In this document: one piece after another, positions 1 through 64,000 of the stretch
How the letters are laid out: each line of letters begins with the position of its first letter
Position numbering within the stretch: the first letter of the stretch is position 1
Assembly: GCA_902761715.1 (NCBI GenBank)
Contig: CACWLK010000003.1
Location: 21,498 to 85,497 of the forward strand
DNA: 64,000 nucleotides
Direction of reading: 5' to 3'
From: an uncultured Rhodospirillales bacterium
GTDB taxonomy: Bacteria > Pseudomonadota > Alphaproteobacteria > RF32 > CAG-239
Position numbers and translations under genes: made by a program
Notes under the pieces: model-generated
Told to the model about the DNA's origin: nothing
Databases searched by the model: none
The model's input: only the letters and a program-made list of their open reading frames with translations

Positions 1-2499
1 ATGGCAATCTGCTTATATCTGATTTATGTTTTTACCAATCACTATCCCACACCGTCAGCACAAATATCCTTTACCGAATTCTTTTCTCAGCCGCATGCTT
101 TTGGTTTGAGCGCCTCCCTGTTTATGTTAGCTTTTTTCGGCGGCTTATACATTATTCCGCTTAACGCTTTAATGCAGTCGCGTGCCCCAAAAGCCTATGT
201 TGCTACGGTAATCGCCGGCAACAATATTCTTAATGCTTTGGGAATGGCTTTGATTGCAATATTTGCTACACTGTTTTTATCAATGGGACTGGGATTATCC
301 AACTTGTTTTTGTGCATGGCAATCATCAGCACAATCGTTGCGTTTTTTATATGCAAACTTTTACCGGAAGCGCTACCTCGTTCACTGGTGCAAAGTCTTT
401 TGAGCTTTTTCTTTCACAGCAAGGTGCGTGGTCTTAACAATTTCCGCAAGGCCGGCAAAAGAGTTTTGATTGTAGCCAACCATGTTTCTCTGCTTGACGG
501 CATACTTATTGCTGCCTTTATGCCCGAACGCATAACCTTTGCCATCAACACTACCTGGGCCAACAAATGGTTTATGCCGATTGCCCGATTATTGGTCGAC
601 TTTTATGCCATAGATCCGCGTAACCCTATGTCATTGCGTAATTTAATTGACGAACTTAAGAAAAACAAAAAGATAATGATTTTTCCCGAAGGACGCATTA
701 CCGTTACCGGCTCGATGATGAAAGTTTATGAAGGAGCCGGCGTCATTGCCCAAAAAGCCGGCGCCAAAATTCTGCCTGTTCGCATTAACGGTGCGCAATA
801 TTCAAAATTTTCATATCTTAAAAACAAGATTCGCACCCGTTGGTTCCCCAAAATAAAACTTGAGATTTTGCCTCCGCAAAAATTTGAAATTGATACAAAT
901 GTTTCTCGTCGCCAATATCGTCATTTGGTCTCGCAAAAGCTGTATGACATAATGGCTTCTATGATTTATCATACTTCAAAAATCAATCAAAACATCTTTA
1001 ATTCGTTGCTTGATATACAACACATTTATGGTTCAAAGCACGTTCTGGCTGAAGACGTTAACCGCAAACCTCAGAGTTGCAAATCGTTTATTTTGAAGAG
1101 CTACATCTTGGGCGCAGCTTATCGTAAGCACTTTGCCAAGCAGGACAAGATAGGGCTTATGCTTCCCAATGTTTTGGCCAATATTATCAGCTTTTTTGCA
1201 TTGCAATATGTTGATAAAACACCGGCCATGCTCAATTTTACCCTCGGCACAAAGCCGTTTTTGGCCTCACTTAAAGCCATCAACTTAAAAACCGTGGTTA
1301 CTTCACATGCATTTATTGAACAAGCCAAACTTTTACGCCTTGAACAGGCAATGATTGAGTCCGGCATCAACATGGTTTATTTGGAAGATTTTGCCCATCA
1401 AATCAGTCTGTTTACCAAGTTACAAGGGGTTAAAGAATATTTGCAACACCGCCGTCCGCATAAAAAAGCGGATAAAACTGCCGTAATTTTGTTTACCTCC
1501 GGTTCAGAGGGAACCCCGAAAGCGGTTTTTCTGTCTCACCGCAATTTACAAGCCAATCGCTATCAAATTGCCAGTATTATTCCGTTTAATTCGAGCGATA
1601 AGGTTTTCAACGCTCTGCCTATGTTCCACTCATTTGGCCTGAGTGTTGGCACGTTGTTGCCGCTTTTGTTTGGTGTAAAAACATTTTTCTATCCATCACC
1701 GCTTCATTACCGCATTGTCCCCGAATTATGTTATGATACTGTTTCAACCGTAATTTTCGGCACGGATACTTTCTTTGCTGGCTATGGCAAAATGGCTAAC
1801 CCATATGACTTTTTTGCCCTAAAATATGCGGTTATCGGCGGAGAAAAGTTGAAACCGACCACTGCCGATTTATGGATGAAAAAGTTCGGTGTCCGTATTT
1901 TGGAAGGCTATGGTGCTACCGAAACATCACCGGTTTTGAGCCTCAATACCCCCATGCACTACCGTGAGGGTAGTGTAGGGCGCTTTGTTCCCGGCATTGA
2001 ATATAAACTGGCAAAAGTTGCCGGTGTTGACAACGGTGGGGAACTGTTGGTCAAAGGCGACAACATAATGCAAGGGTATATGAAAGCCGACCGCCCCGAT
2101 GTTTTGCAACCGCTCGGCAATGGCTGGTACGATACCGGAGACATTGTGAGCATTGATAGCGATGGTTATATCTTTATCCAGGGGCGGGCAAAACGCTTTG
2201 CCAAAATCGGAGGAGAAATGGTTTCTCTGACCGCCGTAGAAGAAGCTTTAGACCGCCTGTATCCGCAGTCAACTCAAGGTATTTTGACTGTAACTGATGA
2301 GAAAAAAGGCGAACAGTTGGTATTGATAACCGACCGTGATGACGCAGACATTACAACCATCAGAGAACATTTTAAAAAAGAGGGATTAAGCGAACTTTGG
2401 ATGCCTAAAAAGGTCATCTATGTTGCCAAACCGCCGGTTCTCGGTAGCGGAAAATTTGACTACATTGCCGCTGCCGCTCTGCTTGAAGGCAAAGATTAG
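1..2499 (+). CDS. aas: Lysophospholipid transporter (MFS, C-terminal part) fused to 2-acylglycerophosphoethanolamine acyltransferase / acyl-ACP synthetase (LplT-Aas type); 5' end cut by window edge
   Basis: ORF is open to the window start. aa 1-125 are hydrophobic MFS-like helices. PlsC acyltransferase HX4D motif NHVSLLD is present. Adenylate-forming motifs LFTSGSEGTPKAV and GYGATE are present. Confidence 0.85.
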   Translation: MAICLYLIYVFTNHYPTPSAQISFTEFFSQPHAFGLSASLFMLAFFGGLYIIPLNALMQSRAPKAYVATVIAGNNILNALGMALIAIFATLFLSMGLGLSNLFLCMAIISTIVAFFICKLLPEALPRSLVQSLLSFFFHSKVRGLNNFRKAGKRVLIVANHVSLLDGILIAAFMPERITFAINTTWANKWFMPIARLLVDFYAIDPRNPMSLRNLIDELKKNKKIMIFPEGRITVTGSMMKVYEGAGVIAQKAGAKILPVRINGAQYSKFSYLKNKIRTRWFPKIKLEILPPQKFEIDTNVSRRQYRHLVSQKLYDIMASMIYHTSKINQNIFNSLLDIQHIYGSKHVLAEDVNRKPQSCKSFILKSYILGAAYRKHFAKQDKIGLMLPNVLANIISFFALQYVDKTPAMLNFTLGTKPFLASLKAINLKTVVTSHAFIEQAKLLRLEQAMIESGINMVYLEDFAHQISLFTKLQGVKEYLQHRRPHKKADKTAVILFTSGSEGTPKAVFLSHRNLQANRYQIASIIPFNSSDKVFNALPMFHSFGLSVGTLLPLLFGVKTFFYPSPLHYRIVPELCYDTVSTVIFGTDTFFAGYGKMANPYDFFALKYAVIGGEKLKPTTADLWMKKFGVRILEGYGATETSPVLSLNTPMHYREGSVGRFVPGIEYKLAKVAGVDNGGELLVKGDNIMQGYMKADRPDVLQPLGNGWYDTGDIVSIDSDGYIFIQGRAKRFAKIGGEMVSLTAVEEALDRLYPQSTQGILTVTDEKKGEQLVLITDRDDADITTIREHFKKEGLSELWMPKKVIYVAKPPVLGSGKFDYIAAAALLEGKD

Positions 2500-4410
2500 T
2501 TATTCTCCCTGTTCGGCCGGAACTTCTTCTTTTTCACCATTAAGGTTATCAAGGAACTGGTGTTCAATTTTAAGATATTGCTTAAACAGCCAGCTTGACT
2601 GGGTTAAAAGCACAATCGACCCGATTGCCAAAGCCCAGGTAACTTTTGCATTCTCGGTTAAAAATTGGTGTACCACGGTAGAAATAATAAACAGCACCAC
2701 CAGCAACCTGAAACTTGTCATTAAAATTAACGGCAATCGATTGATTTTCTTAGCATTCCATAATTTATAATATACCGCAGACGCTTTATGATTCGAAATA
2801 AAGAAACTCTTGTCGGACAAAGCCTGAAGATACAGATTGCTTACTTTTATTGCGTTACTGACAATCCGTTTAGGCAGACTTTTTGTGGTGTTTGTTTCGC
2901 CCTTATTTTTTCTTCTCCGCTCCATAACTTCAACGATTTTATCTTTGACTACCGGCGGCACAATGGTTCTCCAACCGATCAAAGCCTTAAGGAACGGCGA
3001 CATCATCAGCAGCGTTATTGCTGTAACCACAATTCTTGCCGCCAGATTAGGCAAAATCTTATGGACATATGGTTTAACAAAATAGTTTGCCAAACCGAAA
3101 ATAGTCAAAGAAATCATTGTCAACAAGACCAAGCGTATAAAATAGTTCTTAAACAGCAACTTCCAGCGTTGCTCTTCAATTTTTGTTTCCTGCGCAATTG
3201 CTGTATTTTCAATTCGTTTCAAAATTGCATCCGGTAGAATTTTTTGCACGTATTTATAAGCCGGATCAGCGGCTTTAATCATCATCGGCGTCAAAAACGT
3301 GGTAATGACCGACACCGCCACAATAATCGGATAAACCTGCGGGCTCAGAACTTTAATGCTCATGCCGAGGCTTGCAATAATAAATGCAAACTCACCGACC
3401 TGCGCTAACGAGAAACCGCCATGCATTGCTGTCTTTAAGGTTTCTCCCGAGAACAAAAATCCCAGACACGAAAAAAACACCATACCGACAACAACAATCA
3501 GCGTAATTACCAAAATAGGACCGGCATATTTTACAAACATTGACGGATCAACCATCATTCCGACCGACACAAAGAAAACTACCCCGAAAAAGTCTTTTAG
3601 CGGTTTAATATTTTTTTCAATCCTGTCAATAATCGGTGTTTCAGCCAAAATTGATCCCATCAAAAACGCTCCCAATGCCGCCGAAAAACCCGAAGCGGTT
3701 GCCATAAGCACCATACCGAAACACAGGCAGATAGAAATCAAAAGTAACATCTCGTCATTCAAAAACGAAGCAATCTTTTTCAAAAAGCTTGGTACCAAAT
3801 AAATCCCGATAACAAAACACAGTACTAGGAAAAAAGCTAACTTTGCAATACTTTGTGCCAACTCTTTTCCGTTTATGGTACTACTCAAAGCAATTGTCGG
3901 TAACAAAACCAGCATTAAAATGCCCATAATATCTTCAACCACCAGAACCCCGAACACCAAATCCGTAAATTTTTGCTTGCGAATGTTCAAATCCTCGAAA
4001 GCCTTGATAATAATGGTGGTTGATGACATAGAAATCATGCTTCCCAAAAAGAAACTGTCCATTATCGACCAGCCCAACAACAAACCGGTGTTATATCCCA
4101 AAAACAACATAAACAAAATGTTTGTATTTGCGGTAATCAATGCAGATTTACCGACATTCATCATTTTTTTGAAACTGAACTCCAGTCCCAATCCGAAAAG
4201 CAGGAAAATCACTCCGATATCGGCCCAAACCTCAAGGTTAGCCCGGTCGGTTACCGTTGGTACCAGACTAAAATAAGGACCGGCAAAAATACCTGCCAAC
4301 ACATAACCCAAGACTGTCGGCTGTTTTAATTTCTTAAAAATCAGAGTGGTAATACCGGCATAAATTGTAATTAAGGTCAAATCCAAAATGAGCGAATTGA
4401 TTGAATGCAT
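2500..4410 (-). CDS. Cation:proton antiporter, CPA2 (Kef/YbaL-like) family with an extra C-terminal membrane domain
   Basis: 636-aa polytopic ORF with N-terminus LGYVLAGIFAGPYF and many TM helices typical of the Na+/H+ exchanger fold. No RCK/Rossmann motif is seen in the C-terminal third. Convergent with aas; the two stop codons abut. Confidence 0.8.
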   Translation of the reverse strand: MHSINSLILDLTLITIYAGITTLIFKKLKQPTVLGYVLAGIFAGPYFSLVPTVTDRANLEVWADIGVIFLLFGLGLEFSFKKMMNVGKSALITANTNILFMLFLGYNTGLLLGWSIMDSFFLGSMISMSSTTIIIKAFEDLNIRKQKFTDLVFGVLVVEDIMGILMLVLLPTIALSSTINGKELAQSIAKLAFFLVLCFVIGIYLVPSFLKKIASFLNDEMLLLISICLCFGMVLMATASGFSAALGAFLMGSILAETPIIDRIEKNIKPLKDFFGVVFFVSVGMMVDPSMFVKYAGPILVITLIVVVGMVFFSCLGFLFSGETLKTAMHGGFSLAQVGEFAFIIASLGMSIKVLSPQVYPIIVAVSVITTFLTPMMIKAADPAYKYVQKILPDAILKRIENTAIAQETKIEEQRWKLLFKNYFIRLVLLTMISLTIFGLANYFVKPYVHKILPNLAARIVVTAITLLMMSPFLKALIGWRTIVPPVVKDKIVEVMERRRKNKGETNTTKSLPKRIVSNAIKVSNLYLQALSDKSFFISNHKASAVYYKLWNAKKINRLPLILMTSFRLLVVLFIISTVVHQFLTENAKVTWALAIGSIVLLTQSSWLFKQYLKIEHQFLDNLNGEKEEVPAEQGE

Positions 4411-4495
4411 TTTTAATGTCCTTATTTATTGTTGTGCCAGATATTATAAGTCCTCAAAGGTTAAGATAATTATAAAAATTATTTTTAAATACGAC

Positions 4496-4733
4496 AAAAC
4501 CCTCCGCAAGGGAGGGCTTTATTATAAATGGCGGATAGAGAGGGATTGTCCGCGACATTGCTAACGCAATGCTTGTTCCACTGCGCTCATCGGCAGAGCC
4601 GACCGGCGTACTTCCGTCCGCCTTTCGCTTGTAGTCGAACCCTCTTTTTCGAGGGTTCAAATCCCTTTTGCATTTATACAACAAAACCCTCCGCTTGGGA
4701 GGGCTTATTGTAAATGGCGGATAGAGAGGGATT
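4496..4733. repeat. Direct duplication (two ~52-nt copies, 187 nt apart) of 'terminator hairpin + last 19 nt of tRNA-Ser'
   Basis: Copy 1 (4496-4547): AAAACCCTCCGCAAGGGAGGGCTTTATTATAAATGGCGGATAGAGAGGGATT. Copy 2 (4683-4733): AAAACCCTCCGCTTGGGAGGGCTTATTGTAAATGGCGGATAGAGAGGGATT. Only the second copy continues into a complete tRNA. Confidence 0.85.
4683..4704 (-). terminator. Rho-independent terminator downstream of tRNA-Ser
   Basis: On the minus strand: CCCTCC-CAAGC-GGAGGG stem-loop followed by TTTTGT, 10 nt after the tRNA 3' end. Confidence 0.6.
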
Positions 4734-4805
4734 CGAACCCTCGGTACGCTTTAGACGTACACACGATTTCCAATCGTGCGCCTTCGACCACTCGGCCATC
4801 TATCC
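4715..4805 (-). tRNA. tRNA-Ser (anticodon GGA), 91 nt, long variable arm, encoded CCA
   Basis: Reverse complement is GGATAGATGGCCGAGTGGTCGAAGGCGCACGATTGGAAATCGTGTGTACGTCTAAAGCGTACCGAGGGTTCGAATCCCTCTCTATCCGCCA. It shows a 7-bp acceptor stem, anticodon loop TTGGAAA, T-arm GAGGG-TTCGAAT-CCCTC and a long extra arm. Confidence 0.9.
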
Positions 4806-4863
4806 AAAACGCTTATTGTTTAGCGTTTTTTATTTTAATTGGCAAGAATTATTTTAAAATCAA

Positions 4864-4889
4864 CAGAGCCGCCCTCACGGACGGCTCTG
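4864..4889 (-). terminator. Probable terminator hairpin after rpsA
   Basis: CAGAGCCG...CGGCTCTG 8-bp stem, 25 nt downstream of the rpsA stop. The following minus-strand sequence TTGATTTT is T-rich. Confidence 0.5.
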
Positions 4890-4913
4890 CCAAAATCAAA
4901 CAATCAAATCTGA

Positions 4914-6590
4914 TTATTTCTTTTTCAAAGCTTCGCCCAAAGCATCGCCAAGGGTAGAGCCTGAAGTTGTGTTGGAATATTCTTCCAACGCCTTCTTCTC
5001 TTCTTCAATTTCCAATGCTTTGATTGACAAAGTCAGCTTGCCTTTTTTCTTATCAACGGTGCTGACTTTAGCTTCAACAACATCACCGGCTTTGAATTTG
5101 TTCAAATCCTGACCGGCTTTGTCTTTTGCCAAATCGGCTTTTTTGATTGTTGCGGCAACGCCGTCAACTTCAACGTTCAATACATCATCGGCAGCATCAA
5201 CAACGGTGGCTTTAACATTGTCACCCTTTTTGAAGTTATCCAATGCTGTAGCATTAGCGTTTTCGGTCAACTGTTTAATGCCGAGGCTGATACGCTCTTT
5301 TTCAACATCAACGTCGATAATTTTGGCTTGAATTTCCTGACCTTTGGTGTAGTCCTTAACGGCCTCTTCACCGGCTTTGTCCCAAGAAATATCAGACAAA
5401 TGAATCATACCGTCGATTTCGTCGTTCAAACCGATGAACAAACCAAATTCGGTAATATTTTTGATTTTGCCTTCAATAACTGAACCGACCGGATGCTCTT
5501 CAACATAAGCAGCCCAAGGGTTAGGAGTGCATTGTTTGATACCGAGGCTGATTCTTCTCTTTTCAGGATCAACTTCCAAAACCTTAACTTCAACTTCTTG
5601 AGAAGTAGAAACGATTTTGCCCGGATGAACGTTTTTACGAGTCCAGCTCATTTCAGAAACGTGAACCAAACCTTCGATTCCGTCTTCTAATTCAACAAAT
5701 GCACCATAATCGGTAATATTTGTAACTTTACCTTTGCATACATCACCGACATGGAATCTTTCTTCAACGTTTTGCCATGGGTCGTTTTCCAATTGTTTCA
5801 TACCCAAGCTGATGCGTTGGTTGTCTTCGTTAAATTTAATAACCTGAACTTTAACGGTTTGACCAACTGACAAAACTTCTGCCGGATGATTAATACGCTT
5901 CCATGAAATATCGGTAACGTGCAACAAGCCGTCAACACCGCCCAAATCAATGAATGCACCGTAATCGGTAACGTTTTTAACAACGCCCTCGAGAACAGAG
6001 CCTTCTTTAATAGCGTCGATAAGTTCGGCGCGAGATTCGGCACGAGTTTCTTCCAAAACAACACGGCGAGAAACAACGATATTGCCTCTAACCTTGTCCA
6101 TTTTCAAAATTTGGAACGGCTGAGAAATTCCCATCAACGGAGAAATATCGCGGATCGGACGGATATCAATTTGAGACCCCGGCAAGAAAGCGATAGCACC
6201 GTTCAAATCAACGGTAAAGCCGCCTTTAACACGACCAAAGATAACACCGTTGATACGTTCGCCGGCGTTCATAGCTTTTTCCAGATCTTGCCAAGCTTCT
6301 TCACGACGAGCTTTTTCACGAGACAATACAACGTTTCCGTCTCTGTCTTCATAGCGATCAACATAAACTTCGACAACATCGCCGACGTTTAATTCCGGAT
6401 TTTGACCAAATTCACGCAGAGGAATACGTCCTTCAGACTTCAACCCTACATCAACCATAACAAAGTCAGGAGTAATTTTGACAATAGTGCCTTTTACTAC
6501 TGAACCGGCAAAATGTTGGTCGCCCATTTGCTCATTGAGCAAGTCGGCAAATACTTCTTTTGTTTCTGGAACTTGAAATTCTGTATTCAT
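4914..6590 (-). CDS. rpsA: 30S ribosomal protein S1
   Basis: Six tandem S1/OB repeats (e.g. GTIVKITPDFVMVDVGLKSEGRIPLREF, GVVKNVTDYGAFIDLGGVDGLLHVTDISW) and conserved cmk-rpsA synteny. Start placed at MNTEFQ (6590); the ORF track allows 6617. Confidence 0.95.
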   Translation of the reverse strand: MNTEFQVPETKEVFADLLNEQMGDQHFAGSVVKGTIVKITPDFVMVDVGLKSEGRIPLREFGQNPELNVGDVVEVYVDRYEDRDGNVVLSREKARREEAWQDLEKAMNAGERINGVIFGRVKGGFTVDLNGAIAFLPGSQIDIRPIRDISPLMGISQPFQILKMDKVRGNIVVSRRVVLEETRAESRAELIDAIKEGSVLEGVVKNVTDYGAFIDLGGVDGLLHVTDISWKRINHPAEVLSVGQTVKVQVIKFNEDNQRISLGMKQLENDPWQNVEERFHVGDVCKGKVTNITDYGAFVELEDGIEGLVHVSEMSWTRKNVHPGKIVSTSQEVEVKVLEVDPEKRRISLGIKQCTPNPWAAYVEEHPVGSVIEGKIKNITEFGLFIGLNDEIDGMIHLSDISWDKAGEEAVKDYTKGQEIQAKIIDVDVEKERISLGIKQLTENANATALDNFKKGDNVKATVVDAADDVLNVEVDGVAATIKKADLAKDKAGQDLNKFKAGDVVEAKVSTVDKKKGKLTLSIKALEIEEEKKALEEYSNTTSGSTLGDALGEALKKK

Positions 6591-6778
6591 ATAAAAAATC
6601 AATTCAAAAAATGCCAACCCGAGAACTAAAAAAGGGTGGACTTGTGCGTGTTACAATCCTCAAAAAACAACGCACCGTGTTTTCAGAGTCAGGTCTTTTA
6701 TACACACAAATATTTATTTTTCAAGATTTTTTTGCAATTTAATTTAGTATTTCCAATCAGTGCATTTCAAAATGCAGT

Positions 6779-7438
6779 CTAAACAGCCGCTTGTTTTTTC
6801 TCGATTATTGCGCATACTTGGTTAAAAACCTCATCAATTGAAAGGTCTGATGTGTCAAAATGTATGGCATCTGCCGCCGGCTGGCTTCCGGCACGGGCAT
6901 AATCATTTTTGTCGCGTGCGATGGTTTGCTCAAGCACTTCTTCATAATTAGCGGCTTGTCCTTTTTCCTGATATTCCTTAAAACGTCGCATTGCCCGAAC
7001 TTCCGGTGAGGCAGTCACAAAAAACTTAATATCCGCATGCGGGCATATAACCGTTCCGGTATCACGCCCGTCATAAATCGCCCCGTCAGCCTTACTTCCG
7101 TCGGCAAAAACCGGATTATGCGAAAAATTTTGTTGCATTTGTAACAAAGCTTCTCTCACTTTTGGCATAGCTGCCACTGCCGACGCTGCTCGACTGCCGT
7201 TCAGTGAGCGAAATTCCGGATTTTTTGACAACTCCATCATTTTTGGAAAAGTTAAGTTTTCGGCAAAAGCTTCTGCTTTTTTATTATCGCTCAAATCATA
7301 TCCGTTGAGCAACATTTCCAACCCGACGGCACGATACACCATACCGGTATCAAAATATGCCAAATTATATTTTTTAGCCAAGCTGGCCGCCAGAGTCCCT
7401 TTACCTGCAGCAGCAGGTCCGTCGATAGTTATAATCAT
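6779..7438 (-). CDS. cmk: Cytidylate kinase
   Basis: P-loop IDGPAAAGKGT and the motif YFDTGMVYRA. 219 aa, located immediately upstream of rpsA. Confidence 0.95.
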   Translation of the reverse strand: MIITIDGPAAAGKGTLAASLAKKYNLAYFDTGMVYRAVGLEMLLNGYDLSDNKKAEAFAENLTFPKMMELSKNPEFRSLNGSRAASAVAAMPKVREALLQMQQNFSHNPVFADGSKADGAIYDGRDTGTVICPHADIKFFVTASPEVRAMRRFKEYQEKGQAANYEEVLEQTIARDKNDYARAGSQPAADAIHFDTSDLSIDEVFNQVCAIIEKKQAAV

Positions 7439-7544
7439 ATTTTTTGCCTGTAACTAAAACTTAACTAACCATGAGTTATAATAATTAGCATCAAAACTCA
7501 AGTTTATTGAGTCATTTATGCAGAATTTTGTTAGGGAGAGCCAC

Positions 7545-8282
7545 GTGCCGAAGACTTCAAAAATCCGTATTTACGCAGATGTTGATTTATCTGTCGATTC
7601 TGTTGCCGAATTGAATGCAGAACAGAGCCATTATCTGCTTACCGTAATGCGCTTACAGTCAGGTGACAAATTGCTGGTTTTTAATAATCGTGATGGAGAA
7701 TTTGACTGCACACTCACCCCAAAAAATAAAAAATCTGCTTTGCTTAAAATTAATAGCAAAACTCGTGATTTTGAATGCGTACCTGATATTTGGCTGATGT
7801 TTGCTCCGCTCAAAAAAGACCGCACAGATTTTGTTGTTGAAAAAGCCACCGAACTTGGTGCTTCTCGCATTGTTCCGGTCATTACACGCTTCACCATTTC
7901 GGACAAGATAAAGATAGAACGTTGGCAAGCTCAAACAATTGAAGCTGCTGAACAATCCCGCCGCGTTGATCTTCCTTTGATATCAGAGCCGATAGCCCTA
8001 AACAAACTTTTAACAAACTGGGATTCGAACCGTCAACTTTATTTTATGGATGAAACAGGAGCCGGAACTGACATTGCTTCCACCTTTGCAACGTCGCAAG
8101 CGCCTGCAGCCATACTTGTCGGTCCCGAAGGCGGTTTTAGTGAAGAAGAATTGGTCTTGCTGCGTTCAAAATCATACGCTCATTCAGTTAGTTTAGGCAA
8201 AAGGATTCTGCGTGCAGAGACAGCAGTAGTTGCAGCACTTTCATGTTTTCAGGCAATTTGTGGTGATTGGAAAAAGGAGTAA
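7545..8282 (+). CDS. rsmE: 16S rRNA (uracil1498-N3)-methyltransferase RsmE
   Basis: C-terminal SPOUT motifs ILVGPEGGFSEEE and LGKRILRAETA. GTG at 7545 is preceded by AGGGAGAG; an alternative ATG at 7518 has no SD. Confidence 0.85.
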   Translation: MPKTSKIRIYADVDLSVDSVAELNAEQSHYLLTVMRLQSGDKLLVFNNRDGEFDCTLTPKNKKSALLKINSKTRDFECVPDIWLMFAPLKKDRTDFVVEKATELGASRIVPVITRFTISDKIKIERWQAQTIEAAEQSRRVDLPLISEPIALNKLLTNWDSNRQLYFMDETGAGTDIASTFATSQAPAAILVGPEGGFSEEELVLLRSKSYAHSVSLGKRILRAETAVVAALSCFQAICGDWKKE

Positions 8283-8285
8283 ATT

Positions 8286-8987
8286 ATGGCAAAGCAAAAA
8301 ATTGTTCAAAATCCGGCCATCATTCCCCCTTATCAGCAGGAGTTTTACAGTCGTTTGTATGAGAGCAAACGTCTGACTAAACTTTTTGACCACCAATGGC
8401 TTCTAAATCTGCTGACATTCGGATACAGCCAAAAACTTGCAGATGCCTGCGCCGCAGAAGTCAAACCTCGGCAACAGGTTTTACAGCTCGGAGCAACTTT
8501 TGGCACCCAGCTGGGACAACTGGCATCAAAAATCGGGGTTTACGGCAGTCTTGACGTGGTCGATGTCAGCTTAACTCAGCTACGCTATATTCGCCTCAAA
8601 CACCGCTTTGCATATCCGTTTATGAATTTTATTAACCGTGATGCTACGGCTCCGTTCAGTGGTAAATATGATGTAATTATATGTTATATGCTACTCCACG
8701 AACTGCCTTTTCCGGCCAAGAGCAAGCTCATAAACCAAATCCTCAGCAACCTTGCCCCTGAGGGTAAAGCGGTGTTTATTGATTATAACAATGCGGTATG
8801 GTGGCACCCGTTAAAATGGTTGGTTAAAATGTTCAATCGGCTTTATCAGCCTTTTGCCGAAAGAATGTGGCAGACCGAAATCAAGGACTATGTTTCCAAC
8901 CGTCGCTCTTACGAATGGCATAAAACCACCTACTTTGGAAAAATGTACCAAAAAGTAGTTATAACTCGCAAGGGTAGCCTTTATTAA
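8286..8987 (+). CDS. Class I SAM-dependent methyltransferase-fold protein with atypical motif I (RquA-like?)
   Basis: 233 aa with GGAG SD. Motif I region reads VLQLGATFG instead of the usual (D/E)xGxGxG. Post-I acidic residue is VVDVS and motif II-like sequence is YDVIICYMLLHEL. Confidence 0.6.
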   Translation: MAKQKIVQNPAIIPPYQQEFYSRLYESKRLTKLFDHQWLLNLLTFGYSQKLADACAAEVKPRQQVLQLGATFGTQLGQLASKIGVYGSLDVVDVSLTQLRYIRLKHRFAYPFMNFINRDATAPFSGKYDVIICYMLLHELPFPAKSKLINQILSNLAPEGKAVFIDYNNAVWWHPLKWLVKMFNRLYQPFAERMWQTEIKDYVSNRRSYEWHKTTYFGKMYQKVVITRKGSLY

Positions 8988-9967
8988 GCAAGCAATTCTC
9001 TTATTTTTGCCGCAGCTTCAATTGAGGGGCGCAACTTGTGTTCGGGTGCAAAATCAACAATATCCTTTGCATCGGTACTGATTGCGTATTTGCCGTCAAC
9101 CAACGACTGAACAAAGCGCAAGTGCTTGCGTGTCAGCCATTTTTTGCCGGTAAACACCATTACCGGTTTTCCGGTTCCGCAGGCCTCACACGTCATTGAG
9201 ACCGAGTCTCCCGTAACAATAAAACGATCGGCACAGGCATAAAATCCCATAATCGGGTTTTCTTTTTCCTCTCCCCACAAATATGTGTATGTCGGAATAC
9301 CATTTATCTTGTTCATTATGATATTTTCGGCGCTTTTGCCGGTCCGTCGAGAAGACGTAATCAATATCGAGCCGCTCACCTGATTCTGTACCGAAGCGAT
9401 AGCTTCTGCCAACATTGAGGCATTATCATCAGTAAAAGGTTTGCCTTTAATTGAGCCGCCGACCAAAACGGCAGTCAAAGGTTGGGGCAACTTGGCAAAT
9501 TCATTGTGCCATTTTTCTTTTGCCTCGGCCAAGGTCTTGTCGTTTATGCGGTGTGGGCAGCCGGTAATATAAAACAAATTTTTACCCGATACCTTGCCTT
9601 GGTCATGCTTGGAAACAATTACCAGGTCCATGTCGGACAAACCATATTTTCCCGGCAACATCAATTGAATTATCTTGGTTTTTCCCTTTGACTTGCGCTT
9701 AATCCACAGAGCAATCGGAGCAGTTCTGCGGCTGATTGACAGCACGGCATCGGGATAATCTGTTGTTTTGAGACAATCTGATTTTTTTGTATCAACGCCG
9801 ATCAAAAAAGTACGACCTCTGATAGCATTGGGCAAGGCTGCATATTTTGTATAAACAATTTTCTTTTCTACAATATCAAAATCACTATCCAGTTCCTGCA
9901 AAATTCCTTTTGCCTGACCGACACTTCCCATACGGTTATCCAGCAATACCCAAATAGTTTTTTTCAT
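8984..9967 (-). CDS. ELM1 / DUF1022-family (mitochondrial-fission-ELM1-like, glycosyltransferase-like) protein
   Basis: N-terminus MKKTIWVLLDNRMGSVGQAKGI, about 327 aa, two Rossmann-like halves. Start moved to the internal ATG at 9967 so that it does not overlap the divergent gene at 10059. Family call is from a recalled pattern. Confidence 0.6.
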   Translation of the reverse strand: MKKTIWVLLDNRMGSVGQAKGILQELDSDFDIVEKKIVYTKYAALPNAIRGRTFLIGVDTKKSDCLKTTDYPDAVLSISRRTAPIALWIKRKSKGKTKIIQLMLPGKYGLSDMDLVIVSKHDQGKVSGKNLFYITGCPHRINDKTLAEAKEKWHNEFAKLPQPLTAVLVGGSIKGKPFTDDNASMLAEAIASVQNQVSGSILITSSRRTGKSAENIIMNKINGIPTYTYLWGEEKENPIMGFYACADRFIVTGDSVSMTCEACGTGKPVMVFTGKKWLTRKHLRFVQSLVDGKYAISTDAKDIVDFAPEHKLRPSIEAAAKIRELLA

Positions 9968-10058
9968 AAAAACCTCACTACACAATTGCAAACAATTTGT
10001 TTGTATTATATTATTACCGATAGCAAACTCAATCATTAATTTACAATGAGGGGACAAT

Positions 10059-10361
10059 ATGAAAACATTATCCGTGACTATGCTTGCACTTTTTTTGTTT
10101 ACTGGTGTTGCCAATGCTCAGTTTGCCGCCAGCAAAGATGCCCAATACCTTGCGGTTGTAAAGGCAGTCGCTAACTATAAAATTGACGATGAAGAAAATT
10201 TGCGTCAGGTTGAAGAACTGCGCGATAACGAAAAATTTAATAACAAACTCCAAAAAATGCTCGACAAACTCAGCAACAAACGCACCAAAGACTCAACCAA
10301 TCAGCGAGTTTTACAAATCTTAAAACGCACCGGCAAAGAGCTCAATGACCTGCTTGACTAA
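10059..10361 (+). CDS. Small secreted helical protein, unknown function
   Basis: Signal peptide MKTLSVTMLALFLFTGVANA|Q, then a charged helical 80 aa. SD is GGGGA. Confidence 0.5.
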   Translation: MKTLSVTMLALFLFTGVANAQFAASKDAQYLAVVKAVANYKIDDEENLRQVEELRDNEKFNNKLQKMLDKLSNKRTKDSTNQRVLQILKRTGKELNDLLD

Positions 10362-10431
10362 AAAACAAGTTGCCATTTTTGTCAAAAAGTGCTAAATTCC
10401 CGCCAAATAATTTTAGAAAAGGGCACATACC

Positions 10432-10950
10432 ATGAAAAAAATCAACTTAATAACTCTCGGATTATGCTTTATTTTGAGCGCTTGCCATTGTGTAAGTTGC
10501 AACCACGGGAACTGTGAAAACTACTATGCATTGTTCTGCAATCAACCTCGTCGCCAACCGACCATAGCCATGGCTCAGCCGACAGTTACTATGGTTCAGC
10601 CGCAAAAGGTCATTGTTCCGGCTCCGGTTGTTCAAGACAAAATCACTTATTATGTTGTAGAGCAAGACACAAGCTGTGTCAGCGAAAGCGCCGTAATTAA
10701 AGCCCCGACCGTCAGCAAAGATGTAAAAGTTGATGCCAACGAATACAAATCATTTTCTGATCGTGTCTCCGTAAAAGAGCAGAACGGCAACACCGTTACC
10801 TATGAATATCGTGATATTCAGGTTGACGAGATGATGCCGTTGGCCGCACATTACTGCCGCGAACATGGCAACCGTACTGCCATCATGCGCAAAATCAATC
10901 TTTATCACGGCTACTACCGCCGTGTTACCTTTGATTGCGTAAACTTGTAA
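10432..10950 (+). CDS. Cys-rich lipoprotein, unknown function
   Basis: Lipobox ILSAC after a basic n-region. Mature N-terminus is CHCVSCNHGNCENYYALFC. Confidence 0.55.
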   Translation: MKKINLITLGLCFILSACHCVSCNHGNCENYYALFCNQPRRQPTIAMAQPTVTMVQPQKVIVPAPVVQDKITYYVVEQDTSCVSESAVIKAPTVSKDVKVDANEYKSFSDRVSVKEQNGNTVTYEYRDIQVDEMMPLAAHYCREHGNRTAIMRKINLYHGYYRRVTFDCVNL

Positions 10951-11001
10951 TCACCGAAAATAAACCCTATATAGATACTGAAAGGTCGTGAAAAGTATCA
11001 A

Positions 11002-11910
11002 ATGGGCAAAGATTTATATGCAATATTAGGTGTTAGCAAAAATGCAAGCAAGACGGATATCAAATCCGCCTATCACAAGCTTGCTCGCAAATACCACCCT
11101 GATGTCAACAAGGACAATCCTTCGGCGGCTGAAAAGTTCAAAGAAATTTCTGCCGCCTATGACATTTTGGGTGATGAGTCTAAGCGTGCCAAATATGACA
11201 ATAACGAAATCGATTCGGACGGCAAACCCACAGGTTTTGGCGCCGGATTCGGTCAAAACGGCAACCCCTTTGGCGGGGACAACGGTTTTTATTACTCAAC
11301 GTCAGGCGGGCAGGGTGCCAACTTTGATTTTTCATCAATTTTCGGAGACGACATTTTCTCTGCTTTTGGCGGAGCCGGACGTCGTCAGACACGTTCTCGC
11401 AAAGGCGAGGACATTGCCTATACAATGAAAGTTGACTTTTTGTCTGCCGTAAAAGGCTCGGAAAAACAGGTCAAAATTGGCGGTCGTAACATCAATGTCA
11501 AAATTCCGGCCGGCACTGTTGACGGGCAGACGTTGCGCCTTAAGGGTTTGGGCAACCCCGGACATATGGGCGGAGAAAACGGAGATGTTCTAATCACTCT
11601 CAACGTTACCAAACACCCTTATTTTGCTCTTGACGGACAAAATGTGGTTATGGATTTGCCCATCAGCCTCAAAGAAGCGATTTTAGGCGCCAAAATCGTC
11701 GTTCCGACCATTGACGGAAGTGTGGCGGTAAAAATCCCTCCATACGCTCGTAGCGGCGAAAAATTGCGCTTAAAAGGCAAAGGATTGAAAAACTTTAAAG
11801 GCACCGGCGACCAAATAATGACCTTAAAGATAATTTCCCCCGCCCAAAAAAGTGCTGAACTGGACAAGGCAGTATCCAACCTGCCCGATGAAAACGTCAG
11901 GAGTTTTTGA
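11002..11910 (+). CDS. cbpA: DnaJ-class co-chaperone without zinc finger (CbpA-like curved-DNA-binding protein)
   Basis: J-domain DLYAILGV...[11 protein letters not shown], a G/F-rich linker and two DnaJ C-terminal beta domains. No CxxCxGxG repeats. Confidence 0.85.
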
Positions 11911-12470
11911 TGCTGATAGAGGCTATACGTGACTTTGAATGGCTTAATGAGCCGGACTTTTGCCTTGTAAACGACGCTTTTGAAATTACTCCGTCTTGCA
12001 AAACCGACTTTTGGCAAGACGTAAACCACAATGTTTCTCGTGATAACGGGCACTTCTTTTTTGTTCGCTACTTGCGTGATTTTATTCTTACCGCTAAATG
12101 GCAAATTAACCCCGAGCAACCCTGCGGGGCGCAATGTGGCCTAATGGGGCGTTTTGATGAGCGTAATTGGTGCAAAATTTCCCTTGTTCGCAATGCTGAC
12201 CAAAGCTGGGCAGTTGCCGCCACCGTTTGCCGTCAGGGGATATCCGATTTGTCATTGGTACCTTTGGCTTTGATTTCTGACCAAATGTCATATCGGCTCG
12301 AATCTTACCAAGGCAGTTTTTGCCTGTCTTATTCTCTCAATAGCAAAGACTATATACGTGTTCGCCTTTTCCAAATTCCGACTTCATACGCCGAAATCAA
12401 AGCCGGCGCATATATCTGCAATCCGTCTGAAGAAAAATTTTCTTCCATGTTACTTGAAGTCAGCCGCTGA
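11907..12470 (+). CDS. DUF1349 (concanavalin-like, Ree1-type) protein
   Basis: 187 aa with an ATGA overlap with cbpA. Pattern WLNEP...TDFWQ...DNGHFFF...AKW...GLM is typical of DUF1349 as I recall it. Confidence 0.65.
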
Positions 12471-12473
12471 TTT

Positions 12474-13052
12474 TTATTGGAAGAAAAACAGCACTGCGCA
12501 TTTTGATCCGTTACAAATACAATGCTTTGAGGTCTCTTCAGGTTTAAGCGGCAGTTTTGATGATTCGTATTCTCCGTCGCTCAATCTTTCGGGGAAGAAC
12601 TTCGGCATTAAATATCCGCTTGGGCTGATCATTAAATATTTTAACCCCGAAGACTCACTTTTGCCCCAATCGGCAGAAGCAATTGCCTGACAAGCCTTAG
12701 GTGGCAACCCACCATACAAAATGGCAAACCCTTCGCCATTGCTTACAGAACTCAAATGCACATCTCCCTTGAACGGGTTATGCAATACCAACGGCGACAC
12801 AATCATATCTTTGGGCAAAATTCCCATCTGCACGGCGCTCAGGTTTCCCAGTCCGTCGTACGGTGCCCGCCAATTATAAATAGAATATGTGTTGTTAATG
12901 AGGGTGGCAATTTGGTTCAATGTATTATTGATTTTTGCCCGTTCCATCAGGTGTAAATATATCGAAAAACTCGATGCCCCGATAATCGCAATACATGCAA
13001 AAGTAATCAGCAGATTTTTAACGGAAAAAGCACGATATTTTGAGTCTTTCAT
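12474..13052 (-). CDS. Pilin-fold paralogue with degenerate prepilin signal (PilV-position minor pilin-like)
   Basis: Alignable by eye to the pilin at 15245-15802 (YxxAxAKxK..., YDGL, ...MG..., ACxAIAS(A/S)DWG). The leader MKDSKYRA|FSVKN has Ala at -1 and Asn at +5. SD GAGGGAGAG precedes the ATG at 13052. Confidence 0.55.
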   Translation of the reverse strand: MKDSKYRAFSVKNLLITFACIAIIGASSFSIYLHLMERAKINNTLNQIATLINNTYSIYNWRAPYDGLGNLSAVQMGILPKDMIVSPLVLHNPFKGDVHLSSVSNGEGFAILYGGLPPKACQAIASADWGKSESSGLKYLMISPSGYLMPKFFPERLSDGEYESSKLPLKPEETSKHCICNGSKCAVLFFFQ

Positions 13053-13097
13053 AATATTTCTCTCCCTCAAGCCAAAAACTGACATTAATCTAGAACA

Positions 13098-14858
13098 TTA
13101 TTTTGTATTTGTCCACATCCTTGTGCTGACATTCTGCCACCCCAAAGCATAAGAGAACGGATTGCCCGATTCCATTTTTCGAACAAATTTGAGTGCAATT
13201 TTTCCGTCTGTCGGAATATCTTTTTTGCTCAAACATATTTCTCTCTCAAACGGAGCGTTTTCAAACTGGGCAAATTCCCATTCGCCGATTTTTCTGCCGT
13301 TGAGCATAACCTCAACTTTTTCATCTGATTTATTTTTAATCAGCAAAAATTTAGCCTTAAGACACAATCCGTTTTCGTTCCCGACCGCAAAGTTCAATCC
13401 GTCGCTCCAAACTGCACCGAAAACATTGTCTTTTGTCTCAATCAATGAAGTTGCATAAGGCTTAATTTGGTTGCCGACCAATGCGGCTCCGATCGGCAAA
13501 TCTTCAAAAGCGAGCTTTATATTTTTTTCGGCACCGTTAAGGTTTTTATAAAAGCCGGAACTTTTCATAAACTCCAAATCAAGGTTTTTGCCATATTTTT
13601 CAAACAATGTTTGTTCGCTTCTCCACAACGAGCGCCCCAAACCGAACGCCGGTGCCTCAAATCCGATAGCCTCCATAATTGTCGGTGCCATATCCAAAGT
13701 TGTCCATAGGTGTTTTTTCTCGCTCAAACCTTCAACCGGATTGATAACGGCATTAAAAATCTGCCGTTCTTTTTTATCAGGATAAATATCATTTTTGCCT
13801 ACAAAAATATGGTCTCCCATGACAACAATCGTCGTATTGGCATAAAAATCCTGTTTTTGTACCCAACGCACAAAATCCGCTGCCATTTTATCGGCACATT
13901 TTACAATATCACGCCGATCACCGAACTGTTTGTTGCATTGAGCGTCCAAATACTCATTGGGATAATGCATATCAAGGGTTGTCATAACCGCCAAAAACGG
14001 CTTTTTTTGTGCAGCCAACCAAGTGATTTTCTGCTTAAACACGCCATATAATTCGCTGTCTTTAACCCCCCAATCATTACCTTTGGTGTTGCCTGACAGC
14101 TCATGCAATCCCTGCAGTTCTCTAAAACCGTGTTGTGCCATAAATTTTCCGGTCATGGCAAAATCAAGCGACGCCCCTTTCAAAAAATAAGTGTTGTACC
14201 CGTTTTTTGCCAACACATCAGAAACACACACCGCATTAGGCAAGGTGTTGTCTAACAAATTTTGCAAATTATAGTTCTTAAACTCAAATTTATATGCCAA
14301 ACCGCAAAGCGCCGAGGTCTGCCCCAAAATCGTGGCCTTGGTATATTCCAGCTGGTTAAAGTTTTTAAAAAAGTGGTTTTCATCGGCAATTTCCGACAGT
14401 TCCGGCAACAAATTACCGCCGTTTCCATCATAATCACAATAATCGCTTTCCATAGATTCCAAAAACAGCACAATCAGATTGCGTTTTGGTGCTTCCGCTG
14501 ACGGTGCGTTAAAAGTTTTGTACTCGTCTTCATACAGGGTTGAGACATCATCAGCTCCCAACCAATAATCAACCGCCTTAAAGGTATAAACAAACATGGC
14601 GATTGCAATTATCGGCGCAACAAGAGCAAATTTTTTATAATACTTACAAGCAATTGCAAACAAAATTGCTCCCAACGCAATCCACAGCCCAAAAGCAAAT
14701 TTCAGACTGGGACCGACATCGGCACAGGTCAACACATATGCAAAAACATGGTCAATTCGCGCTCTTCCCCAAAAAAACAGCGTTAACCCGCACACGGCGG
14801 TAATCCCGCCGGCAACAAACATCAACAAACTTAATATGGCATTGAATATTTTTTTCAT
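13098..14858 (-). CDS. Membrane-anchored sulfatase-superfamily transferase (LtaS / OpgB phosphoglycerol-transferase-like)
   Basis: About 5 N-terminal TM helices followed by a sulfatase domain with NLIVLFLESMES, TTLDMHYP and VVMGDH. SD GAGGGA precedes the ATG at 14858; the ORF track's longer start at 14978 has no SD. Confidence 0.75.
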   Translation of the reverse strand: MKKIFNAILSLLMFVAGGITAVCGLTLFFWGRARIDHVFAYVLTCADVGPSLKFAFGLWIALGAILFAIACKYYKKFALVAPIIAIAMFVYTFKAVDYWLGADDVSTLYEDEYKTFNAPSAEAPKRNLIVLFLESMESDYCDYDGNGGNLLPELSEIADENHFFKNFNQLEYTKATILGQTSALCGLAYKFEFKNYNLQNLLDNTLPNAVCVSDVLAKNGYNTYFLKGASLDFAMTGKFMAQHGFRELQGLHELSGNTKGNDWGVKDSELYGVFKQKITWLAAQKKPFLAVMTTLDMHYPNEYLDAQCNKQFGDRRDIVKCADKMAADFVRWVQKQDFYANTTIVVMGDHIFVGKNDIYPDKKERQIFNAVINPVEGLSEKKHLWTTLDMAPTIMEAIGFEAPAFGLGRSLWRSEQTLFEKYGKNLDLEFMKSSGFYKNLNGAEKNIKLAFEDLPIGAALVGNQIKPYATSLIETKDNVFGAVWSDGLNFAVGNENGLCLKAKFLLIKNKSDEKVEVMLNGRKIGEWEFAQFENAPFEREICLSKKDIPTDGKIALKFVRKMESGNPFSYALGWQNVSTRMWTNTK

Positions 14859-15183
14859 TTTTTCCCTCACCAACAGGCTATATTTTTTTTGACTGGTCTG
14901 CAATGTTTTTTGTTTTGTATTCCCCCGTCTCATCAGTAAGCGACTTGTCAATTCCCAAAACACCCGTCGTCGCTTCAAAAGAGTAAGTCAAAAAACAGTC
15001 ATCCCTCGTTTTCGCAAGAAAACGTCAGGGGATCTACCTTGTTTTAAAATATTGAAGATAACAAATTTTCTTAAAAATTTTGAAGATCGCTTGACCAAAA
15101 GTCTTGCGCTTTTGGAGCGATGACATATTTGATTTAGGAATAATATCCAAAACAGACACGCTGTGCGATGAATGACATTCGCA

Positions 15184-15216
15184 CAAAAAAAGAGGACGGT
15201 AATTACCGTCCTCTTT
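15184..15216 (-). terminator. Strong rho-independent terminator after the major pilin gene
   Basis: Minus strand: AAAGAGGACGG-TAATTA-CCGTCCTCTTT perfect stem followed by TTTTTTT, about 30 nt after the pilin stop. Confidence 0.75.
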
Positions 15217-15244
15217 AATCAAATTTCCGTTACGGAAGTGCTTA

Positions 15245-15802
15245 TTAGTAGTATTCCCAAGTAACAGAGTTAGCATCGCCAACGGCATTGCAACCGGCAG
15301 CAGCATCAGACAACTTCAAAGGCAAAGTACCTGCAGCTGTTGTACCAGACTTAGTTCCGGCTGTGATTGATACCAAACCTGAACCTGAACCAGAACCCCA
15401 GTCAGAAGAAGCAATAGCTACGCAAGCATCTTTAGACAAACCGGCAAATTTCAATTTGAAAGTTTGTGCAGGTGTACCATCAATAGTAACAGCACCATTA
15501 AATGCGTTATAAGCAGCTGTAGCAGTTGTCGGTGATTTACCGTTCAACATTTCGGCACCGACAGCACCCATCTGAATCATAGTTTGTGTTGTCAAACCAT
15601 CATAGTTCGGCTGACCAGAATACAAGGTACGAATGTTGGTAACAGTGGTAGAAACCTGATCCATACATTTGGTCAATTTATATTTTGCCATAGCTTTTGA
15701 ATAACCGGCAATACCACCAACTGACAAAACGCCGATAATTGCTAACACACCAAGCATTTCAACCATTGAACGTCCGGTCTGTTCACTTCTCATTTTCATC
15801 AT
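15245..15802 (-). CDS. pilS: Type IV prepilin (major pilin candidate; PilS position in R64/PAPI-1 nomenclature)
   Basis: Class III signal MMKMRSEQTG|RSMVEMLGVLAIIGVLS has Gly -1, Glu +5 and a hydrophobic helix. There is a C-terminal Cys pair. SD GAGGAG lies 7 nt before the ATG at 15802. Confidence 0.8.
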   Translation of the reverse strand: MMKMRSEQTGRSMVEMLGVLAIIGVLSVGGIAGYSKAMAKYKLTKCMDQVSTTVTNIRTLYSGQPNYDGLTTQTMIQMGAVGAEMLNGKSPTTATAAYNAFNGAVTIDGTPAQTFKLKFAGLSKDACVAIASSDWGSGSGSGLVSITAGTKSGTTAAGTLPLKLSDAAAGCNAVGDANSVTWEYY

Positions 15803-15839
15803 TTGAATCTCCTCAAAAAATATCACATCCCACTTAAAC

Positions 15840-15868
15840 ATTATATTGCATTTTGACAACATAAGCAA
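15840..15868 (-). promoter_or_regulatory. Putative sigma70 promoter for the pilin gene
   Basis: Minus strand TTGCTT - 17 nt - TATAAT, about 38 nt upstream of the pilin ATG. Confidence 0.45.
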
Positions 15869-15901
15869 GCGTTTTTTGTTCTGAAAACCCTTTTGCCGTC
15901 G

Positions 15902-16462
15902 CTATTCAAAAGTCCAAATAACCTTTGCCTTGCTCGAGCAAAAACTTTTTGCTTCGACCCGACTTATCGGGAGCATGTGGTCTTCTGCACCCCACTCAAA
16001 TGTTTGGCTTTTTTCGCCATTCACAATCGTGATTTGCAAAAGTCCCAAGTTTTCCGGTTGCTCAAACCGATAAGCCGCAACACTTACGCATTCTTCCGCA
16101 GACAAATCAGTATAAACAACGTCAAAGCTTTTTTCGCCGGGCATGATCACGTCTCCGTTCTCGCCTTTTCCTATCAGAATAGGTTTGCCCAGGGCATTAA
16201 TCAGCTGATTATTTTTATAACGATATTTGGTTAATATATCGTTACCAAAAAAAGATTTTGTACTCAATTGCCAATAACTGGCTTTATTTGCATAAATTTT
16301 ATGCACGTCAGCGGCAATTTTCATAACATCTTCGGCGGCGTTTTTGCTGTCAGAATGTCTGTTTTTACCAACCGACATCAAACACATAACCACAACCGCC
16401 AAACCGATTATGCCGATAATCCATAATAATTTTTTATTGTTATTTTTATTTTTTTTAACCAT
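15902..16462 (-). CDS. Pilin-fold paralogue lacking a prepilin cleavage motif (membrane-anchored)
   Basis: N-terminal basic stretch plus TM (KKLLWIIGIIGLAVVVMCLM). The C-terminal part parallels the pilin (DLSAEECVSVAA..., final ...VIWTFE versus ...VTWEYY). The start ATG lies 1 nt after the stop of the upstream platform gene. Confidence 0.5.
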   Translation of the reverse strand: MVKKNKNNNKKLLWIIGIIGLAVVVMCLMSVGKNRHSDSKNAAEDVMKIAADVHKIYANKASYWQLSTKSFFGNDILTKYRYKNNQLINALGKPILIGKGENGDVIMPGEKSFDVVYTDLSAEECVSVAAYRFEQPENLGLLQITIVNGEKSQTFEWGAEDHMLPISRVEAKSFCSSKAKVIWTFE

Positions 16463-16463
16463 G

Positions 16464-17591
16464 TTAGCCAATTCCCATCGCACTGGTAATTTGGTCTTGC
16501 ATGACAAATGTACCCATAACCGCCCAGGCAATAACGCCTGAAACCAACAGCAAAGCCACCATGTTCAAAATTCCGGCTTTTTGCTCAATGGTATAAGCGG
16601 AGTTGTCCAACCATTCATTAGCCAGCTTGTCCAAAGCCTCTTCAAAGTTATCCATTTCTGAATAAATCTTAAGGTCGCCGATAATTTCCGGATCAGGAAA
16701 CTCCAGTCCGGTCTTGGCTAAAGCTTGTCCCAAGTTATCACCGTTGTTGATGAACACTAAGGTTTTATCAATTCTTTCTTTCAAATATCGGGTAGAGTCA
16801 CGGCGCAAAGCACGCAGAGCATTGGCCACCGGCGTACCGCCTTTGATCAATGCGGACATTGCCAACAGCCACGTAATGCCTACAAATACCTTATACAAAG
16901 ACCATGGCGGGAGTTTGTCAAATATAGCCCTGATACTTCCGGTCCAAACCCCGATTGTGGCATAAATAATTATACCTGATACCGGCACAATCGAAAAAGC
17001 AATCGGCCAATAAACTCTGATCCAGTCTGACAAATCAGCCAAGTTTTTAGCAATACCTGTCCATTGCACATTTGGCGCAGCCTCAATCATCGGCGGCACC
17101 ATATAGGCACCGATACCATAAATAATAAGGGTTACCATCATTAACAAAAACGCCGGATAACTGATTGCACCGATAATCGGTCGAATCATCTTGGTGGTAC
17201 CTTCCGTAACCTTAATCAGGTTCAGCAACGCACTTTCCAAGTCAGAAACGTCGCCCACTGACAACATCAGTCTTTCACGGTCGGGAGCCCATCCGCGCAA
17301 CGCTTCCGAAAACGGTTGACCGTTTTGCAGGGCGTTTGCCCAGCTGGCAATTGCAATCGCCATCGGTTCGCTTGGGTTTTTGCCGTCATTGGTAACAGTT
17401 GCATGCAACATATCCAAAGCATTCATCAATGAAAATCGGTTTGACATCAAAGATGCAATTTTGCGGTACATTTTTAAGCGCGTTTCACCCGACATATTAC
17501 AAATCATTTTGGCATAATAAACCTCAATCGTGTTCAGCTTGCGCATAGCTTTGGCTAAATTGGAGTTTATTTGTCTGTTTTCATTTGCCAT
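16464..17591 (-). CDS. pilR: GspF/PilC-family inner-membrane platform protein (PilR in R64 nomenclature)
   Basis: 375 aa with two GspF-type repeats, each a cytoplasmic helical bundle followed by TM helices. Sits directly downstream of the GspE ATPase. Confidence 0.85.
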   Translation of the reverse strand: MANENRQINSNLAKAMRKLNTIEVYYAKMICNMSGETRLKMYRKIASLMSNRFSLMNALDMLHATVTNDGKNPSEPMAIAIASWANALQNGQPFSEALRGWAPDRERLMLSVGDVSDLESALLNLIKVTEGTTKMIRPIIGAISYPAFLLMMVTLIIYGIGAYMVPPMIEAAPNVQWTGIAKNLADLSDWIRVYWPIAFSIVPVSGIIIYATIGVWTGSIRAIFDKLPPWSLYKVFVGITWLLAMSALIKGGTPVANALRALRRDSTRYLKERIDKTLVFINNGDNLGQALAKTGLEFPDPEIIGDLKIYSEMDNFEEALDKLANEWLDNSAYTIEQKAGILNMVALLLVSGVIAWAVMGTFVMQDQITSAMGIG

Positions 17592-17606
17592 AAAACTTCT
17601 CCATCA

Positions 17607-19274
17607 CTAATATACCGGACGTTGGTCTAACAAACCGCACCAACGTTCAACTTCATCCAAGTCAATCAAACCTTTTAACATTCTTTCCAATGCCGCATCT
17701 TTCAACGGACGACCATTCAAATCACTGGTCCAATAGTCAATTGCTTTACGGGTTTCGCCGGCAATCATCAGTTCCAAAAACGTAGCATCAGGCAAAATCA
17801 TCTCTTGCACGCCCAAACGTCCTTTAATACCACGACCGCCGCAGAATTTACAGCCCGGACCTTTCAAATAAGTGTTTTCAATACCAAAATCACCTAATGC
17901 GGTTCTCAGCCTTTGCACTGCCGGATTATCAAGATGTTCTCTTGCCGGCATACGGCAATAAGGGCAAAGTTTACGGAACAAACGTTGCGAAACCAAACCT
18001 TTTAACAACTCCGGATCACCTAACATATATGACTGCACACCCATATCACGCAGACGAGTAACAATTGCCGGCGCCGAGTTGGCGTGCAATGTTGTCCATA
18101 CCAAGTGTCCCGACAATGCTCCCTTAAACACCAAGTTGGCGGCTGACAATGAACGAGTTTCACCAACCATCAAAACGTCAGGGTCGGAACGCAATGCCGC
18201 ATTCAGCGCCAAGCCGAATTGCTCGGCTTTTTCTTCTTCAGTATTAGCGTTCGTAACCGGCATTTGTCTTGCCCCCGGGATCGGGTATTCCGGCGGGTCT
18301 TCCACCGTCAGCAGGTTAACCTCGTTATTTTTTTCCTTAATCAGCTTAATCATGTTGCGTTGCAACAATGTAGATTTGCCCGAACCGGTAGGCCCTGCCA
18401 CAACATTCAGTCCGACCGGAGCCGAACGCAGACGGAAAAACAAATCCTGCTCATAGTCGCCGCATCCCAAAGCTGACAAGTCATCACTACCGTCAGGGTT
18501 ATCATCGGCGTACAAAATACGCATAACCAAATATTGAGAGCCGAACGCAATCGGGTTAAATTGCAAACGAATAGCCAACACGTTGTGCGGCAACATCAAT
18601 TTACCTTTTGATCCGCGCAACGGAGTAGAGCCCAGCTTTTGTGCACCTTGGAACTCGTTTTGCGCATAGTTTGAGTCGGAAATATCAGCTGACGCAAACG
18701 CCGCACGCACAAACAAATCGCCCCATTCTTTGCTGTACTCCATCTCTTTTACCATAATACCGTTGGTACGGAAAATTACCTCCGAATAATTGTCGGAAAC
18801 CACAACGTGTACGTCCGACACTTTCATTGATGAAGCGCGCTTTACAATATTAACGAAGTCTTGTTGCATTTGCAGACGTTCCAAGTCAACATCATCGCCC
18901 GAAATCGTCTTGTTGCGCTCTGCCATTGCATAAATGGTATTAAGCTCGTTTTGCGAAATATATTGCGGCTGCTGCATAACCAGCCCTTTTTTGGCCGCAA
19001 TCGTTTGGAAGTTGAGCACCGGACCATCAAACTTATGCTCTAAAGATACCAAAAATTGACCGTCCGAAAACAGCGCCAAACGGCGTCTGGTTTCGTCGTT
19101 AATATTCAGGGTTGTTCCGTCCGGAAGTTTTGCGCCGGGAAGCGTACACAGATAGTTGCCGTTGGCAAACAATCCTTCAATAAAAGCCTTTGCGTCAAAA
19201 GGCTTTTTGGGAGCGGCTTTTTCTTCCGCTCCCTCTGCTTGAGATTCTTCTTTTTTTTCTTCTTCTTCCGCCAT
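17607..19274 (-). CDS. pilQ: GspE/PilB-family assembly ATPase (PilQ in R64 nomenclature)
   Basis: Walker A GPTGSGKST, Asp box TVEDPPEYPIPG, Walker B DPDVLMVGETR, His box GHLVWTTLHAN and tetracysteine CPYC...CKFCGG. Confidence 0.92.
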   Translation of the reverse strand: MAEEEEKKEESQAEGAEEKAAPKKPFDAKAFIEGLFANGNYLCTLPGAKLPDGTTLNINDETRRRLALFSDGQFLVSLEHKFDGPVLNFQTIAAKKGLVMQQPQYISQNELNTIYAMAERNKTISGDDVDLERLQMQQDFVNIVKRASSMKVSDVHVVVSDNYSEVIFRTNGIMVKEMEYSKEWGDLFVRAAFASADISDSNYAQNEFQGAQKLGSTPLRGSKGKLMLPHNVLAIRLQFNPIAFGSQYLVMRILYADDNPDGSDDLSALGCGDYEQDLFFRLRSAPVGLNVVAGPTGSGKSTLLQRNMIKLIKEKNNEVNLLTVEDPPEYPIPGARQMPVTNANTEEEKAEQFGLALNAALRSDPDVLMVGETRSLSAANLVFKGALSGHLVWTTLHANSAPAIVTRLRDMGVQSYMLGDPELLKGLVSQRLFRKLCPYCRMPAREHLDNPAVQRLRTALGDFGIENTYLKGPGCKFCGGRGIKGRLGVQEMILPDATFLELMIAGETRKAIDYWTSDLNGRPLKDAALERMLKGLIDLDEVERWCGLLDQRPVY

Positions 19275-19287
19275 TTTTTTTCAACGG

Positions 19288-20745
19288 TTATTTAACAATC
19301 ATTCCTTTACCGAGGCTCGGAATTCCTTTGGTAACATTAAATCTGCGTCGTGCAGCCGGAGTTCCGTTGGCTCCACCGTCAGCTCCGCCGTCGCTTGCAG
19401 AAGAAGACGAGTGTGTAGGTTCTTTAATATTTACGGCAGGTTTGGTCGGTTCACGATCCAAAATACCACCGGCAGCAAAATAGAGATAATCTTTATCATT
19501 CTCTCTTACTGCACTCAGGAAAGTCTTGGTAATTTCATCAACAGTATAACCGTTGCGCAAGGTTGTACCGACCTTGACCATAAAGACATCGCCGTCTTCA
19601 TTAATCAATCTTGCAGCCAAGTCATCACCCGAACCGAGAATTTCCATAATTGCATATTCTCTGCTCAGTTTTACTTTTTCCGGAGCCACTGCTTCAGATG
19701 TTCCGTCAGCAAACGGATTCTTCTTGGCTTTTCCGGACAAAGCGGCTTGTCTTGCTTTTTCCATTTCTGCTTCCAATCTTGTCTTCAAGATTGAAATTTG
19801 ATTTTCGAGGTTAGCCACCTTTTTATCGTGGTTAACTTTTGCAACTTCGGCTTTGCCGCGAACATCCTCGGCTTTTTGAGCAACAATATTGAATTTTTCT
19901 TTATAGTCTTTCAACATTTCTTTAATTTGCTCATCGCGTTTGGCAATCTCAGCATAAATTTCGGCGTTTTTCTTAATCCACTTTTGGGTAGATGCCAACA
20001 TAGTAGCCTTATACGCCTTAACAATTTTTTCTTGACGGAGTTTTTCAAGAGCCATTTCAACTTCTTTCAGTTTGCGTTGCTCTTCTACCATCAGGCGTTC
20101 CTGCTCGTTCTCCCACTCAATGCGTTTGCGCTCTTCTTCAGCTTTGCGAGCCTCTTCTTCCTGTTGAGCCTTTAAGCGTTGAGCCTTAACGGCGGCAATT
20201 TCATTGGCAATTTTTTCCTTTTTCAATTCCAAATTCAACAAGGTTGTCTGTTTTTCCAAATCAGACATTCTCATGAACAACTCGTTGTTGATATTGTCCG
20301 ACAAAACCATAGCAATGCTGGTGTCAGGTTGCGGAGTTGCATTTTGAGCCTGCGGCTGTCCCAAAGGCGAAGTCTGTCCACCTTGGGCTTGTGAGACCTG
20401 ATGCGGAGTAGCATCGATTTGCATATCAATATCGTCAGCTACGTCGTCAAAGCTCATTGAGACCTGATTTGCCCCGCGATCAACATCCACCGGAATAACA
20501 TCTGACGGAGTACTGGTGTTTGAGTTATCTTTTTCCGGAGCTGTCGGCGAAATCAAACCGCTATTTGGCAACGAAACATCTACATTCAACGAAACATCGT
20601 CGCTATTTGATGACAAATCGACTTTTGCACCGCTATCATCATCAAACAATGAAACGGTTCCTTGCGCATTAGCCAAATCAGCCAGCAAACCTGCCGCAGC
20701 CAAAACAGCCAAACCACATAATGTATTTCTAAAACTATAACGCAT
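19288..20745 (-). CDS. PilP-like pilus biogenesis protein, enlarged by a long E/K/R coiled-coil insert
   Basis: Signal peptide MRYSF...LANAQ with SD AAGGAG. The C-terminal module EYAIMEILGSGDDLAARLINEDGDVFMVKVGTTLRNGYTVDEI resembles PilP/GspC-HR beta domains. Position between the PilO-like gene and the ATPase supports the call. Confidence 0.45.
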   Translation of the reverse strand: MRYSFRNTLCGLAVLAAAGLLADLANAQGTVSLFDDDSGAKVDLSSNSDDVSLNVDVSLPNSGLISPTAPEKDNSNTSTPSDVIPVDVDRGANQVSMSFDDVADDIDMQIDATPHQVSQAQGGQTSPLGQPQAQNATPQPDTSIAMVLSDNINNELFMRMSDLEKQTTLLNLELKKEKIANEIAAVKAQRLKAQQEEEARKAEEERKRIEWENEQERLMVEEQRKLKEVEMALEKLRQEKIVKAYKATMLASTQKWIKKNAEIYAEIAKRDEQIKEMLKDYKEKFNIVAQKAEDVRGKAEVAKVNHDKKVANLENQISILKTRLEAEMEKARQAALSGKAKKNPFADGTSEAVAPEKVKLSREYAIMEILGSGDDLAARLINEDGDVFMVKVGTTLRNGYTVDEITKTFLSAVRENDKDYLYFAAGGILDREPTKPAVNIKEPTHSSSSASDGGADGGANGTPAARRRFNVTKGIPSLGKGMIVK

Positions 20746-21991
20746 AGATAGCTCCTTCATAACTCCAAACACCATTTGCAGGGTTATATTGTATTGTATT
20801 CATCTCAAGTCCTGAAAATTTAGTTAACAAATTGCTCCAAATTCTCGGATTATAGTTTGACATGAACTTAAATTTTACAGAAAAATAAACATTCTGTTGC
20901 GGTGAAGTGTAAGTATAGTCAGACAATTCAACCGTTTGTCCGATAGACTGGAAAAAGTTATTCAAAATGTTTTTCAAATCAACCATATTTTTGGTCGGTT
21001 CTGAATTTTCGGTAGCAATTTCGCCCATTGATATTGCGGCCATAGCCATATTTCCGTCCGGAGCGATTGAACGACCTGAAAGATTAACGCCTGATTCGCT
21101 CAAGGCTTTATCAATGGTTGAAATGCGTCCGAATTCTCTGCCCCAAGAGGTACTGGTACTGCTCAAAGAACAATTTACCAAACCGATATTCCACCCCGGA
21201 GGCATAATTTTTACCAAACTCAGCACATTTGCATAGCAACGCTGCATATAAACGTCCTGTTGCGGCAGATTTTCCCATGGTTTTGGCTCCGGCGGAACCT
21301 CTGGCTGAGCAACGACTTTCGGCTGTATCGGTACCACAACCGGCTTTGGCGGAGCCGAAAACAGCATCATAAACAATTTATAAACCAAGTACAGAACAAC
21401 AAATGCAACAACCGCCGCCACAATATAAAAAGTTTTGCCTTTTGTATCAATTTTTTGCAGCTTTACACGGCTTCCGCGTTGCATAATATCGGTCAACGTC
21501 GGGTACAGCGTTTCCTCAATTCCCCATTCAGGCGGGGCAATCTTCAAACGCCAATCCGGCACCATTAACATGCTCATAAATTGCTTTTTGGCATCTTCTT
21601 CGTTTTTGTACAGCATATCGCCGTTTGCCAAAATAACATCATCACGAACGCAGATATACCACCATCCGTTATCAACCTTAAAGACGGCAACAAATGACGG
21701 TTGATCAGCCAATGCCGTGGCTACTGCCGGAGCAGCAACAAACTCACTCTGCTTATAACCATCGGCAGACACACAGATACCAAACTGCGGTGTTTTACCT
21801 TTTTTAATACAATACAGGTCAGCACCTTCCAACACACCCTGCGATGATTCTATAACCTCGGGTTGCGGATTGTCCTGATTTTGTAATGACTGCCAGAACA
21901 AGCTGGTGGCATACTCAACACCGCCTACAACGATACTTGAGCCCCATGTTCTGTTGTCATTAACCTCGTTTATGTCTGTATTCTCTGCCAC
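20735..21991 (-). CDS. PilO-like (type IVb PilO2-position) protein with one central TM helix
   Basis: 418 aa with TM FYIVAAVVAFVVLYLVYKLFMMLF. Call rests on size and position between the secretin and the PilP-like gene; no motif was recognised. GTG start. Confidence 0.4.
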   Translation of the reverse strand: MAENTDINEVNDNRTWGSSIVVGGVEYATSLFWQSLQNQDNPQPEVIESSQGVLEGADLYCIKKGKTPQFGICVSADGYKQSEFVAAPAVATALADQPSFVAVFKVDNGWWYICVRDDVILANGDMLYKNEEDAKKQFMSMLMVPDWRLKIAPPEWGIEETLYPTLTDIMQRGSRVKLQKIDTKGKTFYIVAAVVAFVVLYLVYKLFMMLFSAPPKPVVVPIQPKVVAQPEVPPEPKPWENLPQQDVYMQRCYANVLSLVKIMPPGWNIGLVNCSLSSTSTSWGREFGRISTIDKALSESGVNLSGRSIAPDGNMAMAAISMGEIATENSEPTKNMVDLKNILNNFFQSIGQTVELSDYTYTSPQQNVYFSVKFKFMSNYNPRIWSNLLTKFSGLEMNTIQYNPANGVWSYEGAIYAL

Positions 21992-22009
21992 TATGGTTTT
22001 TCCTTATGG

Positions 22010-23617
22010 TTATTCGTGTACTCTTGTTTCAGGGTTAAGCGGAGATTCCAAAACTACCGGTGTCAAAATAATTACTAAAACACTTCTTGATTTTGAAGCG
22101 ATAGCAGCACCGCCGAGCAAAGAGTTTTCAGCTGAACCGGTACCGATTTTTTCTGCAGAATTTTCAACTCTCTCATAGCCGGTCAAAACCAAAGATTCAC
22201 CGGATTTAAGAGCAACTTCTTGTGAAAAACCGCGAGATTCGATAATCGGGTTCTGAATATACTCACCGCCTTCTTCAGACAAATCTACTTTTTGCAATTC
22301 TAGCAAATCAGACAGCGTCAAATTAAACATCAACAGCATACGACCGTGTTCCAAAATTCTCGGTAAGACGCTCATGGTAAAACCGGTTTCGATTTCTTCT
22401 GTTTCTGTAGAAATATCATAGTTATCGCCATCACCACCACTATTGGTTTTGGTAATTTCAGAAATATAGTTCTGTTTCTTAACTACCTGAATTGGTGCCG
22501 GTTTATTGTTCATTGTCGTAATCGTACCACTGGTTACGATATTTGCGGTATTTTTCTTTGATAAAGCCTGAATGCTGGCGTTGATATCCCAGTCGCCGGG
22601 CATAATCTGCATTGTCAGGTTTTTAGCCACATCATCACTTATGCCAGTGTTCGGGCTGAGAATTTGCAGTCCTCTGATGTCTCCGTGTTGCGGTTTGAAT
22701 GCAGCGCTGAAATCAAGACCGAATGTGTCAGAGTCTCCGACATTAACCTGCAAAACCTTTACACTGATGGCTACTTGTCTTGACAAACGAGCATTCTGTT
22801 CGTTGACATACTTAGACACTTTCTTTATATCAGTCGGCGTTGCCGTCAGCGAAATAGTTCCGTTTGACTGATCAACAGACATCTTAGCATCATCACTAAT
22901 CATTGATCTGATAGTGTTTTCAATATTGCTCCACATCTGCAGCTGGGCTGACGATGACAATGTCAGGCTTGACGAACCGCCACTACCTGAATCTGTGGAC
23001 GATCCACCGATGTTGTTAGCCAAGTTTTGTGTTGTCGGCAAGCTATAAATAACAAAAGTCTTACTTATAAATTTATAAAAGTGAATTTCATTCTTGTCAT
23101 ACTTCCACCACAAGCCGAAGCGTGCAGCAACTTCATCAAGCAATCCGCTCAAAGGACCGCGGTACGATACCAGCATTTTTCCCGGTGCCGCCCAATGGGC
23201 ATTAATTTTATCCGGTGTCGGTTCGTTACCTTCTGCATCTCTTTTAACTTCTTCTTCCAAATTTGATGCATATCTTACTTTGATTGAGGTAATTTTGGTA
23301 ATCATATCGCCGATTTCATAAAGCGTAATCGGGCGATTACTGATCAAAGTAATGCCCTCTTTCGTTTCCAAATAACTTGGAACCGGAGATCCTTCATACT
23401 CAATTTCGCTCTTGTCGCCGAGCCAAATCTCGTCTTTTACATGCACAACATCGTTAGAAATCATTTCTGTAGGAACTTTTGCACGCTCTTTTAACTCGGT
23501 TGTTGCTTCAACTTCTCTTTCCAGAGTAGCATCTAAATCCGTAGATATCGTGCACGCCCCAATCAAGGCGACCACGCCGCAGCCTAAACTATATTTTATC
23601 CATTTATTCATAAGCAT
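22010..23617 (-). CDS. pilN: Lipoprotein secretin of type IVb pilus (PilN-like)
   Basis: Lipobox ALIGAC. C-terminal secretin domain (ANIVTSGTITTMNNKPAPIQVV..., FTMSVLPRI..., ESLVLTGYE..., SVLVIILTPVVL). GGAGG lies 6 nt before the ATG at 23617. Confidence 0.85.
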   Translation of the reverse strand: MLMNKWIKYSLGCGVVALIGACTISTDLDATLEREVEATTELKERAKVPTEMISNDVVHVKDEIWLGDKSEIEYEGSPVPSYLETKEGITLISNRPITLYEIGDMITKITSIKVRYASNLEEEVKRDAEGNEPTPDKINAHWAAPGKMLVSYRGPLSGLLDEVAARFGLWWKYDKNEIHFYKFISKTFVIYSLPTTQNLANNIGGSSTDSGSGGSSSLTLSSSAQLQMWSNIENTIRSMISDDAKMSVDQSNGTISLTATPTDIKKVSKYVNEQNARLSRQVAISVKVLQVNVGDSDTFGLDFSAAFKPQHGDIRGLQILSPNTGISDDVAKNLTMQIMPGDWDINASIQALSKKNTANIVTSGTITTMNNKPAPIQVVKKQNYISEITKTNSGGDGDNYDISTETEEIETGFTMSVLPRILEHGRMLLMFNLTLSDLLELQKVDLSEEGGEYIQNPIIESRGFSQEVALKSGESLVLTGYERVENSAEKIGTGSAENSLLGGAAIASKSRSVLVIILTPVVLESPLNPETRVHE

Positions 23618-24332
23618 TTTCATCCTCCATAGTCTCAACTACCAAGACGCGGTTTCCCTTATAAAAAGTTGCAATAGGTGCCGGACGTGCTCTCGCAAAA
23701 GCTCTGATTAAAGCAGAGCTTACATCAGCAAAACGTCCGCGGAACATAGCCCCTGCGGTTAATGTATAATTACGATTGGTGTTCCATACCAATCTCCAAC
23801 CGGAACGCTCACTCCAGTCAGTCAAAATAGCTTTTAAGCTTTTTCCTTCTTCGGCCAACCAGTCTTGAACGGGATCATCGGCGGCATATTCACCACCCTC
23901 GGTTCCGTCATCATAGGTTTCCATAATATCGCCGGTGTTTGCGGCAACTGCATTTTCATAATCTACAACTTCGCCTTCCAGCATGGGAGGAATTGTGGCT
24001 GACATATTGCTGCCGGCACCACCGTCTACTACCATATAATCACGCGGTGTACGCTCGCCGAACTCTCTGTAGTCGGCAGCAACTTTGGTGTAGTTAACAA
24101 ATTCATCTTCAGCGGCGCATTTGGTGTTGTATTCGCCGGGATATTGTGCGGCAGGGCAGGTTTGTCTGCTCTCAACAGCCGGTTGCTGTCCGTGAAGTGC
24201 AGCATATTCTTCTTGTCCGTGGCGTCTGTCAAAACTTGCACAGCCTGACACCAGTAGAACCCCTAAGAAACTTGCTGATAAAAGAATTTTATAGCTCATT
24301 TTTTCCATGCTTTCCAAGTTGTTTTTAATCAT
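23604..24332 (-). CDS. pilL: PilL/TcpQ-like pilus lipoprotein
   Basis: Lipobox LLVSGC. C-terminal LKAILTDWSERSGWRLVWNTNRNYTLTAGAMFRGRFADVSSALIRAF matches the TcpQ/PilL C-domain pattern. The true start may be the internal MSYKIL (about 24299). Confidence 0.65.
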   Translation of the reverse strand: MIKNNLESMEKMSYKILLSASFLGVLLVSGCASFDRRHGQEEYAALHGQQPAVESRQTCPAAQYPGEYNTKCAAEDEFVNYTKVAADYREFGERTPRDYMVVDGGAGSNMSATIPPMLEGEVVDYENAVAANTGDIMETYDDGTEGGEYAADDPVQDWLAEEGKSLKAILTDWSERSGWRLVWNTNRNYTLTAGAMFRGRFADVSSALIRAFARARPAPIATFYKGNRVLVVETMEDENAYE

Positions 24333-24388
24333 AATTTTATACCATCATACAATCTGAAAAAAAATAATCAAGCACGCTCAAAAAGTTA

Positions 24389-25951
24389 TTACCATGTCTG
24401 ATAATTTGTTTTTGGTTTCGGACTATTTTTTATCATTTTGCTCCTTTCATCTTCACCGATCTTTAATGTCCTTATAATAAAGGAATTAGGCTCGCGTGAT
24501 GTAAATACCGTATTGATTTTGCTTGCATCAATGCCGTTTCCGTCAAGCACCGTGTGTAGCAAATCAAGTCTTCTTTGTTGCAATGCATAAGAACTGTTTT
24601 TATCAATTCTTATTTCCAAGATTATATTCGGATCTTCTGCCGCTTTGTTGGCAAAAGCTTGCACCCAACGCAATGTCTGTCCGGAAATTTCGGCTCTTCC
24701 CGGTTGAAATGAAAGTCGCATTTCTGCCGGCAAAATTTTCGTTCCGCCGTTTTCTCCTCTCAGACTTCCGATTAGCTTTTTACGTGATTTTTTCTTCTTT
24801 GAACGCGATGTCTCGTCTTCTTCTTCAACGCCATCATCATCGTTGTTATTGCCGCCGCTGAACAGCGAAGTCAGGCTCTCAAAAAATCCTTTCTTCTTAC
24901 CTGATTCCGATACTTCACCATCAAGACTTTCGTCTTCAACGTCATTTTCGTAACCGACACGCTCAACCGGCGTTTTTTTAGGCGAAACCAACTGTGGAGT
25001 TAAGTTTTCGTCATTCAAAATATCCTCTGGGATAGGAATAAGAATGTTCTTCACCATTTTTTCTGCGGTTTGGATTTCTTTCCCCTCTTCTTCCATTTTT
25101 GATGGGGCAAGCAGCTTTTCGACTTCACTCTCTTTTCCTAAATCTGAATATTCTTCAACGGCTTTGTTATTTTTTGCAAACTTGTTAGACTTCGCCACAA
25201 TCCATGGATTGTCTTGCGTTTCGCTCATTTCTTGCCATTCACGTTGCTCCGGCTCGTCAATCTGATCATTTACCTCAATCGACATGGTGTCGACGGATAT
25301 TTGACGGCTTGCCGCCGCAATTTGCGTTTCAGGAGCCTTGTCAACTACTTCGACTTTATTATTGCTCATGCCGGTACGACTGTTCTCAAGCGGAATAATG
25401 TCTGTGTCGGCATCGTCTTTTGCGGCAATACTTTTGGCGGTTGCAATTTCCTTGCTGGCATCAGCAATCTTAATAACCTGCTTTTCTTCACTGGTCGGTG
25501 AAACTTTCGGCTTAATATCCGACACCGGAGGAACCCGAGATTTGCTGGCAAGCTTTTGCGGTTTTACTTCTTCCGCATTGCCATCATAGATAGGGACATT
25601 TTCTGCCGAGGTTGCCATATGCTCAATAGGTATATCAGCCACATCTTCTACCGATGCAATCTGGATGGGATACAAAACATCGGAGGTAAGTTCGGCGATT
25701 TCCTTATCACTCAGACCCTCTTCTTCGTTTTTCGGGGCAAGGGTTGAAAGACGGGTTATGGCAACACGCTCGGTTTTTAATGGTTGAGCGGCAAAATCAT
25801 TTTTTTGAAAGAAGAGCGCAATATTTTTCTGCGGAATTTCAACTTTGTTTTGCGGTACCGGAACAACAGACGAAAACACCTCATTTGCAACCCAAATTGC
25901 AAACGAAGAGAGCGTAAAACTTATGCAAAATCCCTTAAGTGTTTTTTTCAT
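24389..25951 (-). CDS. Secreted or anchored acidic protein with OmpA/MotB-like C-terminal domain; first gene of the pilus block
   Basis: N-terminal signal/anchor, about 380 aa of acidic low-complexity sequence, then a C-terminus LSFQPGRAEISGQTLRWVQAFANKAAEDPNIILEIRIDKNSSYALQQRRLDLLHTVLDGNGIDASKI that resembles a degenerate OmpA_C fold. Confidence 0.4.
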   Translation of the reverse strand: MKKTLKGFCISFTLSSFAIWVANEVFSSVVPVPQNKVEIPQKNIALFFQKNDFAAQPLKTERVAITRLSTLAPKNEEEGLSDKEIAELTSDVLYPIQIASVEDVADIPIEHMATSAENVPIYDGNAEEVKPQKLASKSRVPPVSDIKPKVSPTSEEKQVIKIADASKEIATAKSIAAKDDADTDIIPLENSRTGMSNNKVEVVDKAPETQIAAASRQISVDTMSIEVNDQIDEPEQREWQEMSETQDNPWIVAKSNKFAKNNKAVEEYSDLGKESEVEKLLAPSKMEEEGKEIQTAEKMVKNILIPIPEDILNDENLTPQLVSPKKTPVERVGYENDVEDESLDGEVSESGKKKGFFESLTSLFSGGNNNDDDGVEEEDETSRSKKKKSRKKLIGSLRGENGGTKILPAEMRLSFQPGRAEISGQTLRWVQAFANKAAEDPNIILEIRIDKNSSYALQQRRLDLLHTVLDGNGIDASKINTVFTSREPNSFIIRTLKIGEDERSKMIKNSPKPKTNYQTW

Positions 25952-26166
25952 TGTTAACCCATCCGAAAACTAAAGTAAAATAAAGCATGACTCTTGGCAA
26001 GGTCTTATTTGGGGCTGTTAATAAAATCGAATTATTATTTTTTAATCACTTTAAAAACCTGCGAAAAATGCCCAAATTTGCTTTATCATGACTATGAATT
26101 TTTTGTTACAGACTTAAAAAGTTGTGCTGAATCAATACAGTAAGTGCTGTTTTTGCGGCGTCGATA

Positions 26167-26196
26167 TTGCTGGAAATTTCGGCAAAAATTTAGTAT
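26167..26196 (+). promoter_or_regulatory. Candidate sigma70 promoter for the T4SS operon
   Basis: TTGCTG - 18 nt - TAGTAT, about 49 nt upstream of the first virB2 ATG. This is a sequence-only guess. Confidence 0.25.
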
Positions 26197-26244
26197 TCTG
26201 AAAATGTATAAGAAGCACTTTAAATTAATTTAAGGAGAAAAACT

Positions 26245-26604
26245 ATGCGATTTATTAGTAAAAATATGTGGGCATTGGCTGCCTTTGCTTTGGTAGCTTT
26301 TGTTGCCATGACCGGCGATGCTAATGCGACGGTTATGGATACCGCATCCCAAAAAATGGTAACCTTATTCTTAAACGTTAGAACCATCGTATTCATCTTG
26401 GGTGGCTTTGGTTTGGTTGCCGTAGCTTTTGCTGCAATTTTCGGTAAAGTAAACTGGAAATGGTTTGCCGGTTTGGCTGTTGGTTTGGCTGTATTAGCTG
26501 CCGCAAACGCAGTCGTTCAATACTCTGCGGGTAGCAATATGGGTGACGGCCTTGGCAACACTGGTGTCAAGGATACATTTGATGGCGCAGCTGGCGGTAT
26601 TTAA
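26245..26604 (+). CDS. virB2: VirB2/TrbC-type T4SS pilin, paralogue 1
   Basis: Long signal peptide (...GDANA|T), then two hydrophobic helices separated by a basic/aromatic loop FGKVNWKW. 119 aa with SD AAGGAG. Confidence 0.7.
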   Translation: MRFISKNMWALAAFALVAFVAMTGDANATVMDTASQKMVTLFLNVRTIVFILGGFGLVAVAFAAIFGKVNWKWFAGLAVGLAVLAAANAVVQYSAGSNMGDGLGNTGVKDTFDGAAGGI

Positions 26605-26607
26605 AAA

Positions 26608-26626
26608 AAGGGGGCTATGCCCCCTT
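26608..26626 (+). other. GC-rich stem-loop directly after virB2 paralogue 1 (attenuator or RNA-stabilising hairpin?)
   Basis: AAGGGGGC-TAT-GCCCCCTT, 4 nt after the stop codon. No U-tract follows. Confidence 0.3.
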
Positions 26627-26649
26627 ACCGCATTTCAATGGAGGAGAAT

Positions 26650-26982
26650 ATGTTGTACATAAAATTAAAGAGAATTGTTTTAGCTGTTGTATTAGTGTTT
26701 GCAGTTTCTTCAATTTTATTTGCAACCGATTCATATGCAGCTGAGTTGTTCTCTGATTTAATCAATAAGGGAACGGAAATATTTGAGGGAATGCGCGACA
26801 TTATTTTTGCGGTTTCCGGCTTTGGTATTATTGCAATTGCAGTTGGAGGTATTTTTGGTAACTTTAACTGGAAGTGGCTTGGTGCAATCATTATTGGCCT
26901 TATGGTTATCGCTCTAACGTCAGGCATTATACAATACATGGTTGGTTCCAATGTGGTTAATATAACTGACACATTAAAATAG
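26650..26982 (+). CDS. virB2: VirB2/TrbC-type T4SS pilin, paralogue 2
   Basis: Same architecture as paralogue 1, with loop FGNFNWKW. SD GGAGGAG precedes the ATG at 26650; the ORF track start at 26617 is unlikely. Confidence 0.65.
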   Translation: MLYIKLKRIVLAVVLVFAVSSILFATDSYAAELFSDLINKGTEIFEGMRDIIFAVSGFGIIAIAVGGIFGNFNWKWLGAIIIGLMVIALTSGIIQYMVGSNVVNITDTLK

Positions 26983-26991
26983 GAGGAGGCT

Positions 26992-27438
26992 ATGAAAAAA
27001 TTCTATGAATTTAGTAAAAATATTTCATTTGTAGCAATTATTTCTGCTGTTTTGTGTGTCGCGGTAGTGTCCGATGCCGCTGCGGCAAATATTTTTGAAA
27101 CTGTTAAAGATAAAGTTTACACCACCTTACAAGATTTGCGTGGTATTATATATATTATTGGTGGATTGGGTCTTATCTGTTTCACCTTTGCCGCTATATT
27201 CGGACGTATCAGTTTTAAGCATTTGGCGACTATCAGCTTCAGCCTGTTTTTGGTTGCCGCCATGGGGCTGTTTATCAGTCATTTTACCGGTGATGGCACG
27301 CCATCAGCTAAATTGGAGTACAAAGATAACACTTCTGCATCAAACAACCAGACACCAAATGACAGTCCTACTGGAGGAAAATGCAGTGGCGGGGAATGCC
27401 CCCAGTCTCAAAATCAGAGCGCTAACAAAACCCCATGA
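26992..27438 (+). CDS. virB2: VirB2-like pilin paralogue 3 with N/Q/S/T/Cys-rich C-terminal tail
   Basis: Same two-helix core with loop FGRISFKH, plus a ~50-aa tail ...NNQTPNDSPTGGKCSGGECPQSQNQSANKTP. SD is AGGAGGAGG. Confidence 0.6.
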   Translation: MKKFYEFSKNISFVAIISAVLCVAVVSDAAAANIFETVKDKVYTTLQDLRGIIYIIGGLGLICFTFAAIFGRISFKHLATISFSLFLVAAMGLFISHFTGDGTPSAKLEYKDNTSASNNQTPNDSPTGGKCSGGECPQSQNQSANKTP

Positions 27439-27464
27439 AATAACTAACGTTCTAATTTATAACG

Positions 27465-27496
27465 AAAAGTGCGCTGTTTCAAAAGGCGCATTTTTT
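27465..27496 (+). terminator. Possible partial terminator between the virB2 array and virB3
   Basis: AAAAG-TGCGC-(11-nt loop)-GCGCA-TTTTTT: a short GC stem with flanking A/T tracts. Confidence 0.4.
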
Positions 27497-27576
27497 GTGA
27501 TGATATTACTTGTTTTTTTGTTGCAATACCCAAACTTTTTGAATAGAATCATACATCATATTATAGTGGAGATTTT

Positions 27577-27867
27577 ATGAGAGAGCCGATACTAAAAGCA
27601 GTTGCCAATCCTCCGAAAATTTTATGGGGTCCCTATCTTCCGGTGTTGCTTAACCTCGGATTACAATTTCCGATGATGTTTGCCGGACTTGGGATGTTTG
27701 AAATCAATCCGCTGTTTTTTGTGGCAACAATAGGTCTTGCTCATACAGGAATTGTTTTGTGGGGAGCTAAGGAACCGCACATTTCCAATATGATACAGGC
27801 TTTTGGAACGACATTTCGCGTAACCAACAATTTATATAAAGAAAAGGGGAATAAGTTTGCACCCTGA
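27577..27867 (+). CDS. virB3: T4SS protein VirB3
   Basis: 96 aa with two TM segments (LPVLLNLGLQFPMMFAGL, LFFVATIGLAHTGIVLW). Overlaps virB4 by 11 nt. Confidence 0.85.
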   Translation: MREPILKAVANPPKILWGPYLPVLLNLGLQFPMMFAGLGMFEINPLFFVATIGLAHTGIVLWGAKEPHISNMIQAFGTTFRVTNNLYKEKGNKFAP

Positions 27868-30289
27868 TTTTGATTTTTTCAGCGTCTTTGTGCAGGGCTT
27901 AAGCAACAAAGAGGTTTTTGTAACAATATTAGGCTTTATTTCGGCCGCAGCTTTTGCCGGTTTGTGGATTACCAAAATCGGACGATCTCTTTTGCCTCAA
28001 CCGAATGAATCTCGGGTTTCTGACTTTTTGCCTTTTAATAAACTTATGCCCGATGGAATGACAATCCGTTGCTACAATGGCTCGTTCTGCCGCGTTTTTC
28101 AAGTTGAGGGGCTCGATTTGGCTTTTGCGACTGAAGAAAAAATAATCTCCATGGCTGAAGCGCGTAAATCATGGATTGATAGTATGTCGGATTTGCAGGT
28201 TACCGCTCGTGTGATTACTCTGCGTGAGCGTATTCCTGCCGACGTTATTGAAAATACTTTTGATAATCAAATTCTTGAAAAAGTTGCATATACATGGCAG
28301 TCAACCTTAAATCGAGTTTATACTAACTCACACTATATAATAGTGTCTGTTCCTGACCGTCCTGATGCCCTCAAAGATTTGAATTATGCTTCCCAATCTC
28401 TGTTGGCAACACTTAGTGAATATGGCGTTCGTGCCATGTTTGAGAGCGAGGACAGCTCCGCTTTGGACAGCCCGTTTCACGTGTTCAGCCGTTTGTGTAG
28501 TCCTATATCTAAGCCTGACCCCAAAGTCGGCAACGCAGAGGGCTCACAACTCAACGAACTGCTTACATCGGATCATATCCACTTTACGGGTGAAAACGGT
28601 CTGATTCGTTTCTTTTCCGGCGACAAAGAAAAATTAGCTATCACAATGGGTATTCGCTCTTCAAGTGATTACATGGATGAGTCAATGATTGTATCTCTGC
28701 TGGCAATTGACTGTGAGTTGACTCTTCTGCATAACATCAAACCTATTTATCGTCCGGCCGCTCGTGGTTTGCTTATTCAACAGCGCAATATGGCACGTAT
28801 GACCAGTTTTTCTCAAGATGTTGTCGATCAATATAGCTATGCCATGAGTGCGATTGAAGACAGTGATGCCAATTATCAAGCTTTGACCCAATACGCAATG
28901 TCTTTGGTTTTGCGTGGCGATAGCAAGGAAGAAATTGATTTTGCCGAAAGTGAAGTTCAAAGAATTTGCCGTCTGTTTGGTGTTACTCCGGTTCGTGAGG
29001 GCTGGGTTGCTCAAGCGACATTCTTTAACCAATTTCCTACTTATGAAATTTATCCGCGGGCATACTTATACTTGTCGCGTGTCGTAACGGCGGCAATTTC
29101 ATTTGATAAACCGGCGGAAGGCTTTAATAAGAGCGACTGGGGCCCGGGAGCAATTACGACCTTCCGCACCACCACCGGTTCGGGATACCGCTTCCAATTC
29201 CATGTCTCTTCAGAAGAAGCTGCCGTTGCGCACTGTTGTATTATCGGACCTACCGGTCAAGGTAAAACAACTTTGCTTACTTTTTTGGCCGGACAGGCAA
29301 TGCGTCACAAAGACCTCAAGGTGTTCTTCTTTGACCGTCACTTGGGTGCGGAAATTTTCACTCGTGCTGTCGGTGGTGCATATATTGGCTTTGACGGCGA
29401 TGAAAAAAATGTGTCTCTTAACCCGTTTGATACCTCTCCGACACCGAACAACCGTGCGTTTTTACGCCGTTGGATGAAATCAATTACCATGGTCGATGAT
29501 GCTCTTTCCGAAAGAGAAATTGCTCGTGCGGTAACTACGGCATTTGATTATCTCCGTCCTGAAGAGCGGGTTATGAGCAACCTTTATAAAAGCTGTTTTT
29601 CTCCGACCGGTAATATGCGCCGTGAGCTTTATCGTTGGGTCAACCCTGATCAATACGGCAAAATTTTTAACGCGACCAATGATAGCCTCGATTTGCATAG
29701 CAAACGCTTTATGGCATTTGACTTTACGCACATTTTTGAGGATGATACTCTGGCTCCGGCGGTCATCAGCTACATCATGCACCGTATTCAGTCCGAAACC
29801 GGAGAAACCGGCGTTCCTTCACTGATTATGATCGATGAGACCGCGCCTATGTTAAAGCACCCGATGTTCCGTGATTACTTTATTATCGGTCTGCAAGAAG
29901 GACGTAAAAAACGTCAGGCTTATCTCTGCGCTTTCCAACAGCCTAATATTATTGACTCTTTGGGCGTTGGTGAGGTTATCCGCGGTCAATGCCAAACAGT
30001 AATCTTTTTCCGCAACCCGCAGGCCCGCCCTGAGGACTATGAAAACTGGAACCTCAATCAACGTGAAATTGACTTTGTTTTCGGTAAATCTTATCGTGAA
30101 TTTCCATATGCCATTTTGCTTTCTCGTCCGGCAACCGGTGAGTCGGTAATTTTGGATGTAAATTTGAGCGGATTAGGCCCATATCTTAAGCTTTACAACT
30201 CCAGCCGTAAGAATGTTTTGTTGGTTGAGGATCTCATAAGACAATATGGCGAAGAAAACTTTGTTACAAAATATTTAAATTTAGCCTGA
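27857..30289 (+). CDS. virB4: T4SS ATPase VirB4
   Basis: 810 aa with Walker A GPTGQGKTT and Walker B SLIMIDE. TTG start is preceded by AAGGGGA. Confidence 0.95.
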   Translation: MHPDFDFFSVFVQGLSNKEVFVTILGFISAAAFAGLWITKIGRSLLPQPNESRVSDFLPFNKLMPDGMTIRCYNGSFCRVFQVEGLDLAFATEEKIISMAEARKSWIDSMSDLQVTARVITLRERIPADVIENTFDNQILEKVAYTWQSTLNRVYTNSHYIIVSVPDRPDALKDLNYASQSLLATLSEYGVRAMFESEDSSALDSPFHVFSRLCSPISKPDPKVGNAEGSQLNELLTSDHIHFTGENGLIRFFSGDKEKLAITMGIRSSSDYMDESMIVSLLAIDCELTLLHNIKPIYRPAARGLLIQQRNMARMTSFSQDVVDQYSYAMSAIEDSDANYQALTQYAMSLVLRGDSKEEIDFAESEVQRICRLFGVTPVREGWVAQATFFNQFPTYEIYPRAYLYLSRVVTAAISFDKPAEGFNKSDWGPGAITTFRTTTGSGYRFQFHVSSEEAAVAHCCIIGPTGQGKTTLLTFLAGQAMRHKDLKVFFFDRHLGAEIFTRAVGGAYIGFDGDEKNVSLNPFDTSPTPNNRAFLRRWMKSITMVDDALSEREIARAVTTAFDYLRPEERVMSNLYKSCFSPTGNMRRELYRWVNPDQYGKIFNATNDSLDLHSKRFMAFDFTHIFEDDTLAPAVISYIMHRIQSETGETGVPSLIMIDETAPMLKHPMFRDYFIIGLQEGRKKRQAYLCAFQQPNIIDSLGVGEVIRGQCQTVIFFRNPQARPEDYENWNLNQREIDFVFGKSYREFPYAILLSRPATGESVILDVNLSGLGPYLKLYNSSRKNVLLVEDLIRQYGEENFVTKYLNLA

Positions 30290-30368
30290 TTATATCAAAA
30301 TAAGTTTATAAATAGTATTTTTTGTGCTATCATATACTATGAGGGAGAATCTCATTAGGGAGGATGGT

Positions 30369-31829
30369 ATGAAAAATATTAAGTTTATTACTATGGTTTC
30401 GGCATGTGCAGCGATTATTATGACATCATCACCGGCCAAGGCATTAATTACATTGGACCCCGGTAACATTGCCGGTACAATCGGTATTGTTATTAACGGT
30501 GCAACCGGTATTATGCAAAGTGTTGAAATCATTACCAACGGCAGCTTATTAAACTCGGTAATCGGTGATGCTGCCGGAACATTAAGAAAATTTGCCGATA
30601 CATTCGGTGGAAACGTTCAAAAAGCCTTACAAATGGCACAAGAAGCACAAGCTCGTATTCAAGAAGGTCAAGCTGCTTATAACAAATATAGAAGTGAAAT
30701 TGAGTCTCGTAAAGCCAAATATCAGGCACTTCTTGATCAGCTGAATGTCAACAAAGAAAGCTATTCCGATAATGCGGAAGAAGAAGACGGCGGCTATCCT
30801 GCAGATTATGATTCGCAAGAAGACGCCGATTACGATCCAGATACCACCTCTACTATTGAGGCATCAAAAAATTCACAAAACAGTTCGGACAATTTATCCG
30901 AAAACACCAATTCTGTTCAATCATCAGACACTTCGCTTCCTAGTGTGGTTGATTCTGGTCAGCCATCAAGTCCGGCGCTTCCTAGCGTTATTGAGGCTAA
31001 ACCATCTTCAGAAGTTGCACTTCCAAGTGTGATTAATGCCAAACCGGCAGTAATCAACAATACATCATCAACCGGTCGCCGCCCATTCTCTTTTTCAAAT
31101 GAAATTCCTGTAGAACCGGTTATTGAAGAGCAACCAACTCCTGCTGATAAAGCTGCAGCTGCTGCAGTTGATGCTGTTTCTTCAGAGACAGTCTCCGAAA
31201 CCCTCTCTCCTGATACTCTCAAGAATGAGATTAAGCCTCGTTTTAGAGTTTCTCCTCTAAAACTTGAAGAACCGGCTAAACTTGACAAAGTTTCGGTCAA
31301 CGAGGTCAGCTTTATAAGCCACCAGTCGTTTGCCGACGAGATTAGCGATGTAAAAGGTGTTAATTACGATTCAAAAGGCACATTCGTTACCCCGTTTGCC
31401 AAACGCTGCGGATTGAGTGTAAAAGATCTGGTTGAATATGAAGGCATGAAATCCTGTCTGACCAAAATTGTAGCAGAAAACAATGCTAAAGATCAGGAAG
31501 ATGCCATTAACAGCCAAAAAGACTGTGAGACTATGGTGTTTGAAACCGTTGTGGCTCTGCTTTCTGAGGCTACAAAGGCCAAGTATGAGGCTTCCAACTA
31601 CACAGACACTCTTGATAAGCAAGATGAACTCGGTGCCGAGAGCTCCACCACTCGTGACGATACCGGTGTAATCGGACTTAGTCAGGAAGAAACTCAAAAA
31701 TTGTTAAACCAAATGAATATGCTTGAATCCGGAGCTATTCTTCTTTCTGGGGTACAAAAAATTTGCGCTATGTCAAAGAATGTTTTGGTTGACAGTGAAA
31801 AATCCGAAAGCTCTGATGGAGGCAAATAA
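30369..31829 (+). CDS. Secreted T4SS-operon protein, unknown: Gly-rich amphipathic N-domain, S/P-rich linker, Cys-containing C-domain
   Basis: Signal peptide MKNIKFITMVSACAAIIMTSSPAKA with SD AGGGAGGA. The linker carries three LPSV(V/I) repeats. I recognised no family. Confidence 0.55.
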   Translation: MKNIKFITMVSACAAIIMTSSPAKALITLDPGNIAGTIGIVINGATGIMQSVEIITNGSLLNSVIGDAAGTLRKFADTFGGNVQKALQMAQEAQARIQEGQAAYNKYRSEIESRKAKYQALLDQLNVNKESYSDNAEEEDGGYPADYDSQEDADYDPDTTSTIEASKNSQNSSDNLSENTNSVQSSDTSLPSVVDSGQPSSPALPSVIEAKPSSEVALPSVINAKPAVINNTSSTGRRPFSFSNEIPVEPVIEEQPTPADKAAAAAVDAVSSETVSETLSPDTLKNEIKPRFRVSPLKLEEPAKLDKVSVNEVSFISHQSFADEISDVKGVNYDSKGTFVTPFAKRCGLSVKDLVEYEGMKSCLTKIVAENNAKDQEDAINSQKDCETMVFETVVALLSEATKAKYEASNYTDTLDKQDELGAESSTTRDDTGVIGLSQEETQKLLNQMNMLESGAILLSGVQKICAMSKNVLVDSEKSESSDGGK

Positions 31830-32494
31830 TGAAAAAAATACTGCTGACATTAATGGCGCTTTGCTTTTGGATGTCGGTTATTCCCGATGCCAGAGCTGAC
31901 TTTGAGCTATTGGAAACAGTCCTCAGCGCCCTTGAGAATATTCAAAAGAAAGTTCAGGTTGTTCAAGAAAAATACCAAAAGATTGAAAGCCAACTTAATG
32001 CCCTGCGCCAAGGTCCTTTAGGCAAGTTGACTGCTATCTCGAGCAAACTCAATTTTAAGAATATTTCTGTTCGCACTCTCCCGATAGTATCTGAAAACAT
32101 CGGCAATCTTCGTAATTTGGAAAAAGCTATTCAAAAAGGTACAATGGCCAACCTTGGCAAGAAAAATCAAATAATCCTTTCTGCCGCCAATGAGAAGAAC
32201 AATGCGGACATTATGCGTGAAGACCTGAGCAGATTGTATGCTTACGCCTTTACCTTACGTACCAGCATGGCAAGAGACCGTCAAAATGAGAATGATTCGC
32301 CTTCCATACTTGAAAACAACCGTGCAACCAAGCAAATGCTTAAAAAAGAAACCATGGAAACCGCTCGTCGTTTTACCCGAATTTTGGATATGCAAAGCTC
32401 GCTTAATGAGTTTCAACGTCGTCTGATTGCGGCCAACTTGAGAGTTCCGGAATCTGATGAAGATGACACAACAGAAGAAGGAGATAAGCAATGA
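31829..32494 (+). CDS. Secreted all-helical 221-aa protein (VirB5/TrbJ-like by size and position only)
   Basis: Signal peptide ...VIPDARA|D followed by heptad-rich helices. Stop/start overlap TAATG with the upstream gene and ATGA overlap with the next gene. Confidence 0.45.
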   Translation: MKKILLTLMALCFWMSVIPDARADFELLETVLSALENIQKKVQVVQEKYQKIESQLNALRQGPLGKLTAISSKLNFKNISVRTLPIVSENIGNLRNLEKAIQKGTMANLGKKNQIILSAANEKNNADIMREDLSRLYAYAFTLRTSMARDRQNENDSPSILENNRATKQMLKKETMETARRFTRILDMQSSLNEFQRRLIAANLRVPESDEDDTTEEGDKQ

Positions 32495-33714
32495 GAAAAA
32501 CCAAATCAATATTAATTGCAATTTCCATTGCATTTTCGCTTTTTCCTTCTAAAGGCGAAGCGTTTTTCCTGCTTCCTCCGTTTAAGACGGACGTTGTAAA
32601 CAGTCTGCAAAAGTCTTTTACAACCATTAAAACTAAAGTTGACAAAGCTTATAAAATGGTAATGGAAAGCACCGTAATGCAAACCATTATTCAATATGGT
32701 GAAGGCGCTTTTGAGGCCTATGATTTTGTAAAAAGCGTAAATTTTGGCTCAATCCAAAGTATTTTGGGAGCTGATTACAAGCAAATTTCAGTACTGTCCT
32801 CAAAAATCAAAAAAATAGATGCTCAAAAGAGTGCCGCTAAAGATAAGGCCGCACAAGAGGCCGCGGCTATCGCTCAAGAAGCAGCTGAAAAAGAAAAAGG
32901 CATCAGTAAAAACATCACCAAGTTGTCGCAAGACAGCCTGCTTAATCCTGATCACGCTGTTGCCAACACCGCTAAAATCAGCGCGTTAATCCAACAAAAA
33001 GAGGAAATAATCGCCGAGGCGCAGAACAACACCAACAGCATAAACGATACTTTGAATTCAGCACTACAAGGTTTTAATGATATGAAAGATTCGATACGTG
33101 CCGAATTAACATCCATACTTTCGTCATTTAACCCGCTTCCGAAGAACTACAATTCACTTCAGGATTTGCGTGAAACCGTGCAGATTCTGTCTCCGGACGA
33201 AAAAACCAAAGTTACCAGTAACATTATCTTTGCTTATAAAGAAGTGTACAACTCCTTATATTGGCAGGATATCAATACGGCAATGCAACGTGCAACCGCC
33301 ATTCGAGCCGAACTTGTTGCTGACAACGAAAAAGCTCAGACCATCAATCAAGCCGCCAGTGGTAGCCTTGAAGGTGCAATATCCGCAAACGCCGCCGGAG
33401 CTCTTGAACTGAGAAAAGCCAACATGTTAGCTCTGATTAACTATACAGAGCTGGTATTGCAAAAACTCAAATTAGACATAAGTTATGATTTGTCGATTAG
33501 TGGTTTCCAAAAGATTAATTCTACCACGGCAGTCAATAACTTTAACTTTGATAACTATAAATTTAACCCGAAAGATCCGGTGTATGATGTTGACAGTGTA
33601 ACATTATCACCGGCAGCAGCAGGAGAGGCATTAGACAGCTCCATCGCCGCCGCATCAGAACCGGCAGTTGCCGCCGGGCTGGCTGATATTTCGGCATCTG
33701 CAACAACAGAGTAA
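32491..33714 (+). CDS. Secreted helical 407-aa protein, unknown
   Basis: Signal peptide ...SKGEA|F followed by Ala/Lys/Gln-rich helices. Translationally coupled to its neighbours. Confidence 0.5.
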   Translation: MRKTKSILIAISIAFSLFPSKGEAFFLLPPFKTDVVNSLQKSFTTIKTKVDKAYKMVMESTVMQTIIQYGEGAFEAYDFVKSVNFGSIQSILGADYKQISVLSSKIKKIDAQKSAAKDKAAQEAAAIAQEAAEKEKGISKNITKLSQDSLLNPDHAVANTAKISALIQQKEEIIAEAQNNTNSINDTLNSALQGFNDMKDSIRAELTSILSSFNPLPKNYNSLQDLRETVQILSPDEKTKVTSNIIFAYKEVYNSLYWQDINTAMQRATAIRAELVADNEKAQTINQAASGSLEGAISANAAGALELRKANMLALINYTELVLQKLKLDISYDLSISGFQKINSTTAVNNFNFDNYKFNPKDPVYDVDSVTLSPAAAGEALDSSIAAASEPAVAAGLADISASATTE

Positions 33715-33749
33715 CGTGTCGACATTGACAGTAGTAAAGGAGAAAACAA

Positions 33750-36700
33750 ATGAAAAAGATTTTTAGCCGTATTTTTCTAGCTGTTTGTGTCGTAGCGGGC
33801 GGCCTTCTTATAAGTAAGCCGGCAGATGCACAGCTTTTGTTTGGTATATCTTTTGACGCCAAAGGCGATGTAAAATCGACCATACAGCAGGTTGAACAAT
33901 ATTTGGCCACCGTCCAAGAAGAAGTTGTTGCCAAGGTCAAAGAAGCTTTAACCGCAGTAAAATCAACCGTCGACAAATATAAAGGATCAATTACCAGACT
34001 GGTCAGCAAAATTCCGGGAACCAAAGACTTTGATGTTGCCGGTTCGGTTGACGTATACGATTACGAAGCCGTCAAAACCGCATTTAATGAGCTGTTTTTA
34101 CAATATCCGTCAACAGAGCCACGCATAAAGAAAGCTTATGAGCAAAAAGCCGAGCAGTTCTACTATGATACTTTGGTTGAGGTAAAAACCGCATTGGTTG
34201 AGCTCGAAACTCAGTTGGGTAAATATCGCAAGGAAGTAGAAGCATTTAGTGAAGAAGCCTTGACCTCAGACGGTTCAGGTTCAACTGCTAGCTCCGAAGA
34301 AGAAAACGGCGTTGATTACAACGTTTATATGGCTGCTCGCAAAATGAATGATATCCTGAAGATTACCGAAGAGCTGGTCGCTATGCGTAATCAATACTTT
34401 GCTGCCAGCATGATGCATGGCGGAAGACAGGTTTTGCCGGCTGAAAAGGTAGAGCCTAAAGCAGAACCGTCAGAAAAAACTTCAGAACTGAGCGGCGTCA
34501 GCAAAATGATGTTTGGTCAGTTTATGACTCAGGGTGCTATTCCTGCTCCCGCCGCTCCAAGCGAGGGCGAAACTGAAGAAAAAACGGTTTCACAAAACAA
34601 ATCTTCAGACCGCTTCGTTGTTCCTGCTGCTCCTGCCACTTCAGCTCCGCTCGAGGGTAGTGAAGCCGAACTGGATGCCTTAAAACGTGTTGCTAACACT
34701 CAAGAAATTGTCAATTCTGCACTTGATGTTCACAATATGTTGCAACGCATGCCTGAATATAAGTCAATGTATAAACAATACAGCCTTTATAAGAAACTTC
34801 ACGAAAGGGCAGTCGAGGGTGTAAAAGAGGCAGATGTTTGCGTTACCAGATACCTGGGACGTCGCTATTCCGAGCCGAACAAAGTATGGTTCGGTCAGGC
34901 GACACCGCCTGTTGCCGCCTGCGACTATAATTCTCGTAAAGGTCTCTCACAGTGGGCAATTACCGCATATCAGGCTGCAAATGATGATGCCGGTAACGCA
35001 ATTGATGTAAATTCTTTTGCAAACTACGACATTGACACAGACGGAGACAGTCAAACTTTGGTTGACCCTGATGTTGAGGCTTTGGAAAAGAAAAATGCCG
35101 AAGAGCCTGTCGATGAGTCATATGTAAAACCGAGCCATGATCAAGAATATTCTAACTCGGTTCGTGAGGTTGAATTACTGAACTGGATAATCGGACGCAA
35201 AGCCGCAATGTTGTTGGTAGAAGACCAATATAACAAACAAGTTTATGGCGCCGCCGAACATCCGTTCCCGATTTGGAACGACCAACGCAGTTACTATGAT
35301 CAGTACATCAGTGGTAAATATGAAAGTATCAAAGCATATCTGCGTGAGCTTGACTTTACCAAAGCTGCACTCTCTATCGCTCAAACGCTTAACAGCGGTC
35401 AGGAAGAAAGTGAAGACAAAGACAATACCGCTACAGCTTTAGGCGAACTTGAGAGCGCCATGGCTGAGATGGAGCCTCCGGTCAAAGCAACCAGCAGACT
35501 TCTTGAGGAAAAAACTCAATCGCTTGCCTCCATCCGTCAAAAAGAGGCCGATGAATTGGCTCCTTATTTAAAAACTAAGGATAGCCTGAATGAGAAACTG
35601 GACTCATGGAGCAATGCCATAGTTGAAATTACGGAAGAAATCAATGGTTTGAACCAACAATCTTCGTACAACAAATCACGCGCCGAAAGCGCAAACACTC
35701 AAATCAAACTTATGGACAGCCGTGGTACACCGACAGAGTCTACTCTTTATGTTGAAGCCAAAGAAACCTTTGCCAATGCAACGGAATCTTATGCTGAAAA
35801 CGTAGAAGAACTCGGAGAAAAACGCATTACTCTTAAAAAATATGAGATTGAGCGTGATAAGGTACAAACGGCTCTTGATAAGTTAAATAAGCAAATAGAG
35901 GAAATACAAAGCAGATATCAACATGAAATAATTGCAATTGAAAGCGATTACGATGCTCAAATAATTGCTTTGCAAAAAAATCCCGATATTGCCCCGTTAT
36001 TGTCAAGCATTGCCCAAAGTGCTAATATAACTGACATCGGCGCCCTCGGGTTTATAAGTCAGGCCGACGGCTTGATTAACACCGCTCGTTCTTGTGCAAT
36101 TCAGTTTGTTGAAGATCTCGAAAGTGATTTGTCAGCGATGAAAGCTGATGATGCTCTATATCTGGACAAGAACAACGGCGCTGTCGTTAGCAAACACGCC
36201 GAGATGATTGAAAAACTAAAAGCCCTGCCGGGCAACTGTTTCGAAAAAGAAGTTGCCGCAACAATCGGATCATTAAGCGTAAGCCCTCAAAGCATTATTC
36301 CGCTGCTGCAGGGATTGTTTACAATGCCATTGACTGAAATTTGTACCAATTACACCTGTGATGCCGGGGATACACAATACTTTGTCGGCCTTCCGGCAAA
36401 AGAACGCGACTTTACGGCGCCTCGAGCTGCGCTGGTTACACACTATCCGCCGGTTCGTGATATGGTTCACTTGGATACAACTGACTACAAACATATGGAC
36501 GTCAGCAAAGACGGAAGACTCAATCGTAATGCTTTCCTTGAGTATGGATTGGAACAGCCGTACATTTGGCAGTTGCTCCTTTCTGATAAAGCCTTCATCG
36601 AGAGAGGTGTTGATCTCGAAGCTGTTCTTGAAAAGGGCGGCGAAGGCAAAGCTTTTGCTCGCGGCATACAACTTCCGTGTCGCACCGGCAACTACATGAT

Positions 36701-37595
36701 TGATATGTCCAACAACGGTAAATACTCGGTTGTTGATATGCAGAAAAACGCTTCAGCCGGCAATTTGCAAAGATTCAAAACTTTGTATGAATGCCGAGAT
36801 TTGCGTATTACCGGACAGACCCCCGGCATTGGAAACGTCTTAAATACGTTTATTGTATACGATGCCAATATCGAGAACAAAAAAGATCGCACTACTCTTG
36901 GCAATGCTGCCGGAAGTATCAGTGATCCGGTTACCAGTGAGCTTGGTATGTTCTTGAAGTATAACGACGGAACCCTGTCCATGAACAAACTTCCGTATTA
37001 TGGTTATACCATGTTGATTAAAAAGGAAAAGGATGCCGAAAAGGATGGCAAATATAAAATTAATGCTGATGACAATATTTATCAGCGCTCTATGCTTGCC
37101 GACAACCAAATCGGAGAATTCTTGCACTTTGTCGACAAAGAACTTGACGTCAAGAAAAACCTTGATGAAATCGAAGCCAACTTGGCTAACTTGAAAACAA
37201 GCTTAACAGAGTTGTTTGACAAGATAAACTTTAAGCTGAAAGATGATATCGATTTTGCATCAGAAAGCGACTTTAATTACGTTGTTAAAAAACTTGAAGA
37301 ACAGAAAAATACTCTTATGAGCAAGGTTTCAAGTTCTATGAAGTCAATTAATCATGGTAATGCTACCGTAAATGAACGTTATCAGAGATTAGACAATACC
37401 TATAAGGCTTTGTTGCAAGACAACAAGTATAAAGTCAACCTGACGACCAATACTCAAGCCGGCAGTTCTCTTACCGAAAGCATAAAGACTGCGGAAACAA
37501 ACGAAAAAGTAATTGAAAAATCTCGTAAGGAAGGATATGATTCCATCCAAGAACAGATTGACAATTATGAACGTCCTGTATGTATGCCGTATTAG
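33750..37595 (+). CDS. Large (1281 aa) secreted protein, coiled-coil N-terminal two-thirds plus globular C-terminal region, unknown
   Basis: Signal peptide ...SKPADA|Q with SD AAGGAGAA. Long uninterrupted ORF inside the T4SS operon. I recognised no family motif. Confidence 0.6.
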   Translation: MKKIFSRIFLAVCVVAGGLLISKPADAQLLFGISFDAKGDVKSTIQQVEQYLATVQEEVVAKVKEALTAVKSTVDKYKGSITRLVSKIPGTKDFDVAGSVDVYDYEAVKTAFNELFLQYPSTEPRIKKAYEQKAEQFYYDTLVEVKTALVELETQLGKYRKEVEAFSEEALTSDGSGSTASSEEENGVDYNVYMAARKMNDILKITEELVAMRNQYFAASMMHGGRQVLPAEKVEPKAEPSEKTSELSGVSKMMFGQFMTQGAIPAPAAPSEGETEEKTVSQNKSSDRFVVPAAPATSAPLEGSEAELDALKRVANTQEIVNSALDVHNMLQRMPEYKSMYKQYSLYKKLHERAVEGVKEADVCVTRYLGRRYSEPNKVWFGQATPPVAACDYNSRKGLSQWAITAYQAANDDAGNAIDVNSFANYDIDTDGDSQTLVDPDVEALEKKNAEEPVDESYVKPSHDQEYSNSVREVELLNWIIGRKAAMLLVEDQYNKQVYGAAEHPFPIWNDQRSYYDQYISGKYESIKAYLRELDFTKAALSIAQTLNSGQEESEDKDNTATALGELESAMAEMEPPVKATSRLLEEKTQSLASIRQKEADELAPYLKTKDSLNEKLDSWSNAIVEITEEINGLNQQSSYNKSRAESANTQIKLMDSRGTPTESTLYVEAKETFANATESYAENVEELGEKRITLKKYEIERDKVQTALDKLNKQIEEIQSRYQHEIIAIESDYDAQIIALQKNPDIAPLLSSIAQSANITDIGALGFISQADGLINTARSCAIQFVEDLESDLSAMKADDALYLDKNNGAVVSKHAEMIEKLKALPGNCFEKEVAATIGSLSVSPQSIIPLLQGLFTMPLTEICTNYTCDAGDTQYFVGLPAKERDFTAPRAALVTHYPPVRDMVHLDTTDYKHMDVSKDGRLNRNAFLEYGLEQPYIWQLLLSDKAFIERGVDLEAVLEKGGEGKAFARGIQLPCRTGNYMIDMSNNGKYSVVDMQKNASAGNLQRFKTLYECRDLRITGQTPGIGNVLNTFIVYDANIENKKDRTTLGNAAGSISDPVTSELGMFLKYNDGTLSMNKLPYYGYTMLIKKEKDAEKDGKYKINADDNIYQRSMLADNQIGEFLHFVDKELDVKKNLDEIEANLANLKTSLTELFDKINFKLKDDIDFASESDFNYVVKKLEEQKNTLMSKVSSSMKSINHGNATVNERYQRLDNTYKALLQDNKYKVNLTTNTQAGSSLTESIKTAETNEKVIEKSRKEGYDSIQEQIDNYERPVCMPY

Positions 37596-37608
37596 AGAAC
37601 GCTGGTAG

Positions 37609-38364
37609 ATGAGTAAATTAGGTAATATACTTGAAAACACTAAAGTAATGGCATTGACCGACAAAAGTGGTAGAATATACCACTTTCTCGGTCAGGCCGA
37701 AAAAGAAAAACACAGTGTTAAAATGTATTATTACCTGTGGCTGTCGCGCATGTTCATCTTTACAGCCGCCATCTCTTTAGCGATTTTTGTTGCCGCCTCA
37801 CTAGCTTTGTTCAAACTGGCTCCGATGGTTACTGTCGAGCCGTTTTTAATCATCAATCAAAGCAGTTCTGATGATATTGCGCGTTACGAGCCGATTGCAC
37901 TAAACATGGCATCGCGCGAGCAGTTTATGGAGACATTCGTCAGACAATACGTTATGTACCGCAATACTGTGCTAGACGATAAACTGGAAATGATGTCGCG
38001 CTGGTATCCCGGGGGCATAATCAACTTTCTGTCCAGCCCTGACGTCTACAATAAATTTTATAAAGACCTTGAAGAGACTGAAAGAAGAAACCAAAAGAGC
38101 CGCTCATCTCAAGAAGTTGAGATCATATCTTCACAACGTATTGGCGGAAAGCGTAGCGCTGTGTGGAAAGTAAACTTTAAGACTTATGAAATCTCAAGTC
38201 GTGAACGCAGTACCAATAAAGGATATCTCGTCCTTAACACAAATTATTGGACCGCCTCAATCACCGCATTTTTTATCCCTGAACGCATATTCATGGGACG
38301 TCGTCTTATGAATCCGCTTGGTTTTACGGTTGTTAAATACGATCAATCCAAAGTTCAATTTTAA
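37609..38364 (+). CDS. virB8: T4SS protein VirB8, copy 1
   Basis: Single N-terminal TM (MFIFTAAISLAIFVAASLALF). VirB8 periplasmic domain pattern is VEPFLI...FVRQYVMYRN...YWTASI...NPLGFTVVKY. Confidence 0.85.
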   Translation: MSKLGNILENTKVMALTDKSGRIYHFLGQAEKEKHSVKMYYYLWLSRMFIFTAAISLAIFVAASLALFKLAPMVTVEPFLIINQSSSDDIARYEPIALNMASREQFMETFVRQYVMYRNTVLDDKLEMMSRWYPGGIINFLSSPDVYNKFYKDLEETERRNQKSRSSQEVEIISSQRIGGKRSAVWKVNFKTYEISSRERSTNKGYLVLNTNYWTASITAFFIPERIFMGRRLMNPLGFTVVKYDQSKVQF

Positions 38365-38424
38365 TATTCCTGTTAATAAGTTGGTTATATTTAGACTTTT
38401 ACAAAAAAAGAGTCTAAAGTCAAA

Positions 38425-38438
38425 CTAACTATAGTTAG
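38425..38438. promoter_or_regulatory. Perfect 14-bp palindrome upstream of virB7
   Basis: CTAACTATAGTTAG, 15 nt before the virB7 ATG, in the only sizeable intergenic gap of the distal operon. Confidence 0.2.
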
Positions 38439-38453
38439 CAAAGGAATATTCTT

Positions 38454-38642
38454 ATGATGAAAAAAGTAATACTTCTCTTCTTCGTCGTATTATTAGCTGG
38501 TTGTGGCCTCTTCGGTTCTTATTATGAACCGGAGCCGGTCGAAATTGGTAAGGCTTCTGATGAACTAAAACTTTCTCCTTGTGCGTGCATGCAGGTTGAG
38601 CTCCCGCATACCCTGCCTGATTGGTTTGTCGAGACAATTTAA
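38454..38642 (+). CDS. virB7: Small lipoprotein, VirB7-like
   Basis: 62 aa with lipobox LLAGC. Located between two virB8 copies, as rvhB7 is in Rickettsiales. Confidence 0.55.
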   Translation: MMKKVILLFFVVLLAGCGLFGSYYEPEPVEIGKASDELKLSPCACMQVELPHTLPDWFVETI

Positions 38643-38665
38643 TACATTCGGAGATATCAAAAAAC

Positions 38666-39397
38666 ATGGCCACGCAAATTGGAAATACCCCAAACAATCA
38701 GCGGCTTCTGCCCGGAAATGCCACGGTTCGTAAAAATACGCCGTCTGCTTCCGGCGACGTTTTTGTTGCCAATGTGGCAGAAAAAAGATATCTGTGGACG
38801 GCTCGTGCATTTGCAATCATTACGGCAATAAGTTTTTGCTGCAATATAATTCTTCTCTTGGCTGTAGCACAAGTTATTCCGCTCTATCGTGTTGAGCCGT
38901 TTCTGCTCACTTTTCAGAATAAAGAGGAGCAGGTTTATAACTTGGTTCCGCTCAATAAAAATATGACGTCAGCCAAAAATGTAACCGAGGTGTTTGTGCG
39001 CCAATATGTTCTGATGCGCAGTTCGTTTAATCGCGACACCAAGGAGGTCGAGGCCAGATGGATGCCCGGTGGCGCCATCCAGGAAATGTCGGCCCAAACC
39101 GTGTACGATGATTTCGTAAAAAACACCGCCAATCGTGCTCTTGAGCTGATTCGTACTCGCAAAATGATACGTGATGTGCGCATTATGACTGTTAACGAGC
39201 TGAGCCAAGGGATTTGGCAGGTTGAATACGAAACTCGTGATATGTTCCCTGATTCCAAAACCCCGGAGATTAACTATTGGACCGCCTCTTTGCGCGTTGC
39301 TTACAGACATAAAACCGTAAAACACAAAGAGCGCCTAAAAAATCCGATTGGTTTTACGGTTACAAATTATTCTTTGAGTCACAATAAGGTACAATAA
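38666..39397 (+). CDS. virB8: T4SS protein VirB8, copy 2
   Basis: TM AFAIITAISFCCNIILLLAVA. Motifs parallel copy 1 (VEPFLL...FVRQYVLMRS...YWTASL...NPIGFTVTNY). ATG at 38666. Confidence 0.85.
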   Translation: MATQIGNTPNNQRLLPGNATVRKNTPSASGDVFVANVAEKRYLWTARAFAIITAISFCCNIILLLAVAQVIPLYRVEPFLLTFQNKEEQVYNLVPLNKNMTSAKNVTEVFVRQYVLMRSSFNRDTKEVEARWMPGGAIQEMSAQTVYDDFVKNTANRALELIRTRKMIRDVRIMTVNELSQGIWQVEYETRDMFPDSKTPEINYWTASLRVAYRHKTVKHKERLKNPIGFTVTNYSLSHNKVQ

Positions 39398-39398
39398 G

Positions 39399-41084
39399 AT
39401 GGATAAAACTATGTTGTCAAAATATGTAAAAATAAGTCTTATCGCTTTGTTTGGAGTTTTCTTCTCAACAAACGCTTTTTCTCAGGCCGCGGTTAACAGC
39501 ATGGATCAAGCGCAAGGCAATGGGCAATATCAACCGATGGATATGACCTATGCCGGTTTCAACTCTTTAGGTATGATGCAAAGCGCATGGCTTGATCCTT
39601 TGCAAAACCTTGGAGAGGGACAAACCAAGCCGGCTTATTCAAAATATTACTGGTCTCCTGATTTGGTTTTGCCCCTGCGTCTGCGTGAGGGGATGATTAC
39701 CATGATTAACTTCCCGGAGTGGGAAATGATTGAGGACATCTATATCGGTGATAACTCTACTTTTGACGGGCAAATTTCCGGTCCTAATACCTTATTGTTG
39801 TATCCCCGCTCAGGTGCCAATGTCGGCGTTGATACCAACGTTATTGTGTTCGGACGCTCCGGCAACCGTTATGTATTTTATGTTCGCAGTGAGGGGGTAA
39901 ATACCGAAAGGCTGACTAATGCAATCGTTGATATTGAAGTAGTCGGCGGTAATAATGGTGTAGGCGGAGCCGGCGCAATGGGAAACGGGGGGTCCGCTTC
40001 CGGAGGAGGACGCATTAATGCAACTTCTTATTACGGCGGAAACGGAAAATCAGTAGATTCGACTTTTACCAAACGCAACCAAAAAAATAATTGGATTGAG
40101 AGTATCCCTCTCGATCCGACTAAATTTCGTTTTGATATTGAAGTTTATGTCCCCAACCCCGATGACGTCGTAATCGCACCGGAAAGAGTTTGGCGTGATG
40201 ACATATTTACTTATATTGATTTAGGTAACAAATCGCTCAATATGACACAGCGTCCGATTGTCAGCCTTATTGTTGAAAGAATGGAAGTTCCTGTCGGTTT
40301 CAGAACCAAGGGGCCTAACAATCGCTTAATTATTGTCGAAGCAATCGGCGACATGGTTTTGCGTAACGGCAAGAGAATTGTATGCCTCAAAATGCGTCGT
40401 TCTGATGATGCCGGCCTTGAAGATGTAAGCTATGCCAAAGATATTACGGATAAAGAATGGGATAGAGGCGACAAAATCCCGTCCGGAGGTCGTGGCACTG
40501 CCGGTGCTGCTTCTTATCCTGATTTCAGCGCCGGAACTGTTAATGGTGCAGCCAACATGCCGACCGGAGAAGTTGATATTAATGTTGATGGTAGCTCAAT
40601 TATTGCTCCGCAATATGGCAACGGTGCCGGCGGAGGCTATGGCAATGGCGCCGGTGGTGCTTATGGTAATGGTGCCGGTGGCGGACAAGGTGGCTATTAT
40701 GGTGCCGGAGGGGATTTTGATTATTCTAAAATGCACAGAATTCAAAATACTCAACAATTTGATCCGGCGGCCAGCAATTTTGCAAACCAGTATCGCTACG
40801 GTTCAGGTTTTAGCGACAGCTCCGGTTCAAATATATCAATTGAGCTTGGTACGGATGCTAATGTCGAAAATCTGGAAAGCTTGTGGGATAATTTATCTGA
40901 TAAACATTCTAAGATTTTGCAAAAATATGATCCGTTCTTCTCGGTTGATGCTCCTGCCGATGGTCAAGGTAAAGAACTGTTCCATTTGCGTGTCGGACCG
41001 GTTAAATCACTCGAAGAAGGTGATGGGGTCTGCAGCAGACTTGGTCGAAACGGTGTATTTTGTAGTGTGGTCAGAACCCAATGA
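39399..41084 (+). CDS. virB9: T4SS outer-membrane core protein VirB9 with Gly-rich linkers and a C-terminal SPOR domain
   Basis: Signal peptide ...NAFSQA. VirB9/CagX N- and C-domains (YYWSPDLVLPLRLREGMITMINFP; FDIEVYVP...IFTYIDLG...IVCLKM). Three YGNGAGG(G/A) repeats. The last 84 aa are SPOR-like (LFHLRVGPVKSLEEGDGVCSRLGRNGVFCSVV). Confidence 0.85.
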   Translation: MDKTMLSKYVKISLIALFGVFFSTNAFSQAAVNSMDQAQGNGQYQPMDMTYAGFNSLGMMQSAWLDPLQNLGEGQTKPAYSKYYWSPDLVLPLRLREGMITMINFPEWEMIEDIYIGDNSTFDGQISGPNTLLLYPRSGANVGVDTNVIVFGRSGNRYVFYVRSEGVNTERLTNAIVDIEVVGGNNGVGGAGAMGNGGSASGGGRINATSYYGGNGKSVDSTFTKRNQKNNWIESIPLDPTKFRFDIEVYVPNPDDVVIAPERVWRDDIFTYIDLGNKSLNMTQRPIVSLIVERMEVPVGFRTKGPNNRLIIVEAIGDMVLRNGKRIVCLKMRRSDDAGLEDVSYAKDITDKEWDRGDKIPSGGRGTAGAASYPDFSAGTVNGAANMPTGEVDINVDGSSIIAPQYGNGAGGGYGNGAGGAYGNGAGGGQGGYYGAGGDFDYSKMHRIQNTQQFDPAASNFANQYRYGSGFSDSSGSNISIELGTDANVENLESLWDNLSDKHSKILQKYDPFFSVDAPADGQGKELFHLRVGPVKSLEEGDGVCSRLGRNGVFCSVVRTQ

Positions 41085-44000
41085 GTAAAGAAGTATTAAC
41101 ACATTCAGAAAGTTATATCAGAAAAACCAACCGCATAATTCTTGCGGTTGGTATAACTTCTTTTGTTATTTTTATACTCGGGTTATATCTTCTTTTTTCA
41201 AGCGGTGACAAAGGTAGTGAATACACTGACCCCTCATTTACCGACAATGATGATCCGCTCCAGGTCGAAACTTCCACGTCAGATGACACCGGCATTGAAT
41301 TTGAGCCGATTGATGACGGAGTGCCCCCCATCACTTCTACCCCTAATCCGGTTCCTTTAGGGCAGGTCGTAATCGGTTCTGATGCCAAAAACGTTTTAAC
41401 CATTGGTACAAACGGCAAAGCTACAGTCAGTATTATATCTGTTCAGTTGGCTGAGCCTGCTTTTGACGGCTTTAGTTTTGAGGACTATTGTACAGGAAAA
41501 CACTTGCGTGGTTCTGAAACCTGCGATATCACCATGAAATGGACCCCGGTTGTTACCGGAAACGTGCAAAATAACTTTATCATCAGCTGGCACGAAAGCA
41601 ATATTGCCAAAAGCAATTCAAAATCCGAAAAAGTTCCTGTGTTTGGCAACGCCGTAACCAAGGAAGACTGCAATTTCTGCGATACTGCCACCGGAGGAAC
41701 ATCGGGCTCCGGTTCACAAGCCACCGGTCGAAAAGGTGAGACCTTATCGAGAACAATCGTTGGTCCGGACGGGTCGGTAATCGGATATGCCGATGACGAA
41801 GGCTATGTTTATGACCAGAAAAATAATGTAATCGGTCGTATTAACGAAAACGGTTTGGCTGTTGACGGTGATGGTAACATCATTGGTGTCGCCAACAACC
41901 GTAAACTGGTGTTTGACCCGAATGGCAACGTTATCGGTTATGTAAATCCTGACGGCTCTGTTGTAGACTTAAATGGCAATGTAATCGGCCGCATGCTTCC
42001 TGATGGTACTGTTGTCGATAATGAGGGCAATGTAATCGGTCATGCGGTTGATATGGGATATGTCTACGATGATAATGGCAATATTATAGGTCGGGTAATG
42101 CCTGACGGTACGGTCGTTGATATGAACGGCAATGTCATTGGTCGTCTTAACGAAAAAGGTGAAGTTGTCGATTCCAATGGCAATGTCATCGGACATGTTA
42201 CCAAAACCGGACGAGTAGCTGTTGATGACGATGGCAATATTCTCGGTGTCGTAATGCCGGATGGCTCAGTTGTTGATGCTAATGGTGATGTAATCGGTAA
42301 TGTTGATAAAGACGGCAATGTTATTGCCAGCCCCAATGCCCCCTCACGCAGTGTTAATCGCCGCCTTGTTCGCAATGCTGACGGACAGGTTGTCGGTTAT
42401 GTTGATGAAAACGGTGCTGTTCGAGATTTTAGTGGTAACACAATCGGCAGAACCCGTCCTGACGGCACAATTGTTGACAATGAAGGTAATGAACTTTCTG
42501 CATCAGGTGCTGTGTTGGCATATAACGAGGATGGCAAAGTAATCGGTTATGTCGATAAAGACGGCAATGTTATCGGCGAAGACGGAAAATCTTTAGGCAC
42601 CGTATCTTCTAACGGAATGATTATCGACAGCGAAGGAAATATTATCGGACGTGCCGCTCCTGATGATGATGATAGCTCGAGAGTTAAGGCGTTTGCTTTT
42701 GATGAAAACGGCAACGTCATCGGCTATGTGGATGATGATGGCGTAGTCCGTGATTTTAACGGCAATGTTATCGGCAAAGTAATGCCTGACGGAACCATTG
42801 TCAGTGGTGAAGGAACTATTGTCGGCAAAGCCTTAAATGGTAAAAAGTTAGCCTATGACAAAGATGGCAAGCTTATCGGTTATGTTGATGATGACGGTAC
42901 GGTTTATGATTTTGCCGGCAACAAAATCGGCAAAATGCTTGAAGATGGTACTATTGTAGATGAAAACGGTAACACCATTGGTCTCGCTGTTCAGCCCAAC
43001 AAACTGGCCTACGACAAAGATGGCAATCTTATCGGTTATGTCGATGAAAACGGCGATGTTTATGACTTTAACGGCAACAAAATCGGTAAAATGCTCGAAG
43101 ACGGCACTATTGTTGACGAAGAAGGCAATGTAATCGGTAGAGCTCCGGAACGCTTGGCCTATGACAAAGATGGCAAGTTGATGGGCTATGTCGACAACAA
43201 CAATGATGTTTATGACTTTGCCGGCAACAAAATCGGCAAAATGCTTGAAGACGGCACCATTGTTGACGAAAACGGTAACACCATCGGTCATGGTGTTTTA
43301 CCGGCAGAATTAGTTTATGACAAAGACGGCAACGTAATCGGTTATGTCGGTGAGGACGGTAATGTCTATGACTTTAACGGCAATAAAATCGGACAAGTTC
43401 TTTCCGATGGCACGGTAATTGATCCTGACAGTAAAATAATCGGCAAAGCTGGTCCGGCAAAGGCGGATGGTTATCGTTTAGCCTATGACCCGAAAGGTCG
43501 GGTTATCGGCTATGTTGAAGATGATGGCACAGTTAAAGATTTTGCCGGCAATGTTATTGGTCGTATGCTCCCTGATGGCACTATTATAGATGCAAACGGC
43601 AATATTATCGGTCGTGCCGGCTCAGCCACTCGTCAGCTGGCCTATGACAAAGATGGCAAGGTTATAGGTTATGTTGATGAAAACGGTAATGTTATCAATT
43701 TTAATGGTGATGCCATCGGTAAGATGATTCCCTCCGGCAAACTTGTTAACAGCAACGGCGACGAAATCGGAACAGTAGGCGGATTTGCAAAAATGTTGTT
43801 GGATAAAGACAATAAAATAACCGGCTACATCGGTCCGGACGGAGAGGTTTTTGATATTGAAGGCAACGCCATCGGCTATATGGATGCTGACGGCAATATT
43901 ACCAGTAATACCCAAACAGTTCTCGGTCGTTTGATTCAGGAGTACATGATCCCTGTCACACCTCAAGGCGAAGTTTTGGGCACAGTCAACAACAATGGAA

Positions 44001-45787
44001 CAATAGAAAACGATGACAAGCAAATTGTCGGACGCATACAGTCAAACGGTTTGGTAAAAAGTCCGAGTGGCTCAAAGATAATTGCTCGCATGGTTCGCGG
44101 TGGTCTTGTCGTCGGACAAGGATGCAAAAACATCGGTTACCTTGAAAAAGACGGCATTGTTCGCAAGTCTAATCAGGAAACCGGGTATAAAGTTAACGCT
44201 GACGGTGTCATTATTGATGATAGCGGCAACTATATCGGTGAAGTTGTTACCCCTGGTCCGGTTTTTGATGATACCTGCACCAAAATCGGTGAAGTCGAAA
44301 CCGATGGCATTGTGCGTCAAAACGGCAATTATGTCGGCTGTGTAAATCCGGACGGAACCGTTTTGAACGAAAAAGGTGATATTATCGGCGGTGTTGCTCG
44401 TTCAGGTGTTGCTGTTTCTTACGACGGCAATCTTTTAGGTAAAATTGTTGAGAACGGACTAGTCTTCTCCCCGCAAGGACAACCTGTCGGTTGTGTCGGC
44501 ACTTATGGAGACATTTTTGATAAAAAAGGCGCATATATTGGCAGAGTTTTACAAAATACATATGCCTATGATTTAGAGGGCAATTTTATCGGAATAGTTA
44601 ACAACAACGCTCGTGTTCCGATGAAAGGACAACCCTCGGGTCGTCTGCTTCCCAATAATGTAATTATTGATGAAAACAGCAGAATTATCGGTGTTGTGCT
44701 TCCTGCAAAATCCGCAATTATTGATGCAAGCGGTAAAGTTATGGGGCGCTTGTTCCCTGACGGCAATGTCTATAACGGCAAAGGTGTGTCTATAGGCAAA
44801 ATATACGGAGACGGCAACGGCTTTTACAACCAGTCAAGCGGTTATTCCATTCCTGTCGGACAAGTTGCTGATTTCAGCGGCAAAATTCTCGGCACAGCCG
44901 GATATAACAGTGAGGTAGTCAATCGTTTTGGTGAGCGTCTCGGCAAACTTGATGCCAAAGGCCATTATTTTGACGATAAAGGAACCCTCAAAGGAGGGCT
45001 GATTCGACGCGGCACGGCAATCGGTTATGATGGCTCATTCCTCGGATACAGCTTGTCTGATGGTCGCATTATCAATCTGGACGGCAAAGTTTCGGGGCGT
45101 AGCACTCCTGACGGCAAAGTTATGGACCAAAAGTCAGTTATTGTCGGTGAAATTATCCCCGAAGGCATTGTAACCGATGTTTGGGGAACATATAAAGGGC
45201 ACACCAACTCTATCGGCGATGTCATAGACTTAAACGGCAATAATATTACGGCAATTTTACCGGGAGGCTCTACAGATAAAAATTTGAGTTTGTTAAAACG
45301 TGGCACGGTTATTGATTTTGCCGGCAAAGTAATCGGTTCAGTAATGCCTGACGGTTCGGTTATTGATACATTAAACATAAAAATCGGTCGTGCTTTGTCT
45401 GACGGAAATGTTTTGAACAATTCCGGCAAACTTATCGGAGAAATTGTAGACGGAGATCTGGTAATTAATGGTGAAGACAAAATTGCCGGCTACATTAACT
45501 CTGATGGTTCAATCATTGACAGAACCGGCGCCGTAATCGGTCGAGCCTTGTCAACAGACTTAGCAGTTGATAGCGAAGACGGTATTTTAGGGCGCATATA
45601 CAAAATCGGAGCCACAATTCTCGGCAATACCGGAAAATATATCGGACGCTTGTCAGTTGACGGTAACGTGGTTGACACCGCTAATCGGATTATCGGTTAT
45701 CTAAAGAGCAACGGTTCGTTTATTAATTTAGATAAAAGAGTAGCCGGATATGCCCTACAGGAAGTTGCTAAAAATCGGAGGAACTAA
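41081..45787 (+). CDS. Giant (1568 aa) membrane-anchored 17-residue-repeat protein encoded between virB9 and virB10
   Basis: N-terminal TM (ILAVGITSFVIFILGLYLLF), a ~120-aa beta-rich module, then repeats of the type RMLPDGTVVDNEGNVIG from about aa 225 to the end. ATGA overlap with virB9. Confidence 0.75.
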   Translation: MSKEVLTHSESYIRKTNRIILAVGITSFVIFILGLYLLFSSGDKGSEYTDPSFTDNDDPLQVETSTSDDTGIEFEPIDDGVPPITSTPNPVPLGQVVIGSDAKNVLTIGTNGKATVSIISVQLAEPAFDGFSFEDYCTGKHLRGSETCDITMKWTPVVTGNVQNNFIISWHESNIAKSNSKSEKVPVFGNAVTKEDCNFCDTATGGTSGSGSQATGRKGETLSRTIVGPDGSVIGYADDEGYVYDQKNNVIGRINENGLAVDGDGNIIGVANNRKLVFDPNGNVIGYVNPDGSVVDLNGNVIGRMLPDGTVVDNEGNVIGHAVDMGYVYDDNGNIIGRVMPDGTVVDMNGNVIGRLNEKGEVVDSNGNVIGHVTKTGRVAVDDDGNILGVVMPDGSVVDANGDVIGNVDKDGNVIASPNAPSRSVNRRLVRNADGQVVGYVDENGAVRDFSGNTIGRTRPDGTIVDNEGNELSASGAVLAYNEDGKVIGYVDKDGNVIGEDGKSLGTVSSNGMIIDSEGNIIGRAAPDDDDSSRVKAFAFDENGNVIGYVDDDGVVRDFNGNVIGKVMPDGTIVSGEGTIVGKALNGKKLAYDKDGKLIGYVDDDGTVYDFAGNKIGKMLEDGTIVDENGNTIGLAVQPNKLAYDKDGNLIGYVDENGDVYDFNGNKIGKMLEDGTIVDEEGNVIGRAPERLAYDKDGKLMGYVDNNNDVYDFAGNKIGKMLEDGTIVDENGNTIGHGVLPAELVYDKDGNVIGYVGEDGNVYDFNGNKIGQVLSDGTVIDPDSKIIGKAGPAKADGYRLAYDPKGRVIGYVEDDGTVKDFAGNVIGRMLPDGTIIDANGNIIGRAGSATRQLAYDKDGKVIGYVDENGNVINFNGDAIGKMIPSGKLVNSNGDEIGTVGGFAKMLLDKDNKITGYIGPDGEVFDIEGNAIGYMDADGNITSNTQTVLGRLIQEYMIPVTPQGEVLGTVNNNGTIENDDKQIVGRIQSNGLVKSPSGSKIIARMVRGGLVVGQGCKNIGYLEKDGIVRKSNQETGYKVNADGVIIDDSGNYIGEVVTPGPVFDDTCTKIGEVETDGIVRQNGNYVGCVNPDGTVLNEKGDIIGGVARSGVAVSYDGNLLGKIVENGLVFSPQGQPVGCVGTYGDIFDKKGAYIGRVLQNTYAYDLEGNFIGIVNNNARVPMKGQPSGRLLPNNVIIDENSRIIGVVLPAKSAIIDASGKVMGRLFPDGNVYNGKGVSIGKIYGDGNGFYNQSSGYSIPVGQVADFSGKILGTAGYNSEVVNRFGERLGKLDAKGHYFDDKGTLKGGLIRRGTAIGYDGSFLGYSLSDGRIINLDGKVSGRSTPDGKVMDQKSVIVGEIIPEGIVTDVWGTYKGHTNSIGDVIDLNGNNITAILPGGSTDKNLSLLKRGTVIDFAGKVIGSVMPDGSVIDTLNIKIGRALSDGNVLNNSGKLIGEIVDGDLVINGEDKIAGYINSDGSIIDRTGAVIGRALSTDLAVDSEDGILGRIYKIGATILGNTGKYIGRLSVDGNVVDTANRIIGYLKSNGSFINLDKRVAGYALQEVAKNRRN
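42350..43800 (+). repeat. Tandem ~153-nt (51-aa = 3 x 17) super-repeats inside the 1568-aa gene
   Basis: Units start at about 42851, 43007, 43157, 43313, 43481 and 43640 (KLAYDKDGKLIGYVDDDGTVYDFAGNKIGKMLEDGTIVDENGNTIG...). TTTGCCGGCAACAAAATCGGCAAAATGCTTGAAGA is identical in units 1 and 3. Confidence 0.8.
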
Positions 45788-45789
45788 AG

Positions 45790-48700
45790 TTGAAATCAAA
45801 ACTTAATGGCGGAATAACAAAAAAACTTTGTATTGCTTTAGTAGCACTGTTTGCCTGCATGGAAAACGTATCTGCGCAGGAAATTACTGCCATTGACTTT
45901 AACGGAGACCTGATTGGTAAAGTTATTCCAGATGGTAAAGTTGTCAGCTTTGATAACCGCCTCATCGGCAATATTACCGCCGACAGCTTGATTTTGGATT
46001 CTTCCGGCAAACTTATTGGAGGCGTTGTTCCGCAAGGCGTTGCCATCGGCAATGACAACCGCCTGTTGGGAAAAGTCAGCAACGACGGCACGGTTCGTCT
46101 TTCAACCGGCAAAATCATTGGTAAGGTTCTGCCGAACGGACTTGTGGTTGATGATAAATTTGATGTATTAGGAGCCGTATTGTTTCCCGGTCTTATTTAT
46201 TCTGATGAGGGGCAAACCGTCGGTCGCTTGACCGGTGATGGTGTATATGCCAACCTTCAAGGACAAACTATCGGGTTTGTTTCTCCCGACGGTTACGCAT
46301 ATCGCCGTTCGGGTAACGATTACATTATTGATGGTCGACTGATTTCATCAAAAATGGTCATTGATTCTGTCGGACATTTTGTCGGAAGCATTTCTCCCGG
46401 AGGTAAAATCACTGATTTTGACGGCAAACAAATCGGTCATATAAAAGCCAACGGTTTTGCCTATAATTCTGATAACAAAGTTATCGGTAGCGTTGTTCGT
46501 TCGGGGTATGCCTTTGATATTGCCGGAAAATATATCGGCATTGTTACTTTTAACGGTGAAGTTGTAAATGGTGAAAAAATTGTCGGATATCTGCAAGTAG
46601 ACGGAAGCATCGCAGATTCCAAAGGCACAATCATCGGCTATATGGTCGACATTGCCGCTACTGCAGCAGATAGTTCCGGCAAATATTTGGGACGTATTAT
46701 GCCTGAGGGCAAAATTGCCAAAGGGCGCAACGTTATCGGGCAAATCGGACCATGGAATGTCGTTTATGACGCAGACGGCAAACAACTGGGCAAAATTGTT
46801 TCGTCCGGTCCCGTTTTTGACTATAAAGGTGCATTGAAAGGTCATGCTCTTAAAAACGGGCAGGTTATAATGCCGAGCGGTGCCCCGTTGGGAACAGTAC
46901 GCAATGATTTAGCTTTTAACACCATGGGCAAAGTTGTCGGTGCGGTACTACCGCATAAAGTAGTTATCAGCGAGAACAACCAGGTTGTCGGAGTCAGCGG
47001 TATCAGTTCAAATCTGTCCGTCAGCGACGACCGTCGCATTGTCTCCCCGTTTGGATATGTATACAATTCTGAAGGCGGTATAGCCGGTAATGCAATTTCG
47101 TTAGGTGGCATTTACAGTCTTGGTGGCGTTCCGGTTGGAACAGTTTCTCCTAATGGTGAGTTGATAAATAACGGCACAGCTCAAGGCGGTATTATTACTC
47201 AACATGGATATAATATTACAGAGAACAATACCATTTCCGGCGGAAAAATTAACAACATTTATGCTGTTGGCTCAACCGGAGAAAGTTTAGGTATTTTGGC
47301 CGATGGCAATCAAGTCCTAAACAAGAATTTTAAGCCGATTGGCAAAATTTTGCCTGACGGTAGCATTACCGCATGGTCTGATGGCAACTCTTACATGCCT
47401 TTCAATGGTCGCGGCAGTTCTGCACGAATGGCGGTAGGCTATGACGGCACTGTTTTAGGTACCATTGATAACCAAGGCTTAGTCAGAGACAGCGGAGCCA
47501 CCACAATCGGTAAAGTCAGCTCATCAAATATCATTTTAGATAACTCCGGACTAAGTATCGGTGAGCCGATCAATTTTATGAGCGTAATTAATGATAAATG
47601 TGAATTTACCGGCGTTGTTACCCCTAATGGCGAAGTCAGAAACTACAGAGAAGTTAACATGGGTAAAATTTTACCTAACCGACAGGTGGTTTCCGACAAC
47701 GGCGATATCGTTGGTTACGGTGTCAATAGCGGAAGTGTTGTCGATTTTGGTGGAAAAACAATCGGAACCGTAACCTCAGAGGGCAAAGTTTTGAACTATG
47801 CCGGAGAAAATCTCGGTTGCGTTGATAGTCAAAACCGCATTTACAATGCTCAGCGAGCTCTGATTGGTAAAGTTATACCGATTACTACCGTAATTGACTT
47901 TGACGGCAAAATCATCGGTCGCAGTTTACTTGATGGCAGTGTCGTTGACAGCGGAAATAAAAACATCGGCTTTGTATCTCCCGATGATAGTGTTAACTCT
48001 CAAACATCTACCCCTTTCGGAATGTTGTTTATGTACCGTTACGCATTTAACAACAGCAACCGTCAGATTGGCATTGTCGCTTCTTCCGGTGAAGTACTCG
48101 ACTTTCAGGGTAAAAAAATCGGAACGGTTGATTTTGACGGTAACGTAATTATCAGCGGCAAAAAGAGCGGATATGCCTTGTATGATCTCTACATTTACGA
48201 TAACAGCCATCAGGCAATCGGCAGAATAACTACAGACGGTAGTGTAGTCTCTCTTTCTAACCAAAAGCTCGGACGCTCGGTTCATGGTTTTGCCATTGAT
48301 AGCAAAGGCAAAGTTTTAGGACGTGGAAACCGAGATTTTCATATCCGCGCCAAAGGAAGAGAGATAATCGGTGAACTTCAGCTTAACGGAGCCGTAGTTT
48401 CACGTAGCGGAGAGCAGGTCGGAACCTTGGGGCAAGCCGGCAATATTATTGCCCCCGACGGGGATGTAATTGCCGTTGCTACACCTTTGCAATATTATGA
48501 ACCTGAACAGAGAAAAACTGTATATGATTCGGCGGGCAACCCTATTGGTTACGTTAATGAGGACAACCAAGTTGTTGATGAAAAAGGTAATGTCATCGGC
48601 CAAATAAACAATGACGGCTCGGTAGTTAATCCCGAAGGAGAAGTTATCGGCAATACCAAACTTGATTGGTATACTCCTACAGACAAAAAACAGCCGGGCG

Positions 48701-50094
48701 GAAAACTTCCTGAAGTCGGTAGCCGAAAACTGGATCAGGGCGAATATAAACGCTCTATCAATATTGCTCTTACACCGGATGGCGAATATTTGGGAGAGAT
48801 TACCGAGGACGGTAGCGTTATAGATAAAAATGGTAACAAAATCGGAACAGTTTTGCCGGATGGTCTGGTTGTTGATTCTGAAGGCTCGCTAATCGGCATT
48901 GAAGAAACTGCCGGCGGTACCAAAGATAAAATACCGAGTTCGCCTGGAGGAATTGATAGCTATATTCCTGAAATTATAACGGAAGAAGATCCTCAGAGAG
49001 AACAAGCGAAAAAGGTAGCGCAGTACTATCGCCGTAAAGGCATTGCTGTCGGCCGTATCAGTAGCAATTTTAATAAAGAAGACTTTGAGCAAAAACAAAA
49101 CGACTGGGGGTTGCCAAAAGTCATATCTACTTATCCGGTTGATATGAGCATGATGATGTTGGCAGACAAACCGATACCGGCTGTAATTGCTCGTCCTATT
49201 TATACAGAAGCCGAAGACCAGCCCCCGATAACAGCTTATGTTGAAAGAAATGTTTATACTGAAGACGGGCGTAATATTATTATACCGGCAGGAAGTCATG
49301 TTATTGGGGAACTTGGCGGCGGCGGCGGAAGAGAAAATAATAATAAAGGTGGAACCAATTCTGCTCGTTTGACCATCTCGTGGAAGAGAATTATTTGGCC
49401 AAACGGCGCCATGTTCCAATTGTCCAAAGCAAAATCAGGTGATGCTCAAGGACGAGGCGGAGTTTTGGGATATCTTGATCGCCGTATAGTTCAAACATAT
49501 TCAGCCCCATTAGCTAGTTCGCTTATTACTAATGGCTTAGCTGTTTTGTTTTCTACAAATGATTCTTCTGAAGGAGGAGAAAACAGTACTGAGACCTCAA
49601 AACAACAGGCTATGAATGATGCCCGAGAAGGTTTTTTGAGTGATACTCAACAAATGTTCCAAAGACTGGTGAGCGATTACATGCAAACTCAGCCGGTTGT
49701 GTTTGTTCCGGCCGGTACCCGTGTTACCATTTATCCTAATGTTGATTTGTGGTTGCGCACGGAAGATAATTCCAGTGAAGCAACAGGAAAAGCGAATTTG
49801 CAGAATAGTGACGATAGGTTTACTGATGACCAGCAAGCAGCTGATTATAACGAAAGCGTCAAGAACAAAAAAAGCAATCCTCAGACCACGGTTACCTATG
49901 CACCGAAAGATACGGATGTTAAAACTTCATCTGTTTTGGCTAGCGATAATTCTACAACTCAAAGAGACAGAGTAGGTACACCGCCGCCTCCACCTCCACC
50001 GAGTAGTGGCTTGGTCAATACACAACGACCGAGTGGTAACAACTCGCAGTCTAACAGCAACAATAACAACAATGATGTGCCACAACTTTTTTAG
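45790..50094 (+). CDS. virB10: VirB10 homologue (1434 aa): N-terminal anchor, ~1000 aa of 17-residue repeats, TrbI/VirB10 C-domain, Pro/Asn-rich tail
   Basis: C-domain motifs PIPAVIARPIY, IIIPAGSHVIGE, RLTISWKRIIWPNG and VFVPAGTRVTIYPNVDLW. N-terminal repeats are of the type KVLPNGLVVDDKFDVLG. TTG start lies 2 nt after the upstream stop. Confidence 0.85.
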   Translation: MKSKLNGGITKKLCIALVALFACMENVSAQEITAIDFNGDLIGKVIPDGKVVSFDNRLIGNITADSLILDSSGKLIGGVVPQGVAIGNDNRLLGKVSNDGTVRLSTGKIIGKVLPNGLVVDDKFDVLGAVLFPGLIYSDEGQTVGRLTGDGVYANLQGQTIGFVSPDGYAYRRSGNDYIIDGRLISSKMVIDSVGHFVGSISPGGKITDFDGKQIGHIKANGFAYNSDNKVIGSVVRSGYAFDIAGKYIGIVTFNGEVVNGEKIVGYLQVDGSIADSKGTIIGYMVDIAATAADSSGKYLGRIMPEGKIAKGRNVIGQIGPWNVVYDADGKQLGKIVSSGPVFDYKGALKGHALKNGQVIMPSGAPLGTVRNDLAFNTMGKVVGAVLPHKVVISENNQVVGVSGISSNLSVSDDRRIVSPFGYVYNSEGGIAGNAISLGGIYSLGGVPVGTVSPNGELINNGTAQGGIITQHGYNITENNTISGGKINNIYAVGSTGESLGILADGNQVLNKNFKPIGKILPDGSITAWSDGNSYMPFNGRGSSARMAVGYDGTVLGTIDNQGLVRDSGATTIGKVSSSNIILDNSGLSIGEPINFMSVINDKCEFTGVVTPNGEVRNYREVNMGKILPNRQVVSDNGDIVGYGVNSGSVVDFGGKTIGTVTSEGKVLNYAGENLGCVDSQNRIYNAQRALIGKVIPITTVIDFDGKIIGRSLLDGSVVDSGNKNIGFVSPDDSVNSQTSTPFGMLFMYRYAFNNSNRQIGIVASSGEVLDFQGKKIGTVDFDGNVIISGKKSGYALYDLYIYDNSHQAIGRITTDGSVVSLSNQKLGRSVHGFAIDSKGKVLGRGNRDFHIRAKGREIIGELQLNGAVVSRSGEQVGTLGQAGNIIAPDGDVIAVATPLQYYEPEQRKTVYDSAGNPIGYVNEDNQVVDEKGNVIGQINNDGSVVNPEGEVIGNTKLDWYTPTDKKQPGGKLPEVGSRKLDQGEYKRSINIALTPDGEYLGEITEDGSVIDKNGNKIGTVLPDGLVVDSEGSLIGIEETAGGTKDKIPSSPGGIDSYIPEIITEEDPQREQAKKVAQYYRRKGIAVGRISSNFNKEDFEQKQNDWGLPKVISTYPVDMSMMMLADKPIPAVIARPIYTEAEDQPPITAYVERNVYTEDGRNIIIPAGSHVIGELGGGGGRENNNKGGTNSARLTISWKRIIWPNGAMFQLSKAKSGDAQGRGGVLGYLDRRIVQTYSAPLASSLITNGLAVLFSTNDSSEGGENSTETSKQQAMNDAREGFLSDTQQMFQRLVSDYMQTQPVVFVPAGTRVTIYPNVDLWLRTEDNSSEATGKANLQNSDDRFTDDQQAADYNESVKNKKSNPQTTVTYAPKDTDVKTSSVLASDNSTTQRDRVGTPPPPPPPSSGLVNTQRPSGNNSQSNSNNNNNDVPQLF

Positions 50095-50106
50095 AGGGAG
50101 ATAAAT

Positions 50107-51075
50107 ATGAGTTTTGAAGTATTAGAATCAGTTTTGCGCCCTCTGGCCTATTGGTACAACCAAGAAAACATCGAGGAGGTGGCCATCAATCGTGCCGGTC
50201 AGGTTTGGTTGCGTTTGCGTGGCAAAAGGGCGTATCCGTGGGTAATGTATAAAGATGAAAAACTTACCAAAGAGTATCTTACCGATTTGCTTTATATTGT
50301 TGCTAACACTTACGAGCTTCCGTTTGATCCCATCGGTGGCACTCCGGTAGTTTACGCAACAATCCCCGGCGAACACCGTTTTTCTGCCATTTGCGGCAAA
50401 AACGTTATGTATGACGAAAGCGATATCACCGGAGGTGTTGCCATTGCCATTCGTGTTCATAGTGATGACGTAGCATTCGGATTAGGCGATTACGGCTTAA
50501 AACAAGGTGAACAACTGCACCAGATTAACCCGCTGAAAAATATTAAAGATCCTGATGACCCGTATGAAAGATTGCTACTTAGTATTAAACGAGGAGACCA
50601 CATTTTGGTCAGTGGTGCAACCGCCACCGGTAAAACAACTTTTTTGAACAACCTGCTCAAAATTTTGGATATTCACAAACGTGTTATCACCATCGAGGAT
50701 GCACGCGAGTTGTTGGTTCCGCACCCCAACCGTGTTCATATTGTAATGTCCCGTACCGGACAAACCAACCAGTTTGATTATAAAGGTATTATCGACTTGG
50801 TAGTACGTTTTACTCCTGATGCAATTATCGGCGGTGAGATTTCAACCGGTAACGCCGGTGCATTGTGGGAGCTGATGGGTTCCGGACACGATAACTGCCT
50901 GGCTACTATCCACGCTGAGAGCTCGACTGCAGCATACGAAGCCTTTGTTGACCGTATTTTGCATAGTTATCCCACTCTTGATCGCCGCAAAACAATTGAA
51001 GAAATGCACCACAAGTTACGTGTGGTACAAATCAATCGTGACGGCAACCTGCGTGCGGTTACAGAAGTTACTTAA
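50107..51075 (+). CDS. virB11: T4SS ATPase VirB11
   Basis: 322 aa with Walker A SGATATGKTT, ITIEDARE, Walker B-like IIGGEI and His box LATIHAES. Confidence 0.92.
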   Translation: MSFEVLESVLRPLAYWYNQENIEEVAINRAGQVWLRLRGKRAYPWVMYKDEKLTKEYLTDLLYIVANTYELPFDPIGGTPVVYATIPGEHRFSAICGKNVMYDESDITGGVAIAIRVHSDDVAFGLGDYGLKQGEQLHQINPLKNIKDPDDPYERLLLSIKRGDHILVSGATATGKTTFLNNLLKILDIHKRVITIEDARELLVPHPNRVHIVMSRTGQTNQFDYKGIIDLVVRFTPDAIIGGEISTGNAGALWELMGSGHDNCLATIHAESSTAAYEAFVDRILHSYPTLDRRKTIEEMHHKLRVVQINRDGNLRAVTEVT

Positions 51076-51079
51076 AATA

Positions 51080-51101
51080 AAAACTCCCGAAAGGGAGTTT
51101 T
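51080..51101. terminator. Bidirectional rho-independent terminator between virB11 and the convergent minus-strand block
   Basis: AAAACTCCC-GAAA-GGGAGTTTT with A/T tracts on both sides. Confidence 0.75.
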
Positions 51102-51105
51102 TATT

Positions 51106-51759
51106 TTATTGCAATGGAGGAACATTAATTTGAGCAATTTCTCCGGGGCGAACTCTTACATTTGCATATCTCATGTTCGCCGTTTCAATAATAAATCTCT
51201 GTCGGTCAGTCAGTTGTGCTGCCCATTCATAGAAATCACGTCCGTTAAGCTCTTGTCTTTGCGGGTTCATAATATATAAAACACAGCCTTGTGTCTTTTC
51301 AGTAGTGCCGCAACGAGCACGCCCCCGAGGAACTTCGGCATTGATAACTACGCCCTGCAGACCGTTTTGTACGGTTGCCGGAGCCGAAAAGAACATCTTT
51401 GTAATAAAGATACCTAAAATAAACGATACCAAAATAGCAGCCACCAAAGCCGTTCCTGTATAAGAATTTCCGACAACAAAACGCTCCTTTAATTCCGGCG
51501 ACTGATAATCAATGTCCTCATCCGACAAAAACGACGGATTAAGTTTATTGTCTTGCTGTATTTGCGGCAAGTTATCTTGTCCGAGATAGTCATTAAAGTT
51601 AAAATTAGAACTACCGGACTTGGAGCTTGTGCTGTTGAAAGGACTGTCCATAGTAGCCTTTGCCGGCACGGCAATATTATTGTCCGCCGCTTGTGTCGTT
51701 CTTTTAATCGGGCGTTTTACTTTTTTAAATCTGGGTTGATTAGTCGAAGTATTATCCAT
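51106..51759 (-). CDS. Single-pass membrane protein, unknown (basic/disordered N-terminus, TM, ~90-aa C-domain)
   Basis: TM ALVAAILVSFILGIFITKMFF. SD GAGGT lies 4 nt before the ATG at 51759. Confidence 0.5.
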   Translation of the reverse strand: MDNTSTNQPRFKKVKRPIKRTTQAADNNIAVPAKATMDSPFNSTSSKSGSSNFNFNDYLGQDNLPQIQQDNKLNPSFLSDEDIDYQSPELKERFVVGNSYTGTALVAAILVSFILGIFITKMFFSAPATVQNGLQGVVINAEVPRGRARCGTTEKTQGCVLYIMNPQRQELNGRDFYEWAAQLTDRQRFIIETANMRYANVRVRPGEIAQINVPPLQ

Positions 51760-51776
51760 TTTTACCTCATATAACA

Positions 51777-53045
51777 CTACATTGCGTTAGAAACTTGTTT
51801 TTTTATGGTCTTTATAATTCTCGGCACAATAAACACCACAATTTGAGAATTTTGCGGATTAGCGCCGATAATCTTGTCGGGAATACCAATAATCAGATAA
51901 TTTTCGCCGAGTTTGCTGCGCAAATCAAATTGAGTAATTTGTCCGTCGCGTCCTTCTAAAGTAATGTCAGAAAAAAGCCTGTTTTGTGGCATTAAAGATG
52001 ACTTTGCCAACAATGATAATTGAGTTTCCGGTTGCTTTGCTCCGGCGCATTTGCCAATGTCAAAGCGAGCCATCCACAGGTTGGGCACAATAAATTTTCC
52101 TTCTGCCATCTGTTCAACGGTTGCTTGTCCTTGTAAAAAGCTCCTCAAACTCCCGATGTTTATTTCATTTGAAGTGGTCAACAGTCTGCCGATAACACCG
52201 GTTTTTGCGGTTTTTACGGAGCCAAAATCAAAAACATTCAACAATCCTTGCCAATCAACGTCGTTTTTACCATTCTGCGGAGTAATTTTGAAGATGCTGA
52301 CATCATAGGCAATCAGCTTTGGGTTACTTTCAAAATAAGCCAACAACTTTTGAATTTTTTTCTGTAATTCGTAATCACCGTTAAACGTTAAAGAATAATC
52401 AGACCAATCAGTAGTAATATCGGTTATTCCCGCACCACGCATTACGTCTAGCAATGCCAAAATAATCGGACGTGATTTCGGTACATACAGCGTAAAATTA
52501 GTCTTACGTCCGATGGTCAACGTTTTTGCCTCGGCATCATATGTATAATAAATTTCCGCAGCATCGGTAATCATTTTAACAACTTCGGAAAGCTCACCTC
52601 GCAGATTTTCAGCAGAAATACTTGGATAGGGCGCATCTTTTGCCACCAGTTTAATCCCGGCTTCCTTAGTCAGTTTAAGCAAAGCCTTTTCCGCCGGCAT
52701 TGTCTTAAACGAAAAACCGGTTACTTCAAAACGCGGCAACGGATTATCAATTCCGTTTCTGGTCAAATTAAAAGCTTTTATATTGTACGGCAAAGTTGTA
52801 ATCATTTGCTGTGTATGCCAATTGACGTAGCAACGCAGAGGGGATTCCAAATCAAAAGAACTTGCTCCCTCGGTTGTTCTAATCATATTCGGGTCAATCG
52901 GGTTAATAATTCTTGCATTTGATGCCGGATTAATTGTAATTGTTTCATGTTCTTTTGCGGCAAACACGTCATCACCTGAAAACAGGCAACCCGAAACCCC
53001 CAACACTGCAAAAATCAATGATAAAAATTTAGTATAGTTAAACAT
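51777..53045 (-). CDS. Short secretin-like outer-membrane lipoprotein (N0-like domain plus secretin-like C-terminus), tentative
   Basis: Lipobox VLGVSGC. N0-like FEVTGFSFKTMPAEKALLKLTKEAGIKLVAKD...IYYTYDAEAKTLTI. C-terminus LSLLAKSSLMPQNRLFSDITLEGRDGQITQFDLRSKLGENYLIIGI...IVVFIVPRII parallels the PilN-like secretin end SVLVIILTPVVL. Confidence 0.4.
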   Translation of the reverse strand: MFNYTKFLSLIFAVLGVSGCLFSGDDVFAAKEHETITINPASNARIINPIDPNMIRTTEGASSFDLESPLRCYVNWHTQQMITTLPYNIKAFNLTRNGIDNPLPRFEVTGFSFKTMPAEKALLKLTKEAGIKLVAKDAPYPSISAENLRGELSEVVKMITDAAEIYYTYDAEAKTLTIGRKTNFTLYVPKSRPIILALLDVMRGAGITDITTDWSDYSLTFNGDYELQKKIQKLLAYFESNPKLIAYDVSIFKITPQNGKNDVDWQGLLNVFDFGSVKTAKTGVIGRLLTTSNEINIGSLRSFLQGQATVEQMAEGKFIVPNLWMARFDIGKCAGAKQPETQLSLLAKSSLMPQNRLFSDITLEGRDGQITQFDLRSKLGENYLIIGIPDKIIGANPQNSQIVVFIVPRIIKTIKKQVSNAM

Positions 53046-53052
53046 CTTACCC

Positions 53053-53592
53053 CTATTTCTTGCCTTGCTCTTCATTAGCACGTTCTTTTGCTTCCTTAAA
53101 TTCGGCCTCTACCTTCGCTTTAGCCTCGGCATCCTGCTGCAGAAGTTTTTCCATCAACTGCTCCATACCCATTCCGGCACCTACGGTCGGATCGTCCGCT
53201 TTATCCGGAACCTCCAACACTTTTTTCATTTTCTCTACTTCACGGGCATCGCTTTTAATCATATCCGGAGTAGAATTTCTGCGCAGCTCTTCTTTGTATT
53301 CATCAAGAGTTTTTCTAAAACCGTTCATGCCGCCGGCGACCTTCTTTTCGACATAAGGATACAAGTCTTTATGCCGTATAATATAATCTCCGGTCTCGCT
53401 GATTTCTTCTAACACATCAAGAATATAGCCATAGAACGGATAATCTTCCAATGCGATGTTACCCTTACGCACACAGCGTGCCGCAATCCTTGATATGGTG
53501 CGGTCATAATAGTCTTTCAACAAAATATAATTGTCGACAAACCAAACATCGGCGATATCGTTTTTTTGTTCTTGATTGTTCTGCTGTGCCAT
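53053..53592 (-). CDS. Cytoplasmic 179-aa protein with E/K-rich C-terminus, unknown
   Basis: Uninterrupted ORF with no signal peptide or TM. Its stop lies 7 nt before the start of the next gene. Confidence 0.45.
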   Translation of the reverse strand: MAQQNNQEQKNDIADVWFVDNYILLKDYYDRTISRIAARCVRKGNIALEDYPFYGYILDVLEEISETGDYIIRHKDLYPYVEKKVAGGMNGFRKTLDEYKEELRRNSTPDMIKSDAREVEKMKKVLEVPDKADDPTVGAGMGMEQLMEKLLQQDAEAKAKVEAEFKEAKERANEEQGKK

Positions 53593-53657
53593 CTTGCGCT
53601 CCTTACATTTACAATACTAAATTAGGTAACAATGATTGTAAATTACTTACTGGTATT

Positions 53658-55745
53658 TTATCCCACGGTATTAGCGAGTTCTAAATATGGGTCAGGTCTC
53701 GATTCGTCTTCCAATCCTATCAGAACAAGCTCAAAATCGTCGGAAACAACAATGTCCGAGGTGCCGTCAAATACGTTGGACGATGGGATAGTCTGCGCTT
53801 CACTGTCATCACTGCCCTCCGGAACTTCTTCATAGTCCCATTCCCAGTCTTGTCCTTCTTCGCCCTGTACATCATCTGCAGATGCTGACTGATCAGTGGA
53901 AACTTCCTCATAGTCCCACTCCCAATCTTGTCCCTCCGTTCCTGAAACTTCTTCTGTCCCTTGTGATGCTTCATCTTCCGGCTGATATTCCCAGGCCCAT
54001 TCTTCACCTTCGCCGGAACTATCTTTTACTGTATTATCCTCAGGCAAATTGCTCGTTGCCGGCTCCGGCGCACTTGTTTTTACGGGAGTCTCATTTGCGC
54101 CGAACCCCCAATCCGAAGAATTATCAATCGGCTTGTCTTCGATTACCGGCATTTGGGGCAGGGCAGATATTATGGTTTTCTTTTTCTTTGTGGTTACTAC
54201 CGGAGCAGAAGGTTGACTTACAGCCGTTTTTTCTGCTGTTTCTTCAGCCTTGGGCAGCCCGTTTTCATCACGATTTTTTTTCTTCTTTTTCTTTTTTTTC
54301 TTTGACGTAGAACTGTCATTGCCGTTTTCGGCAACAGGTTCGCTTTCGGTCTTTACCTCATAATCTTTTTCCGGTGCAATTACGGGTTCAGGTTCTAATG
54401 ACGGCGATACAGCCATGTTGATTTCCGGTTCTGCTTCCGCTTCTTCATAAGTTTGTTGCAAAAAAGGATAAGAGCTGTTTATTGAAATACCGCCTTGTCC
54501 TTGCATTTTTGACAAAGCTGTCAATATGGTTTGTGTAGATTGTTTTTGGCTCTCTTTTAATGCCGAAGCTATAATTGCCGAAAACTCCTGATTCTGGGTA
54601 CGTGCAATTTCGCGGAACAAATCAGCCTGCATTTTGATGATATCTTCCATTTTAGGCTGGTTTTCCGGGTTTATTGCTGCACTTCCTCTAAGTCCTTCAA
54701 TTGTCTTGATAATGGTCTGAGCTGAGTTTTGTTGGCTTTCTTTCAGGGTTGAGGCAATTATCGAAGAAAATTCTCTTCCTTGCGCTTTTAAAACTTCAGT
54801 TACATTATCAACCAAGAGCTGTTTTTTGGGCGATGAAGCAGCATAAGTAATCGGAGTAGGTCCGTCTTCCATTTGCTTAAAACTGTCAACCAGCGACTGA
54901 GTAGACATCTTTATGCTGTCTTTTATGGCCAAAGATATAATTTGGGATAACTCTTCTTTTTGTGCCTGTGTGGTTTCTTTCAAAAACTTTGACTGCGCTT
55001 TGACCAAATCATCAACCACATTTTTTATCTGAAAGGCTGATGCCGCCTCTGCCGGCGCATCACTGTTCGATATAATTTTCAGCTGGTTGTTTTGCTCAAC
55101 CATTTTATTCAGGTTTTCCTGCATTTCCAAAAATGATTGAGTTATAATTTTGTTGTCTTCTTGTCGTTTCTGTTCAGACGCGGCCAGTGCTTCGGCTAAC
55201 GCCGCCGAAATTGTTTGTGTGAAAGTGTCATCGGCAACCAGTTTTAGCTGTCCGTGGTCATCTTTATCCGAGCCTTTTTTAGACCGGTCATTTTGTAATT
55301 CACGAATTATTTGCGCATTTGACTGTGCCAAGCTGTTAGCTAAAATTTTGGCAAAATTGTCACCGTTGATAATTGGGGCGCCCGCAACCGGAGCCGGAGC
55401 TGGCATCGCACCGGTCGATGTGTTTTCCACCGGTGCCGGAACATCAATGCTCGGTGCCGGCGCTATATCGTCATCATCATCATCATCATCTGATTGTTTG
55501 CCATATTGCAACTCATCTATATATTCAAGCAAGACGGAACCGCCAGGCAGAGTTTTTAAGCACTTTTTCACAGATTTCGGTTGTTCCAAAATCATGCGAT
55601 TGAACTCATCTTTTCTTTCCTGGCTGAAAATATGCAACTGACGGAAAATGTTCAAAAAACGCTGAGCGATAATGATTGGCTCTTCTTCTTGATCGCTGTC
55701 TTTTTTTTGCCCGAAAGCTGCAGTACTTATAACATTGTCTGCCAA
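53658..55745 (-). CDS. Highly acidic 695-aa repeat protein (poly-D, poly-K, three ~33-aa helical repeats, three Trp-acidic repeats), unknown; effector/adaptor candidate
   Basis: No signal peptide. Contains DDDDDDDD, KKKKKKKKKK, the pair FSSIIASTLKESQQNSAQTII / FSAIIASALKESQKQSTQTIL, and EGQDWEWDYEEV x2 plus GEEWAWEYQPEDE. Confidence 0.6.
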   Translation of the reverse strand: MADNVISTAAFGQKKDSDQEEEPIIIAQRFLNIFRQLHIFSQERKDEFNRMILEQPKSVKKCLKTLPGGSVLLEYIDELQYGKQSDDDDDDDDIAPAPSIDVPAPVENTSTGAMPAPAPVAGAPIINGDNFAKILANSLAQSNAQIIRELQNDRSKKGSDKDDHGQLKLVADDTFTQTISAALAEALAASEQKRQEDNKIITQSFLEMQENLNKMVEQNNQLKIISNSDAPAEAASAFQIKNVVDDLVKAQSKFLKETTQAQKEELSQIISLAIKDSIKMSTQSLVDSFKQMEDGPTPITYAASSPKKQLLVDNVTEVLKAQGREFSSIIASTLKESQQNSAQTIIKTIEGLRGSAAINPENQPKMEDIIKMQADLFREIARTQNQEFSAIIASALKESQKQSTQTILTALSKMQGQGGISINSSYPFLQQTYEEAEAEPEINMAVSPSLEPEPVIAPEKDYEVKTESEPVAENGNDSSTSKKKKKKKKKNRDENGLPKAEETAEKTAVSQPSAPVVTTKKKKTIISALPQMPVIEDKPIDNSSDWGFGANETPVKTSAPEPATSNLPEDNTVKDSSGEGEEWAWEYQPEDEASQGTEEVSGTEGQDWEWDYEEVSTDQSASADDVQGEEGQDWEWDYEEVPEGSDDSEAQTIPSSNVFDGTSDIVVSDDFELVLIGLEDESRPDPYLELANTVG

Positions 55746-55794
55746 CGTTCTTACTCCTGTTTACCTATACTGAATATAGTTGATAAAGAGTAAA

Positions 55795-56766
55795 TTACAA
55801 ATATATAGCAACAACTTTGTGCAAGTTGCTCAAATCGTTATTATCAATTTCGATTTTTTCGTCCGGATTCCATCTGATGCCATACAATTTGCCGTTATCA
55901 TCTTCACGAATGCTGATGATTTTTACCTCATTCGGTTTAATGTAATAAACGGCAATATCGCCAACGCTGACAACTTCTTGCGGGTCAATCAGCAATATTG
56001 AACGAGCCGGCAACAAACTTCCCAAACGACGTGAGCACAAGTTTAGACCATAGGCATCTTTTTTGCCGAACAAAGAACTCGGGCGAGCCACGGTCTTAGT
56101 TTCATTTTCGGTATCAATCAGCACATTTCCGTCTTTTCCGGCAACACCGTACACTGGAACTTTCTGATTGTCTCTCGGAGCCGCCTCAAATGCCGAAATT
56201 GCACCGCGCGGATTCGAAAGAAGCTTATACTTTGAATCATTACGTTGAATGATTTCTTCAAGCATACCTTTTTCTTCAAGTTTTTTAATGCTTGATTTTA
56301 ACTCGTCAACCGACATTGACAATGCTTTTGCGATGTTTTTCATTTCTTTGTCGGAAACCTCACGTTGTCCCATTTCAATGCGGTGGTATACGGACAATGT
56401 CATATCGGCGCTTTCGGCGACTTCAATCAAAGTCAGATTCTTTTCATTACGGATTTGTCTTAATCCGGCACCTAAGGTCTTAAGACCGGCTTTTTCATTA
56501 ATTTTGTTTCTTCTTTCTTGTTCTCTACGCCAAGACAACACAACATCTTCTTGTGAGTTTTGCTCATTTACGAACAAATCCTGCATCGGGCAATCCAACA
56601 ATTCAGCCACGCGAACCAATTGTTCTTGATCAATTCTGCGATATCCTTTCTCTATTTTTGAAATAGCCGAAAGGCTGACACCCAAATGGTCTGCCAACTC
56701 CTGCATGGAGCGACCGCGTAATCTTCTGTACATTCTGATTTGATTTGGGAAAATAATTTCTTCCAT
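55795..56766 (-). CDS. XRE-family regulator with two HTH domains and a LexA/CI (S24)-like C-terminal domain
   Basis: HTH 1: IRMYRRLRGRSMQELADHLGVSLSAISKIEKG. HTH 2: LRQIRNEKNLTLIEVAESADMTLSVYHRIEMG. C-terminal beta domain: VPVYGVAG...VSVGDIAVYY...KVVAI. SD is GAGGTGG. Confidence 0.8.
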   Translation of the reverse strand: MEEIIFPNQIRMYRRLRGRSMQELADHLGVSLSAISKIEKGYRRIDQEQLVRVAELLDCPMQDLFVNEQNSQEDVVLSWRREQERRNKINEKAGLKTLGAGLRQIRNEKNLTLIEVAESADMTLSVYHRIEMGQREVSDKEMKNIAKALSMSVDELKSSIKKLEEKGMLEEIIQRNDSKYKLLSNPRGAISAFEAAPRDNQKVPVYGVAGKDGNVLIDTENETKTVARPSSLFGKKDAYGLNLCSRRLGSLLPARSILLIDPQEVVSVGDIAVYYIKPNEVKIISIREDDNGKLYGIRWNPDEKIEIDNNDLSNLHKVVAIYL

Positions 56767-56785
56767 AATGCCACCTCTGAAAATG

Positions 56786-56807
56786 TTATAAACAACTATG
56801 TTTATAA
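56786..56807. promoter_or_regulatory. Inverted repeat (9-4-9) overlapping the predicted -10 of the regulator gene: candidate auto-operator
   Basis: TTATAAACA-ACTA-TGTTTATAA, 20-41 nt upstream of the regulator ATG. Confidence 0.35.
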
Positions 56808-56831
56808 TAATCTAAGTTTGGCATTAATCAA
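56804..56831 (-). promoter_or_regulatory. Candidate sigma70 promoter of the XRE regulator gene
   Basis: Minus strand TTGATT - 16 nt - TATTAT. Confidence 0.3.
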
Positions 56832-56834
56832 GAA

Positions 56835-56866
56835 TTTTGCACAAAAGATGACAATATTGTGCAAAA
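56835..56866. promoter_or_regulatory. Second inverted repeat (9-14-9) just upstream of the -35
   Basis: TTTTGCACA-(14 nt)-TGTGCAAAA. Confidence 0.3.
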
Positions 56867-56894
56867 AACGACAGAAACTTTTTCGTATCTGCCG
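56863..56894 (-). terminator. Probable terminator after the virB6 paralogue block
   Basis: Minus strand CGGCAGA-(12-nt loop)-TCTGTCG (one G.U pair) followed by TTTTTT, 27 nt after the stop at 56921. Confidence 0.45.
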
Positions 56895-56920
56895 TTTTTT
56901 CGCTATTTTTGGCTCATTAA

Positions 56921-59900
56921 CTATTTGAACTCAGGTAGGGTATAAGCTTTATTTCCCTTGTCTCTTACTTGTTCCGCAAAGCGTTTCATATCTTCGCTGC
57001 TGAACATAATATCTTCTCGCTTAATGTTTGACGCTAAACTTCCGTCCATAAATACCGGACGAGCCGTTTGATCAGAGTATTCTTTTGCAATAGAATATTG
57101 GTGCCGTACCGTATCCCCGTTTATTGCCGTTTTACGCTGGACGATTCCGTCCGAAGCATAGGCAACTCCCTTTCGATTTTTGTCAACGGTAATCACGGTT
57201 GTCATTGCTCTATCGCCTTTGAAAGTAACATTAAAGCTGGTCATGGTTCCATCTTCATTTATCTGCTCTACTTCAATAAAGTTATTGCCCTGAGCATCAA
57301 CACCGTTTCTAACGTTTCGTGTCTGGAAACGACCATCAATCTTACCGCCTTGATACTGATTCATGCGGGCCTTAACCAACATGTCAACAACCATCAGCTG
57401 TTTCTCTTTTTCAGAAAGCAATGAGCTTTGGACAAACGCATTTATAGCCGCAGTATCTACTCTTCCTTTAGCATCAATCATATGCTGCATTGCCTTTGAA
57501 TATGTAAACGACGTTCCGACAACTTGTCCGTCGGCATTATAAATCATGGTTGAAGACCCGAAGTCATCGCTTCTCGTAACCGTTCTTGAGCCATCGCTGT
57601 TTACTCTTGTCTTGGTTTCCACAATATTTCCGGTTTCGTCTCTATTGTAGCTTCGGTAATTGTTGTGAGTCTTAACCTTTACTTTATTCAGACCTTTGCT
57701 GACCAGTTTACCGATTCCTGATTTTCCGGCTTTGTTTTCAAGTTTGTCAACCGCCGCATTCCAAGCCGTTCCTATTTTAGGTCTACTGCTTTCATACATT
57801 TGGTTACCTTCATCATCAAGCATCGCTGTTCCGTCAGCATTTGTTGCCGCTATTCCGTACGAGTTAAATGCAGCTCCTTTCAACCCCCGATATCCGTGCT
57901 TAAGTCCTTCATAGCCAATTCCTCCGGCATATTTTAAGCCTTTGACGGCAGTCTTGCCGATTGGTTTGGCAACTCTGTTTTTGAAAGCGGCATTGGCGGC
58001 AGCTCCGACCGGTGAGCCGATTGGCGTCATGCTGGAAGCAACTCCGCTTCCGCCCCAAATATTACCGGCAAAATCTTTGGCAAATTTTTGAATTTCGCTT
58101 AATGTCGCCCAACCGAGGAAGAGTACAAACATCATTTTCAGAGCAGGGACCATAAACCAGGTAATGGCACGAATACCTAATTTTACGTCCTCTGATAGTA
58201 TTTCGTCTTTATACTGTCCTGCGATGGTTGCCAAAATCATAATCACGAGCGACAAGAATATAAAGGTTAGTACTGCATGAACAAATGTTCCGAATACTTT
58301 GCTTAAATATTGCGAAGTTGCCTTAAATGCAAACGCTCCCAATGCAACCGGCAACAATGCGATTGAAATTGCCATCTTTAGCAAACTGTCAATCAGCAGG
58401 AACGGATACGACAATAACATCACAAAGGCAAAGATAAAGAAAGCAAAAGCTGTTACTAAATAAGCCATATTCGGGATAAATACCAAAATTGTATTTTCCC
58501 AAGCCAGACAGTGGCACATACGTCCCATTGCCAATATTTCAATTATCCGATCTTGTACGACCTTTATGGTGCACTGGATTCCATTACCCAATTCCGGTGA
58601 CAAACCGCCCACATCAGAACCGACTACACTCGGGATAGGACCGGCAGGAGCCACAGTATTAAGAGCTAAATCGACAGCTCCGCCGACCACCTTATCAATA
58701 ACACCCGCTCCCACATTTGCTTTTTGCATAGGCTCAATATTGCATTCGGCAGGGTTGCCGCCTCCGGCTAACCCACCACCGATTTGTGCAATTTTCAGCC
58801 CTGTTGAAAATACCGGATCAAGTGTCATTGACAGCATATCTTCTAACGGCCCCTGCAACAACAATACAATAATTAAAACCTTGAATGCCTGGTTTAGCAA
58901 TGTTTTGACCAATATTCTCGGTTCGCGTGTTTCAAAATGAGAAACAAAGCGCAAAATTATAAACGCCAACCAAAGTGCAAACCCGATAACCACCACTTTA
59001 ACCATTGCCGGAGCAAAAATATCGTATACCGATTTTGCCATTATGCTGGCAGTATTAAACAGGATTCTGAATGGAGTGCAGAATATACAACCGGCCTGCA
59101 TGTAGTTAGCCAAAATTTCCTCAAACTTACAAGGTCCGCTTTGCGGAATTTTGGTATCCTCGGCTGTTGTGGCTATTTCACCGCCACCGGAACCATCCTC
59201 TCCTTTGTATACATTATCCGTATTTTCAGGCGGAACATTTCCACCGGTAAAACAGTTCATGCGGTTTACCTGTTTATTTTGCTGACAACTGCAGGCATAG
59301 GCATCAAAGCCTTTATTCATCGGGTCAAGCAAGACTCCGCCTTCTCTGATTTCAATATGCATGTGACACGGATAACCGTTCAAGTTACCGGCTTCGCCGA
59401 TTTTTTGCCCTCTGGAATAAGAACCGGCAGGCTTAAACGCTTGGTTGTGGTAAAATGTATATTCAAATGTTTTGCCACACATTTGACATACAAAGTGCAT
59501 ACCATTCTTTTTGGCAACAGTAATTCTTCCGTCACATGGAGCATAAATCGGTGTTCCGCACGCCGCACTGTAATCATATCCTTGGTGATTTTTTGCCGAC
59601 TTTGGTGGAATAGGGCATCGTGCCGAACTCACATATCTTCCGCCTGACTTGTTATGTTCGCACCATTCATGACCGCGAGCACACATCTCAGAAGATACAC
59701 CATAAGCGGCCTTTCCACTCATTTGAAAAGGCGTGGTGTCCATACAAGAATTTGAGTTCATCTTCCTTAGGCAATCTCCTCCGCCTCTTTTTTGCGGATA
59801 GCTGCACTCCGGTAATTTACCCGAAATTTTTAAGTATGGAGAATCATAAGTAGCACTTTTTTGTGCCGCAGCATCTGTAGCAAAGCAGGCCAAAACTGAT

Positions 59901-59953
59901 AACACTACTGTCATCATGCCAAAGATTTTTATGTTTCTCATCATACTAGTCAT
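56921..59953 (-). CDS. virB6: M23 (LytM) metallopeptidase domain fused to a VirB6/TrbL-like polytopic domain and a ~350-aa hydrophilic C-terminal extension
   Basis: Signal peptide ...ATDAAAQ. M23 motifs HQGYD (HxxxD), GTPIYAPCDGRI and HMHIE (HxH). At least 6 TM helices. The paralogue motif GFALWLAFIILRFVSHF is shared with the two genes upstream. Confidence 0.7.
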   Translation of the reverse strand: MTSMMRNIKIFGMMTVVLSVLACFATDAAAQKSATYDSPYLKISGKLPECSYPQKRGGGDCLRKMNSNSCMDTTPFQMSGKAAYGVSSEMCARGHEWCEHNKSGGRYVSSARCPIPPKSAKNHQGYDYSAACGTPIYAPCDGRITVAKKNGMHFVCQMCGKTFEYTFYHNQAFKPAGSYSRGQKIGEAGNLNGYPCHMHIEIREGGVLLDPMNKGFDAYACSCQQNKQVNRMNCFTGGNVPPENTDNVYKGEDGSGGGEIATTAEDTKIPQSGPCKFEEILANYMQAGCIFCTPFRILFNTASIMAKSVYDIFAPAMVKVVVIGFALWLAFIILRFVSHFETREPRILVKTLLNQAFKVLIIVLLLQGPLEDMLSMTLDPVFSTGLKIAQIGGGLAGGGNPAECNIEPMQKANVGAGVIDKVVGGAVDLALNTVAPAGPIPSVVGSDVGGLSPELGNGIQCTIKVVQDRIIEILAMGRMCHCLAWENTILVFIPNMAYLVTAFAFFIFAFVMLLSYPFLLIDSLLKMAISIALLPVALGAFAFKATSQYLSKVFGTFVHAVLTFIFLSLVIMILATIAGQYKDEILSEDVKLGIRAITWFMVPALKMMFVLFLGWATLSEIQKFAKDFAGNIWGGSGVASSMTPIGSPVGAAANAAFKNRVAKPIGKTAVKGLKYAGGIGYEGLKHGYRGLKGAAFNSYGIAATNADGTAMLDDEGNQMYESSRPKIGTAWNAAVDKLENKAGKSGIGKLVSKGLNKVKVKTHNNYRSYNRDETGNIVETKTRVNSDGSRTVTRSDDFGSSTMIYNADGQVVGTSFTYSKAMQHMIDAKGRVDTAAINAFVQSSLLSEKEKQLMVVDMLVKARMNQYQGGKIDGRFQTRNVRNGVDAQGNNFIEVEQINEDGTMTSFNVTFKGDRAMTTVITVDKNRKGVAYASDGIVQRKTAINGDTVRHQYSIAKEYSDQTARPVFMDGSLASNIKREDIMFSSEDMKRFAEQVRDKGNKAYTLPEFK

Positions 59954-59969
59954 TGGTGTACCTCTTTTG

Positions 59970-64000: not shown

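What the first reader, a model, noticed from the sequence alone, without database searches (positions are those of the whole stretch)
30369..37595. Four consecutive unknown secreted helical proteins occupy the virB5/virB6 slot between virB4 and virB8
In canonical virB operons, virB5 and virB6 (plus virB7) follow virB4. Here there are 7.2 kb encoding four signal-peptide proteins of 486, 221, 407 and 1281 aa. They are tightly or translationally coupled (TAATG and ATGA overlaps, and a 35-nt gap). All are dominated by amphipathic or coiled-coil helices and none has TM helices. The real VirB6 paralogues are displaced to the opposite strand 19 kb away. Rickettsiales rvh systems are reported to lack VirB5 (established knowledge). 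These genes could therefore be a novel pilus-tip/adhesin set, or extracellular/periplasmic structural parts of the machine.
Basis: partly seen in the sequence, partly recalled or inferred. Interest (0 to 1): 0.7.

Follow-up and report, generated by a model that had tools for sequence, protein, structure and literature searches.

The report
Four divergent VirB5-like genes in tandem
The four "unknown" secreted proteins between virB4 and virB8 are real, always occur with this secretion system in uncultured gut Alphaproteobacteria, and at least three are very divergent copies of VirB5, the protein that caps the secretion stalk and pilus tip; this is an unusual expansion of a known part, not a new kind of machine.

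Summary
Four co-oriented genes (486, 221, 407 and 1281 aa) lie at 30369-37595. Each has a Sec signal peptide and no other hydrophobic segment. The TAATG overlap, ATGA overlap and 35-nt gap are as described, and three VirB6-like genes lie about 19 kb away on the other strand.

The proteins are not orphans. The same gene order recurs in every one of about 50 complete related loci, all from uncultured gut or rumen Alphaproteobacteria.

Pfam, NCBIfam and PDB sequence searches find nothing. That is uninformative, because Agrobacterium VirB5 and TrbJ also miss Pfam's VirB5 model.

Profile-profile comparison links the 221-aa family to bona fide VirB5 (96.6 %, E 5e-10; 91-92 % without signal peptides; reversed control 2 %). 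The 407-aa protein (residues 150-344) and both ends of the 486-aa protein give weaker, collinear matches (E 1e-5 to 7e-4). The N-terminal 230 aa of the 1281-aa protein match only tentatively.

A VirB5 HMM run against 2466 ORFs of the related loci puts these four families in 39 of its top 40 hits.

Foldseek did not retrieve a VirB5 structure, so the fold is unconfirmed.

Best reading: an ancient, fast-evolving VirB5 paralogue set forming the stalk cap or pilus tip. This is a new variant of a known kind.

The parts
30369..31829 (+). Protein A, 486 aa: signal peptide (1-25), VirB5-like N-terminal helix (about 26-82), about 180-aa low-complexity insertion (150-330), VirB5-like C-terminal half (about 358-472). 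It lies directly after virB4, the canonical virB5 position.
   Evidence: ORF and SD. hhalign against a VirB5 profile: N-terminus 61-70 %, E 4e-5 to 8e-5; C-terminus 26-35 %, E 4e-4 to 7e-4; reversed controls E about 0.5. C-terminus against the B family: 63.5 %, E 6.8e-5. The VirB5 HMM hits A orthologues at up to 24 bits. No Pfam or NCBIfam hit.
31829..32494 (+). Protein B, 221 aa: signal peptide (1-23) plus a full-length VirB5-like domain (25-211). The best-supported VirB5 homologue of the four.
   Evidence: hhalign of the 106-sequence family against a 38-sequence VirB5 alignment: 96.6 %, E 5e-10, 218 columns. With signal peptides trimmed: 91-92 %, E 5e-7 to 9e-7; reversed control 2 %. That VirB5 alignment hits TraC 1r8i (itself a member of the alignment) and, independently, TrwJ 7o3v. 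The AF2 model (pLDDT 79.9) has three long helices plus three short ones. Foldseek found nothing.
32491..33714 (+). Protein C, 407 aa: signal peptide (1-24), lineage-specific N-terminal region, VirB5-like domain at about residues 150-344.
   Evidence: hhalign against VirB5: 78-82 %, E 1e-5 to 2e-5, 187-191 collinear columns; reversed control E 0.19. Against the B family: E 1.2e-4 to 7.7e-4.
33750..37595 (+). Protein D, 1281 aa: signal peptide (1-27); N-terminal module of about 230 aa (VirB5-sized, weak VirB5/B similarity); linker; conserved helical region (about 290-560); long coiled coil (about 570-810); conserved Cys-containing region (about 860-1125); C-terminal coiled coil ending in the conserved PVCMPY.
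   Evidence: Alignment A2 with its invariant residues. Only coiled-coil PDB matches, at 570-810. N-module against VirB5: E 0.017-0.1; against B: E 0.005-0.006; collinear over 170-196 columns. The N-module is a separate 230-232-aa gene in L038, L041 and L081. The rest of D shows no VirB5 signal.
27857..30289 (+). VirB4 ATPase, upstream anchor of the slot.
   Evidence: Pfam CagE_TrbE_VirB, E 2.5e-12.
37609..38364 (+). First VirB8 paralogue, downstream anchor of the slot.
   Evidence: Pfam VirB8, E 7.4e-12.
38457..38642 (+). 61-aa VirB7-like lipoprotein (MKKVILLFFVVLLAGC...KLSPCAC) between the two virB8 genes.
   Evidence: Translation with lipobox. Conserved in nearly all related loci. It resembles the [KI]KSP-Cys motif and the position upstream of virB8b described for Rickettsia VirB7 (PMC2653234).
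56921..63697 (-). Three VirB6/TrbL-like paralogues (1010, 800 and 436 aa), the presumed platform for VirB5-type proteins.
   Evidence: Weak Pfam TrbL hits, E 1.7e-3, 8.3e-3 and 9.4e-6. The first also carries Peptidase_M23.

Best explanation
The four genes are an ancient, strongly diverged paralogue set of VirB5. In minimal T4SSs, VirB5 is the Sec-exported protein that forms a pentameric cap on the VirB6 platform at the top of the stalk and is carried to the pilus tip as VirB2 polymerises beneath it. B is a minimal VirB5. A is a VirB5 split by a disordered insertion. C is a VirB5 domain with an N-terminal extension. D is a VirB5-sized N-terminal module fused to about 1050 residues of coiled coil plus a Cys-containing head. 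Shown here: export signals, absence of membrane segments, translational coupling, strict co-occurrence with this T4SS, remote homology of B (strong) and of A and C (moderate) to VirB5, and evolution much faster than the core machine. Inferred: after Sec export the four assemble on the VirB6 paralogues as a mixed cap, or as alternative caps. They would then be displayed at the tip of a pilus built from the three VirB2 paralogues, with D providing a long fibre or adhesin that contacts the target cell. The coupling keeps their ratios fixed.
For: Position and export. Conservation of the A-B-C-D order in all ~50 related loci that retain both virB4 and virB8, drawn from 62 loci (about 60 species-level genomes), and in loci of the most distant B relatives. 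Homology of B: (96.6 %, E 5e-10; 91-92 % without signal peptide; reversed 2 %). The VirB5 alignment is validated against TrwJ (1.5e-11; TraC at 1e-32 is a member of the alignment, so that hit is self-recognition). It comes from PF07996-positive proteins. Homology of A and C. A family-blind test with a VirB5 HMM on 2466 ORFs gave 39 of 40 top hits in these four families, with 25 ORFs >= 10 bits, against 2 (reversed) and 0 (12 shuffles); an earlier smaller profile agreed. [quoted passage not shown] Long B-family members carry their insertion exactly between helix 1 and the C-terminal helices. A-D are 25-40 % identical where VirB4 is 80-90 % and VirB8/9 are 63-79 %, as reported for the surface-exposed TrwJ and TrwL in Bartonella (PMC2883598). 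The role of VirB5 in the stalk and at the tip is from PMC9259494. The nearest cultured relatives of this VirB4 (38 % identity) have a PF07996-type VirB5 plus a further 428-453-aa helical protein, predicted secreted in Microvirga, in the same slot.
Against: No direct HMM-to-sequence hit to Pfam PF07996, NCBIfam or PDB VirB5 chains for any of the four, nor for 100 B-family members. Foldseek with a good B model (pLDDT 80) returned no VirB5 structure and nothing better than E 3.4. The window's own B ranks only 72nd with the first VirB5 HMM, so detection relies on orthologues and profiles. Helical, Q/E/K-rich proteins give inflated weak similarities: the reversed VirB5 profile still places 24 of 40 top hits in these families. 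The evidence for D is weak (E 0.017-0.1), and about 80 % of D has no assigned fold or function. Assembly, stoichiometry and tip localisation are inference only.
Confidence: 0.62

Rival explanations
1. Only B is the system's VirB5. A, C and D are lineage-specific periplasmic or surface accessory proteins (scaffold, length regulator, adhesin) that are not VirB5 homologues. Their weak matches reflect shared helical composition. Functionally they would resemble the CagH/CagI partners of CagL.
For: Matches of A, C and D to VirB5 are 10- to 100,000-fold weaker than B's. Non-iterated family profiles do not cross-hit each other at E <= 0.01. The reversed-profile control shows composition-driven enrichment. 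In Helicobacter pylori, three adjacent genes form a pilus subassembly without all being VirB5-like (PMC3164655).
Against: The alignments of A, C and D to VirB5 are collinear over 110-190 columns in the correct N-to-C order, whereas reversed controls give E 0.2-0.7 and short segments. A matches VirB5 separately at its N-terminus and C-terminus, in the right order. C reaches about 80 % hhalign probability. A-D share no C-terminal motif of the Cag type.
Confidence: 0.25
2. The four are Sec-exported substrates or toxin subunits that assemble in the periplasm and are then expelled by the T4SS, as pertussis toxin is by Ptl. They would not be structural parts.
For: All four have Sec signal peptides and lie inside the T4SS operon. 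D has a large conserved non-helical region with invariant Cys and aromatic residues that could be an effector or binding domain. No VirD4 coupling protein is seen in the window. Ptl also lacks VirB5 (PMC2653234).
Against: Homology of B (and of A and C) to a structural component. The genes sit between virB4 and virB8 with translational coupling, and their order is invariant across deep divergence, which is typical of machine parts. No toxin or enzyme domain was found by Pfam, NCBIfam or PDB.
Confidence: 0.08
3. The similarity to VirB5 is entirely an artefact of coiled-coil composition. All four are a novel, unrelated protein set that replaced VirB5.
For: No direct database hit. Foldseek is negative. 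Low sequence identity in the hhalign alignment (8-13 %).
Against: The B-VirB5 hhalign score of 46-70 compares with 20-21 for reversed profiles. The VirB5 HMM gives 25 ORFs >= 10 bits, against 0-2 in 13 controls. The control showing that Agrobacterium VirB5 and TrbJ also fail Pfam removes the force of the negative searches.
Confidence: 0.05

Closest known systems
VirB5 / TraC / TrwJ minor pilin and stalk-cap family (Pfam PF07996; structures 1R8I and 7O3V)
   Same: Sec signal peptide, soluble helical protein of about 220 aa (B), and a gene downstream of virB4. Profile-profile homology covers the whole length for B and a domain for A and C. The layout of three long helices plus short helices agrees.
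   Different: Four paralogues with different architectures instead of one gene. They are too divergent for Pfam or NCBIfam. A carries a 180-aa disordered insertion, C an N-terminal extension, and D a 1050-aa coiled-coil/globular extension. The fold is not confirmed by Foldseek.
Bartonella Trw T4SS, with tandem amplification of trwJ (VirB5) and trwL (VirB2)
   Same: Several VirB5-type and several VirB2-type genes in one alphaproteobacterial T4SS. These components diverge much faster than the core, consistent with variant surface or tip structures (PMC2883598).
   Different: In Trw, trwJ is co-amplified with trwI and trwH as recent, similar-sized copies whose number varies between species. Here the four are ancient, architecturally distinct, fixed in order across the whole lineage, and not co-amplified with VirB6 or VirB7.
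Helicobacter pylori CagH-CagI-CagL module
   Same: Adjacent genes encoding a VirB5-like protein plus partners, all needed for pilus formation. This is a functional analogy for a multi-protein tip or adhesin subassembly (PMC3164655).
   Different: The Cag proteins share a C-terminal hexapeptide; A-D share no C-terminal motif. No sequence relationship was tested or found.
Rickettsiales vir homolog (rvh) T4SS
   Same: Several VirB2 genes, two VirB8 genes flanking a VirB7-like lipoprotein with a KxSP-Cys motif, several enlarged VirB6 paralogues encoded apart, and a chromosomal location (PMC2653234).
   Different: rvh is reported to lack VirB5; this system has up to four VirB5-like genes where rvh has its VirB6 array. 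The hosts are uncultured gut or rumen Alphaproteobacteria labelled Rhodospirillales or 'Azospirillum sp.', not Rickettsiales. The phylogenetic relationship was not tested.
Conjugative T4SS of Microvirga pMVF16-3 and an Erythrobacter aureus plasmid (closest VirB4 in PLSDB, 38 % identity)
   Same: VirB4 is followed by a VirB5 (251-273 aa) and a second, helical protein of 428-453 aa (a signal peptide is evident in the Microvirga copy only), then a VirB7 lipoprotein and VirB8. The Erythrobacter 453-aa protein begins 'DPGKIAGTV', like mature A ('LDPGNIAGTI').
   Different: Those are plasmid systems with a relaxase and VirD4, two rather than four genes in the slot, no giant D, and no duplicated VirB8.

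Membership tests
VirB5/TraC/TrwJ (PF07996) | Sec signal peptide; soluble periplasmic or extracellular protein without membrane segments | tested here: met
   Signal peptides were read from the sequences. There are no hydrophobic windows outside them. The ARA|D cleavage motif is invariant in the B family.
VirB5/TraC/TrwJ (PF07996) | Gene in the T4SS operon downstream of virB4 and upstream of virB6/virB7/virB8 | tested here: met
   VirB4-A-B-C-D-VirB8 in the window and in about 50 related loci.
VirB5/TraC/TrwJ (PF07996) | Direct match to the curated family model (Pfam PF07996 or NCBIfam VirB5/TrbJ) | tested here: not met
   There is no hit for A-D or for 100 B-family members. The control weakens this test: Agrobacterium VirB5 and TrbJ also give no PF07996 hit at E <= 0.1.
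VirB5/TraC/TrwJ (PF07996) | Sequence homology to bona fide VirB5 by profile-profile comparison | tested here: met
   B: 96.6 %, E 5e-10; 91-92 % without signal peptide. C: about 80 %, E 1e-5. A: N-terminus 61-70 %, C-terminus 26-35 %. D N-module: inconclusive, E 0.017-0.1.
VirB5/TraC/TrwJ (PF07996) | Fold: three-helix bundle with a globular appendage | tested here: inconclusive
   B's AF2 model (pLDDT 79.9) has helices 27-61, 114-153 and 164-202 plus short helices 68-105. Foldseek against PDB gave no hit better than E 3.4 and no VirB5 entry.
VirB5/TraC/TrwJ (PF07996) | Pentamer on the VirB6 platform; localisation at the pilus tip | not testable with these tools
   This needs cryo-EM or cryo-ET, immuno-EM or multimer modelling. 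The role is taken from PMC9259494.
Rickettsiales rvh T4SS | Duplicated VirB8 flanking VirB7, several VirB2 genes, and several enlarged VirB6 genes encoded separately | tested here: met
   The VirB7 position and motif were compared with PMC2653234.
Rickettsiales rvh T4SS | Absence of virB5 | tested here: not met
   At least B is a VirB5 homologue, and probably A and C as well.
Rickettsiales rvh T4SS | Phylogenetic grouping of core components with Rickettsiales homologues | not tested
The closest VirB4 in PLSDB is from a Microvirga plasmid, at 38 % identity.
Cag CagH/CagI/CagL module | Shared C-terminal hexapeptide motif | tested here: not met
   The C-termini are ...SSDGGK...EEGDKQ...SATTE and ...PVCMPY.
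Bartonella Trw-type amplification | Recent tandem copies of trwJ co-amplified with trwI and trwH, with copy number varying between species | tested here: not met
   The paralogues are barely recognisable to one another. Their order is fixed across the lineage and no VirB6 or VirB7 is interleaved.

The most novel reading that the evidence does not exclude
A, B, C and D together form a heteromeric cap on the stalk and pilus. The 1281-aa D contributes a roughly 30-nm coiled-coil fibre with a Cys-stabilised head that recognises a specific partner cell (host epithelium, protist or another gut bacterium). This would make it the first T4SS with a built-in, modular tip fibre. As a corollary, VirB5-like proteins this divergent may also be hiding in the 'VirB5-less' Rickettsiales rvh systems, and could be found with the profiles built here.
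Probability: 0.2. Interest if true: 0.8.

Novelty: new variant of a known kind. Interest (0 to 1): 0.55.

Why it matters
VirB5 is the least conserved essential part of minimal type IV secretion systems. It is also the part that touches the target cell. Here standard annotation leaves a 7.2-kb block of 'hypothetical proteins' in a secretion system that is conserved across a whole lineage of uncultured human and animal gut Alphaproteobacteria. That block can be read as a four-fold, architecturally diversified VirB5 set.

This gives a concrete handle on what these uncultured gut bacteria attach to or inject into. It also provides a natural case of VirB5 diversification, including a giant fusion, for understanding how the stalk cap and pilus tip are built.

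The control result matters too. Even Agrobacterium VirB5 and TrbJ escape the Pfam model. Claims that a T4SS 'lacks VirB5', as made for Rickettsiales rvh and Ptl, should therefore be re-examined with profile-profile methods.

Tried and rejected
1. Pfam and NCBIfam scans of A-D found only noise. Pfam scans of 22 and 100 B-family members found no VirB5.

2. PDB sequence and profile searches gave nothing useful. D alone found nothing. The B profiles found only designed coiled coils. The D profile found only coiled-coil proteins at 570-810.

3. The first AF2 model of B, from 22 sequences, had pLDDT 54, so its Foldseek result is meaningless. The second model, from 106 sequences, had pLDDT 80, and Foldseek was still negative.

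4. An iterated HMM search within the loci produced cross-hits between the A, B and C families. I do not rely on these because of possible profile drift; non-iterated profiles gave none.

5. The first hhalign runs, against a 7-sequence VirB5 alignment, were collinear but not significant. They became significant only with the 38-40-sequence VirB5 profile.

6. I tested whether D's remaining 1040 residues hold more VirB5-like repeats. They do not.

7. tblastn of the Microvirga VirB5 against plasmids found a single relative.

8. Cluster look-up of distant B relatives returned no names, and several of them lie on contigs too short to show context.

9. A literature search for this system in gut Alphaproteobacteria found nothing specific.

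10. The effector/toxin reading and the Cag-type shared C-terminal motif were considered and found unsupported.

Full report
**What is in the window**

The + strand from 26245 to 51075 encodes a type IV secretion system. It comprises, in order:
- three VirB2/TrbC pilins, VirB3 and VirB4 (27857-30289);
- four unannotatable ORFs;
- VirB8, a small ORF and a second VirB8;
- VirB9 with a C-terminal SPOR domain;
- a 1568-aa protein made of beta-flower repeats;
- a 1434-aa VirB10 with a beta-flower N-terminal extension;
- VirB11.

Upstream, on the minus strand, is a type IVb pilus locus: PilS/bundlin pilins, T2SSF, T2SSE, PilO, a PilP-like protein, a secretin and TcpQ. Downstream, on the minus strand, are four ORFs without hits, an HTH regulator and three VirB6/TrbL-like ORFs at 56921-63697. 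The left flank holds housekeeping genes (ribosomal protein S1, cytidylate kinase, RsmE, a DnaJ-like protein), so the locus is chromosomal. No relaxase or VirD4 lies in the window.

**Checking the observation**

The four ORFs are A (30369-31829, 486 aa), B (31829-32494, 221 aa), C (32491-33714, 407 aa) and D (33750-37595, 1281 aa). A public gene call on an identical contig gives the same products.

The junctions read AAATAATGAAA (TAATG overlap), CAATGAGA (ATGA overlap), and a 35-nt spacer with AAGGAG before D. There are 13 nt between D and virB8. Each protein starts with a typical signal peptide. None has another hydrophobic segment.

A has a ~180-residue low-complexity S/P/E/D/V-rich middle. 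D has a conserved Cys-containing region that is not coiled coil.

**Distribution**

B has 44 close relatives, all hypothetical. Those that carry a name are from 'Rhodospirillales bacterium' or 'Alphaproteobacteria bacterium' MAGs. D has 24 clusters, likewise unnamed.

A scan of one genome per species with the D alignment returned 62 loci. Nearly all are labelled as uncultured gut, rumen or faecal Alphaproteobacteria: 'Azospirillum sp.', Rhodospirillales, Candidatus Scatocola. Three bins labelled Bacteroidaceae or Ruminococcus gnavus (L006, L057 and L044) are probably mis-binned.

I called ORFs in all loci and labelled them with the window's proteins. Every locus that retains both ends has the same order: VirB2 (usually three)-VirB3-VirB4-[A-B-C-D]-VirB8-lipoprotein-VirB8-VirB9-giant beta-flower protein. 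Some clades have one extra gene before A.

An exhaustive HMM search with the B profile over 1.84 billion representative proteins found 120 relatives. The two distant ones that lie on long contigs sit in the same T4SS context.

**Identity: the negative results and a control**

Pfam and NCBIfam give nothing for A-D. Pfam also gives nothing for 22 or 100 B-family members. PDB sequence and profile searches give only coiled-coil noise.

I fetched bona fide VirB5 genes from plasmids to calibrate these negatives. Agrobacterium VirB5 and TrbJ themselves give no PF07996 hit at E <= 0.1, whereas IncN TraC, IncX3, Xanthomonas, Rhizorhabdus, Sinorhizobium and Erythrobacter VirB5 do. A Pfam-negative result is therefore uninformative for this family.

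**Identity: the positive results**

The closest VirB4 in PLSDB (38 % identity; all others listed are at or below about 30 %) is on a Microvirga plasmid. An Erythrobacter plasmid carries a related system. In both, VirB4 is followed by a VirB5 of 251-273 aa and then a 428-453-aa helical hypothetical protein, with a signal peptide evident in the Microvirga copy. The Erythrobacter VirB5 hits PF07996 at 6.8e-7, and the Microvirga one matches it at 2e-7.

I collected 35 relatives of these two VirB5 proteins; several are PF07996-positive and one is named VirB5. Together with five other plasmid VirB5s they form alignment A6. A6 recognises TrwJ (7O3V) at 1.5e-11; its 1e-32 hit on TraC (1R8I) is self-recognition, because IncN TraC is a member of A6.

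Profile-profile comparison gave the following results.

| Query | Target | Probability | E-value | Columns or residues | Reversed control |
|---|---|---|---|---|---|
| B family (A4, 106 seqs), signal peptide included | VirB5 (A6) | 96.6 % | 5e-10 | 218 columns, end to end | not run |
| B family, signal peptide trimmed | VirB5 | 91-92 % | 5e-7 to 9e-7 | 192-193 columns | 2 %, E 0.03 |
| C | VirB5 | 78-82 % | 1e-5 to 2e-5 | residues 150-344 | E 0.19 |
| A, N-terminus | VirB5 N-terminus | 61-70 % | 4e-5 to 8e-5 | residues 26-82 | E about 0.5 |
| A, C-terminus | VirB5 C-terminal half | 26-35 % | 4e-4 to 7e-4 | residues 358-472 | E about 0.5 |
| A, C-terminus | B family | 63.5 % | 6.8e-5 | 135 columns | E 0.67 |
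| D, N-terminal ~230 residues | VirB5 | 0.6-2.7 % | 0.017-0.1 | 169-186 columns, collinear | E about 0.5 |
| D, N-terminal ~230 residues | B family | 6-7 % | 0.005-0.006 | 187-196 columns, collinear | E 0.14 |

The rest of D shows no VirB5 signal.

A test that does not presuppose families used a VirB5 HMM against all 2466 + strand ORFs of the related loci. It put A, B, C or D-N members in 39 of the top 40 places. The best score was 24 bits (E 5e-6), and 25 ORFs scored >= 10 bits. The reversed profile gave 2 such ORFs, and 12 column-shuffled profiles gave none. A smaller 7-sequence profile had already behaved the same way.

**Structure**

With 106 sequences, AF2 gives B a pLDDT of 79.9. The model has three long helices (27-61, 114-153, 164-202) and three short helices between the first and second. 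This agrees with the published description of TraC as three bundled helices plus a globular appendage (PMC2653234).

Long B-family members carry their extra residues exactly in the appendage position. However, Foldseek against PDB returned no VirB5 entry and nothing below E 3.4. The fold test is therefore inconclusive.

**Further supporting anatomy**

- In three loci (L038, L041, L081), D's N-terminal module is a separate 230-232-aa gene followed by a 1217-1221-aa gene. D is therefore a fusion of a VirB5-sized unit with a large extension.
- A-D are the fastest-evolving genes of the locus. In L011 they are 29-38 % identical to the window, against 87 % for VirB4, 63-76 % for VirB8 and VirB9, and 51-70 % for the VirB2 paralogues. 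The same pattern is reported for the surface-exposed TrwJ and TrwL of Bartonella (PMC2883598).

**Mechanism**

I infer the following. The four proteins are exported by Sec and dock on the VirB6 paralogues. They form a mixed cap or alternative caps, which are lifted to the tip of a pilus made of the three VirB2 paralogues. D's 200-residue coiled coil and Cys-containing head would serve as an extended adhesin.

Export, coupling, co-occurrence and homology are shown. Assembly, stoichiometry and localisation are inference.

**Comparison with known systems**

The set is best filed as a new variant of the VirB5 family. It works like the Bartonella Trw amplification and the Cag CagH/I/L module, but it meets the defining features of neither: there are no recent co-amplified copies and no shared C-terminal motif.

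The machine's organisation resembles Rickettsiales rvh in four respects: several VirB2 genes; VirB8-VirB7-VirB8; a KxSP-Cys motif in VirB7; and displaced, enlarged VirB6 paralogues. It differs in having VirB5-like genes. Its phylogenetic placement was not tested.

**Verdict**

The block is an ordinary component in an unusual, expanded and highly diverged form. About 1000 residues of D remain unexplained.

Noticed in passing
window 38457-38642 (+): A 61-aa ORF between the two virB8 genes encodes a lipoprotein (MKKVILLFFVVLLAGC...) with a 'KLSPCAC' motif. It is conserved in nearly all related loci. It resembles the VirB7 position upstream of virB8b and the [KI]KSP-Cys motif described for Rickettsia and ComB7. 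The Microvirga plasmid homologue reads 'KKSPCAC'.
   Followed up: partly
window 41081-45787 and 45790-50094 (+): A 1568-aa protein built of beta-flower (PF21784/PF21785), DUF3659 and RHS-like repeats lies between virB9 and virB10. VirB10 itself carries a ~1100-aa N-terminal extension of the same repeats. Both are conserved across the related loci. Giant repeat proteins fused to or adjacent to VirB10 are unusual.
   Followed up: partly
window 56921-59953 (-): The largest VirB6/TrbL-like paralogue (1010 aa) has an N-terminal Peptidase_M23 domain (E 1e-11). No VirB1 lytic transglycosylase is seen in the window, so this peptidoglycan hydrolase fusion might take that role.
   Followed up: no
window 12474-25951 (-) and loci L002, L003, L081, L082: A complete type IVb pilus locus (PilS/bundlin pilins, T2SSF, T2SSE, PilO, PilP-like, secretin, TcpQ) abuts the T4SS, and the adjacency is conserved. 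In L002 and L003 a PilS/bundlin pilin gene even sits between virB2 and virB3. This recalls the thin pilus that accompanies the IncI conjugation system (from my own knowledge, not tested).
   Followed up: partly
loci L029, L030, L032, L034, L039, L040 (VirB2c orthologues): The third VirB2 paralogue is 148 aa in the window. In other species of the lineage it grows to 640-940 aa (for example 944 aa in L032). That is a pilin-like N-terminus fused to a very large C-terminal region.
   Followed up: no
window 51106-55745 (-): Four consecutive ORFs (223, 434, 179 and 695 aa) between virB11 and the HTH regulator/VirB6 cluster have no Pfam hit at E <= 0.01. They could be further T4SS parts or substrates.
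   Followed up: no
L069:5137-5799 and L070:4972-5760: The archetypal Agrobacterium VirB5 and TrbJ proteins do not match Pfam PF07996 at E <= 0.1. Absence of that domain therefore cannot be used to call a T4SS 'VirB5-less'.
   Followed up: yes
L073:6802-8163 and L068:19959-21245: The Erythrobacter and Microvirga plasmids encode a second 428-453-aa helical protein after their VirB5; a signal peptide is evident in the Microvirga copy. The Erythrobacter one starts 'MADPGKIAGTV', close to mature A's 'LDPGNIAGTI', and its annotated start may be too far downstream. These may be plasmid counterparts of A.
   Followed up: partly
window 39399-41084 (+): VirB9/CagX carries a C-terminal SPOR (peptidoglycan-binding) domain (E 2.8e-5).
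   Followed up: no

What the first reader, a model, noticed from the sequence alone, without database searches (positions are those of the whole stretch)
41081..50094. Over 130 copies of a 17-residue repeat build a 1568-aa protein and the N-terminal ~1000 aa of VirB10: a giant repeat module in the T4SS core
Both ORFs are made almost entirely of a 17-residue unit. The consensus is roughly x-[VIL]-x-P-[DN]-G-x-[VI]-[VI]-D-x-x-G-[NK]-[VI]-[IL]-G (RMLPDGTVVDNEGNVIG, RVMPDGTVVDMNGNVIG, KVLPNGLVVDDKFDVLG, SISPGGKITDFDGKQIG). From length divided by period I estimate ~75-80 units in the 1568-aa protein (aa ~225-1555). I estimate ~55-60 units in aa ~35-1036 of the VirB10 homologue. Only aa ~1100-1320 of the latter is a recognisable TrbI/VirB10 barrel domain. 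Each protein has a single N-terminal hydrophobic anchor. Canonical VirB10 is ~380-450 aa. The known enlarged homologues use different repeats (Legionella DotG pentapeptide repeats, H. pylori CagY repeats; established knowledge). The Gly/Asp-punctuated beta-hairpin-like periodicity suggests a long beta-solenoid or rod. Such a rod could extend the envelope-spanning stalk or project from the surface. To my knowledge this repeat class has not been described on a T4SS scaffold.
Basis: partly seen in the sequence, partly recalled or inferred. Interest (0 to 1): 0.85.

Follow-up and report, generated by a model that had tools for sequence, protein, structure and literature searches.

The report
Split giant VirB10 with beta-hairpin arrays
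The two repeat-filled genes are the two halves of one enormously enlarged, split VirB10, the protein that normally ties the inner and outer membrane parts of a type IV secretion machine together; this design is conserved in many uncultured gut Alphaproteobacteria, and I found no paper describing it.

Summary
ORFs 41081-45787 (1568 aa, "A") and 45790-50094 (1434 aa, "B") are built from a 17-residue beta-hairpin unit. B ends in a genuine TrbI/VirB10 domain.

The repeat class is already curated: Pfam beta-flower PF21785/PF21784 and DUF3659. I found no paper linking it to a T4SS.

- **Not an artefact.** The order VirB8-VirB8-VirB9-A-B-VirB11 recurs in about 70 species-level gut and rumen alphaproteobacterial MAGs. 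Close relatives have the same protein lengths.
- **A is the N-terminal half of VirB10.** It is not a separate repeat protein. Nine homologues (1498-2363 aa; Pfam checked on eight) carry A's cytoplasmic tail, TM helix and Ig-like domain, then the repeats, then TrbI in one chain. Three looked up lie between VirB9 and VirB11 (or the contig end).
- **B has a cleavable signal peptide.** In the split clade B replaces the VirB10 membrane anchor with a Sec signal peptide (AxA|QEITAIDFNG...).
- **One fission.** An unbootstrapped NJ tree places the split clade as monophyletic and derived.
- **Rigid body.** AlphaFold2 predicts B aa 31-900 as one all-beta unit (pLDDT 92.7, pTM 0.90) with no global PDB analogue.

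Best reading: a periplasmic, two-piece, self-expanded VirB10 scaffold. This is a new variant of a known kind. Interest 0.65.

The parts
38454..38642 (+). 62-aa lipoprotein ORF (MMKKVILLFFVVLLAGC...) between the two VirB8 genes. Candidate VirB7-like subunit (operon context).
   Evidence: A 60-65-aa gene lies next to the VirB8 gene(s) in L001, L082, L083, L084, L085 and the ERR13166144 contig. No family match was sought.
39399..41084 (+). VirB9/CagX homologue with a C-terminal SPOR domain. Its stop overlaps A's start codon (ATGA).
   Evidence: Pfam CagX E 6.5e-12 and SPOR E 2.8e-5. NCBIfam VirB9 is weak. Sequence of the overlap.
41081..45787 (+). Protein A (1568 aa): the N-terminal, inner-membrane-anchored half of a split giant VirB10.
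41081..41209 (+). A aa 1-43: conserved cytoplasmic tail (MSKExLTHSExYxKKTNR) and a single TM helix.
   Evidence: Kyte-Doolittle window aa 15-43. 75% mean identity over 60 orthologues.
41333..41680 (+). A aa ~85-200: Ig-like (ASH / choice-of-anchor-like) periplasmic domain with conserved Cys pairs.
   Evidence: Weak Pfam ASH hit, E 0.0043. The domain recurs as a tandem unit in many giant proteins. Conservation pattern. No hit in PDB sequences.
41756..42280 (+). A aa 226-400: first ~10 hairpins, conserved position by position (65-78% identity, 100% occupancy from aa 241).
42281..43930 (+). A aa 401-950: length-variable array of clean, acidic consensus hairpins with a 52-aa, three-hairpin super-repeat. 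It includes the only DNA-level tandem repeat, 42851-43450.
   Evidence: Occupancy is mostly 10-50% among orthologues. TRF period 156 nt. Net charge -41. AF2 pLDDT 78, pTM 0.47 from a shallow alignment.
43958..45784 (+). A aa 960-1568: conserved C-terminal body of degenerate hairpins (100% occupancy). The last 8 aa (EVAKNRRN) are 98% conserved.
45778..45783 (+). GGAGGA Shine-Dalgarno for B, inside A's last codons and 6 nt upstream of the TTG start at 45790. Indicates translational coupling.
45790..50094 (+). Protein B (1434 aa): the Sec-exported, outer-membrane half of the split VirB10.
45790..45876 (+). B aa 1-29: cleavable Sec signal peptide (…NVSA|QE).
   Evidence: The AxA|QEITAIDFNG junction is conserved in nearly all of the 70 orthologues and the Cys is not conserved. 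No TM segment by hydropathy.
45877..48489 (+). B aa 30-900: indel-free conserved hairpin body. The mature N-terminus is the most conserved part of the protein.
   Evidence: 100% occupancy, 79% identity at aa 41-120. Invariant residues listed. AF2 pLDDT 92.7, pTM 0.90, 103 strands. No global PDB analogue, TMq <= 0.11.
48490..48654 (+). B aa ~901-955: the single hotspot for length variation. Orthologues insert up to 885 extra residues of clean hairpins here.
48655..48909 (+). B aa 956-1040: linker plus a nearly invariant run of hairpins (ALTPDGEYLGEI.EDG.V.DK.G..IG...PDGL.ID..G.LIG) preceding the barrel.
49162..49755 (+). B aa 1125-1322: TrbI/VirB10 domain.
   Evidence: Pfam PF03743 E 5.3e-34. 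ComB10 2bhv E 8.6e-24.
49756..50091 (+). B aa 1323-1434: low-complexity, Pro-rich tail. In the 12-sequence set it ends in the motif [VI]P[QAE]LF; across the wider family only the final aromatic residue is kept.
   Evidence: P432/L434/F435 are invariant. Fused homologues also end in F or Y.
50107..51075 (+). VirB11 ATPase (operon context).
   Evidence: Pfam T2SSE. NCBIfam VirB11 E 1e-40.

Best explanation
The two ORFs together are one VirB10. An ancestral VirB10 already carried an Ig-like domain and a few beta-hairpins. It was then enlarged by amplification of a 17-residue beta-hairpin of the Pfam beta-flower/DUF3659 class. In the lineage of this window it was cut into two translationally coupled genes.

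Protein A keeps the conserved cytoplasmic tail, the single inner-membrane helix and the Ig-like domain, followed by about 78 hairpins. Protein B gained a cleavable Sec signal peptide and carries about 59 hairpins, followed by the TrbI domain that, by homology, forms the outer-membrane cap with VirB9.

Both hairpin arrays therefore lie in the periplasm. Each consists of a position-specifically conserved, indel-free rigid body plus one expandable stretch of consensus hairpins.

Inferred mechanism. The bodies of A and B assemble non-covalently, presumably in the multi-copy ring stoichiometry of VirB10. They form an enlarged periplasmic scaffold that links the inner-membrane complex to the outer-membrane core. 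This would do with VirB10 itself what the expanded Cag and Dot/Icm systems do with accessory proteins. A's cytoplasmic tail and TM helix would take over VirB10's contact with the inner-membrane ATPases, and any signal to the outer-membrane gate would have to cross an A-B interface.

Shown: the architecture, its conservation, the synteny, the fused homologues, the signal peptide and the predicted rigid all-beta body.

Inferred: the periplasmic location, the A-B contact, the stoichiometry and the scaffold/bridging role.

The confidence of 0.6 is a blend: about 0.9 that A and B are the two halves of a split giant VirB10, and about 0.45 for the scaffold/bridging mechanism.
For: Domain content: (Bflower_2 E 4e-116 in A and 2e-65 in B; TrbI in B).

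Synteny: VirB8-VirB8-VirB9-A-B-VirB11 in L001 and in essentially every complete locus among 80 species-level genomes. A-like proteins span about 1040-1840 aa and VirB10 about 1330-2370 aa across. In all, 366 genome stretches encode a relative.

Fused homologues: nine cluster representatives of 1498-2363 aa match A aa 1-215 at their own N-terminus. The eight scanned carry Bflower plus a C-terminal TrbI. Those looked up sit directly after VirB9; two are followed by VirB11 and the third contig ends there. Each has one N-terminal TM helix.

Phylogeny: an NJ tree of the TrbI domain gives canonical -> P0069 (625 aa, Ig-like domain plus a few hairpins) -> fused forms -> a monophyletic split clade of 71 tips.

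Signal peptide: conserved in nearly all of 70 B orthologues.

Translational coupling.

Conservation: B aa 33-900 and A aa 960-1568 have 100% alignment occupancy. B's mature N-terminus (79% identity) is more conserved than the barrel (44-64%). Length variation is confined to one hotspot per protein.

Structure: AF2 of B aa 31-900 gives pLDDT 92.7 and pTM 0.90.

Reproducibility: relatives with B 90% and 86% identical, from independent assemblies, have A of 1568/1569 aa and B of 1437/1433 aa.

Background: VirB10 is described as the only subunit known to bridge the inner-membrane complex and the outer-membrane core (PMC12857230).
Against: - There is no direct evidence that A and B touch. No multimer prediction or co-evolution test was possible.
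- A and B lengths across species correlate only weakly (Spearman -0.46, Pearson -0.10, no phylogenetic correction), so neither a pairing rule nor a ruler rule is evident.
- The combined arrays are far larger than seems necessary to span a periplasm, so 'bridge' may be too simple a description.
- The NJ tree has no support values.
- The T4SS itself is very divergent. VirB4, VirB9 and VirB11 score below NCBIfam cut-offs, and several operon proteins have no family match. Its function (conjugation, effector delivery or killing) is unknown.
Confidence: 0.6

Rival explanations
1. Surface rod or adhesin. B's N-terminal array (and perhaps A's) is exported across the outer membrane. This would resemble an autotransporter passenger, or the surface exposure that, as I recall, has been reported for CagY repeats. 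The array would contact target cells or host glycans.
For: B's layout (signal peptide, long beta-repeat passenger, C-terminal outer-membrane domain) superficially resembles an autotransporter. The variable arrays are acidic and differ in length between species. Foldseek finds local similarity to carbohydrate- or surface-binding hairpin repeats such as TcdA CROPs and choline-binding protein, and to Rhs/teneurin YD repeats. The CagY precedent is established knowledge and was not tested here.
Against: In the fused homologues the same array is tethered between an N-terminal inner-membrane helix and the C-terminal TrbI domain, which places it in the periplasm. A is anchored in the inner membrane. 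No outer-membrane translocation module was detected. The most conserved parts are the array bodies, the opposite of what is expected for surface-exposed antigens. Repeat number is stable among close relatives.
Confidence: 0.08
2. A is an independent accessory or cargo protein, for example an Rhs/YD-like effector, a cell-wall-binding protein or an adhesin. It merely sits in the operon and is not a half of VirB10.
For: A and B are separate ORFs. A gives a weak Pfam RHS_repeat hit (E 2.6e-11, no individually significant stretch). Foldseek's best local hits are Rhs shells. [quoted passage not shown]
Against: A's N-terminal tail, TM helix and Ig-like module form the N-terminus of single-chain VirB10s in sister lineages. 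A lies between VirB9 and VirB10 in 72 of the 80 loci; the rest are cut short upstream. It is translationally coupled on both sides. It has no toxin, plug or protease domain at its C-terminus. Global TM-scores to Rhs shells are ~0.1.
Confidence: 0.07
3. Artefact or pseudogene. A and B are one gene broken by a sequencing or assembly error, or the repeat number is an assembly artefact.
For: Repeat-rich genes are often mis-assembled. One metagenomic relative (L001) has a run of Ns inside VirB10. Many database entries are N-terminally truncated fragments of 550-750 aa.
Against: The A-stop/B-start junction, B's signal peptide and the Shine-Dalgarno in A's tail recur in about 70 independently assembled species. 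Relatives at 86-100% identity from different studies give the same lengths. At DNA level the repeats are diverged, with only one array at 73% identity.
Confidence: 0.03
4. The expandable arrays act as a CagY-like recombination rheostat. Frequent in-frame gain and loss of repeats would tune or switch T4SS activity or evade immunity.
For: Length variation is confined to one hotspot per protein, built from consensus-like units. CagY is the precedent among giant VirB10s (established knowledge; titles).
Against: DNA identity between neighbouring units is low (73% over 3.5 copies in the best array). Relatives at 86-90% protein identity keep the same lengths. Variation is seen between species, not between strains.
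Confidence: 0.07

Closest known systems
Canonical VirB10/TrbI (A. tumefaciens VirB10, pKM101 TraF, R388 TrwE, H. pylori ComB10)
   Same: B has a C-terminal TrbI domain (Pfam E 5e-34; ComB10 2bhv E 8.6e-24, TrwE 7o3j, TraF 3jqo). The gene lies between virB9 and virB11. A supplies a short cytoplasmic tail and a single TM helix, as at the VirB10 N-terminus.
   Different: The total is about 3000 aa against roughly 400. The Pro-rich periplasmic linker is replaced by ~135 beta-hairpins plus an Ig-like domain. The protein is split in two, and the barrel-bearing half has a cleavable signal peptide instead of a membrane anchor. A canonical relative in the same search (P0070, 406 aa) has the usual TM plus Pro-rich layout.
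H. pylori CagY (giant VirB10 of the Cag T4SS)
   Same: It is a VirB10 homologue enlarged several-fold by internal repeats upstream of the TrbI-like domain. B's barrel matches CagY fragments 8cb2 and 9vgf at E 3e-5 to 7e-5. It belongs to an 'expanded' machine.
   Different: From memory, not compared here: CagY is a single chain and its repeats are a different, Cys-containing module that recombines rapidly. Tested here: the repeats are 17-residue beta-hairpins, diverged at DNA level, stable in number among close relatives, and the protein is split.
Legionella DotG (VirB10 homologue of the Dot/Icm T4BSS)
   Same: It is an enlarged VirB10 homologue with an N-terminal repeat region and a C-terminal TrbI-like domain that forms the outer-membrane dome (review PMC12857230).
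   Different: DotG's repeats are pentapeptide repeats (from memory). No pentapeptide family was hit here. DotG is a single chain.
Beta-flower / DUF3659 proteins (Pfam PF21784, PF21785, PF12396; clan CL0395 with Tubby C-terminal domain; Durairaj et al. 2023)
   Same: The repeats pass the curated thresholds of all three families by a wide margin. They share the [DNEQ]xxG hairpin-tip motif and the pattern of short alternating strands.
   Different: The described beta-flowers are small closed barrels of 8-12 strands (~96 aa), some enclosing a C-terminal helix, and none is linked to a T4SS. Here 100-150 strands run on without helices. AF2 predicts one rigid 870-residue body. Whether it is a stack of closed flowers or a continuous sheet could not be seen.
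Rhs/YD-repeat shells and CROP/choline-binding beta-beta solenoids
   Same: All are long arrays of short beta-hairpins with Tyr/Asp/Gly motifs. Foldseek's best local matches are Rhs cores, teneurins and TcdA CROPs (E down to 1.7e-28). Pfam RHS_repeat scores E 2.6e-11.
   Different: Global TM-scores are 0.06-0.11 and rmsd 28-51 A, so neither the cocoon nor the thin solenoid shape is reproduced. There is no plug, aspartyl-protease or toxin domain, and no hit to CW_binding families.

Membership tests
VirB10/TrbI family | C-terminal TrbI domain (PF03743) above the curated threshold | tested here: met
   B aa 1125-1322 scores 118.2 bits against a cut-off of 35. ComB10 2bhv E 8.6e-24.
VirB10/TrbI family | Gene located between virB9 and virB11 in a T4SS operon | tested here: met
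   The order is VirB9 39399-41084, A, B, VirB11 50107-51075. The same order holds in about 70 loci.
VirB10/TrbI family | One polypeptide with an N-terminal cytoplasmic tail and TM helix, so that it spans from inner to outer membrane | tested here: not met
   B has a cleavable signal peptide and no TM segment. The tail and TM helix are on the separate protein A. The feature is met by the fused homologues P0233, P0238 and others.
VirB10/TrbI family | Two-helix antenna projection inside the barrel domain | tested here: inconclusive
   The alignment to ComB10 covers query aa 117-323 of the C-terminal fragment, and a helix-loop-helix-like segment is visible in the sequence. No structure of this part was predicted.
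Beta-flower (Pfam PF21785/PF21784, clan CL0395) and DUF3659 | Sequence match above the curated thresholds | tested here: met
   A: PF21785 381 bits (cut-off 38), PF21784 210 bits (25), PF12396 174 bits (24.8). B: 218, 69 and 42 bits.
Beta-flower (Pfam PF21785/PF21784, clan CL0395) and DUF3659 | Semi-conserved [DNEQ]xxG motif at the hairpin tip | tested here: met
   1.47 motifs per 17 aa in A and 0.83 in B. In full-length units of A, Asp at position 10 is 81% and Gly at position 13 is 96%. Motif definition from PMC10584680.
Beta-flower (Pfam PF21785/PF21784, clan CL0395) and DUF3659 | Closed shallow barrel of 8, 10 or 12 strands with 4-, 5- or 6-fold symmetry | not testable with these tools
Foldseek found no Tubby-like or flower-like global match.
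Rhs/YD-repeat proteins | Closed YD shell with plug, aspartyl-protease motif and C-terminal toxin | tested here: not met
   Only a weak RHS_repeat hit with no individually significant stretch. TMq is 0.08-0.11 to Rhs cores. No additional C-terminal domain in A.
CagY-type giant VirB10 | Repeat modules highly similar at DNA level that recombine to change repeat number between strains | tested here: not met
   One DNA array at 73% identity. Identical lengths at 86-90% protein identity. The nature of the CagY repeats is taken from memory, not compared here.

The most novel reading that the evidence does not exclude
The envelope-spanning role of VirB10 is carried out here by two non-covalently joined polypeptides. 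Until now this role has been described as the job of one continuous chain. The giant, rigid beta-hairpin bodies of the two halves would build a new kind of periplasmic superstructure: an 'expanded' T4SS made from VirB10 itself rather than from accessory proteins. If so, covalent continuity of VirB10 is dispensable for coupling inner-membrane ATPases to the outer-membrane gate. The natural fused and split forms would then provide a ready-made experimental pair for testing how that signal travels.
Probability: 0.4. Interest if true: 0.8.

Novelty: new variant of a known kind. Interest (0 to 1): 0.65.

Why it matters
VirB10 is regarded as the one subunit that physically and energetically couples the inner-membrane motor of a T4SS to its outer-membrane channel (PMC12857230).

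This lineage lives in the guts of humans, mice and ruminants. It has enlarged that subunit roughly seven-fold with a recently recognised beta-hairpin fold. It has then split the subunit so that the channel-forming half has no membrane anchor at all.

That raises a directly testable question: does signal transmission need a continuous chain? It also supplies natural fused and split versions to compare.

The finding gives the so-far functionless beta-flower/DUF3659 repeat class its first defined cellular context. It also points to a large, confidently predicted all-beta architecture with no global PDB analogue.

The sequences are already public but anonymous. They are named 'TrbI/VirB10 family protein' or 'hypothetical protein', and A-type proteins have no precomputed Pfam hit on record.

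Tried and rejected
- **Self-alignment of overlapping window segments** to build an in-register MSA. MAFFT aligned them by identity, so I replaced it with non-overlapping segments.
- **AF2 on A's variable array** with that shallow 7-row MSA gave only pLDDT 78 and pTM 0.47. This says nothing about higher-order packing.
- **Foldseek against PDB** for both models gave only local hairpin matches (TMq <= 0.18 and <= 0.11). It identified no fold. The rmsd-based bound on the model's size uses my rough estimate of Rhs shell dimensions.
- **Model coordinates are not exposed**. I could not decide between closed flowers, a stack or a continuous sheet.
- **BLAST of A against B** aligns in many registers at 25-28% identity. 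Repeat-level similarity swamps any collinear paralogy signal.
- **A/B length correlation** is weak and uncorrected for phylogeny.
- **Lipoprotein reading of B's N-terminus** (LFAC) was rejected because the Cys is not conserved while AxA|QE is.
- **Programmed frameshift fusing A and B** was considered. B is in the +2 frame, there is no canonical slippery heptamer, B's frame opens only 6 codons upstream of its start codon, and the signal peptide would become internal. I judged it unlikely.
- **Word-index homologue search** with the fused protein's N-terminus returned only 6 fragments without names, so the taxonomy of the fused lineages stays vague.
- **Literature searches** for RF32 or CAG-239 plus T4SS, DUF3659, beta-flower and VirB10 variants found nothing on this system. 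The 'extended VirB10' of a Wolbachia preprint refers to the antenna projection, not to N-terminal repeats.
- **'RF32/CAG-239'** as the GTDB name of this clade is my recollection and was not verified.

Full report
**1. What is in the sequence**

The two ORFs exist as described: 41081-45787 (+, 1568 aa, here "A") and 45790-50094 (+, 1434 aa, TTG start, here "B").

A substitution-score autocorrelation peaks at lag 17 and its multiples in A aa 220-1560 (mean 0.61) and in B aa 30-1040 (0.18). It shows no such peak in A's N-terminus or B's C-terminus.

A 17-mer HMM built from the window finds 63 units in A and 40 in B, of which 53 and 27 are individually significant. The gaps between hits hold degenerate units.

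At DNA level only one array is still repetitive: 42851-43450, 156-nt period, 73% matches. The repeats are therefore old.

B aa 1125-1322 is a TrbI/VirB10 domain (Pfam E 5.3e-34). Its closest solved relative by sequence is H. pylori ComB10 (2bhv, E 8.6e-24).

**2. The repeat class is known; its place here is not**

Both proteins pass the curated thresholds of Pfam Bflower_2 (PF21785), Bflower (PF21784) and DUF3659 (PF12396) by large margins.

The two Bflower families were created by Durairaj et al. 2023 for the "beta-flower" fold. That fold is a small closed barrel of 8-12 short strands with a [DNEQ]xxG hairpin-tip motif, and it has no assigned function (PMC10584680).

I found no paper connecting these repeats, or this bacterial group, to a T4SS. 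The only "extended VirB10" in the library concerns the antenna projection of Rickettsiales.

**3. Context**

The operon is a very divergent T4SS on a chromosome. It lies near rpsA, a Na/H exchanger and a T2SS/T4P-like cluster. The gene order is:

- VirB4;
- four proteins with no family match, including a 1281-aa one;
- VirB8;
- a 62-aa lipoprotein;
- VirB8;
- a VirB9/CagX homologue with a SPOR domain;
- A;
- B;
- VirB11.

A's ATG overlaps VirB9's stop codon. A GGAGGA Shine-Dalgarno for B lies in A's last codons.

**4. It is real and conserved**

A pattern scan of one genome per species found 366 stretches that encode a relative of B's C-terminal part. The best 80 are nearly all titled uncultured Alphaproteobacteria MAGs (two carry other names). 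The host tags I could read point to human, mouse, deer and other ruminant guts.

In essentially every complete locus the order VirB8-VirB8-VirB9-A-like-VirB10-VirB11 recurs. A-like proteins span about 1040-1840 aa and VirB10 about 1330-2370 aa.

A word-index search found at least 400 clusters of full-length Bflower+TrbI proteins. One of them is 100% identical to the window over the 870-aa query. Where they are named at all, the names are "TrbI/VirB10 family protein" or "hypothetical protein".

Relatives with B 90% and 86% identical, from independent assemblies, have A of 1568/1569 aa and B of 1437/1433 aa. An assembly artefact is excluded for practical purposes.

**5. The anatomy is not that of a generic spacer**

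Across 60-71 orthologues, A has three parts:

- a conserved N-terminal module: cytoplasmic tail, TM helix, Ig-like domain and the first ~10 hairpins;
- a length-variable middle (aa ~400-950, alignment occupancy mostly 10-50%) of clean, acidic consensus hairpins;
- a conserved C-terminal body (aa 960-1568) with 100% occupancy.

B aa 33-900 aligns without indels in all 70 orthologues. Its mature N-terminus (79% identity) is more conserved than the TrbI barrel (44-64%).

All length variation in B falls in one hotspot at aa ~900-950, where orthologues insert up to 885 residues.

Nearly all 70 B orthologues start with a Sec signal peptide that ends AxA|QEITAIDFNGDLIGKV. The Cys seen in the window is not conserved, so B is neither a lipoprotein nor membrane-anchored. 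By hydropathy, A has one TM helix and B has none.

**6. The key result: A is the other half of VirB10**

I ran an exhaustive HMMER search with A aa 1-230 against 1.84 billion cluster representatives. It found nine proteins of 1498-2363 aa that match A aa 1-215 at their own N-terminus.

All eight that I scanned carry beta-flower repeats and a C-terminal TrbI domain. Each has a single N-terminal TM helix.

I looked up three of them. In L082 and L083 the fused gene sits between VirB9 and VirB11. In the ERR13166144 contig it follows VirB9, and the contig ends just after it.

A 625-aa relative (P0069) has the Ig-like domain, a handful of hairpins and TrbI.

A neighbour-joining tree of the TrbI domain, rooted on canonical 406-aa VirB10s, gives this order: canonical, then P0069, then fused forms, then a monophyletic split clade of 71 tips (no support values).

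The simplest history is stepwise amplification of hairpins inside VirB10 followed by one gene fission. After the fission, the downstream half acquired a signal peptide.

**7. Structure**

With a 70-row orthologue alignment, AlphaFold2 predicts B aa 31-900 with mean pLDDT 92.7 and pTM 0.90. The model has 103 short strands that alternate about 5 and 3 residues, and almost no helix. It is one rigid body rather than beads on a flexible string.

Foldseek against the PDB finds only local similarity: Rhs cores, teneurins and TcdA CROPs, with E down to 1.7e-28. Global TM-scores are 0.11 or lower and rmsd is about 30 A. There is no global analogue among solved structures.

An rmsd of ~30 A against compact Rhs shells bounds the model's radius of gyration to roughly 65 A or less. 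This uses my own estimate of shell size. It argues against a thin 40-nm solenoid but not against a ~20-nm stack.

I could not see coordinates. The question of closed beta-flowers versus a continuous sheet therefore stays open.

The clean variable array of A, modelled from a shallow alignment, gave pLDDT 78 and pTM 0.47.

**8. How it most likely works**

In the fused homologues the array is tethered between an inner-membrane helix and the outer-membrane TrbI domain. It must therefore be periplasmic, and by homology the same holds for A and B.

I propose that A and B are co-translated. Their conserved hairpin bodies would then assemble non-covalently into an enlarged periplasmic scaffold that links the inner-membrane complex to the VirB9/VirB10 outer-membrane core.

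A's conserved cytoplasmic tail and TM helix would take over VirB10's contacts at the inner membrane.

The strongly conserved mature N-terminus of B and the C-terminal body of A are candidate interface regions.

The architecture and its evolutionary history are shown. The A-B contact, the stoichiometry and the scaffold role are inferred.

Rivals, with the reasons against each:

- **Surface adhesin or rod**: disfavoured by the topology of the fused forms and by the conservation pattern.
- **Independent Rhs-like cargo**: disfavoured by the fused homologues and by the lack of a toxin domain.
- **Artefact**: disfavoured by about 70 independent assemblies.
- **CagY-like recombination rheostat**: disfavoured by low DNA identity between units and by stable lengths among close relatives.

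**9. Comparison and verdict**

This is a VirB10. The TrbI domain and the operon position were tested and met.

It fails one defining feature of the family, a single chain that spans both membranes, because that feature is divided between two proteins.

From memory, not tested here: it differs from CagY and DotG, the known giant VirB10s, in repeat type. Tested here: its repeat number is stable among close relatives, and it is split.

The repeats belong by sequence to the beta-flower/DUF3659 class. They form arrays 10-15 times longer than the described domains.

I rate it a new variant of a known kind, with interest 0.65. For T4SS specialists a naturally split VirB10 without an anchor is surprising, and it makes the question of continuity-dependent signalling testable. 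The sequences are already public, and the mechanism remains inferred.

Noticed in passing
window 38454-38642 (+): A 62-aa ORF with a classical lipoprotein signal (MMKKVILLFFVVLLAGC) lies between the two VirB8 genes. A 60-65-aa gene sits next to the VirB8 gene(s) in related loci (L001, L082-L085 and the ERR13166144 contig). It is a likely VirB7-like lipoprotein. It does not appear among the ORFs of at least 80 aa listed at the start.
   Followed up: partly
window 39399-41084 (+), aa 480-559: The VirB9/CagX homologue carries a C-terminal SPOR domain (Pfam E 2.8e-5; also 'faint' in L084). SPOR is known as a peptidoglycan-binding domain. I do not recall this on a VirB9, which hints that the machine is anchored to the cell wall.
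   Followed up: no
window 50077-50091 (+); P0233, P0238, P0247, P0264, P0266, P0283, P0284, P0297: After a Pro-rich low-complexity tail, the window's VirB10 ends in VPQLF. P, L and F are invariant in the 12-sequence alignment. The fused homologues share only the final aromatic residue (ELF, RLF, GLF, RMF, PGY, EIY, QIF). The meaning is unknown; it could be a docking or targeting motif.
   Followed up: partly
window 45764-45787 (+): A's last 8 residues (EVAKNRRN) are 98% conserved across orthologues. The RR codons (CGG AGG) form the Shine-Dalgarno for B, so this stretch may be under dual coding and translational constraint.
   Followed up: partly
window 30324-37595 (+): Four consecutive operon ORFs (501, 221, 407 and 1281 aa) match no Pfam or NCBIfam family. 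They lie between VirB4 and the first VirB8. The 1281-aa protein is conserved in L001, L084 and L085 (1282-1286 aa).
   Followed up: no
window 56921-59953 (-) and 62387-63697 (-): A 1010-aa protein has an M23 peptidase domain, and its homologue in L084 also shows a weak TrbL hit. A 436-aa TrbL/VirB6-like protein lies nearby. Both are on the opposite strand downstream of the operon and may be further T4SS parts, possibly a cell-wall hydrolase fused to a VirB6-like protein.
   Followed up: no
window 16464-25951 (-): A separate secretin + T2SSE-ATPase cluster (secretin 22010-23638, ATPase 17607-19274) lies just upstream of the T4SS. It looks like a type II secretion or type IV pilus-like system. 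Several neighbouring ORFs have no family match.
   Followed up: no
P0069 (625 aa): This is a 'mini' relative: an Ig-like domain like A's, only a handful of hairpins, then TrbI. It branches between canonical VirB10 and the giant forms in the NJ tree and is a possible snapshot of the starting point of the expansion.
   Followed up: partly
A aa ~80-170 (window 41318-41590); P0198, P0200, P0215 and others: A's Ig-like domain recurs as a tandem unit in unrelated giant proteins. For example, P0198 (4358 aa) contains 34 matched stretches. It is a widespread module borrowed by this VirB10 lineage.
   Followed up: no
L084 5292-9998, L085 5289-9998, L001 3709-7044: The precomputed Pfam field for A-type orthologues is empty ('-'), although a direct scan of A gives Bflower_2 at E 4e-116. 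These proteins are effectively invisible to domain-based database queries.
   Followed up: no
P0238 aa ~205-240 (L083): In this fused homologue the segment right after the Ig-like domain reads PEIIAIDTRNELIGKV. It resembles B's invariant mature N-terminus QEITAIDFNGDLIGKV. This hints that the B-type body originally followed the Ig-like domain directly and that A's own array is a later addition.
   Followed up: no

What the first reader, a model, noticed from the sequence alone, without database searches (positions are those of the whole stretch)
56921..59953. M23 peptidoglycan endopeptidase fused to a VirB6/TrbL channel protein: possible built-in replacement for VirB1
A single 1010-aa ORF encodes four parts. 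First is a signal peptide and a Cys-rich segment. Second is a complete LytM/M23 catalytic core (HQGYD, GTPIYAPCDGRI, HMHIE; nt ~59309-59611). Third is a polytopic VirB6/TrbL-like domain that is clearly paralogous to the two upstream genes. Fourth is a ~350-aa hydrophilic tail. T4SSs normally breach peptidoglycan with a separate SLT-type lytic transglycosylase (VirB1), which is missing here. Covalent coupling of an endopeptidase to the inner-membrane channel subunit would localise wall remodelling exactly at the assembly site. I do not know of this architecture having been described.
Basis: partly seen in the sequence, partly recalled or inferred. Interest (0 to 1): 0.7.

Follow-up and report, generated by a model that had tools for sequence, protein, structure and literature searches.

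The report
Wall-cutting enzyme fused to VirB6
One inner-membrane channel subunit (VirB6) of a type IV secretion system in uncultured gut Alphaproteobacteria carries an apparently active cell-wall endopeptidase on its periplasmic end, and its relatives carry other wall-cutting enzymes at the same spot, so this machine probably brings its own tool for opening the cell wall.

Summary
ORF 56921-59953(-) is one intact 1010-aa gene. It has a signal peptide, a Cys-rich periplasmic domain with a complete M23 core, a VirB6 membrane domain and a folded tail of about 390 aa.

- **M23:** Pfam E=1e-11, above the cutoff. All five active-site residues are invariant in 21 homologues.
- **VirB6:** the Pfam TrbL hit is weak (18.6 bits), but Foldseek matches R388 TrwI/VirB6 with probability 1.0. 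The ORF is also paralogous to the upstream genes.
- **Not an assembly artefact:** the fusion recurs in 31 of 33 independent gut alphaproteobacterial MAG loci. It is always the fourth gene of a four-gene VirB6 array.

The main new result comes from an exhaustive search (367 representatives at E<=1e-30). Positional orthologues carry M23+SLT, SGNH+M23+SLT or a VgrG3-like wall hydrolase at the same N-terminal position. Two lineages deleted the module independently.

This supports a swappable, VirB1-like wall-remodelling cassette tethered to VirB6. That is comparative inference only; no activity was measured. I found no prior description, and NCBI names a member only "M23 family metallopeptidase". 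I rate it a new variant of a known kind, interest about 0.6.

The parts
56921..59953 (-). Complete gene for the M23-VirB6 fusion protein ('VirB6-d'), 1010 aa plus stop codon
   Evidence: Searches show an intact ORF. Full-length homologues at 31-96% identity appear.
59961..59966 (-). Shine-Dalgarno-like AAGAGG, 7 nt upstream of the ATG. The stop codon of the upstream paralogue is at 59970-59972.
   Evidence: sequence read directly.
59864..59953 (-). Signal peptide, aa 1-30 (hydrophobic core aa 7-30, ...DAAA|Q)
   Evidence: Hydropathy. M23-less relatives keep this segment.
59603..59863 (-). Cys-rich N-terminal subdomain, aa 31-117 (invariant C50, C61, C70, C91). Role unknown; possibly regulatory or wall-binding.
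   Evidence: The Ncys sub-profile is found in most family members.
59309..59602 (-). M23/LytM metallopeptidase catalytic core, aa 118-215 (H123, D127, H169, H197, H199)
   Evidence: Pfam E=1e-11. The five residues are invariant. Residue-level alignment to ShyA and NGO1686. Foldseek matches LytM with TM-score 0.60.
59132..59308 (-). Post-M23 Cys cluster (C221, C223, C234) and a disordered, poorly conserved linker, aa 236-274. Inferred to be a flexible tether.
   Evidence: pLDDT below 50 for aa 236-274. Mean pairwise identity 0.17.
58094..59131 (-). VirB6/TrbL membrane domain, aa 275-620. It contains the conserved GCxFCxPF pre-TM helix, TM1-2, a periplasmic loop and three further membrane helices.
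   Evidence: Pfam TrbL 18.6 bits. 14 of 21 homologues hit TrbL. Foldseek matches TrwI/VirB6 with probability 1.0. Paralogy.
58475..58852 (-). Large periplasmic loop between TM2 and TM3, aa 368-493 (invariant C404, C461, C482). It corresponds to the VirB6 'P2' loop.
57854..58093 (-). Strongly basic, disordered linker after the last TM, aa 621-700 (family mean net charge about +8)
56924..57853 (-). Conserved C-terminal tail, aa 701-1010. It is Cys-free and has a confidently folded beta-rich domain (aa ~760-1000). Probably cytoplasmic; function unknown.
   Evidence: pLDDT 85-92. No confident PDB match. Cys counts. Positive-inside analysis.
59970..62372 (-). VirB6 paralogue 'c', 800 aa, with signal peptide and tail but no hydrolase domain
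   Evidence: BLASTP E=2e-22 against the fusion protein. TrbL 16.3 bits. TMD sub-profile 88 bits.
62387..63697 (-). VirB6 paralogue 'b', 436 aa, with a lipobox-like N-terminus (LISAC)
   Evidence: TrbL 26.0 bits against a 25.9-bit cutoff. E=9e-9. N-terminus read.
63713..64000 (-). C-terminal 95 aa of VirB6 paralogue 'a'. The gene runs off the window end.
   Evidence: The reading frame is open to the window end. It is 67% identical to the C-terminus of L001 gene a, E=3.7e-39.
55795..56766 (-). Double-HTH (Xre-type) regulator found downstream of the VirB6 array in the loci inspected
   Evidence: Pfam HTH_3, two stretches, E=5.5e-28. A 323-327 aa ORF sits at the same place in L019, L025 and L028.
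26245..51075 (+). Rest of the T4SS, convergent with the VirB6 array: VirB2 x3 (26245-27438), VirB3-like (27577-27867), VirB4 (27857-30289), four unassigned ORFs (30324-37595), VirB8 x2 (37609-39397), VirB9+SPOR (39399-41084), a 1568-aa beta-flower protein (41081-45787), a 1434-aa VirB10 with beta-flower repeats (45790-50094) and VirB11 (50107-51075)
   Evidence: Pfam hits. ORFs.

Best explanation
The gene encodes the fourth and largest of four tandem VirB6 paralogues of a chromosomal, VirB/VirD4-type (P-type) T4SS in uncultured gut Alphaproteobacteria.

**Proposed mechanism**
1. After Sec export and signal-peptide cleavage, a disulfide-stabilised domain of about 200 aa sits in the periplasm. 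It contains a catalytically competent M23 zinc endopeptidase.
2. A disordered linker of about 40 residues tethers that domain to the N-terminal periplasmic helix of the VirB6 membrane domain.
3. In the solved R388 machine, VirB6 forms the base of the stalk (TrwJ/VirB5-TrwI/VirB6 complex, PDB entry titles). The stalk has to pass through the peptidoglycan. The tether therefore confines peptide cross-link cleavage to the place where the machine is being built.
4. The result is a local opening in the sacculus. This is the job normally assigned to the soluble lytic transglycosylase VirB1.
5. The N-terminal position of this VirB6 family behaves as an exchangeable wall-hydrolase cassette: M23 alone, M23+SLT, SGNH+M23+SLT, or a VgrG3-like hydrolase.
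6. The basic linker and the folded C-terminal beta-domain probably face the cytoplasm. Their role is unknown.

**Shown:** the architecture, the conservation, the invariant active site, the export signals, the VirB6 fold, the T4SS context and the cassette swapping.

**Inferred:** enzymatic activity, the substrate (the cell's own peptidoglycan), a role in assembly, and the sidedness of the tail.
For: **Architecture**
- Intact ORF with a ribosome-binding site.
- M23 above the Pfam cutoff.
- H123, D127, H169, H197 and H199 are invariant in 21 homologues at 34-85% identity. They align to the ShyA and NGO1686 motifs.
- The best sequence and structure matches are peptidoglycan endopeptidases of Gram-negative bacteria: ShyA, Csd3-like, TagE and LytM.
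- The M23 region is conserved about as well as the periplasmic loop of the VirB6 domain (0.48 against 0.50 mean pairwise identity; membrane helices 0.56-0.59), so it is under purifying selection.

**Location**
- Signal peptide, 13-21 Cys in the N-domain, and 3-5 Cys in the TM2-TM3 loop.

**VirB6 identity**
- Foldseek match to TrwI/VirB6 with probability 1.0 and TM-score 0.58-0.66.
- TrbL hits in 14 of 21 members.
- Paralogy to neighbouring TrbL-positive genes.
- VirB2/3/4/8/9/10/11 genes adjacent.

**Not an artefact**
- The same fusion occupies the fourth array position in 31 of 33 MAG loci from human, ruminant, chicken and rabbit gut.

**Cassette swapping**
- P0110 and P0139 carry M23+SLT (SLT E=1e-17 and 1.5e-20).
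- P0090 carries GDSL/SGNH+M23+SLT.
- P0083 and P0055 carry a VgrG3-like C-terminal domain (E=7e-18 and 8e-7).
- All of these sit N-terminal to the same VirB6 domain.
- The M23+SLT proteins are the fourth gene of an orthologous four-gene VirB6 array.
- 115 of 156 relatives with an N-region longer than 80 aa carry M23.

**Other**
- No SLT or other hydrolase appears elsewhere in the window.
- No immunity-like gene lies adjacent; the downstream gene is a double-HTH regulator in the window and in the three loci inspected.
- Two independent clean deletions of the module parallel the reported non-essentiality of VirB1 (review PMC12857230).
Against: - No biochemical or genetic data exist. The organisms are uncultured.
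- The TrbL sequence hit for this ORF is below the Pfam cutoff, and a PDB sequence-profile search finds no VirB6.
- The model is only moderately confident overall (mean pLDDT 68, pTM 0.37).
- Absence of a separate VirB1 is established only for 64 kb. In Rickettsia the VirB1 candidate is encoded away from the other rvh genes (PMC2653234).
- Many relatives have non-enzymatic coiled-coil or Cys-rich N-regions, and two lineages deleted the M23. The module is therefore not obligatory for the machine.
- A VgrG3-like domain in some relatives is a fold best known as an antibacterial effector. That leaves room for an outward-directed role.
- The M23 might be auto-inhibited or act on a protein substrate.
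Confidence: 0.6

Rival explanations
1. The hydrolase is directed outward. The N-terminal hydrolase module acts on the wall of a target or recipient bacterium. It would be either a cleaved-off effector or a tip or penetration device carried by a structural subunit, comparable to 'evolved' VgrG3 in T6SS or the lysins carried on phage tails. The T4SS would then be a bacteria-killing or cell-to-cell machine of a gut competitor.
For: - Some positional orthologues carry a T6SS_VgrG3-like_C domain.
- The PDB profile hits include phage internal or ejected proteins with M23 domains, 9k2v_E and 9m7n_A.
- A disordered, non-conserved linker could be a processing site.
- No VirD4 or relaxase lies in the window.
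- Published proposals hold that basal rvh-type T4SSs kill other bacteria (PMC11077975).
- From general knowledge, not tested here: the F-plasmid extended VirB6 homologue TraG is thought to contact the recipient cell.
Against: - The domain has a Sec signal peptide and is N-terminal to a polytopic membrane anchor. It is therefore exposed first to the producer's own wall.
- No conserved small immunity-type gene is adjacent. The downstream neighbour is a double-HTH regulator in the window and in the three loci inspected, and flanks differ in L034-L036.
- There is no XVIPCD-like or other recognisable T4SS effector signal.
- M23+SLT(+SGNH) tandems resemble the assembly hydrolases PrgK and TraG(pIP501) rather than single-domain toxins.
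Confidence: 0.15
2. The N-domain is a wall anchor or regulator rather than a cutter. It would bind peptidoglycan to position or stabilise the VirB6 stalk base, or activate other hydrolases in the way the degenerate LytM factors EnvC and NlpD do. Alternatively it would be a housekeeping endopeptidase merely co-translated with VirB6, with no specific role in opening the wall.
For: - LytM domains with non-catalytic roles are known. EnvC appears among the weak PDB hits.
- The LytM domain of the T4SS hydrolase PrgK is a structural match (8s0u).
- VirB9 of the same system carries a SPOR wall-binding domain. Wall anchoring therefore seems to matter to this machine.
- The module can be lost.
Against: - All three zinc ligands and both catalytic histidines are invariant across 21 sequences down to 34% identity. 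Degenerate LytM factors have lost them (established knowledge).
- Replacement by, or pairing with, catalytic SLT, SGNH and VgrG3-like hydrolase domains in orthologues argues that the selected property is wall cleavage.
Confidence: 0.12
3. The fusion is an artefact. A frameshift or misassembly would have joined a separate M23 gene to a VirB6 gene.
For: Only the general prior that metagenomic assemblies contain errors, plus the non-conserved linker between the two halves.
Against: - The same continuous ORF is found in about 40 protein clusters and 31 of 33 loci from independent studies and hosts.
- More than 100 representatives in the exhaustive search carry it.
- The reading frame is conserved through a linker that varies in length.
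Confidence: 0.01

Closest known systems
VirB1-type specialised lytic transglycosylases (A. tumefaciens VirB1, IncP TrbN, F P19)
   Same: They are wall-degrading enzymes dedicated to a Gram-negative T4SS and exported to the periplasm. They are thought to open the sacculus locally for channel assembly and are often non-essential (PMC12857230). Some orthologues of the present protein contain an SLT domain.
   Different: VirB1 is a separate, soluble protein with a lysozyme-like SLT fold that cuts glycan strands. The present domain is a zinc M23 endopeptidase that cuts peptide links, and it is covalently part of VirB6. No SLT was detected in this ORF.
PrgK (pCF10) and TraG (pIP501), the membrane-anchored multidomain hydrolases of Gram-positive T4SSs
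   Same: They are membrane-tethered, modular hydrolase cassettes (LytM + SLT + CHAP, or SLT + CHAP) belonging to a T4SS. The LytM domain of PrgK is a structural match to the present M23 (8s0u). Relatives here have M23+SLT tandems.
   Different: Those proteins have a single N-terminal anchor helix and are distinct from the VirB6-like channel protein. They serve thick Gram-positive walls. Here the anchor is the VirB6 subunit itself, in a diderm organism.
Extended VirB6 proteins: Rickettsiales RvhB6a-e, and F-plasmid TraG (the latter from general knowledge)
   Same: They are multiple tandem VirB6 paralogues of 670-1150 aa with large hydrophilic extensions flanking a VirB6/TrbL domain of about 400 aa (PMC2653234). 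The present locus has four tandem paralogues of 436 to about 1010 aa, plus duplicated VirB8 and no recognisable VirB5.
   Different: No enzymatic domain has been reported in RvhB6 extensions, and Rickettsia has a separate RvhB1. The host here is not labelled Rickettsiales. Duplication of VirB4 and VirB9 was not seen in the window. A phylogenetic link to rvh was not tested.
ShyA / MepM / Csd3-type M23 DD-endopeptidases
   Same: They are the best sequence and structure matches, with identical zinc-binding and catalytic motifs. They are periplasmic peptidoglycan cross-link cleavers of Gram-negative bacteria.
   Different: Those are soluble or single-anchor housekeeping or cell-shape enzymes with LysM or inhibitory domains. 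NCBIfam scores here are far below the equivalog cutoffs (25 against 341 bits for MepM). None is fused to a secretion-system subunit.
FlgJ of enteric flagella and VgrG3 of the Vibrio T6SS (structural-subunit-hydrolase fusions; from general knowledge)
   Same: The design principle is the same: a structural component of a trans-envelope machine is covalently fused to a peptidoglycan hydrolase. A VgrG3-like C-terminal domain occurs in orthologues P0055 and P0083.
   Different: They belong to different machines and different folds. FlgJ's enzyme acts on the cell's own wall and VgrG3's on the prey wall. Which of the two applies here is the open question.

Membership tests
Peptidase family M23 (LytM-type zinc endopeptidases) | Sequence match to PF01551 above the curated cutoff | tested here: met
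   45.3 bits against a 28.7-bit cutoff, E=1e-11, aa 122-211. 21 of 21 family members hit.
Peptidase family M23 (LytM-type zinc endopeptidases) | HxxxD and HxH zinc-ligand motifs plus the additional catalytic His | tested here: met
   H123, D127, H169, H197 and H199 are invariant. They align with the HNGTDF / LHL / HLHYE motifs of ShyA and NGO1686.
Peptidase family M23 (LytM-type zinc endopeptidases) | LytM beta-sheet fold | tested here: met
   Foldseek matches LytM 2b13 and 2b0p with TM-score 0.60-0.61 relative to the target and probability 1.0. Domain pLDDT is 80-90.
Peptidase family M23 (LytM-type zinc endopeptidases) | Zinc-dependent cleavage of peptidoglycan peptide bonds | not testable with these tools
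   Needs a zymogram or muropeptide analysis.
VirB6/TrbL T4SS inner-membrane subunit | Sequence match to PF04610 above the curated cutoff | tested here: inconclusive
   This ORF scores 18.6 bits against a 25.9-bit cutoff. 14 of 21 homologues hit at E<=0.01, best 7.7e-7. Paralogue b scores 26.0 bits. A PDB sequence-profile search finds no VirB6.
VirB6/TrbL T4SS inner-membrane subunit | Structural similarity to a solved VirB6 | tested here: met
   TrwI/VirB6 of R388: 8rt9_F E=3.8e-3, probability 1.00; 7o3v_J TM-score 0.66 relative to the target; about 345 aligned columns.
VirB6/TrbL T4SS inner-membrane subunit | Polytopic membrane protein with a large periplasmic loop after TM2 | tested here: met
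   Hydropathy and AlphaFold helices show TM 309-335 and 346-367, a loop at 368-493 with conserved Cys, and then three long helices.
VirB6/TrbL T4SS inner-membrane subunit | Encoded with other T4SS core genes | tested here: met
   VirB2 x3, VirB3-like, VirB4, VirB8 x2, VirB9, VirB10 and VirB11 lie within 31 kb.
VirB1 / specialised lytic transglycosylase | SLT (lysozyme-like) domain with a catalytic Glu | tested here: not met
   No PF01464 hit in this ORF. SLT is present only in some orthologues: P0110, P0139 and P0090. The protein is therefore a functional analogue at most, not a member.
Rickettsiales vir homologue (rvh) T4SS | Multicopy VirB6 with extensions | tested here: met
   Four tandem paralogues in all 33 loci. 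Hallmark list from PMC11077975.
Rickettsiales vir homologue (rvh) T4SS | Duplicated VirB8, VirB9 and VirB4, and no VirB5 | tested here: inconclusive
   VirB8 x2 is seen. Only one VirB9 and one VirB4 are in the window. No VirB5 was detected, but four ORFs remain unassigned. The rest of the genome was not available.
Rickettsiales vir homologue (rvh) T4SS | Rickettsiales host or phylogenetic affinity of the Rvh proteins | not tested
   Record titles say uncultured Azospirillum, Rhodospirillales or Alphaproteobacteria gut MAGs. No phylogeny was run.

The most novel reading that the evidence does not exclude
VirB6-d would be an 'evolved' structural subunit in the sense of T6SS VgrG3. Its exchangeable N-terminal hydrolase cassette (M23, SLT, SGNH esterase, VgrG3-like) would be released or extruded through the stalk to breach the wall of a neighbouring bacterium. 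The gut alphaproteobacterial, rvh-like T4SS would then be a contact-dependent wall-piercing or killing device whose toxin is built into the channel protein.
Probability: 0.12. Interest if true: 0.85.

Novelty: new variant of a known kind. Interest (0 to 1): 0.6.

Why it matters
**The open questions it touches.** How envelope-spanning machines get through the peptidoglycan mesh is only partly understood for T4SSs. VirB1 is soluble and often dispensable, and it is unclear how its action is confined to the assembly site. VirB6 is also the least understood core subunit.

**What this family offers.**
- It is a large, conserved family: at least 367 representatives at 50% clustering.
- The wall hydrolase is covalently tethered to VirB6, and the cassette has been swapped between M23, SLT, SGNH and VgrG3-like enzymes. 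This is a natural experiment arguing that the wall is opened from the VirB6 stalk base.
- It supplies defined constructs (N-domain, linker, point mutants) to test that idea.

**Other consequences.**
- It shows rvh-like gene-family expansion (VirB6 x4, VirB8 x2, VirB2 x3) in common but uncultured gut Alphaproteobacteria, whose T4SS function is unknown.
- It exposes an annotation gap. NCBI names a member only "M23 family metallopeptidase", so the VirB6 half is missed.

Tried and rejected
- **PDB sequence-profile search with the family alignment.** It found only M23 entries and no VirB6. VirB6 homology had to be shown by fold and paralogy.
- **Frameshift or misassembly.** Rejected on conservation of the continuous ORF across independent assemblies.
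- **Degenerate, EnvC-like LytM.** Rejected because all catalytic residues are invariant.
- **A separate M23 gene in the two M23-less loci L019 and L021.** tblastn found none. These are in-frame deletions that keep the signal peptide, and they are independent of each other.
- **Similarity of the tail to the neighbouring beta-flower, VirB10 or other unknown proteins, or to paralogue tails.** Nothing significant. Foldseek gave no confident match for the tail.
- **A hidden VirB1 or other hydrolase among ten unannotated ORFs at E<=1.** None found.
- **The same fusion on sequenced plasmids.** Across 72,556 records, no hit covers more than 22% of the M23+VirB6 query.
- **Literature searches** (VirB6+M23; RF32+T4SS; VirB6+peptidoglycan hydrolase+fusion; TrbL+metallopeptidase; gut 'Azospirillum sp.'+T4SS). 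No description of a VirB6-hydrolase fusion (reviews read).
- **Cys content as a clue to tail sidedness.** Uninformative on its own. The positive-inside rule and the AlphaFold helix count were used instead.

Full report
**1. The observation**

The ORF at 56921..59953 on the minus strand is intact. It is 1010 aa, starts with ATG and has an AAGAGG ribosome-binding site 7 nt upstream. The upstream gene's stop codon lies 16 nt before the start.

Pfam gives Peptidase_M23 at aa 122-211 with E=1e-11 and 45.3 bits, against a cutoff of 28.7. It gives TrbL/VirB6 at aa 494-615 with only 18.6 bits, against a cutoff of 25.9. NCBIfam's best matches are the wall DD-endopeptidases MepM, Pgp3, ShyC and ShyA, all far below equivalog level.

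The two upstream genes are paralogues. The 800-aa gene matches at E=2e-22 over aa 275-578, and the 436-aa gene at E=9e-9. The 436-aa gene just reaches the TrbL cutoff at 26.0 bits.

**2. Anatomy**

Hydropathy, the AlphaFold model and the family alignment give the following layout.

| Residues | Feature |
|---|---|
| 1-30 | Signal peptide |
| 31-117 | Cys-rich subdomain |
| 118-215 | M23 core |
| 216-235 | Short Cys cluster |
| 236-274 | Disordered linker, 17% mean identity |
| ~275-308 | Conserved 'GCxFCxPF' amphipathic helix |
| 309-335, 346-367 | Two transmembrane helices |
| 368-493 | Loop with invariant C404, C461 and C482 |
| 496-532(-541), 544-585, 601-634 | Three long membrane helices |
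| 621-700 | Very basic disordered stretch, family mean net charge about +8 |
| 701-1010 | Tail; aa ~760-1000 are a beta-rich domain, pLDDT 85-92 |

The N-domain holds 13-21 Cys in every homologue, the loop holds 3-5, and the tail holds essentially none.

Signal peptide, cysteine pattern and charge distribution place the N-domain and the loop in the periplasm. The loop net charges are -1.9, +1.4 and -1.8, followed by +8 after the last helix. With moderate confidence they place the tail in the cytoplasm. From my own knowledge, this is the topology mapped experimentally for A. tumefaciens VirB6.

**3. Domain identities**

*M23.* H123, D127, H169, H197 and H199 are invariant in 21 sequences at 34-85% identity. 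They align residue for residue with the HxGxD, xH and HxH motifs of ShyA and Neisseria NGO1686. The profile search against the PDB is led by ShyA (2.4e-13), TagE, NGO1686 and Csd3-type enzymes. Foldseek gives LytM a TM-score of 0.60.

*VirB6.* Foldseek matches the TrwI/VirB6 chains of the R388 T4SS stalk complex. 8rt9_F scores E=3.8e-3 with probability 1.00, and 7o3v_J has a TM-score of 0.66 relative to the target over about 345 columns. TrbL is hit by 14 of 21 family members, best E=7.7e-7.

*Tail.* It has no confident structural or sequence relative.

**4. Context**

The window is chromosomal. It has rpsA, cmk, an rRNA methyltransferase and a DnaJ-like gene at 1-12 kb. A type IVb (bundlin/TCP-like) pilus cluster lies at 12.4-24.3 kb. 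A T4SS lies on the plus strand from 26.2 to 51.1 kb:

- VirB2 x3, VirB3-like and VirB4
- four unassigned ORFs
- VirB8 x2
- VirB9 with a SPOR domain
- a 1568-aa beta-flower/DUF3659/RHS-repeat protein
- a 1434-aa VirB10 with beta-flower repeats
- VirB11

The VirB6 array is convergent with this cluster on the minus strand.

No VirD4, relaxase, VirB5 or SLT/VirB1 was detected in the window, and the ten unannotated ORFs I rescanned gave none of these even at E<=1.

**5. Conservation and hosts**

A word-index search found 42 clusters, nearly all full length, at 31-96% identity.

A scan of one genome per species found 33 loci. All are in uncultured gut Alphaproteobacteria MAGs from human, ruminant, deer, chicken and rabbit. 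Their labels are 'uncultured Azospirillum sp.', 'Azospirillum sp. 51_20', 'Candidatus Scatocola faecipullorum', and Rhodospirillales or Alphaproteobacteria bacterium.

Every one of the 31 loci that is not cut off upstream of the gene (L022 and L030 are) has four tandem VirB6-like genes:

| Gene | Size |
|---|---|
| a | ~750-1180 aa |
| b | ~430-470 aa |
| c | ~460-910 aa |
| d | ~960-1300 aa |

The hydrolase is always on d. In the window, gene a runs off the end. Its last 95 residues (63713-64000) are 67% identical to the C-terminus of L001 gene a.

This rules out a frameshift artefact. NCBI's name for a member (MBQ8785397.1) is just 'M23 family metallopeptidase'.

**6. The wider family and cassette swapping (the key result)**

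An exhaustive HMMER search of 1.84 billion representatives gave 367 proteins at E<=1e-30. The top 150 all scored at least 278 bits, far above paralogues a-c.

Local classification and jackhmmer show M23 in 115 of 156 relatives that have an N-region longer than 80 aa. The rest were examined with Pfam:

| Protein | N-terminal domains, then VirB6 domain |
|---|---|
| P0110 | M23 101-229, SLT 357-456 (1e-17), VirB6 from 531 |
| P0139 | M23, SLT 334-457 (1.5e-20), VirB6 from 542 |
| P0090 | GDSL/SGNH 95-199, M23 424-528, SLT 657-709, VirB6 from 887 |
| P0083 | T6SS_VgrG3-like_C 67-276 (7e-18), no M23 |
| P0055 | T6SS_VgrG3-like_C 90-291 (8e-7), no M23 |

Others have coiled-coil or Cys-rich non-enzymatic N-regions.

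The M23+SLT proteins (P0110, P0112) are the fourth gene of a four-gene array with the same profile-score ranking (a > c > b, with d highest). They are therefore positional orthologues.

Two M23-less genes, P0040 (L019) and P0041 (L021), are 73% and 62% identical to M23-bearing relatives. They are only 56% identical to each other, and both keep the signal peptide. These are two independent in-frame deletions.

**7. Mechanism**

The simplest reading is that the N-terminus of VirB6-d is a periplasmic, tethered peptidoglycan-remodelling cassette. In the R388 structure, VirB6 forms the stalk complex together with VirB5 (PDB entry titles). An enzyme on a linker of about 40 residues at the periplasmic N-terminus of VirB6 would be held where the stalk must cross the sacculus.

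An M23 endopeptidase would cut peptide cross-links. In relatives this is combined with SLT (glycan cleavage) and an SGNH esterase, which I infer might de-O-acetylate the wall. The combination mirrors the multidomain Gram-positive T4SS hydrolases PrgK and TraG (review PMC12857230).

Loss of the module in two lineages fits the reported non-essentiality of VirB1.

Shown: the architecture, the active-site conservation, export, the VirB6 fold, the context and the swapping. Inferred: activity, the substrate, a role in assembly, and the tail's location and function.

**8. Rival readings**

- *Outward-directed hydrolase acting on a target cell.* VgrG3-like orthologues, M23-bearing ejected phage proteins among the PDB hits, and the lack of VirD4 or relaxase nearby all favour it. 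Against it stand the Sec signal, the polytopic anchor and the lack of an adjacent immunity gene. I give it about 0.15.
- *Non-catalytic anchor or regulator.* Disfavoured by the invariant catalytic residues and by substitution with other catalytic hydrolases. About 0.12.
- *Artefact.* Rejected.

**9. Comparison with known systems**

The protein is a true M23 member by sequence, motifs and fold. It is a VirB6 by fold, topology, paralogy and context, although its own Pfam score is sub-threshold. It is not a VirB1-family member because it has no SLT domain. It is at most a functional analogue.

The locus shares some rvh hallmarks listed in PMC11077975 and PMC2653234: multicopy extended VirB6, duplicated VirB8 and no detectable VirB5. 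Duplication of VirB4 and VirB9 was not seen, and the hosts are not labelled Rickettsiales. No phylogeny was run.

No paper in the searchable library describes a hydrolase fused to VirB6. No PLSDB plasmid carries such a fusion.

**10. Verdict**

This is a new variant of a known kind: a secretion-system-dedicated wall hydrolase, here built into VirB6 as an exchangeable cassette. Interest is about 0.6.

Noticed in passing
window 39399-41084 (+): The VirB9/CagX homologue carries a C-terminal SPOR peptidoglycan-binding domain (aa 480-559, 24.8 bits against a 21-bit cutoff). This is a second link between this T4SS and the cell wall, and an unusual VirB9 architecture.
   Followed up: no
window 41081-50094 (+): A 1568-aa protein is packed with beta-flower, DUF3659 and RHS-like repeats (Bflower_2 E=4e-116). 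It sits between VirB9 and a giant 1434-aa VirB10, whose first ~1100 residues also carry beta-flower repeats ahead of the TrbI domain. This VirB10 has a signal-peptide-like N-terminus and no obvious TM helix. Some VirB6-d relatives have weak beta-flower hits in their tails.
   Followed up: partly
window 26245-27438 (+), 37609-39397 (+), 56921-64000 (-): T4SS gene families are expanded: three tandem VirB2 pilins, two VirB8, four VirB6 and no recognisable VirB5. This resembles the Rickettsiales rvh hallmarks but occurs in gut Alphaproteobacteria MAGs. The literature calls rvh a Rickettsiales signature. Shared ancestry versus convergence was not tested.
   Followed up: partly
window 12474-24332 (-): A complete type IVb (bundlin/PilS/TCP-like) pilus cluster lies immediately next to the T4SS. 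It has three pilin-like genes, T2SS-F and T2SS-E, a PilO-like gene, a secretin and TcpQ, with a sulfatase-family membrane enzyme (13098-14978) embedded in it.
   Followed up: no
window 55795-56766 (-): A 323-aa protein with two Xre-type HTH domains also hits the RstR and Wolbachia Wmk (male-killing) family models weakly. A 323-327 aa ORF sits in the same place downstream of the VirB6 array in L019, L025 and L028, so it may be the system's regulator.
   Followed up: no
window 62387-63697 (-): VirB6 paralogue b begins with a lipobox-like signal (…VLISAC…). It may be a lipoprotein-anchored VirB6, which would be unusual.
   Followed up: no
L034 4139-14269; L035 234-9593; L036: In the lineage with M23+SLT VirB6-d, the four-gene VirB6 array is preceded by a conserved 61-aa membrane protein. 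It is not adjacent to other T4SS genes; its neighbours include flagellin/FlbT and a tRNA synthetase. The scattered layout is reminiscent of Rickettsiales.
   Followed up: partly
L023, L025, L026, L027 (gene d, 1243-1305 aa): These VirB6-d versions have an extra insert of about 300 aa between the M23 and the membrane domain (the TMD starts at aa 564-624). For the one tested (L025), Pfam shows neither SLT nor any other known domain there, and its M23 match is split in two stretches.
   Followed up: partly
window 53658-55745, 53053-53592, 51777-53081, 51106-51777 (-) and 30324-37595 (+): Eight ORFs inside the T4SS region (179-1281 aa) have no Pfam or NCBIfam match even at E<=1. ORFs of similar size and order to the four on the minus strand follow the HTH gene in L019, L025 and L028. 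They are candidates for missing parts (VirB5, VirB7, coupling protein) or effectors.
   Followed up: no
window 1-2499 (+): A three-part fusion, cut at the window start: an MFS transporter fragment, an acyltransferase and an AMP-binding enzyme. From general knowledge it looks like an LplT-Aas lysophospholipid recycling fusion. It is ordinary but not otherwise examined.
   Followed up: no
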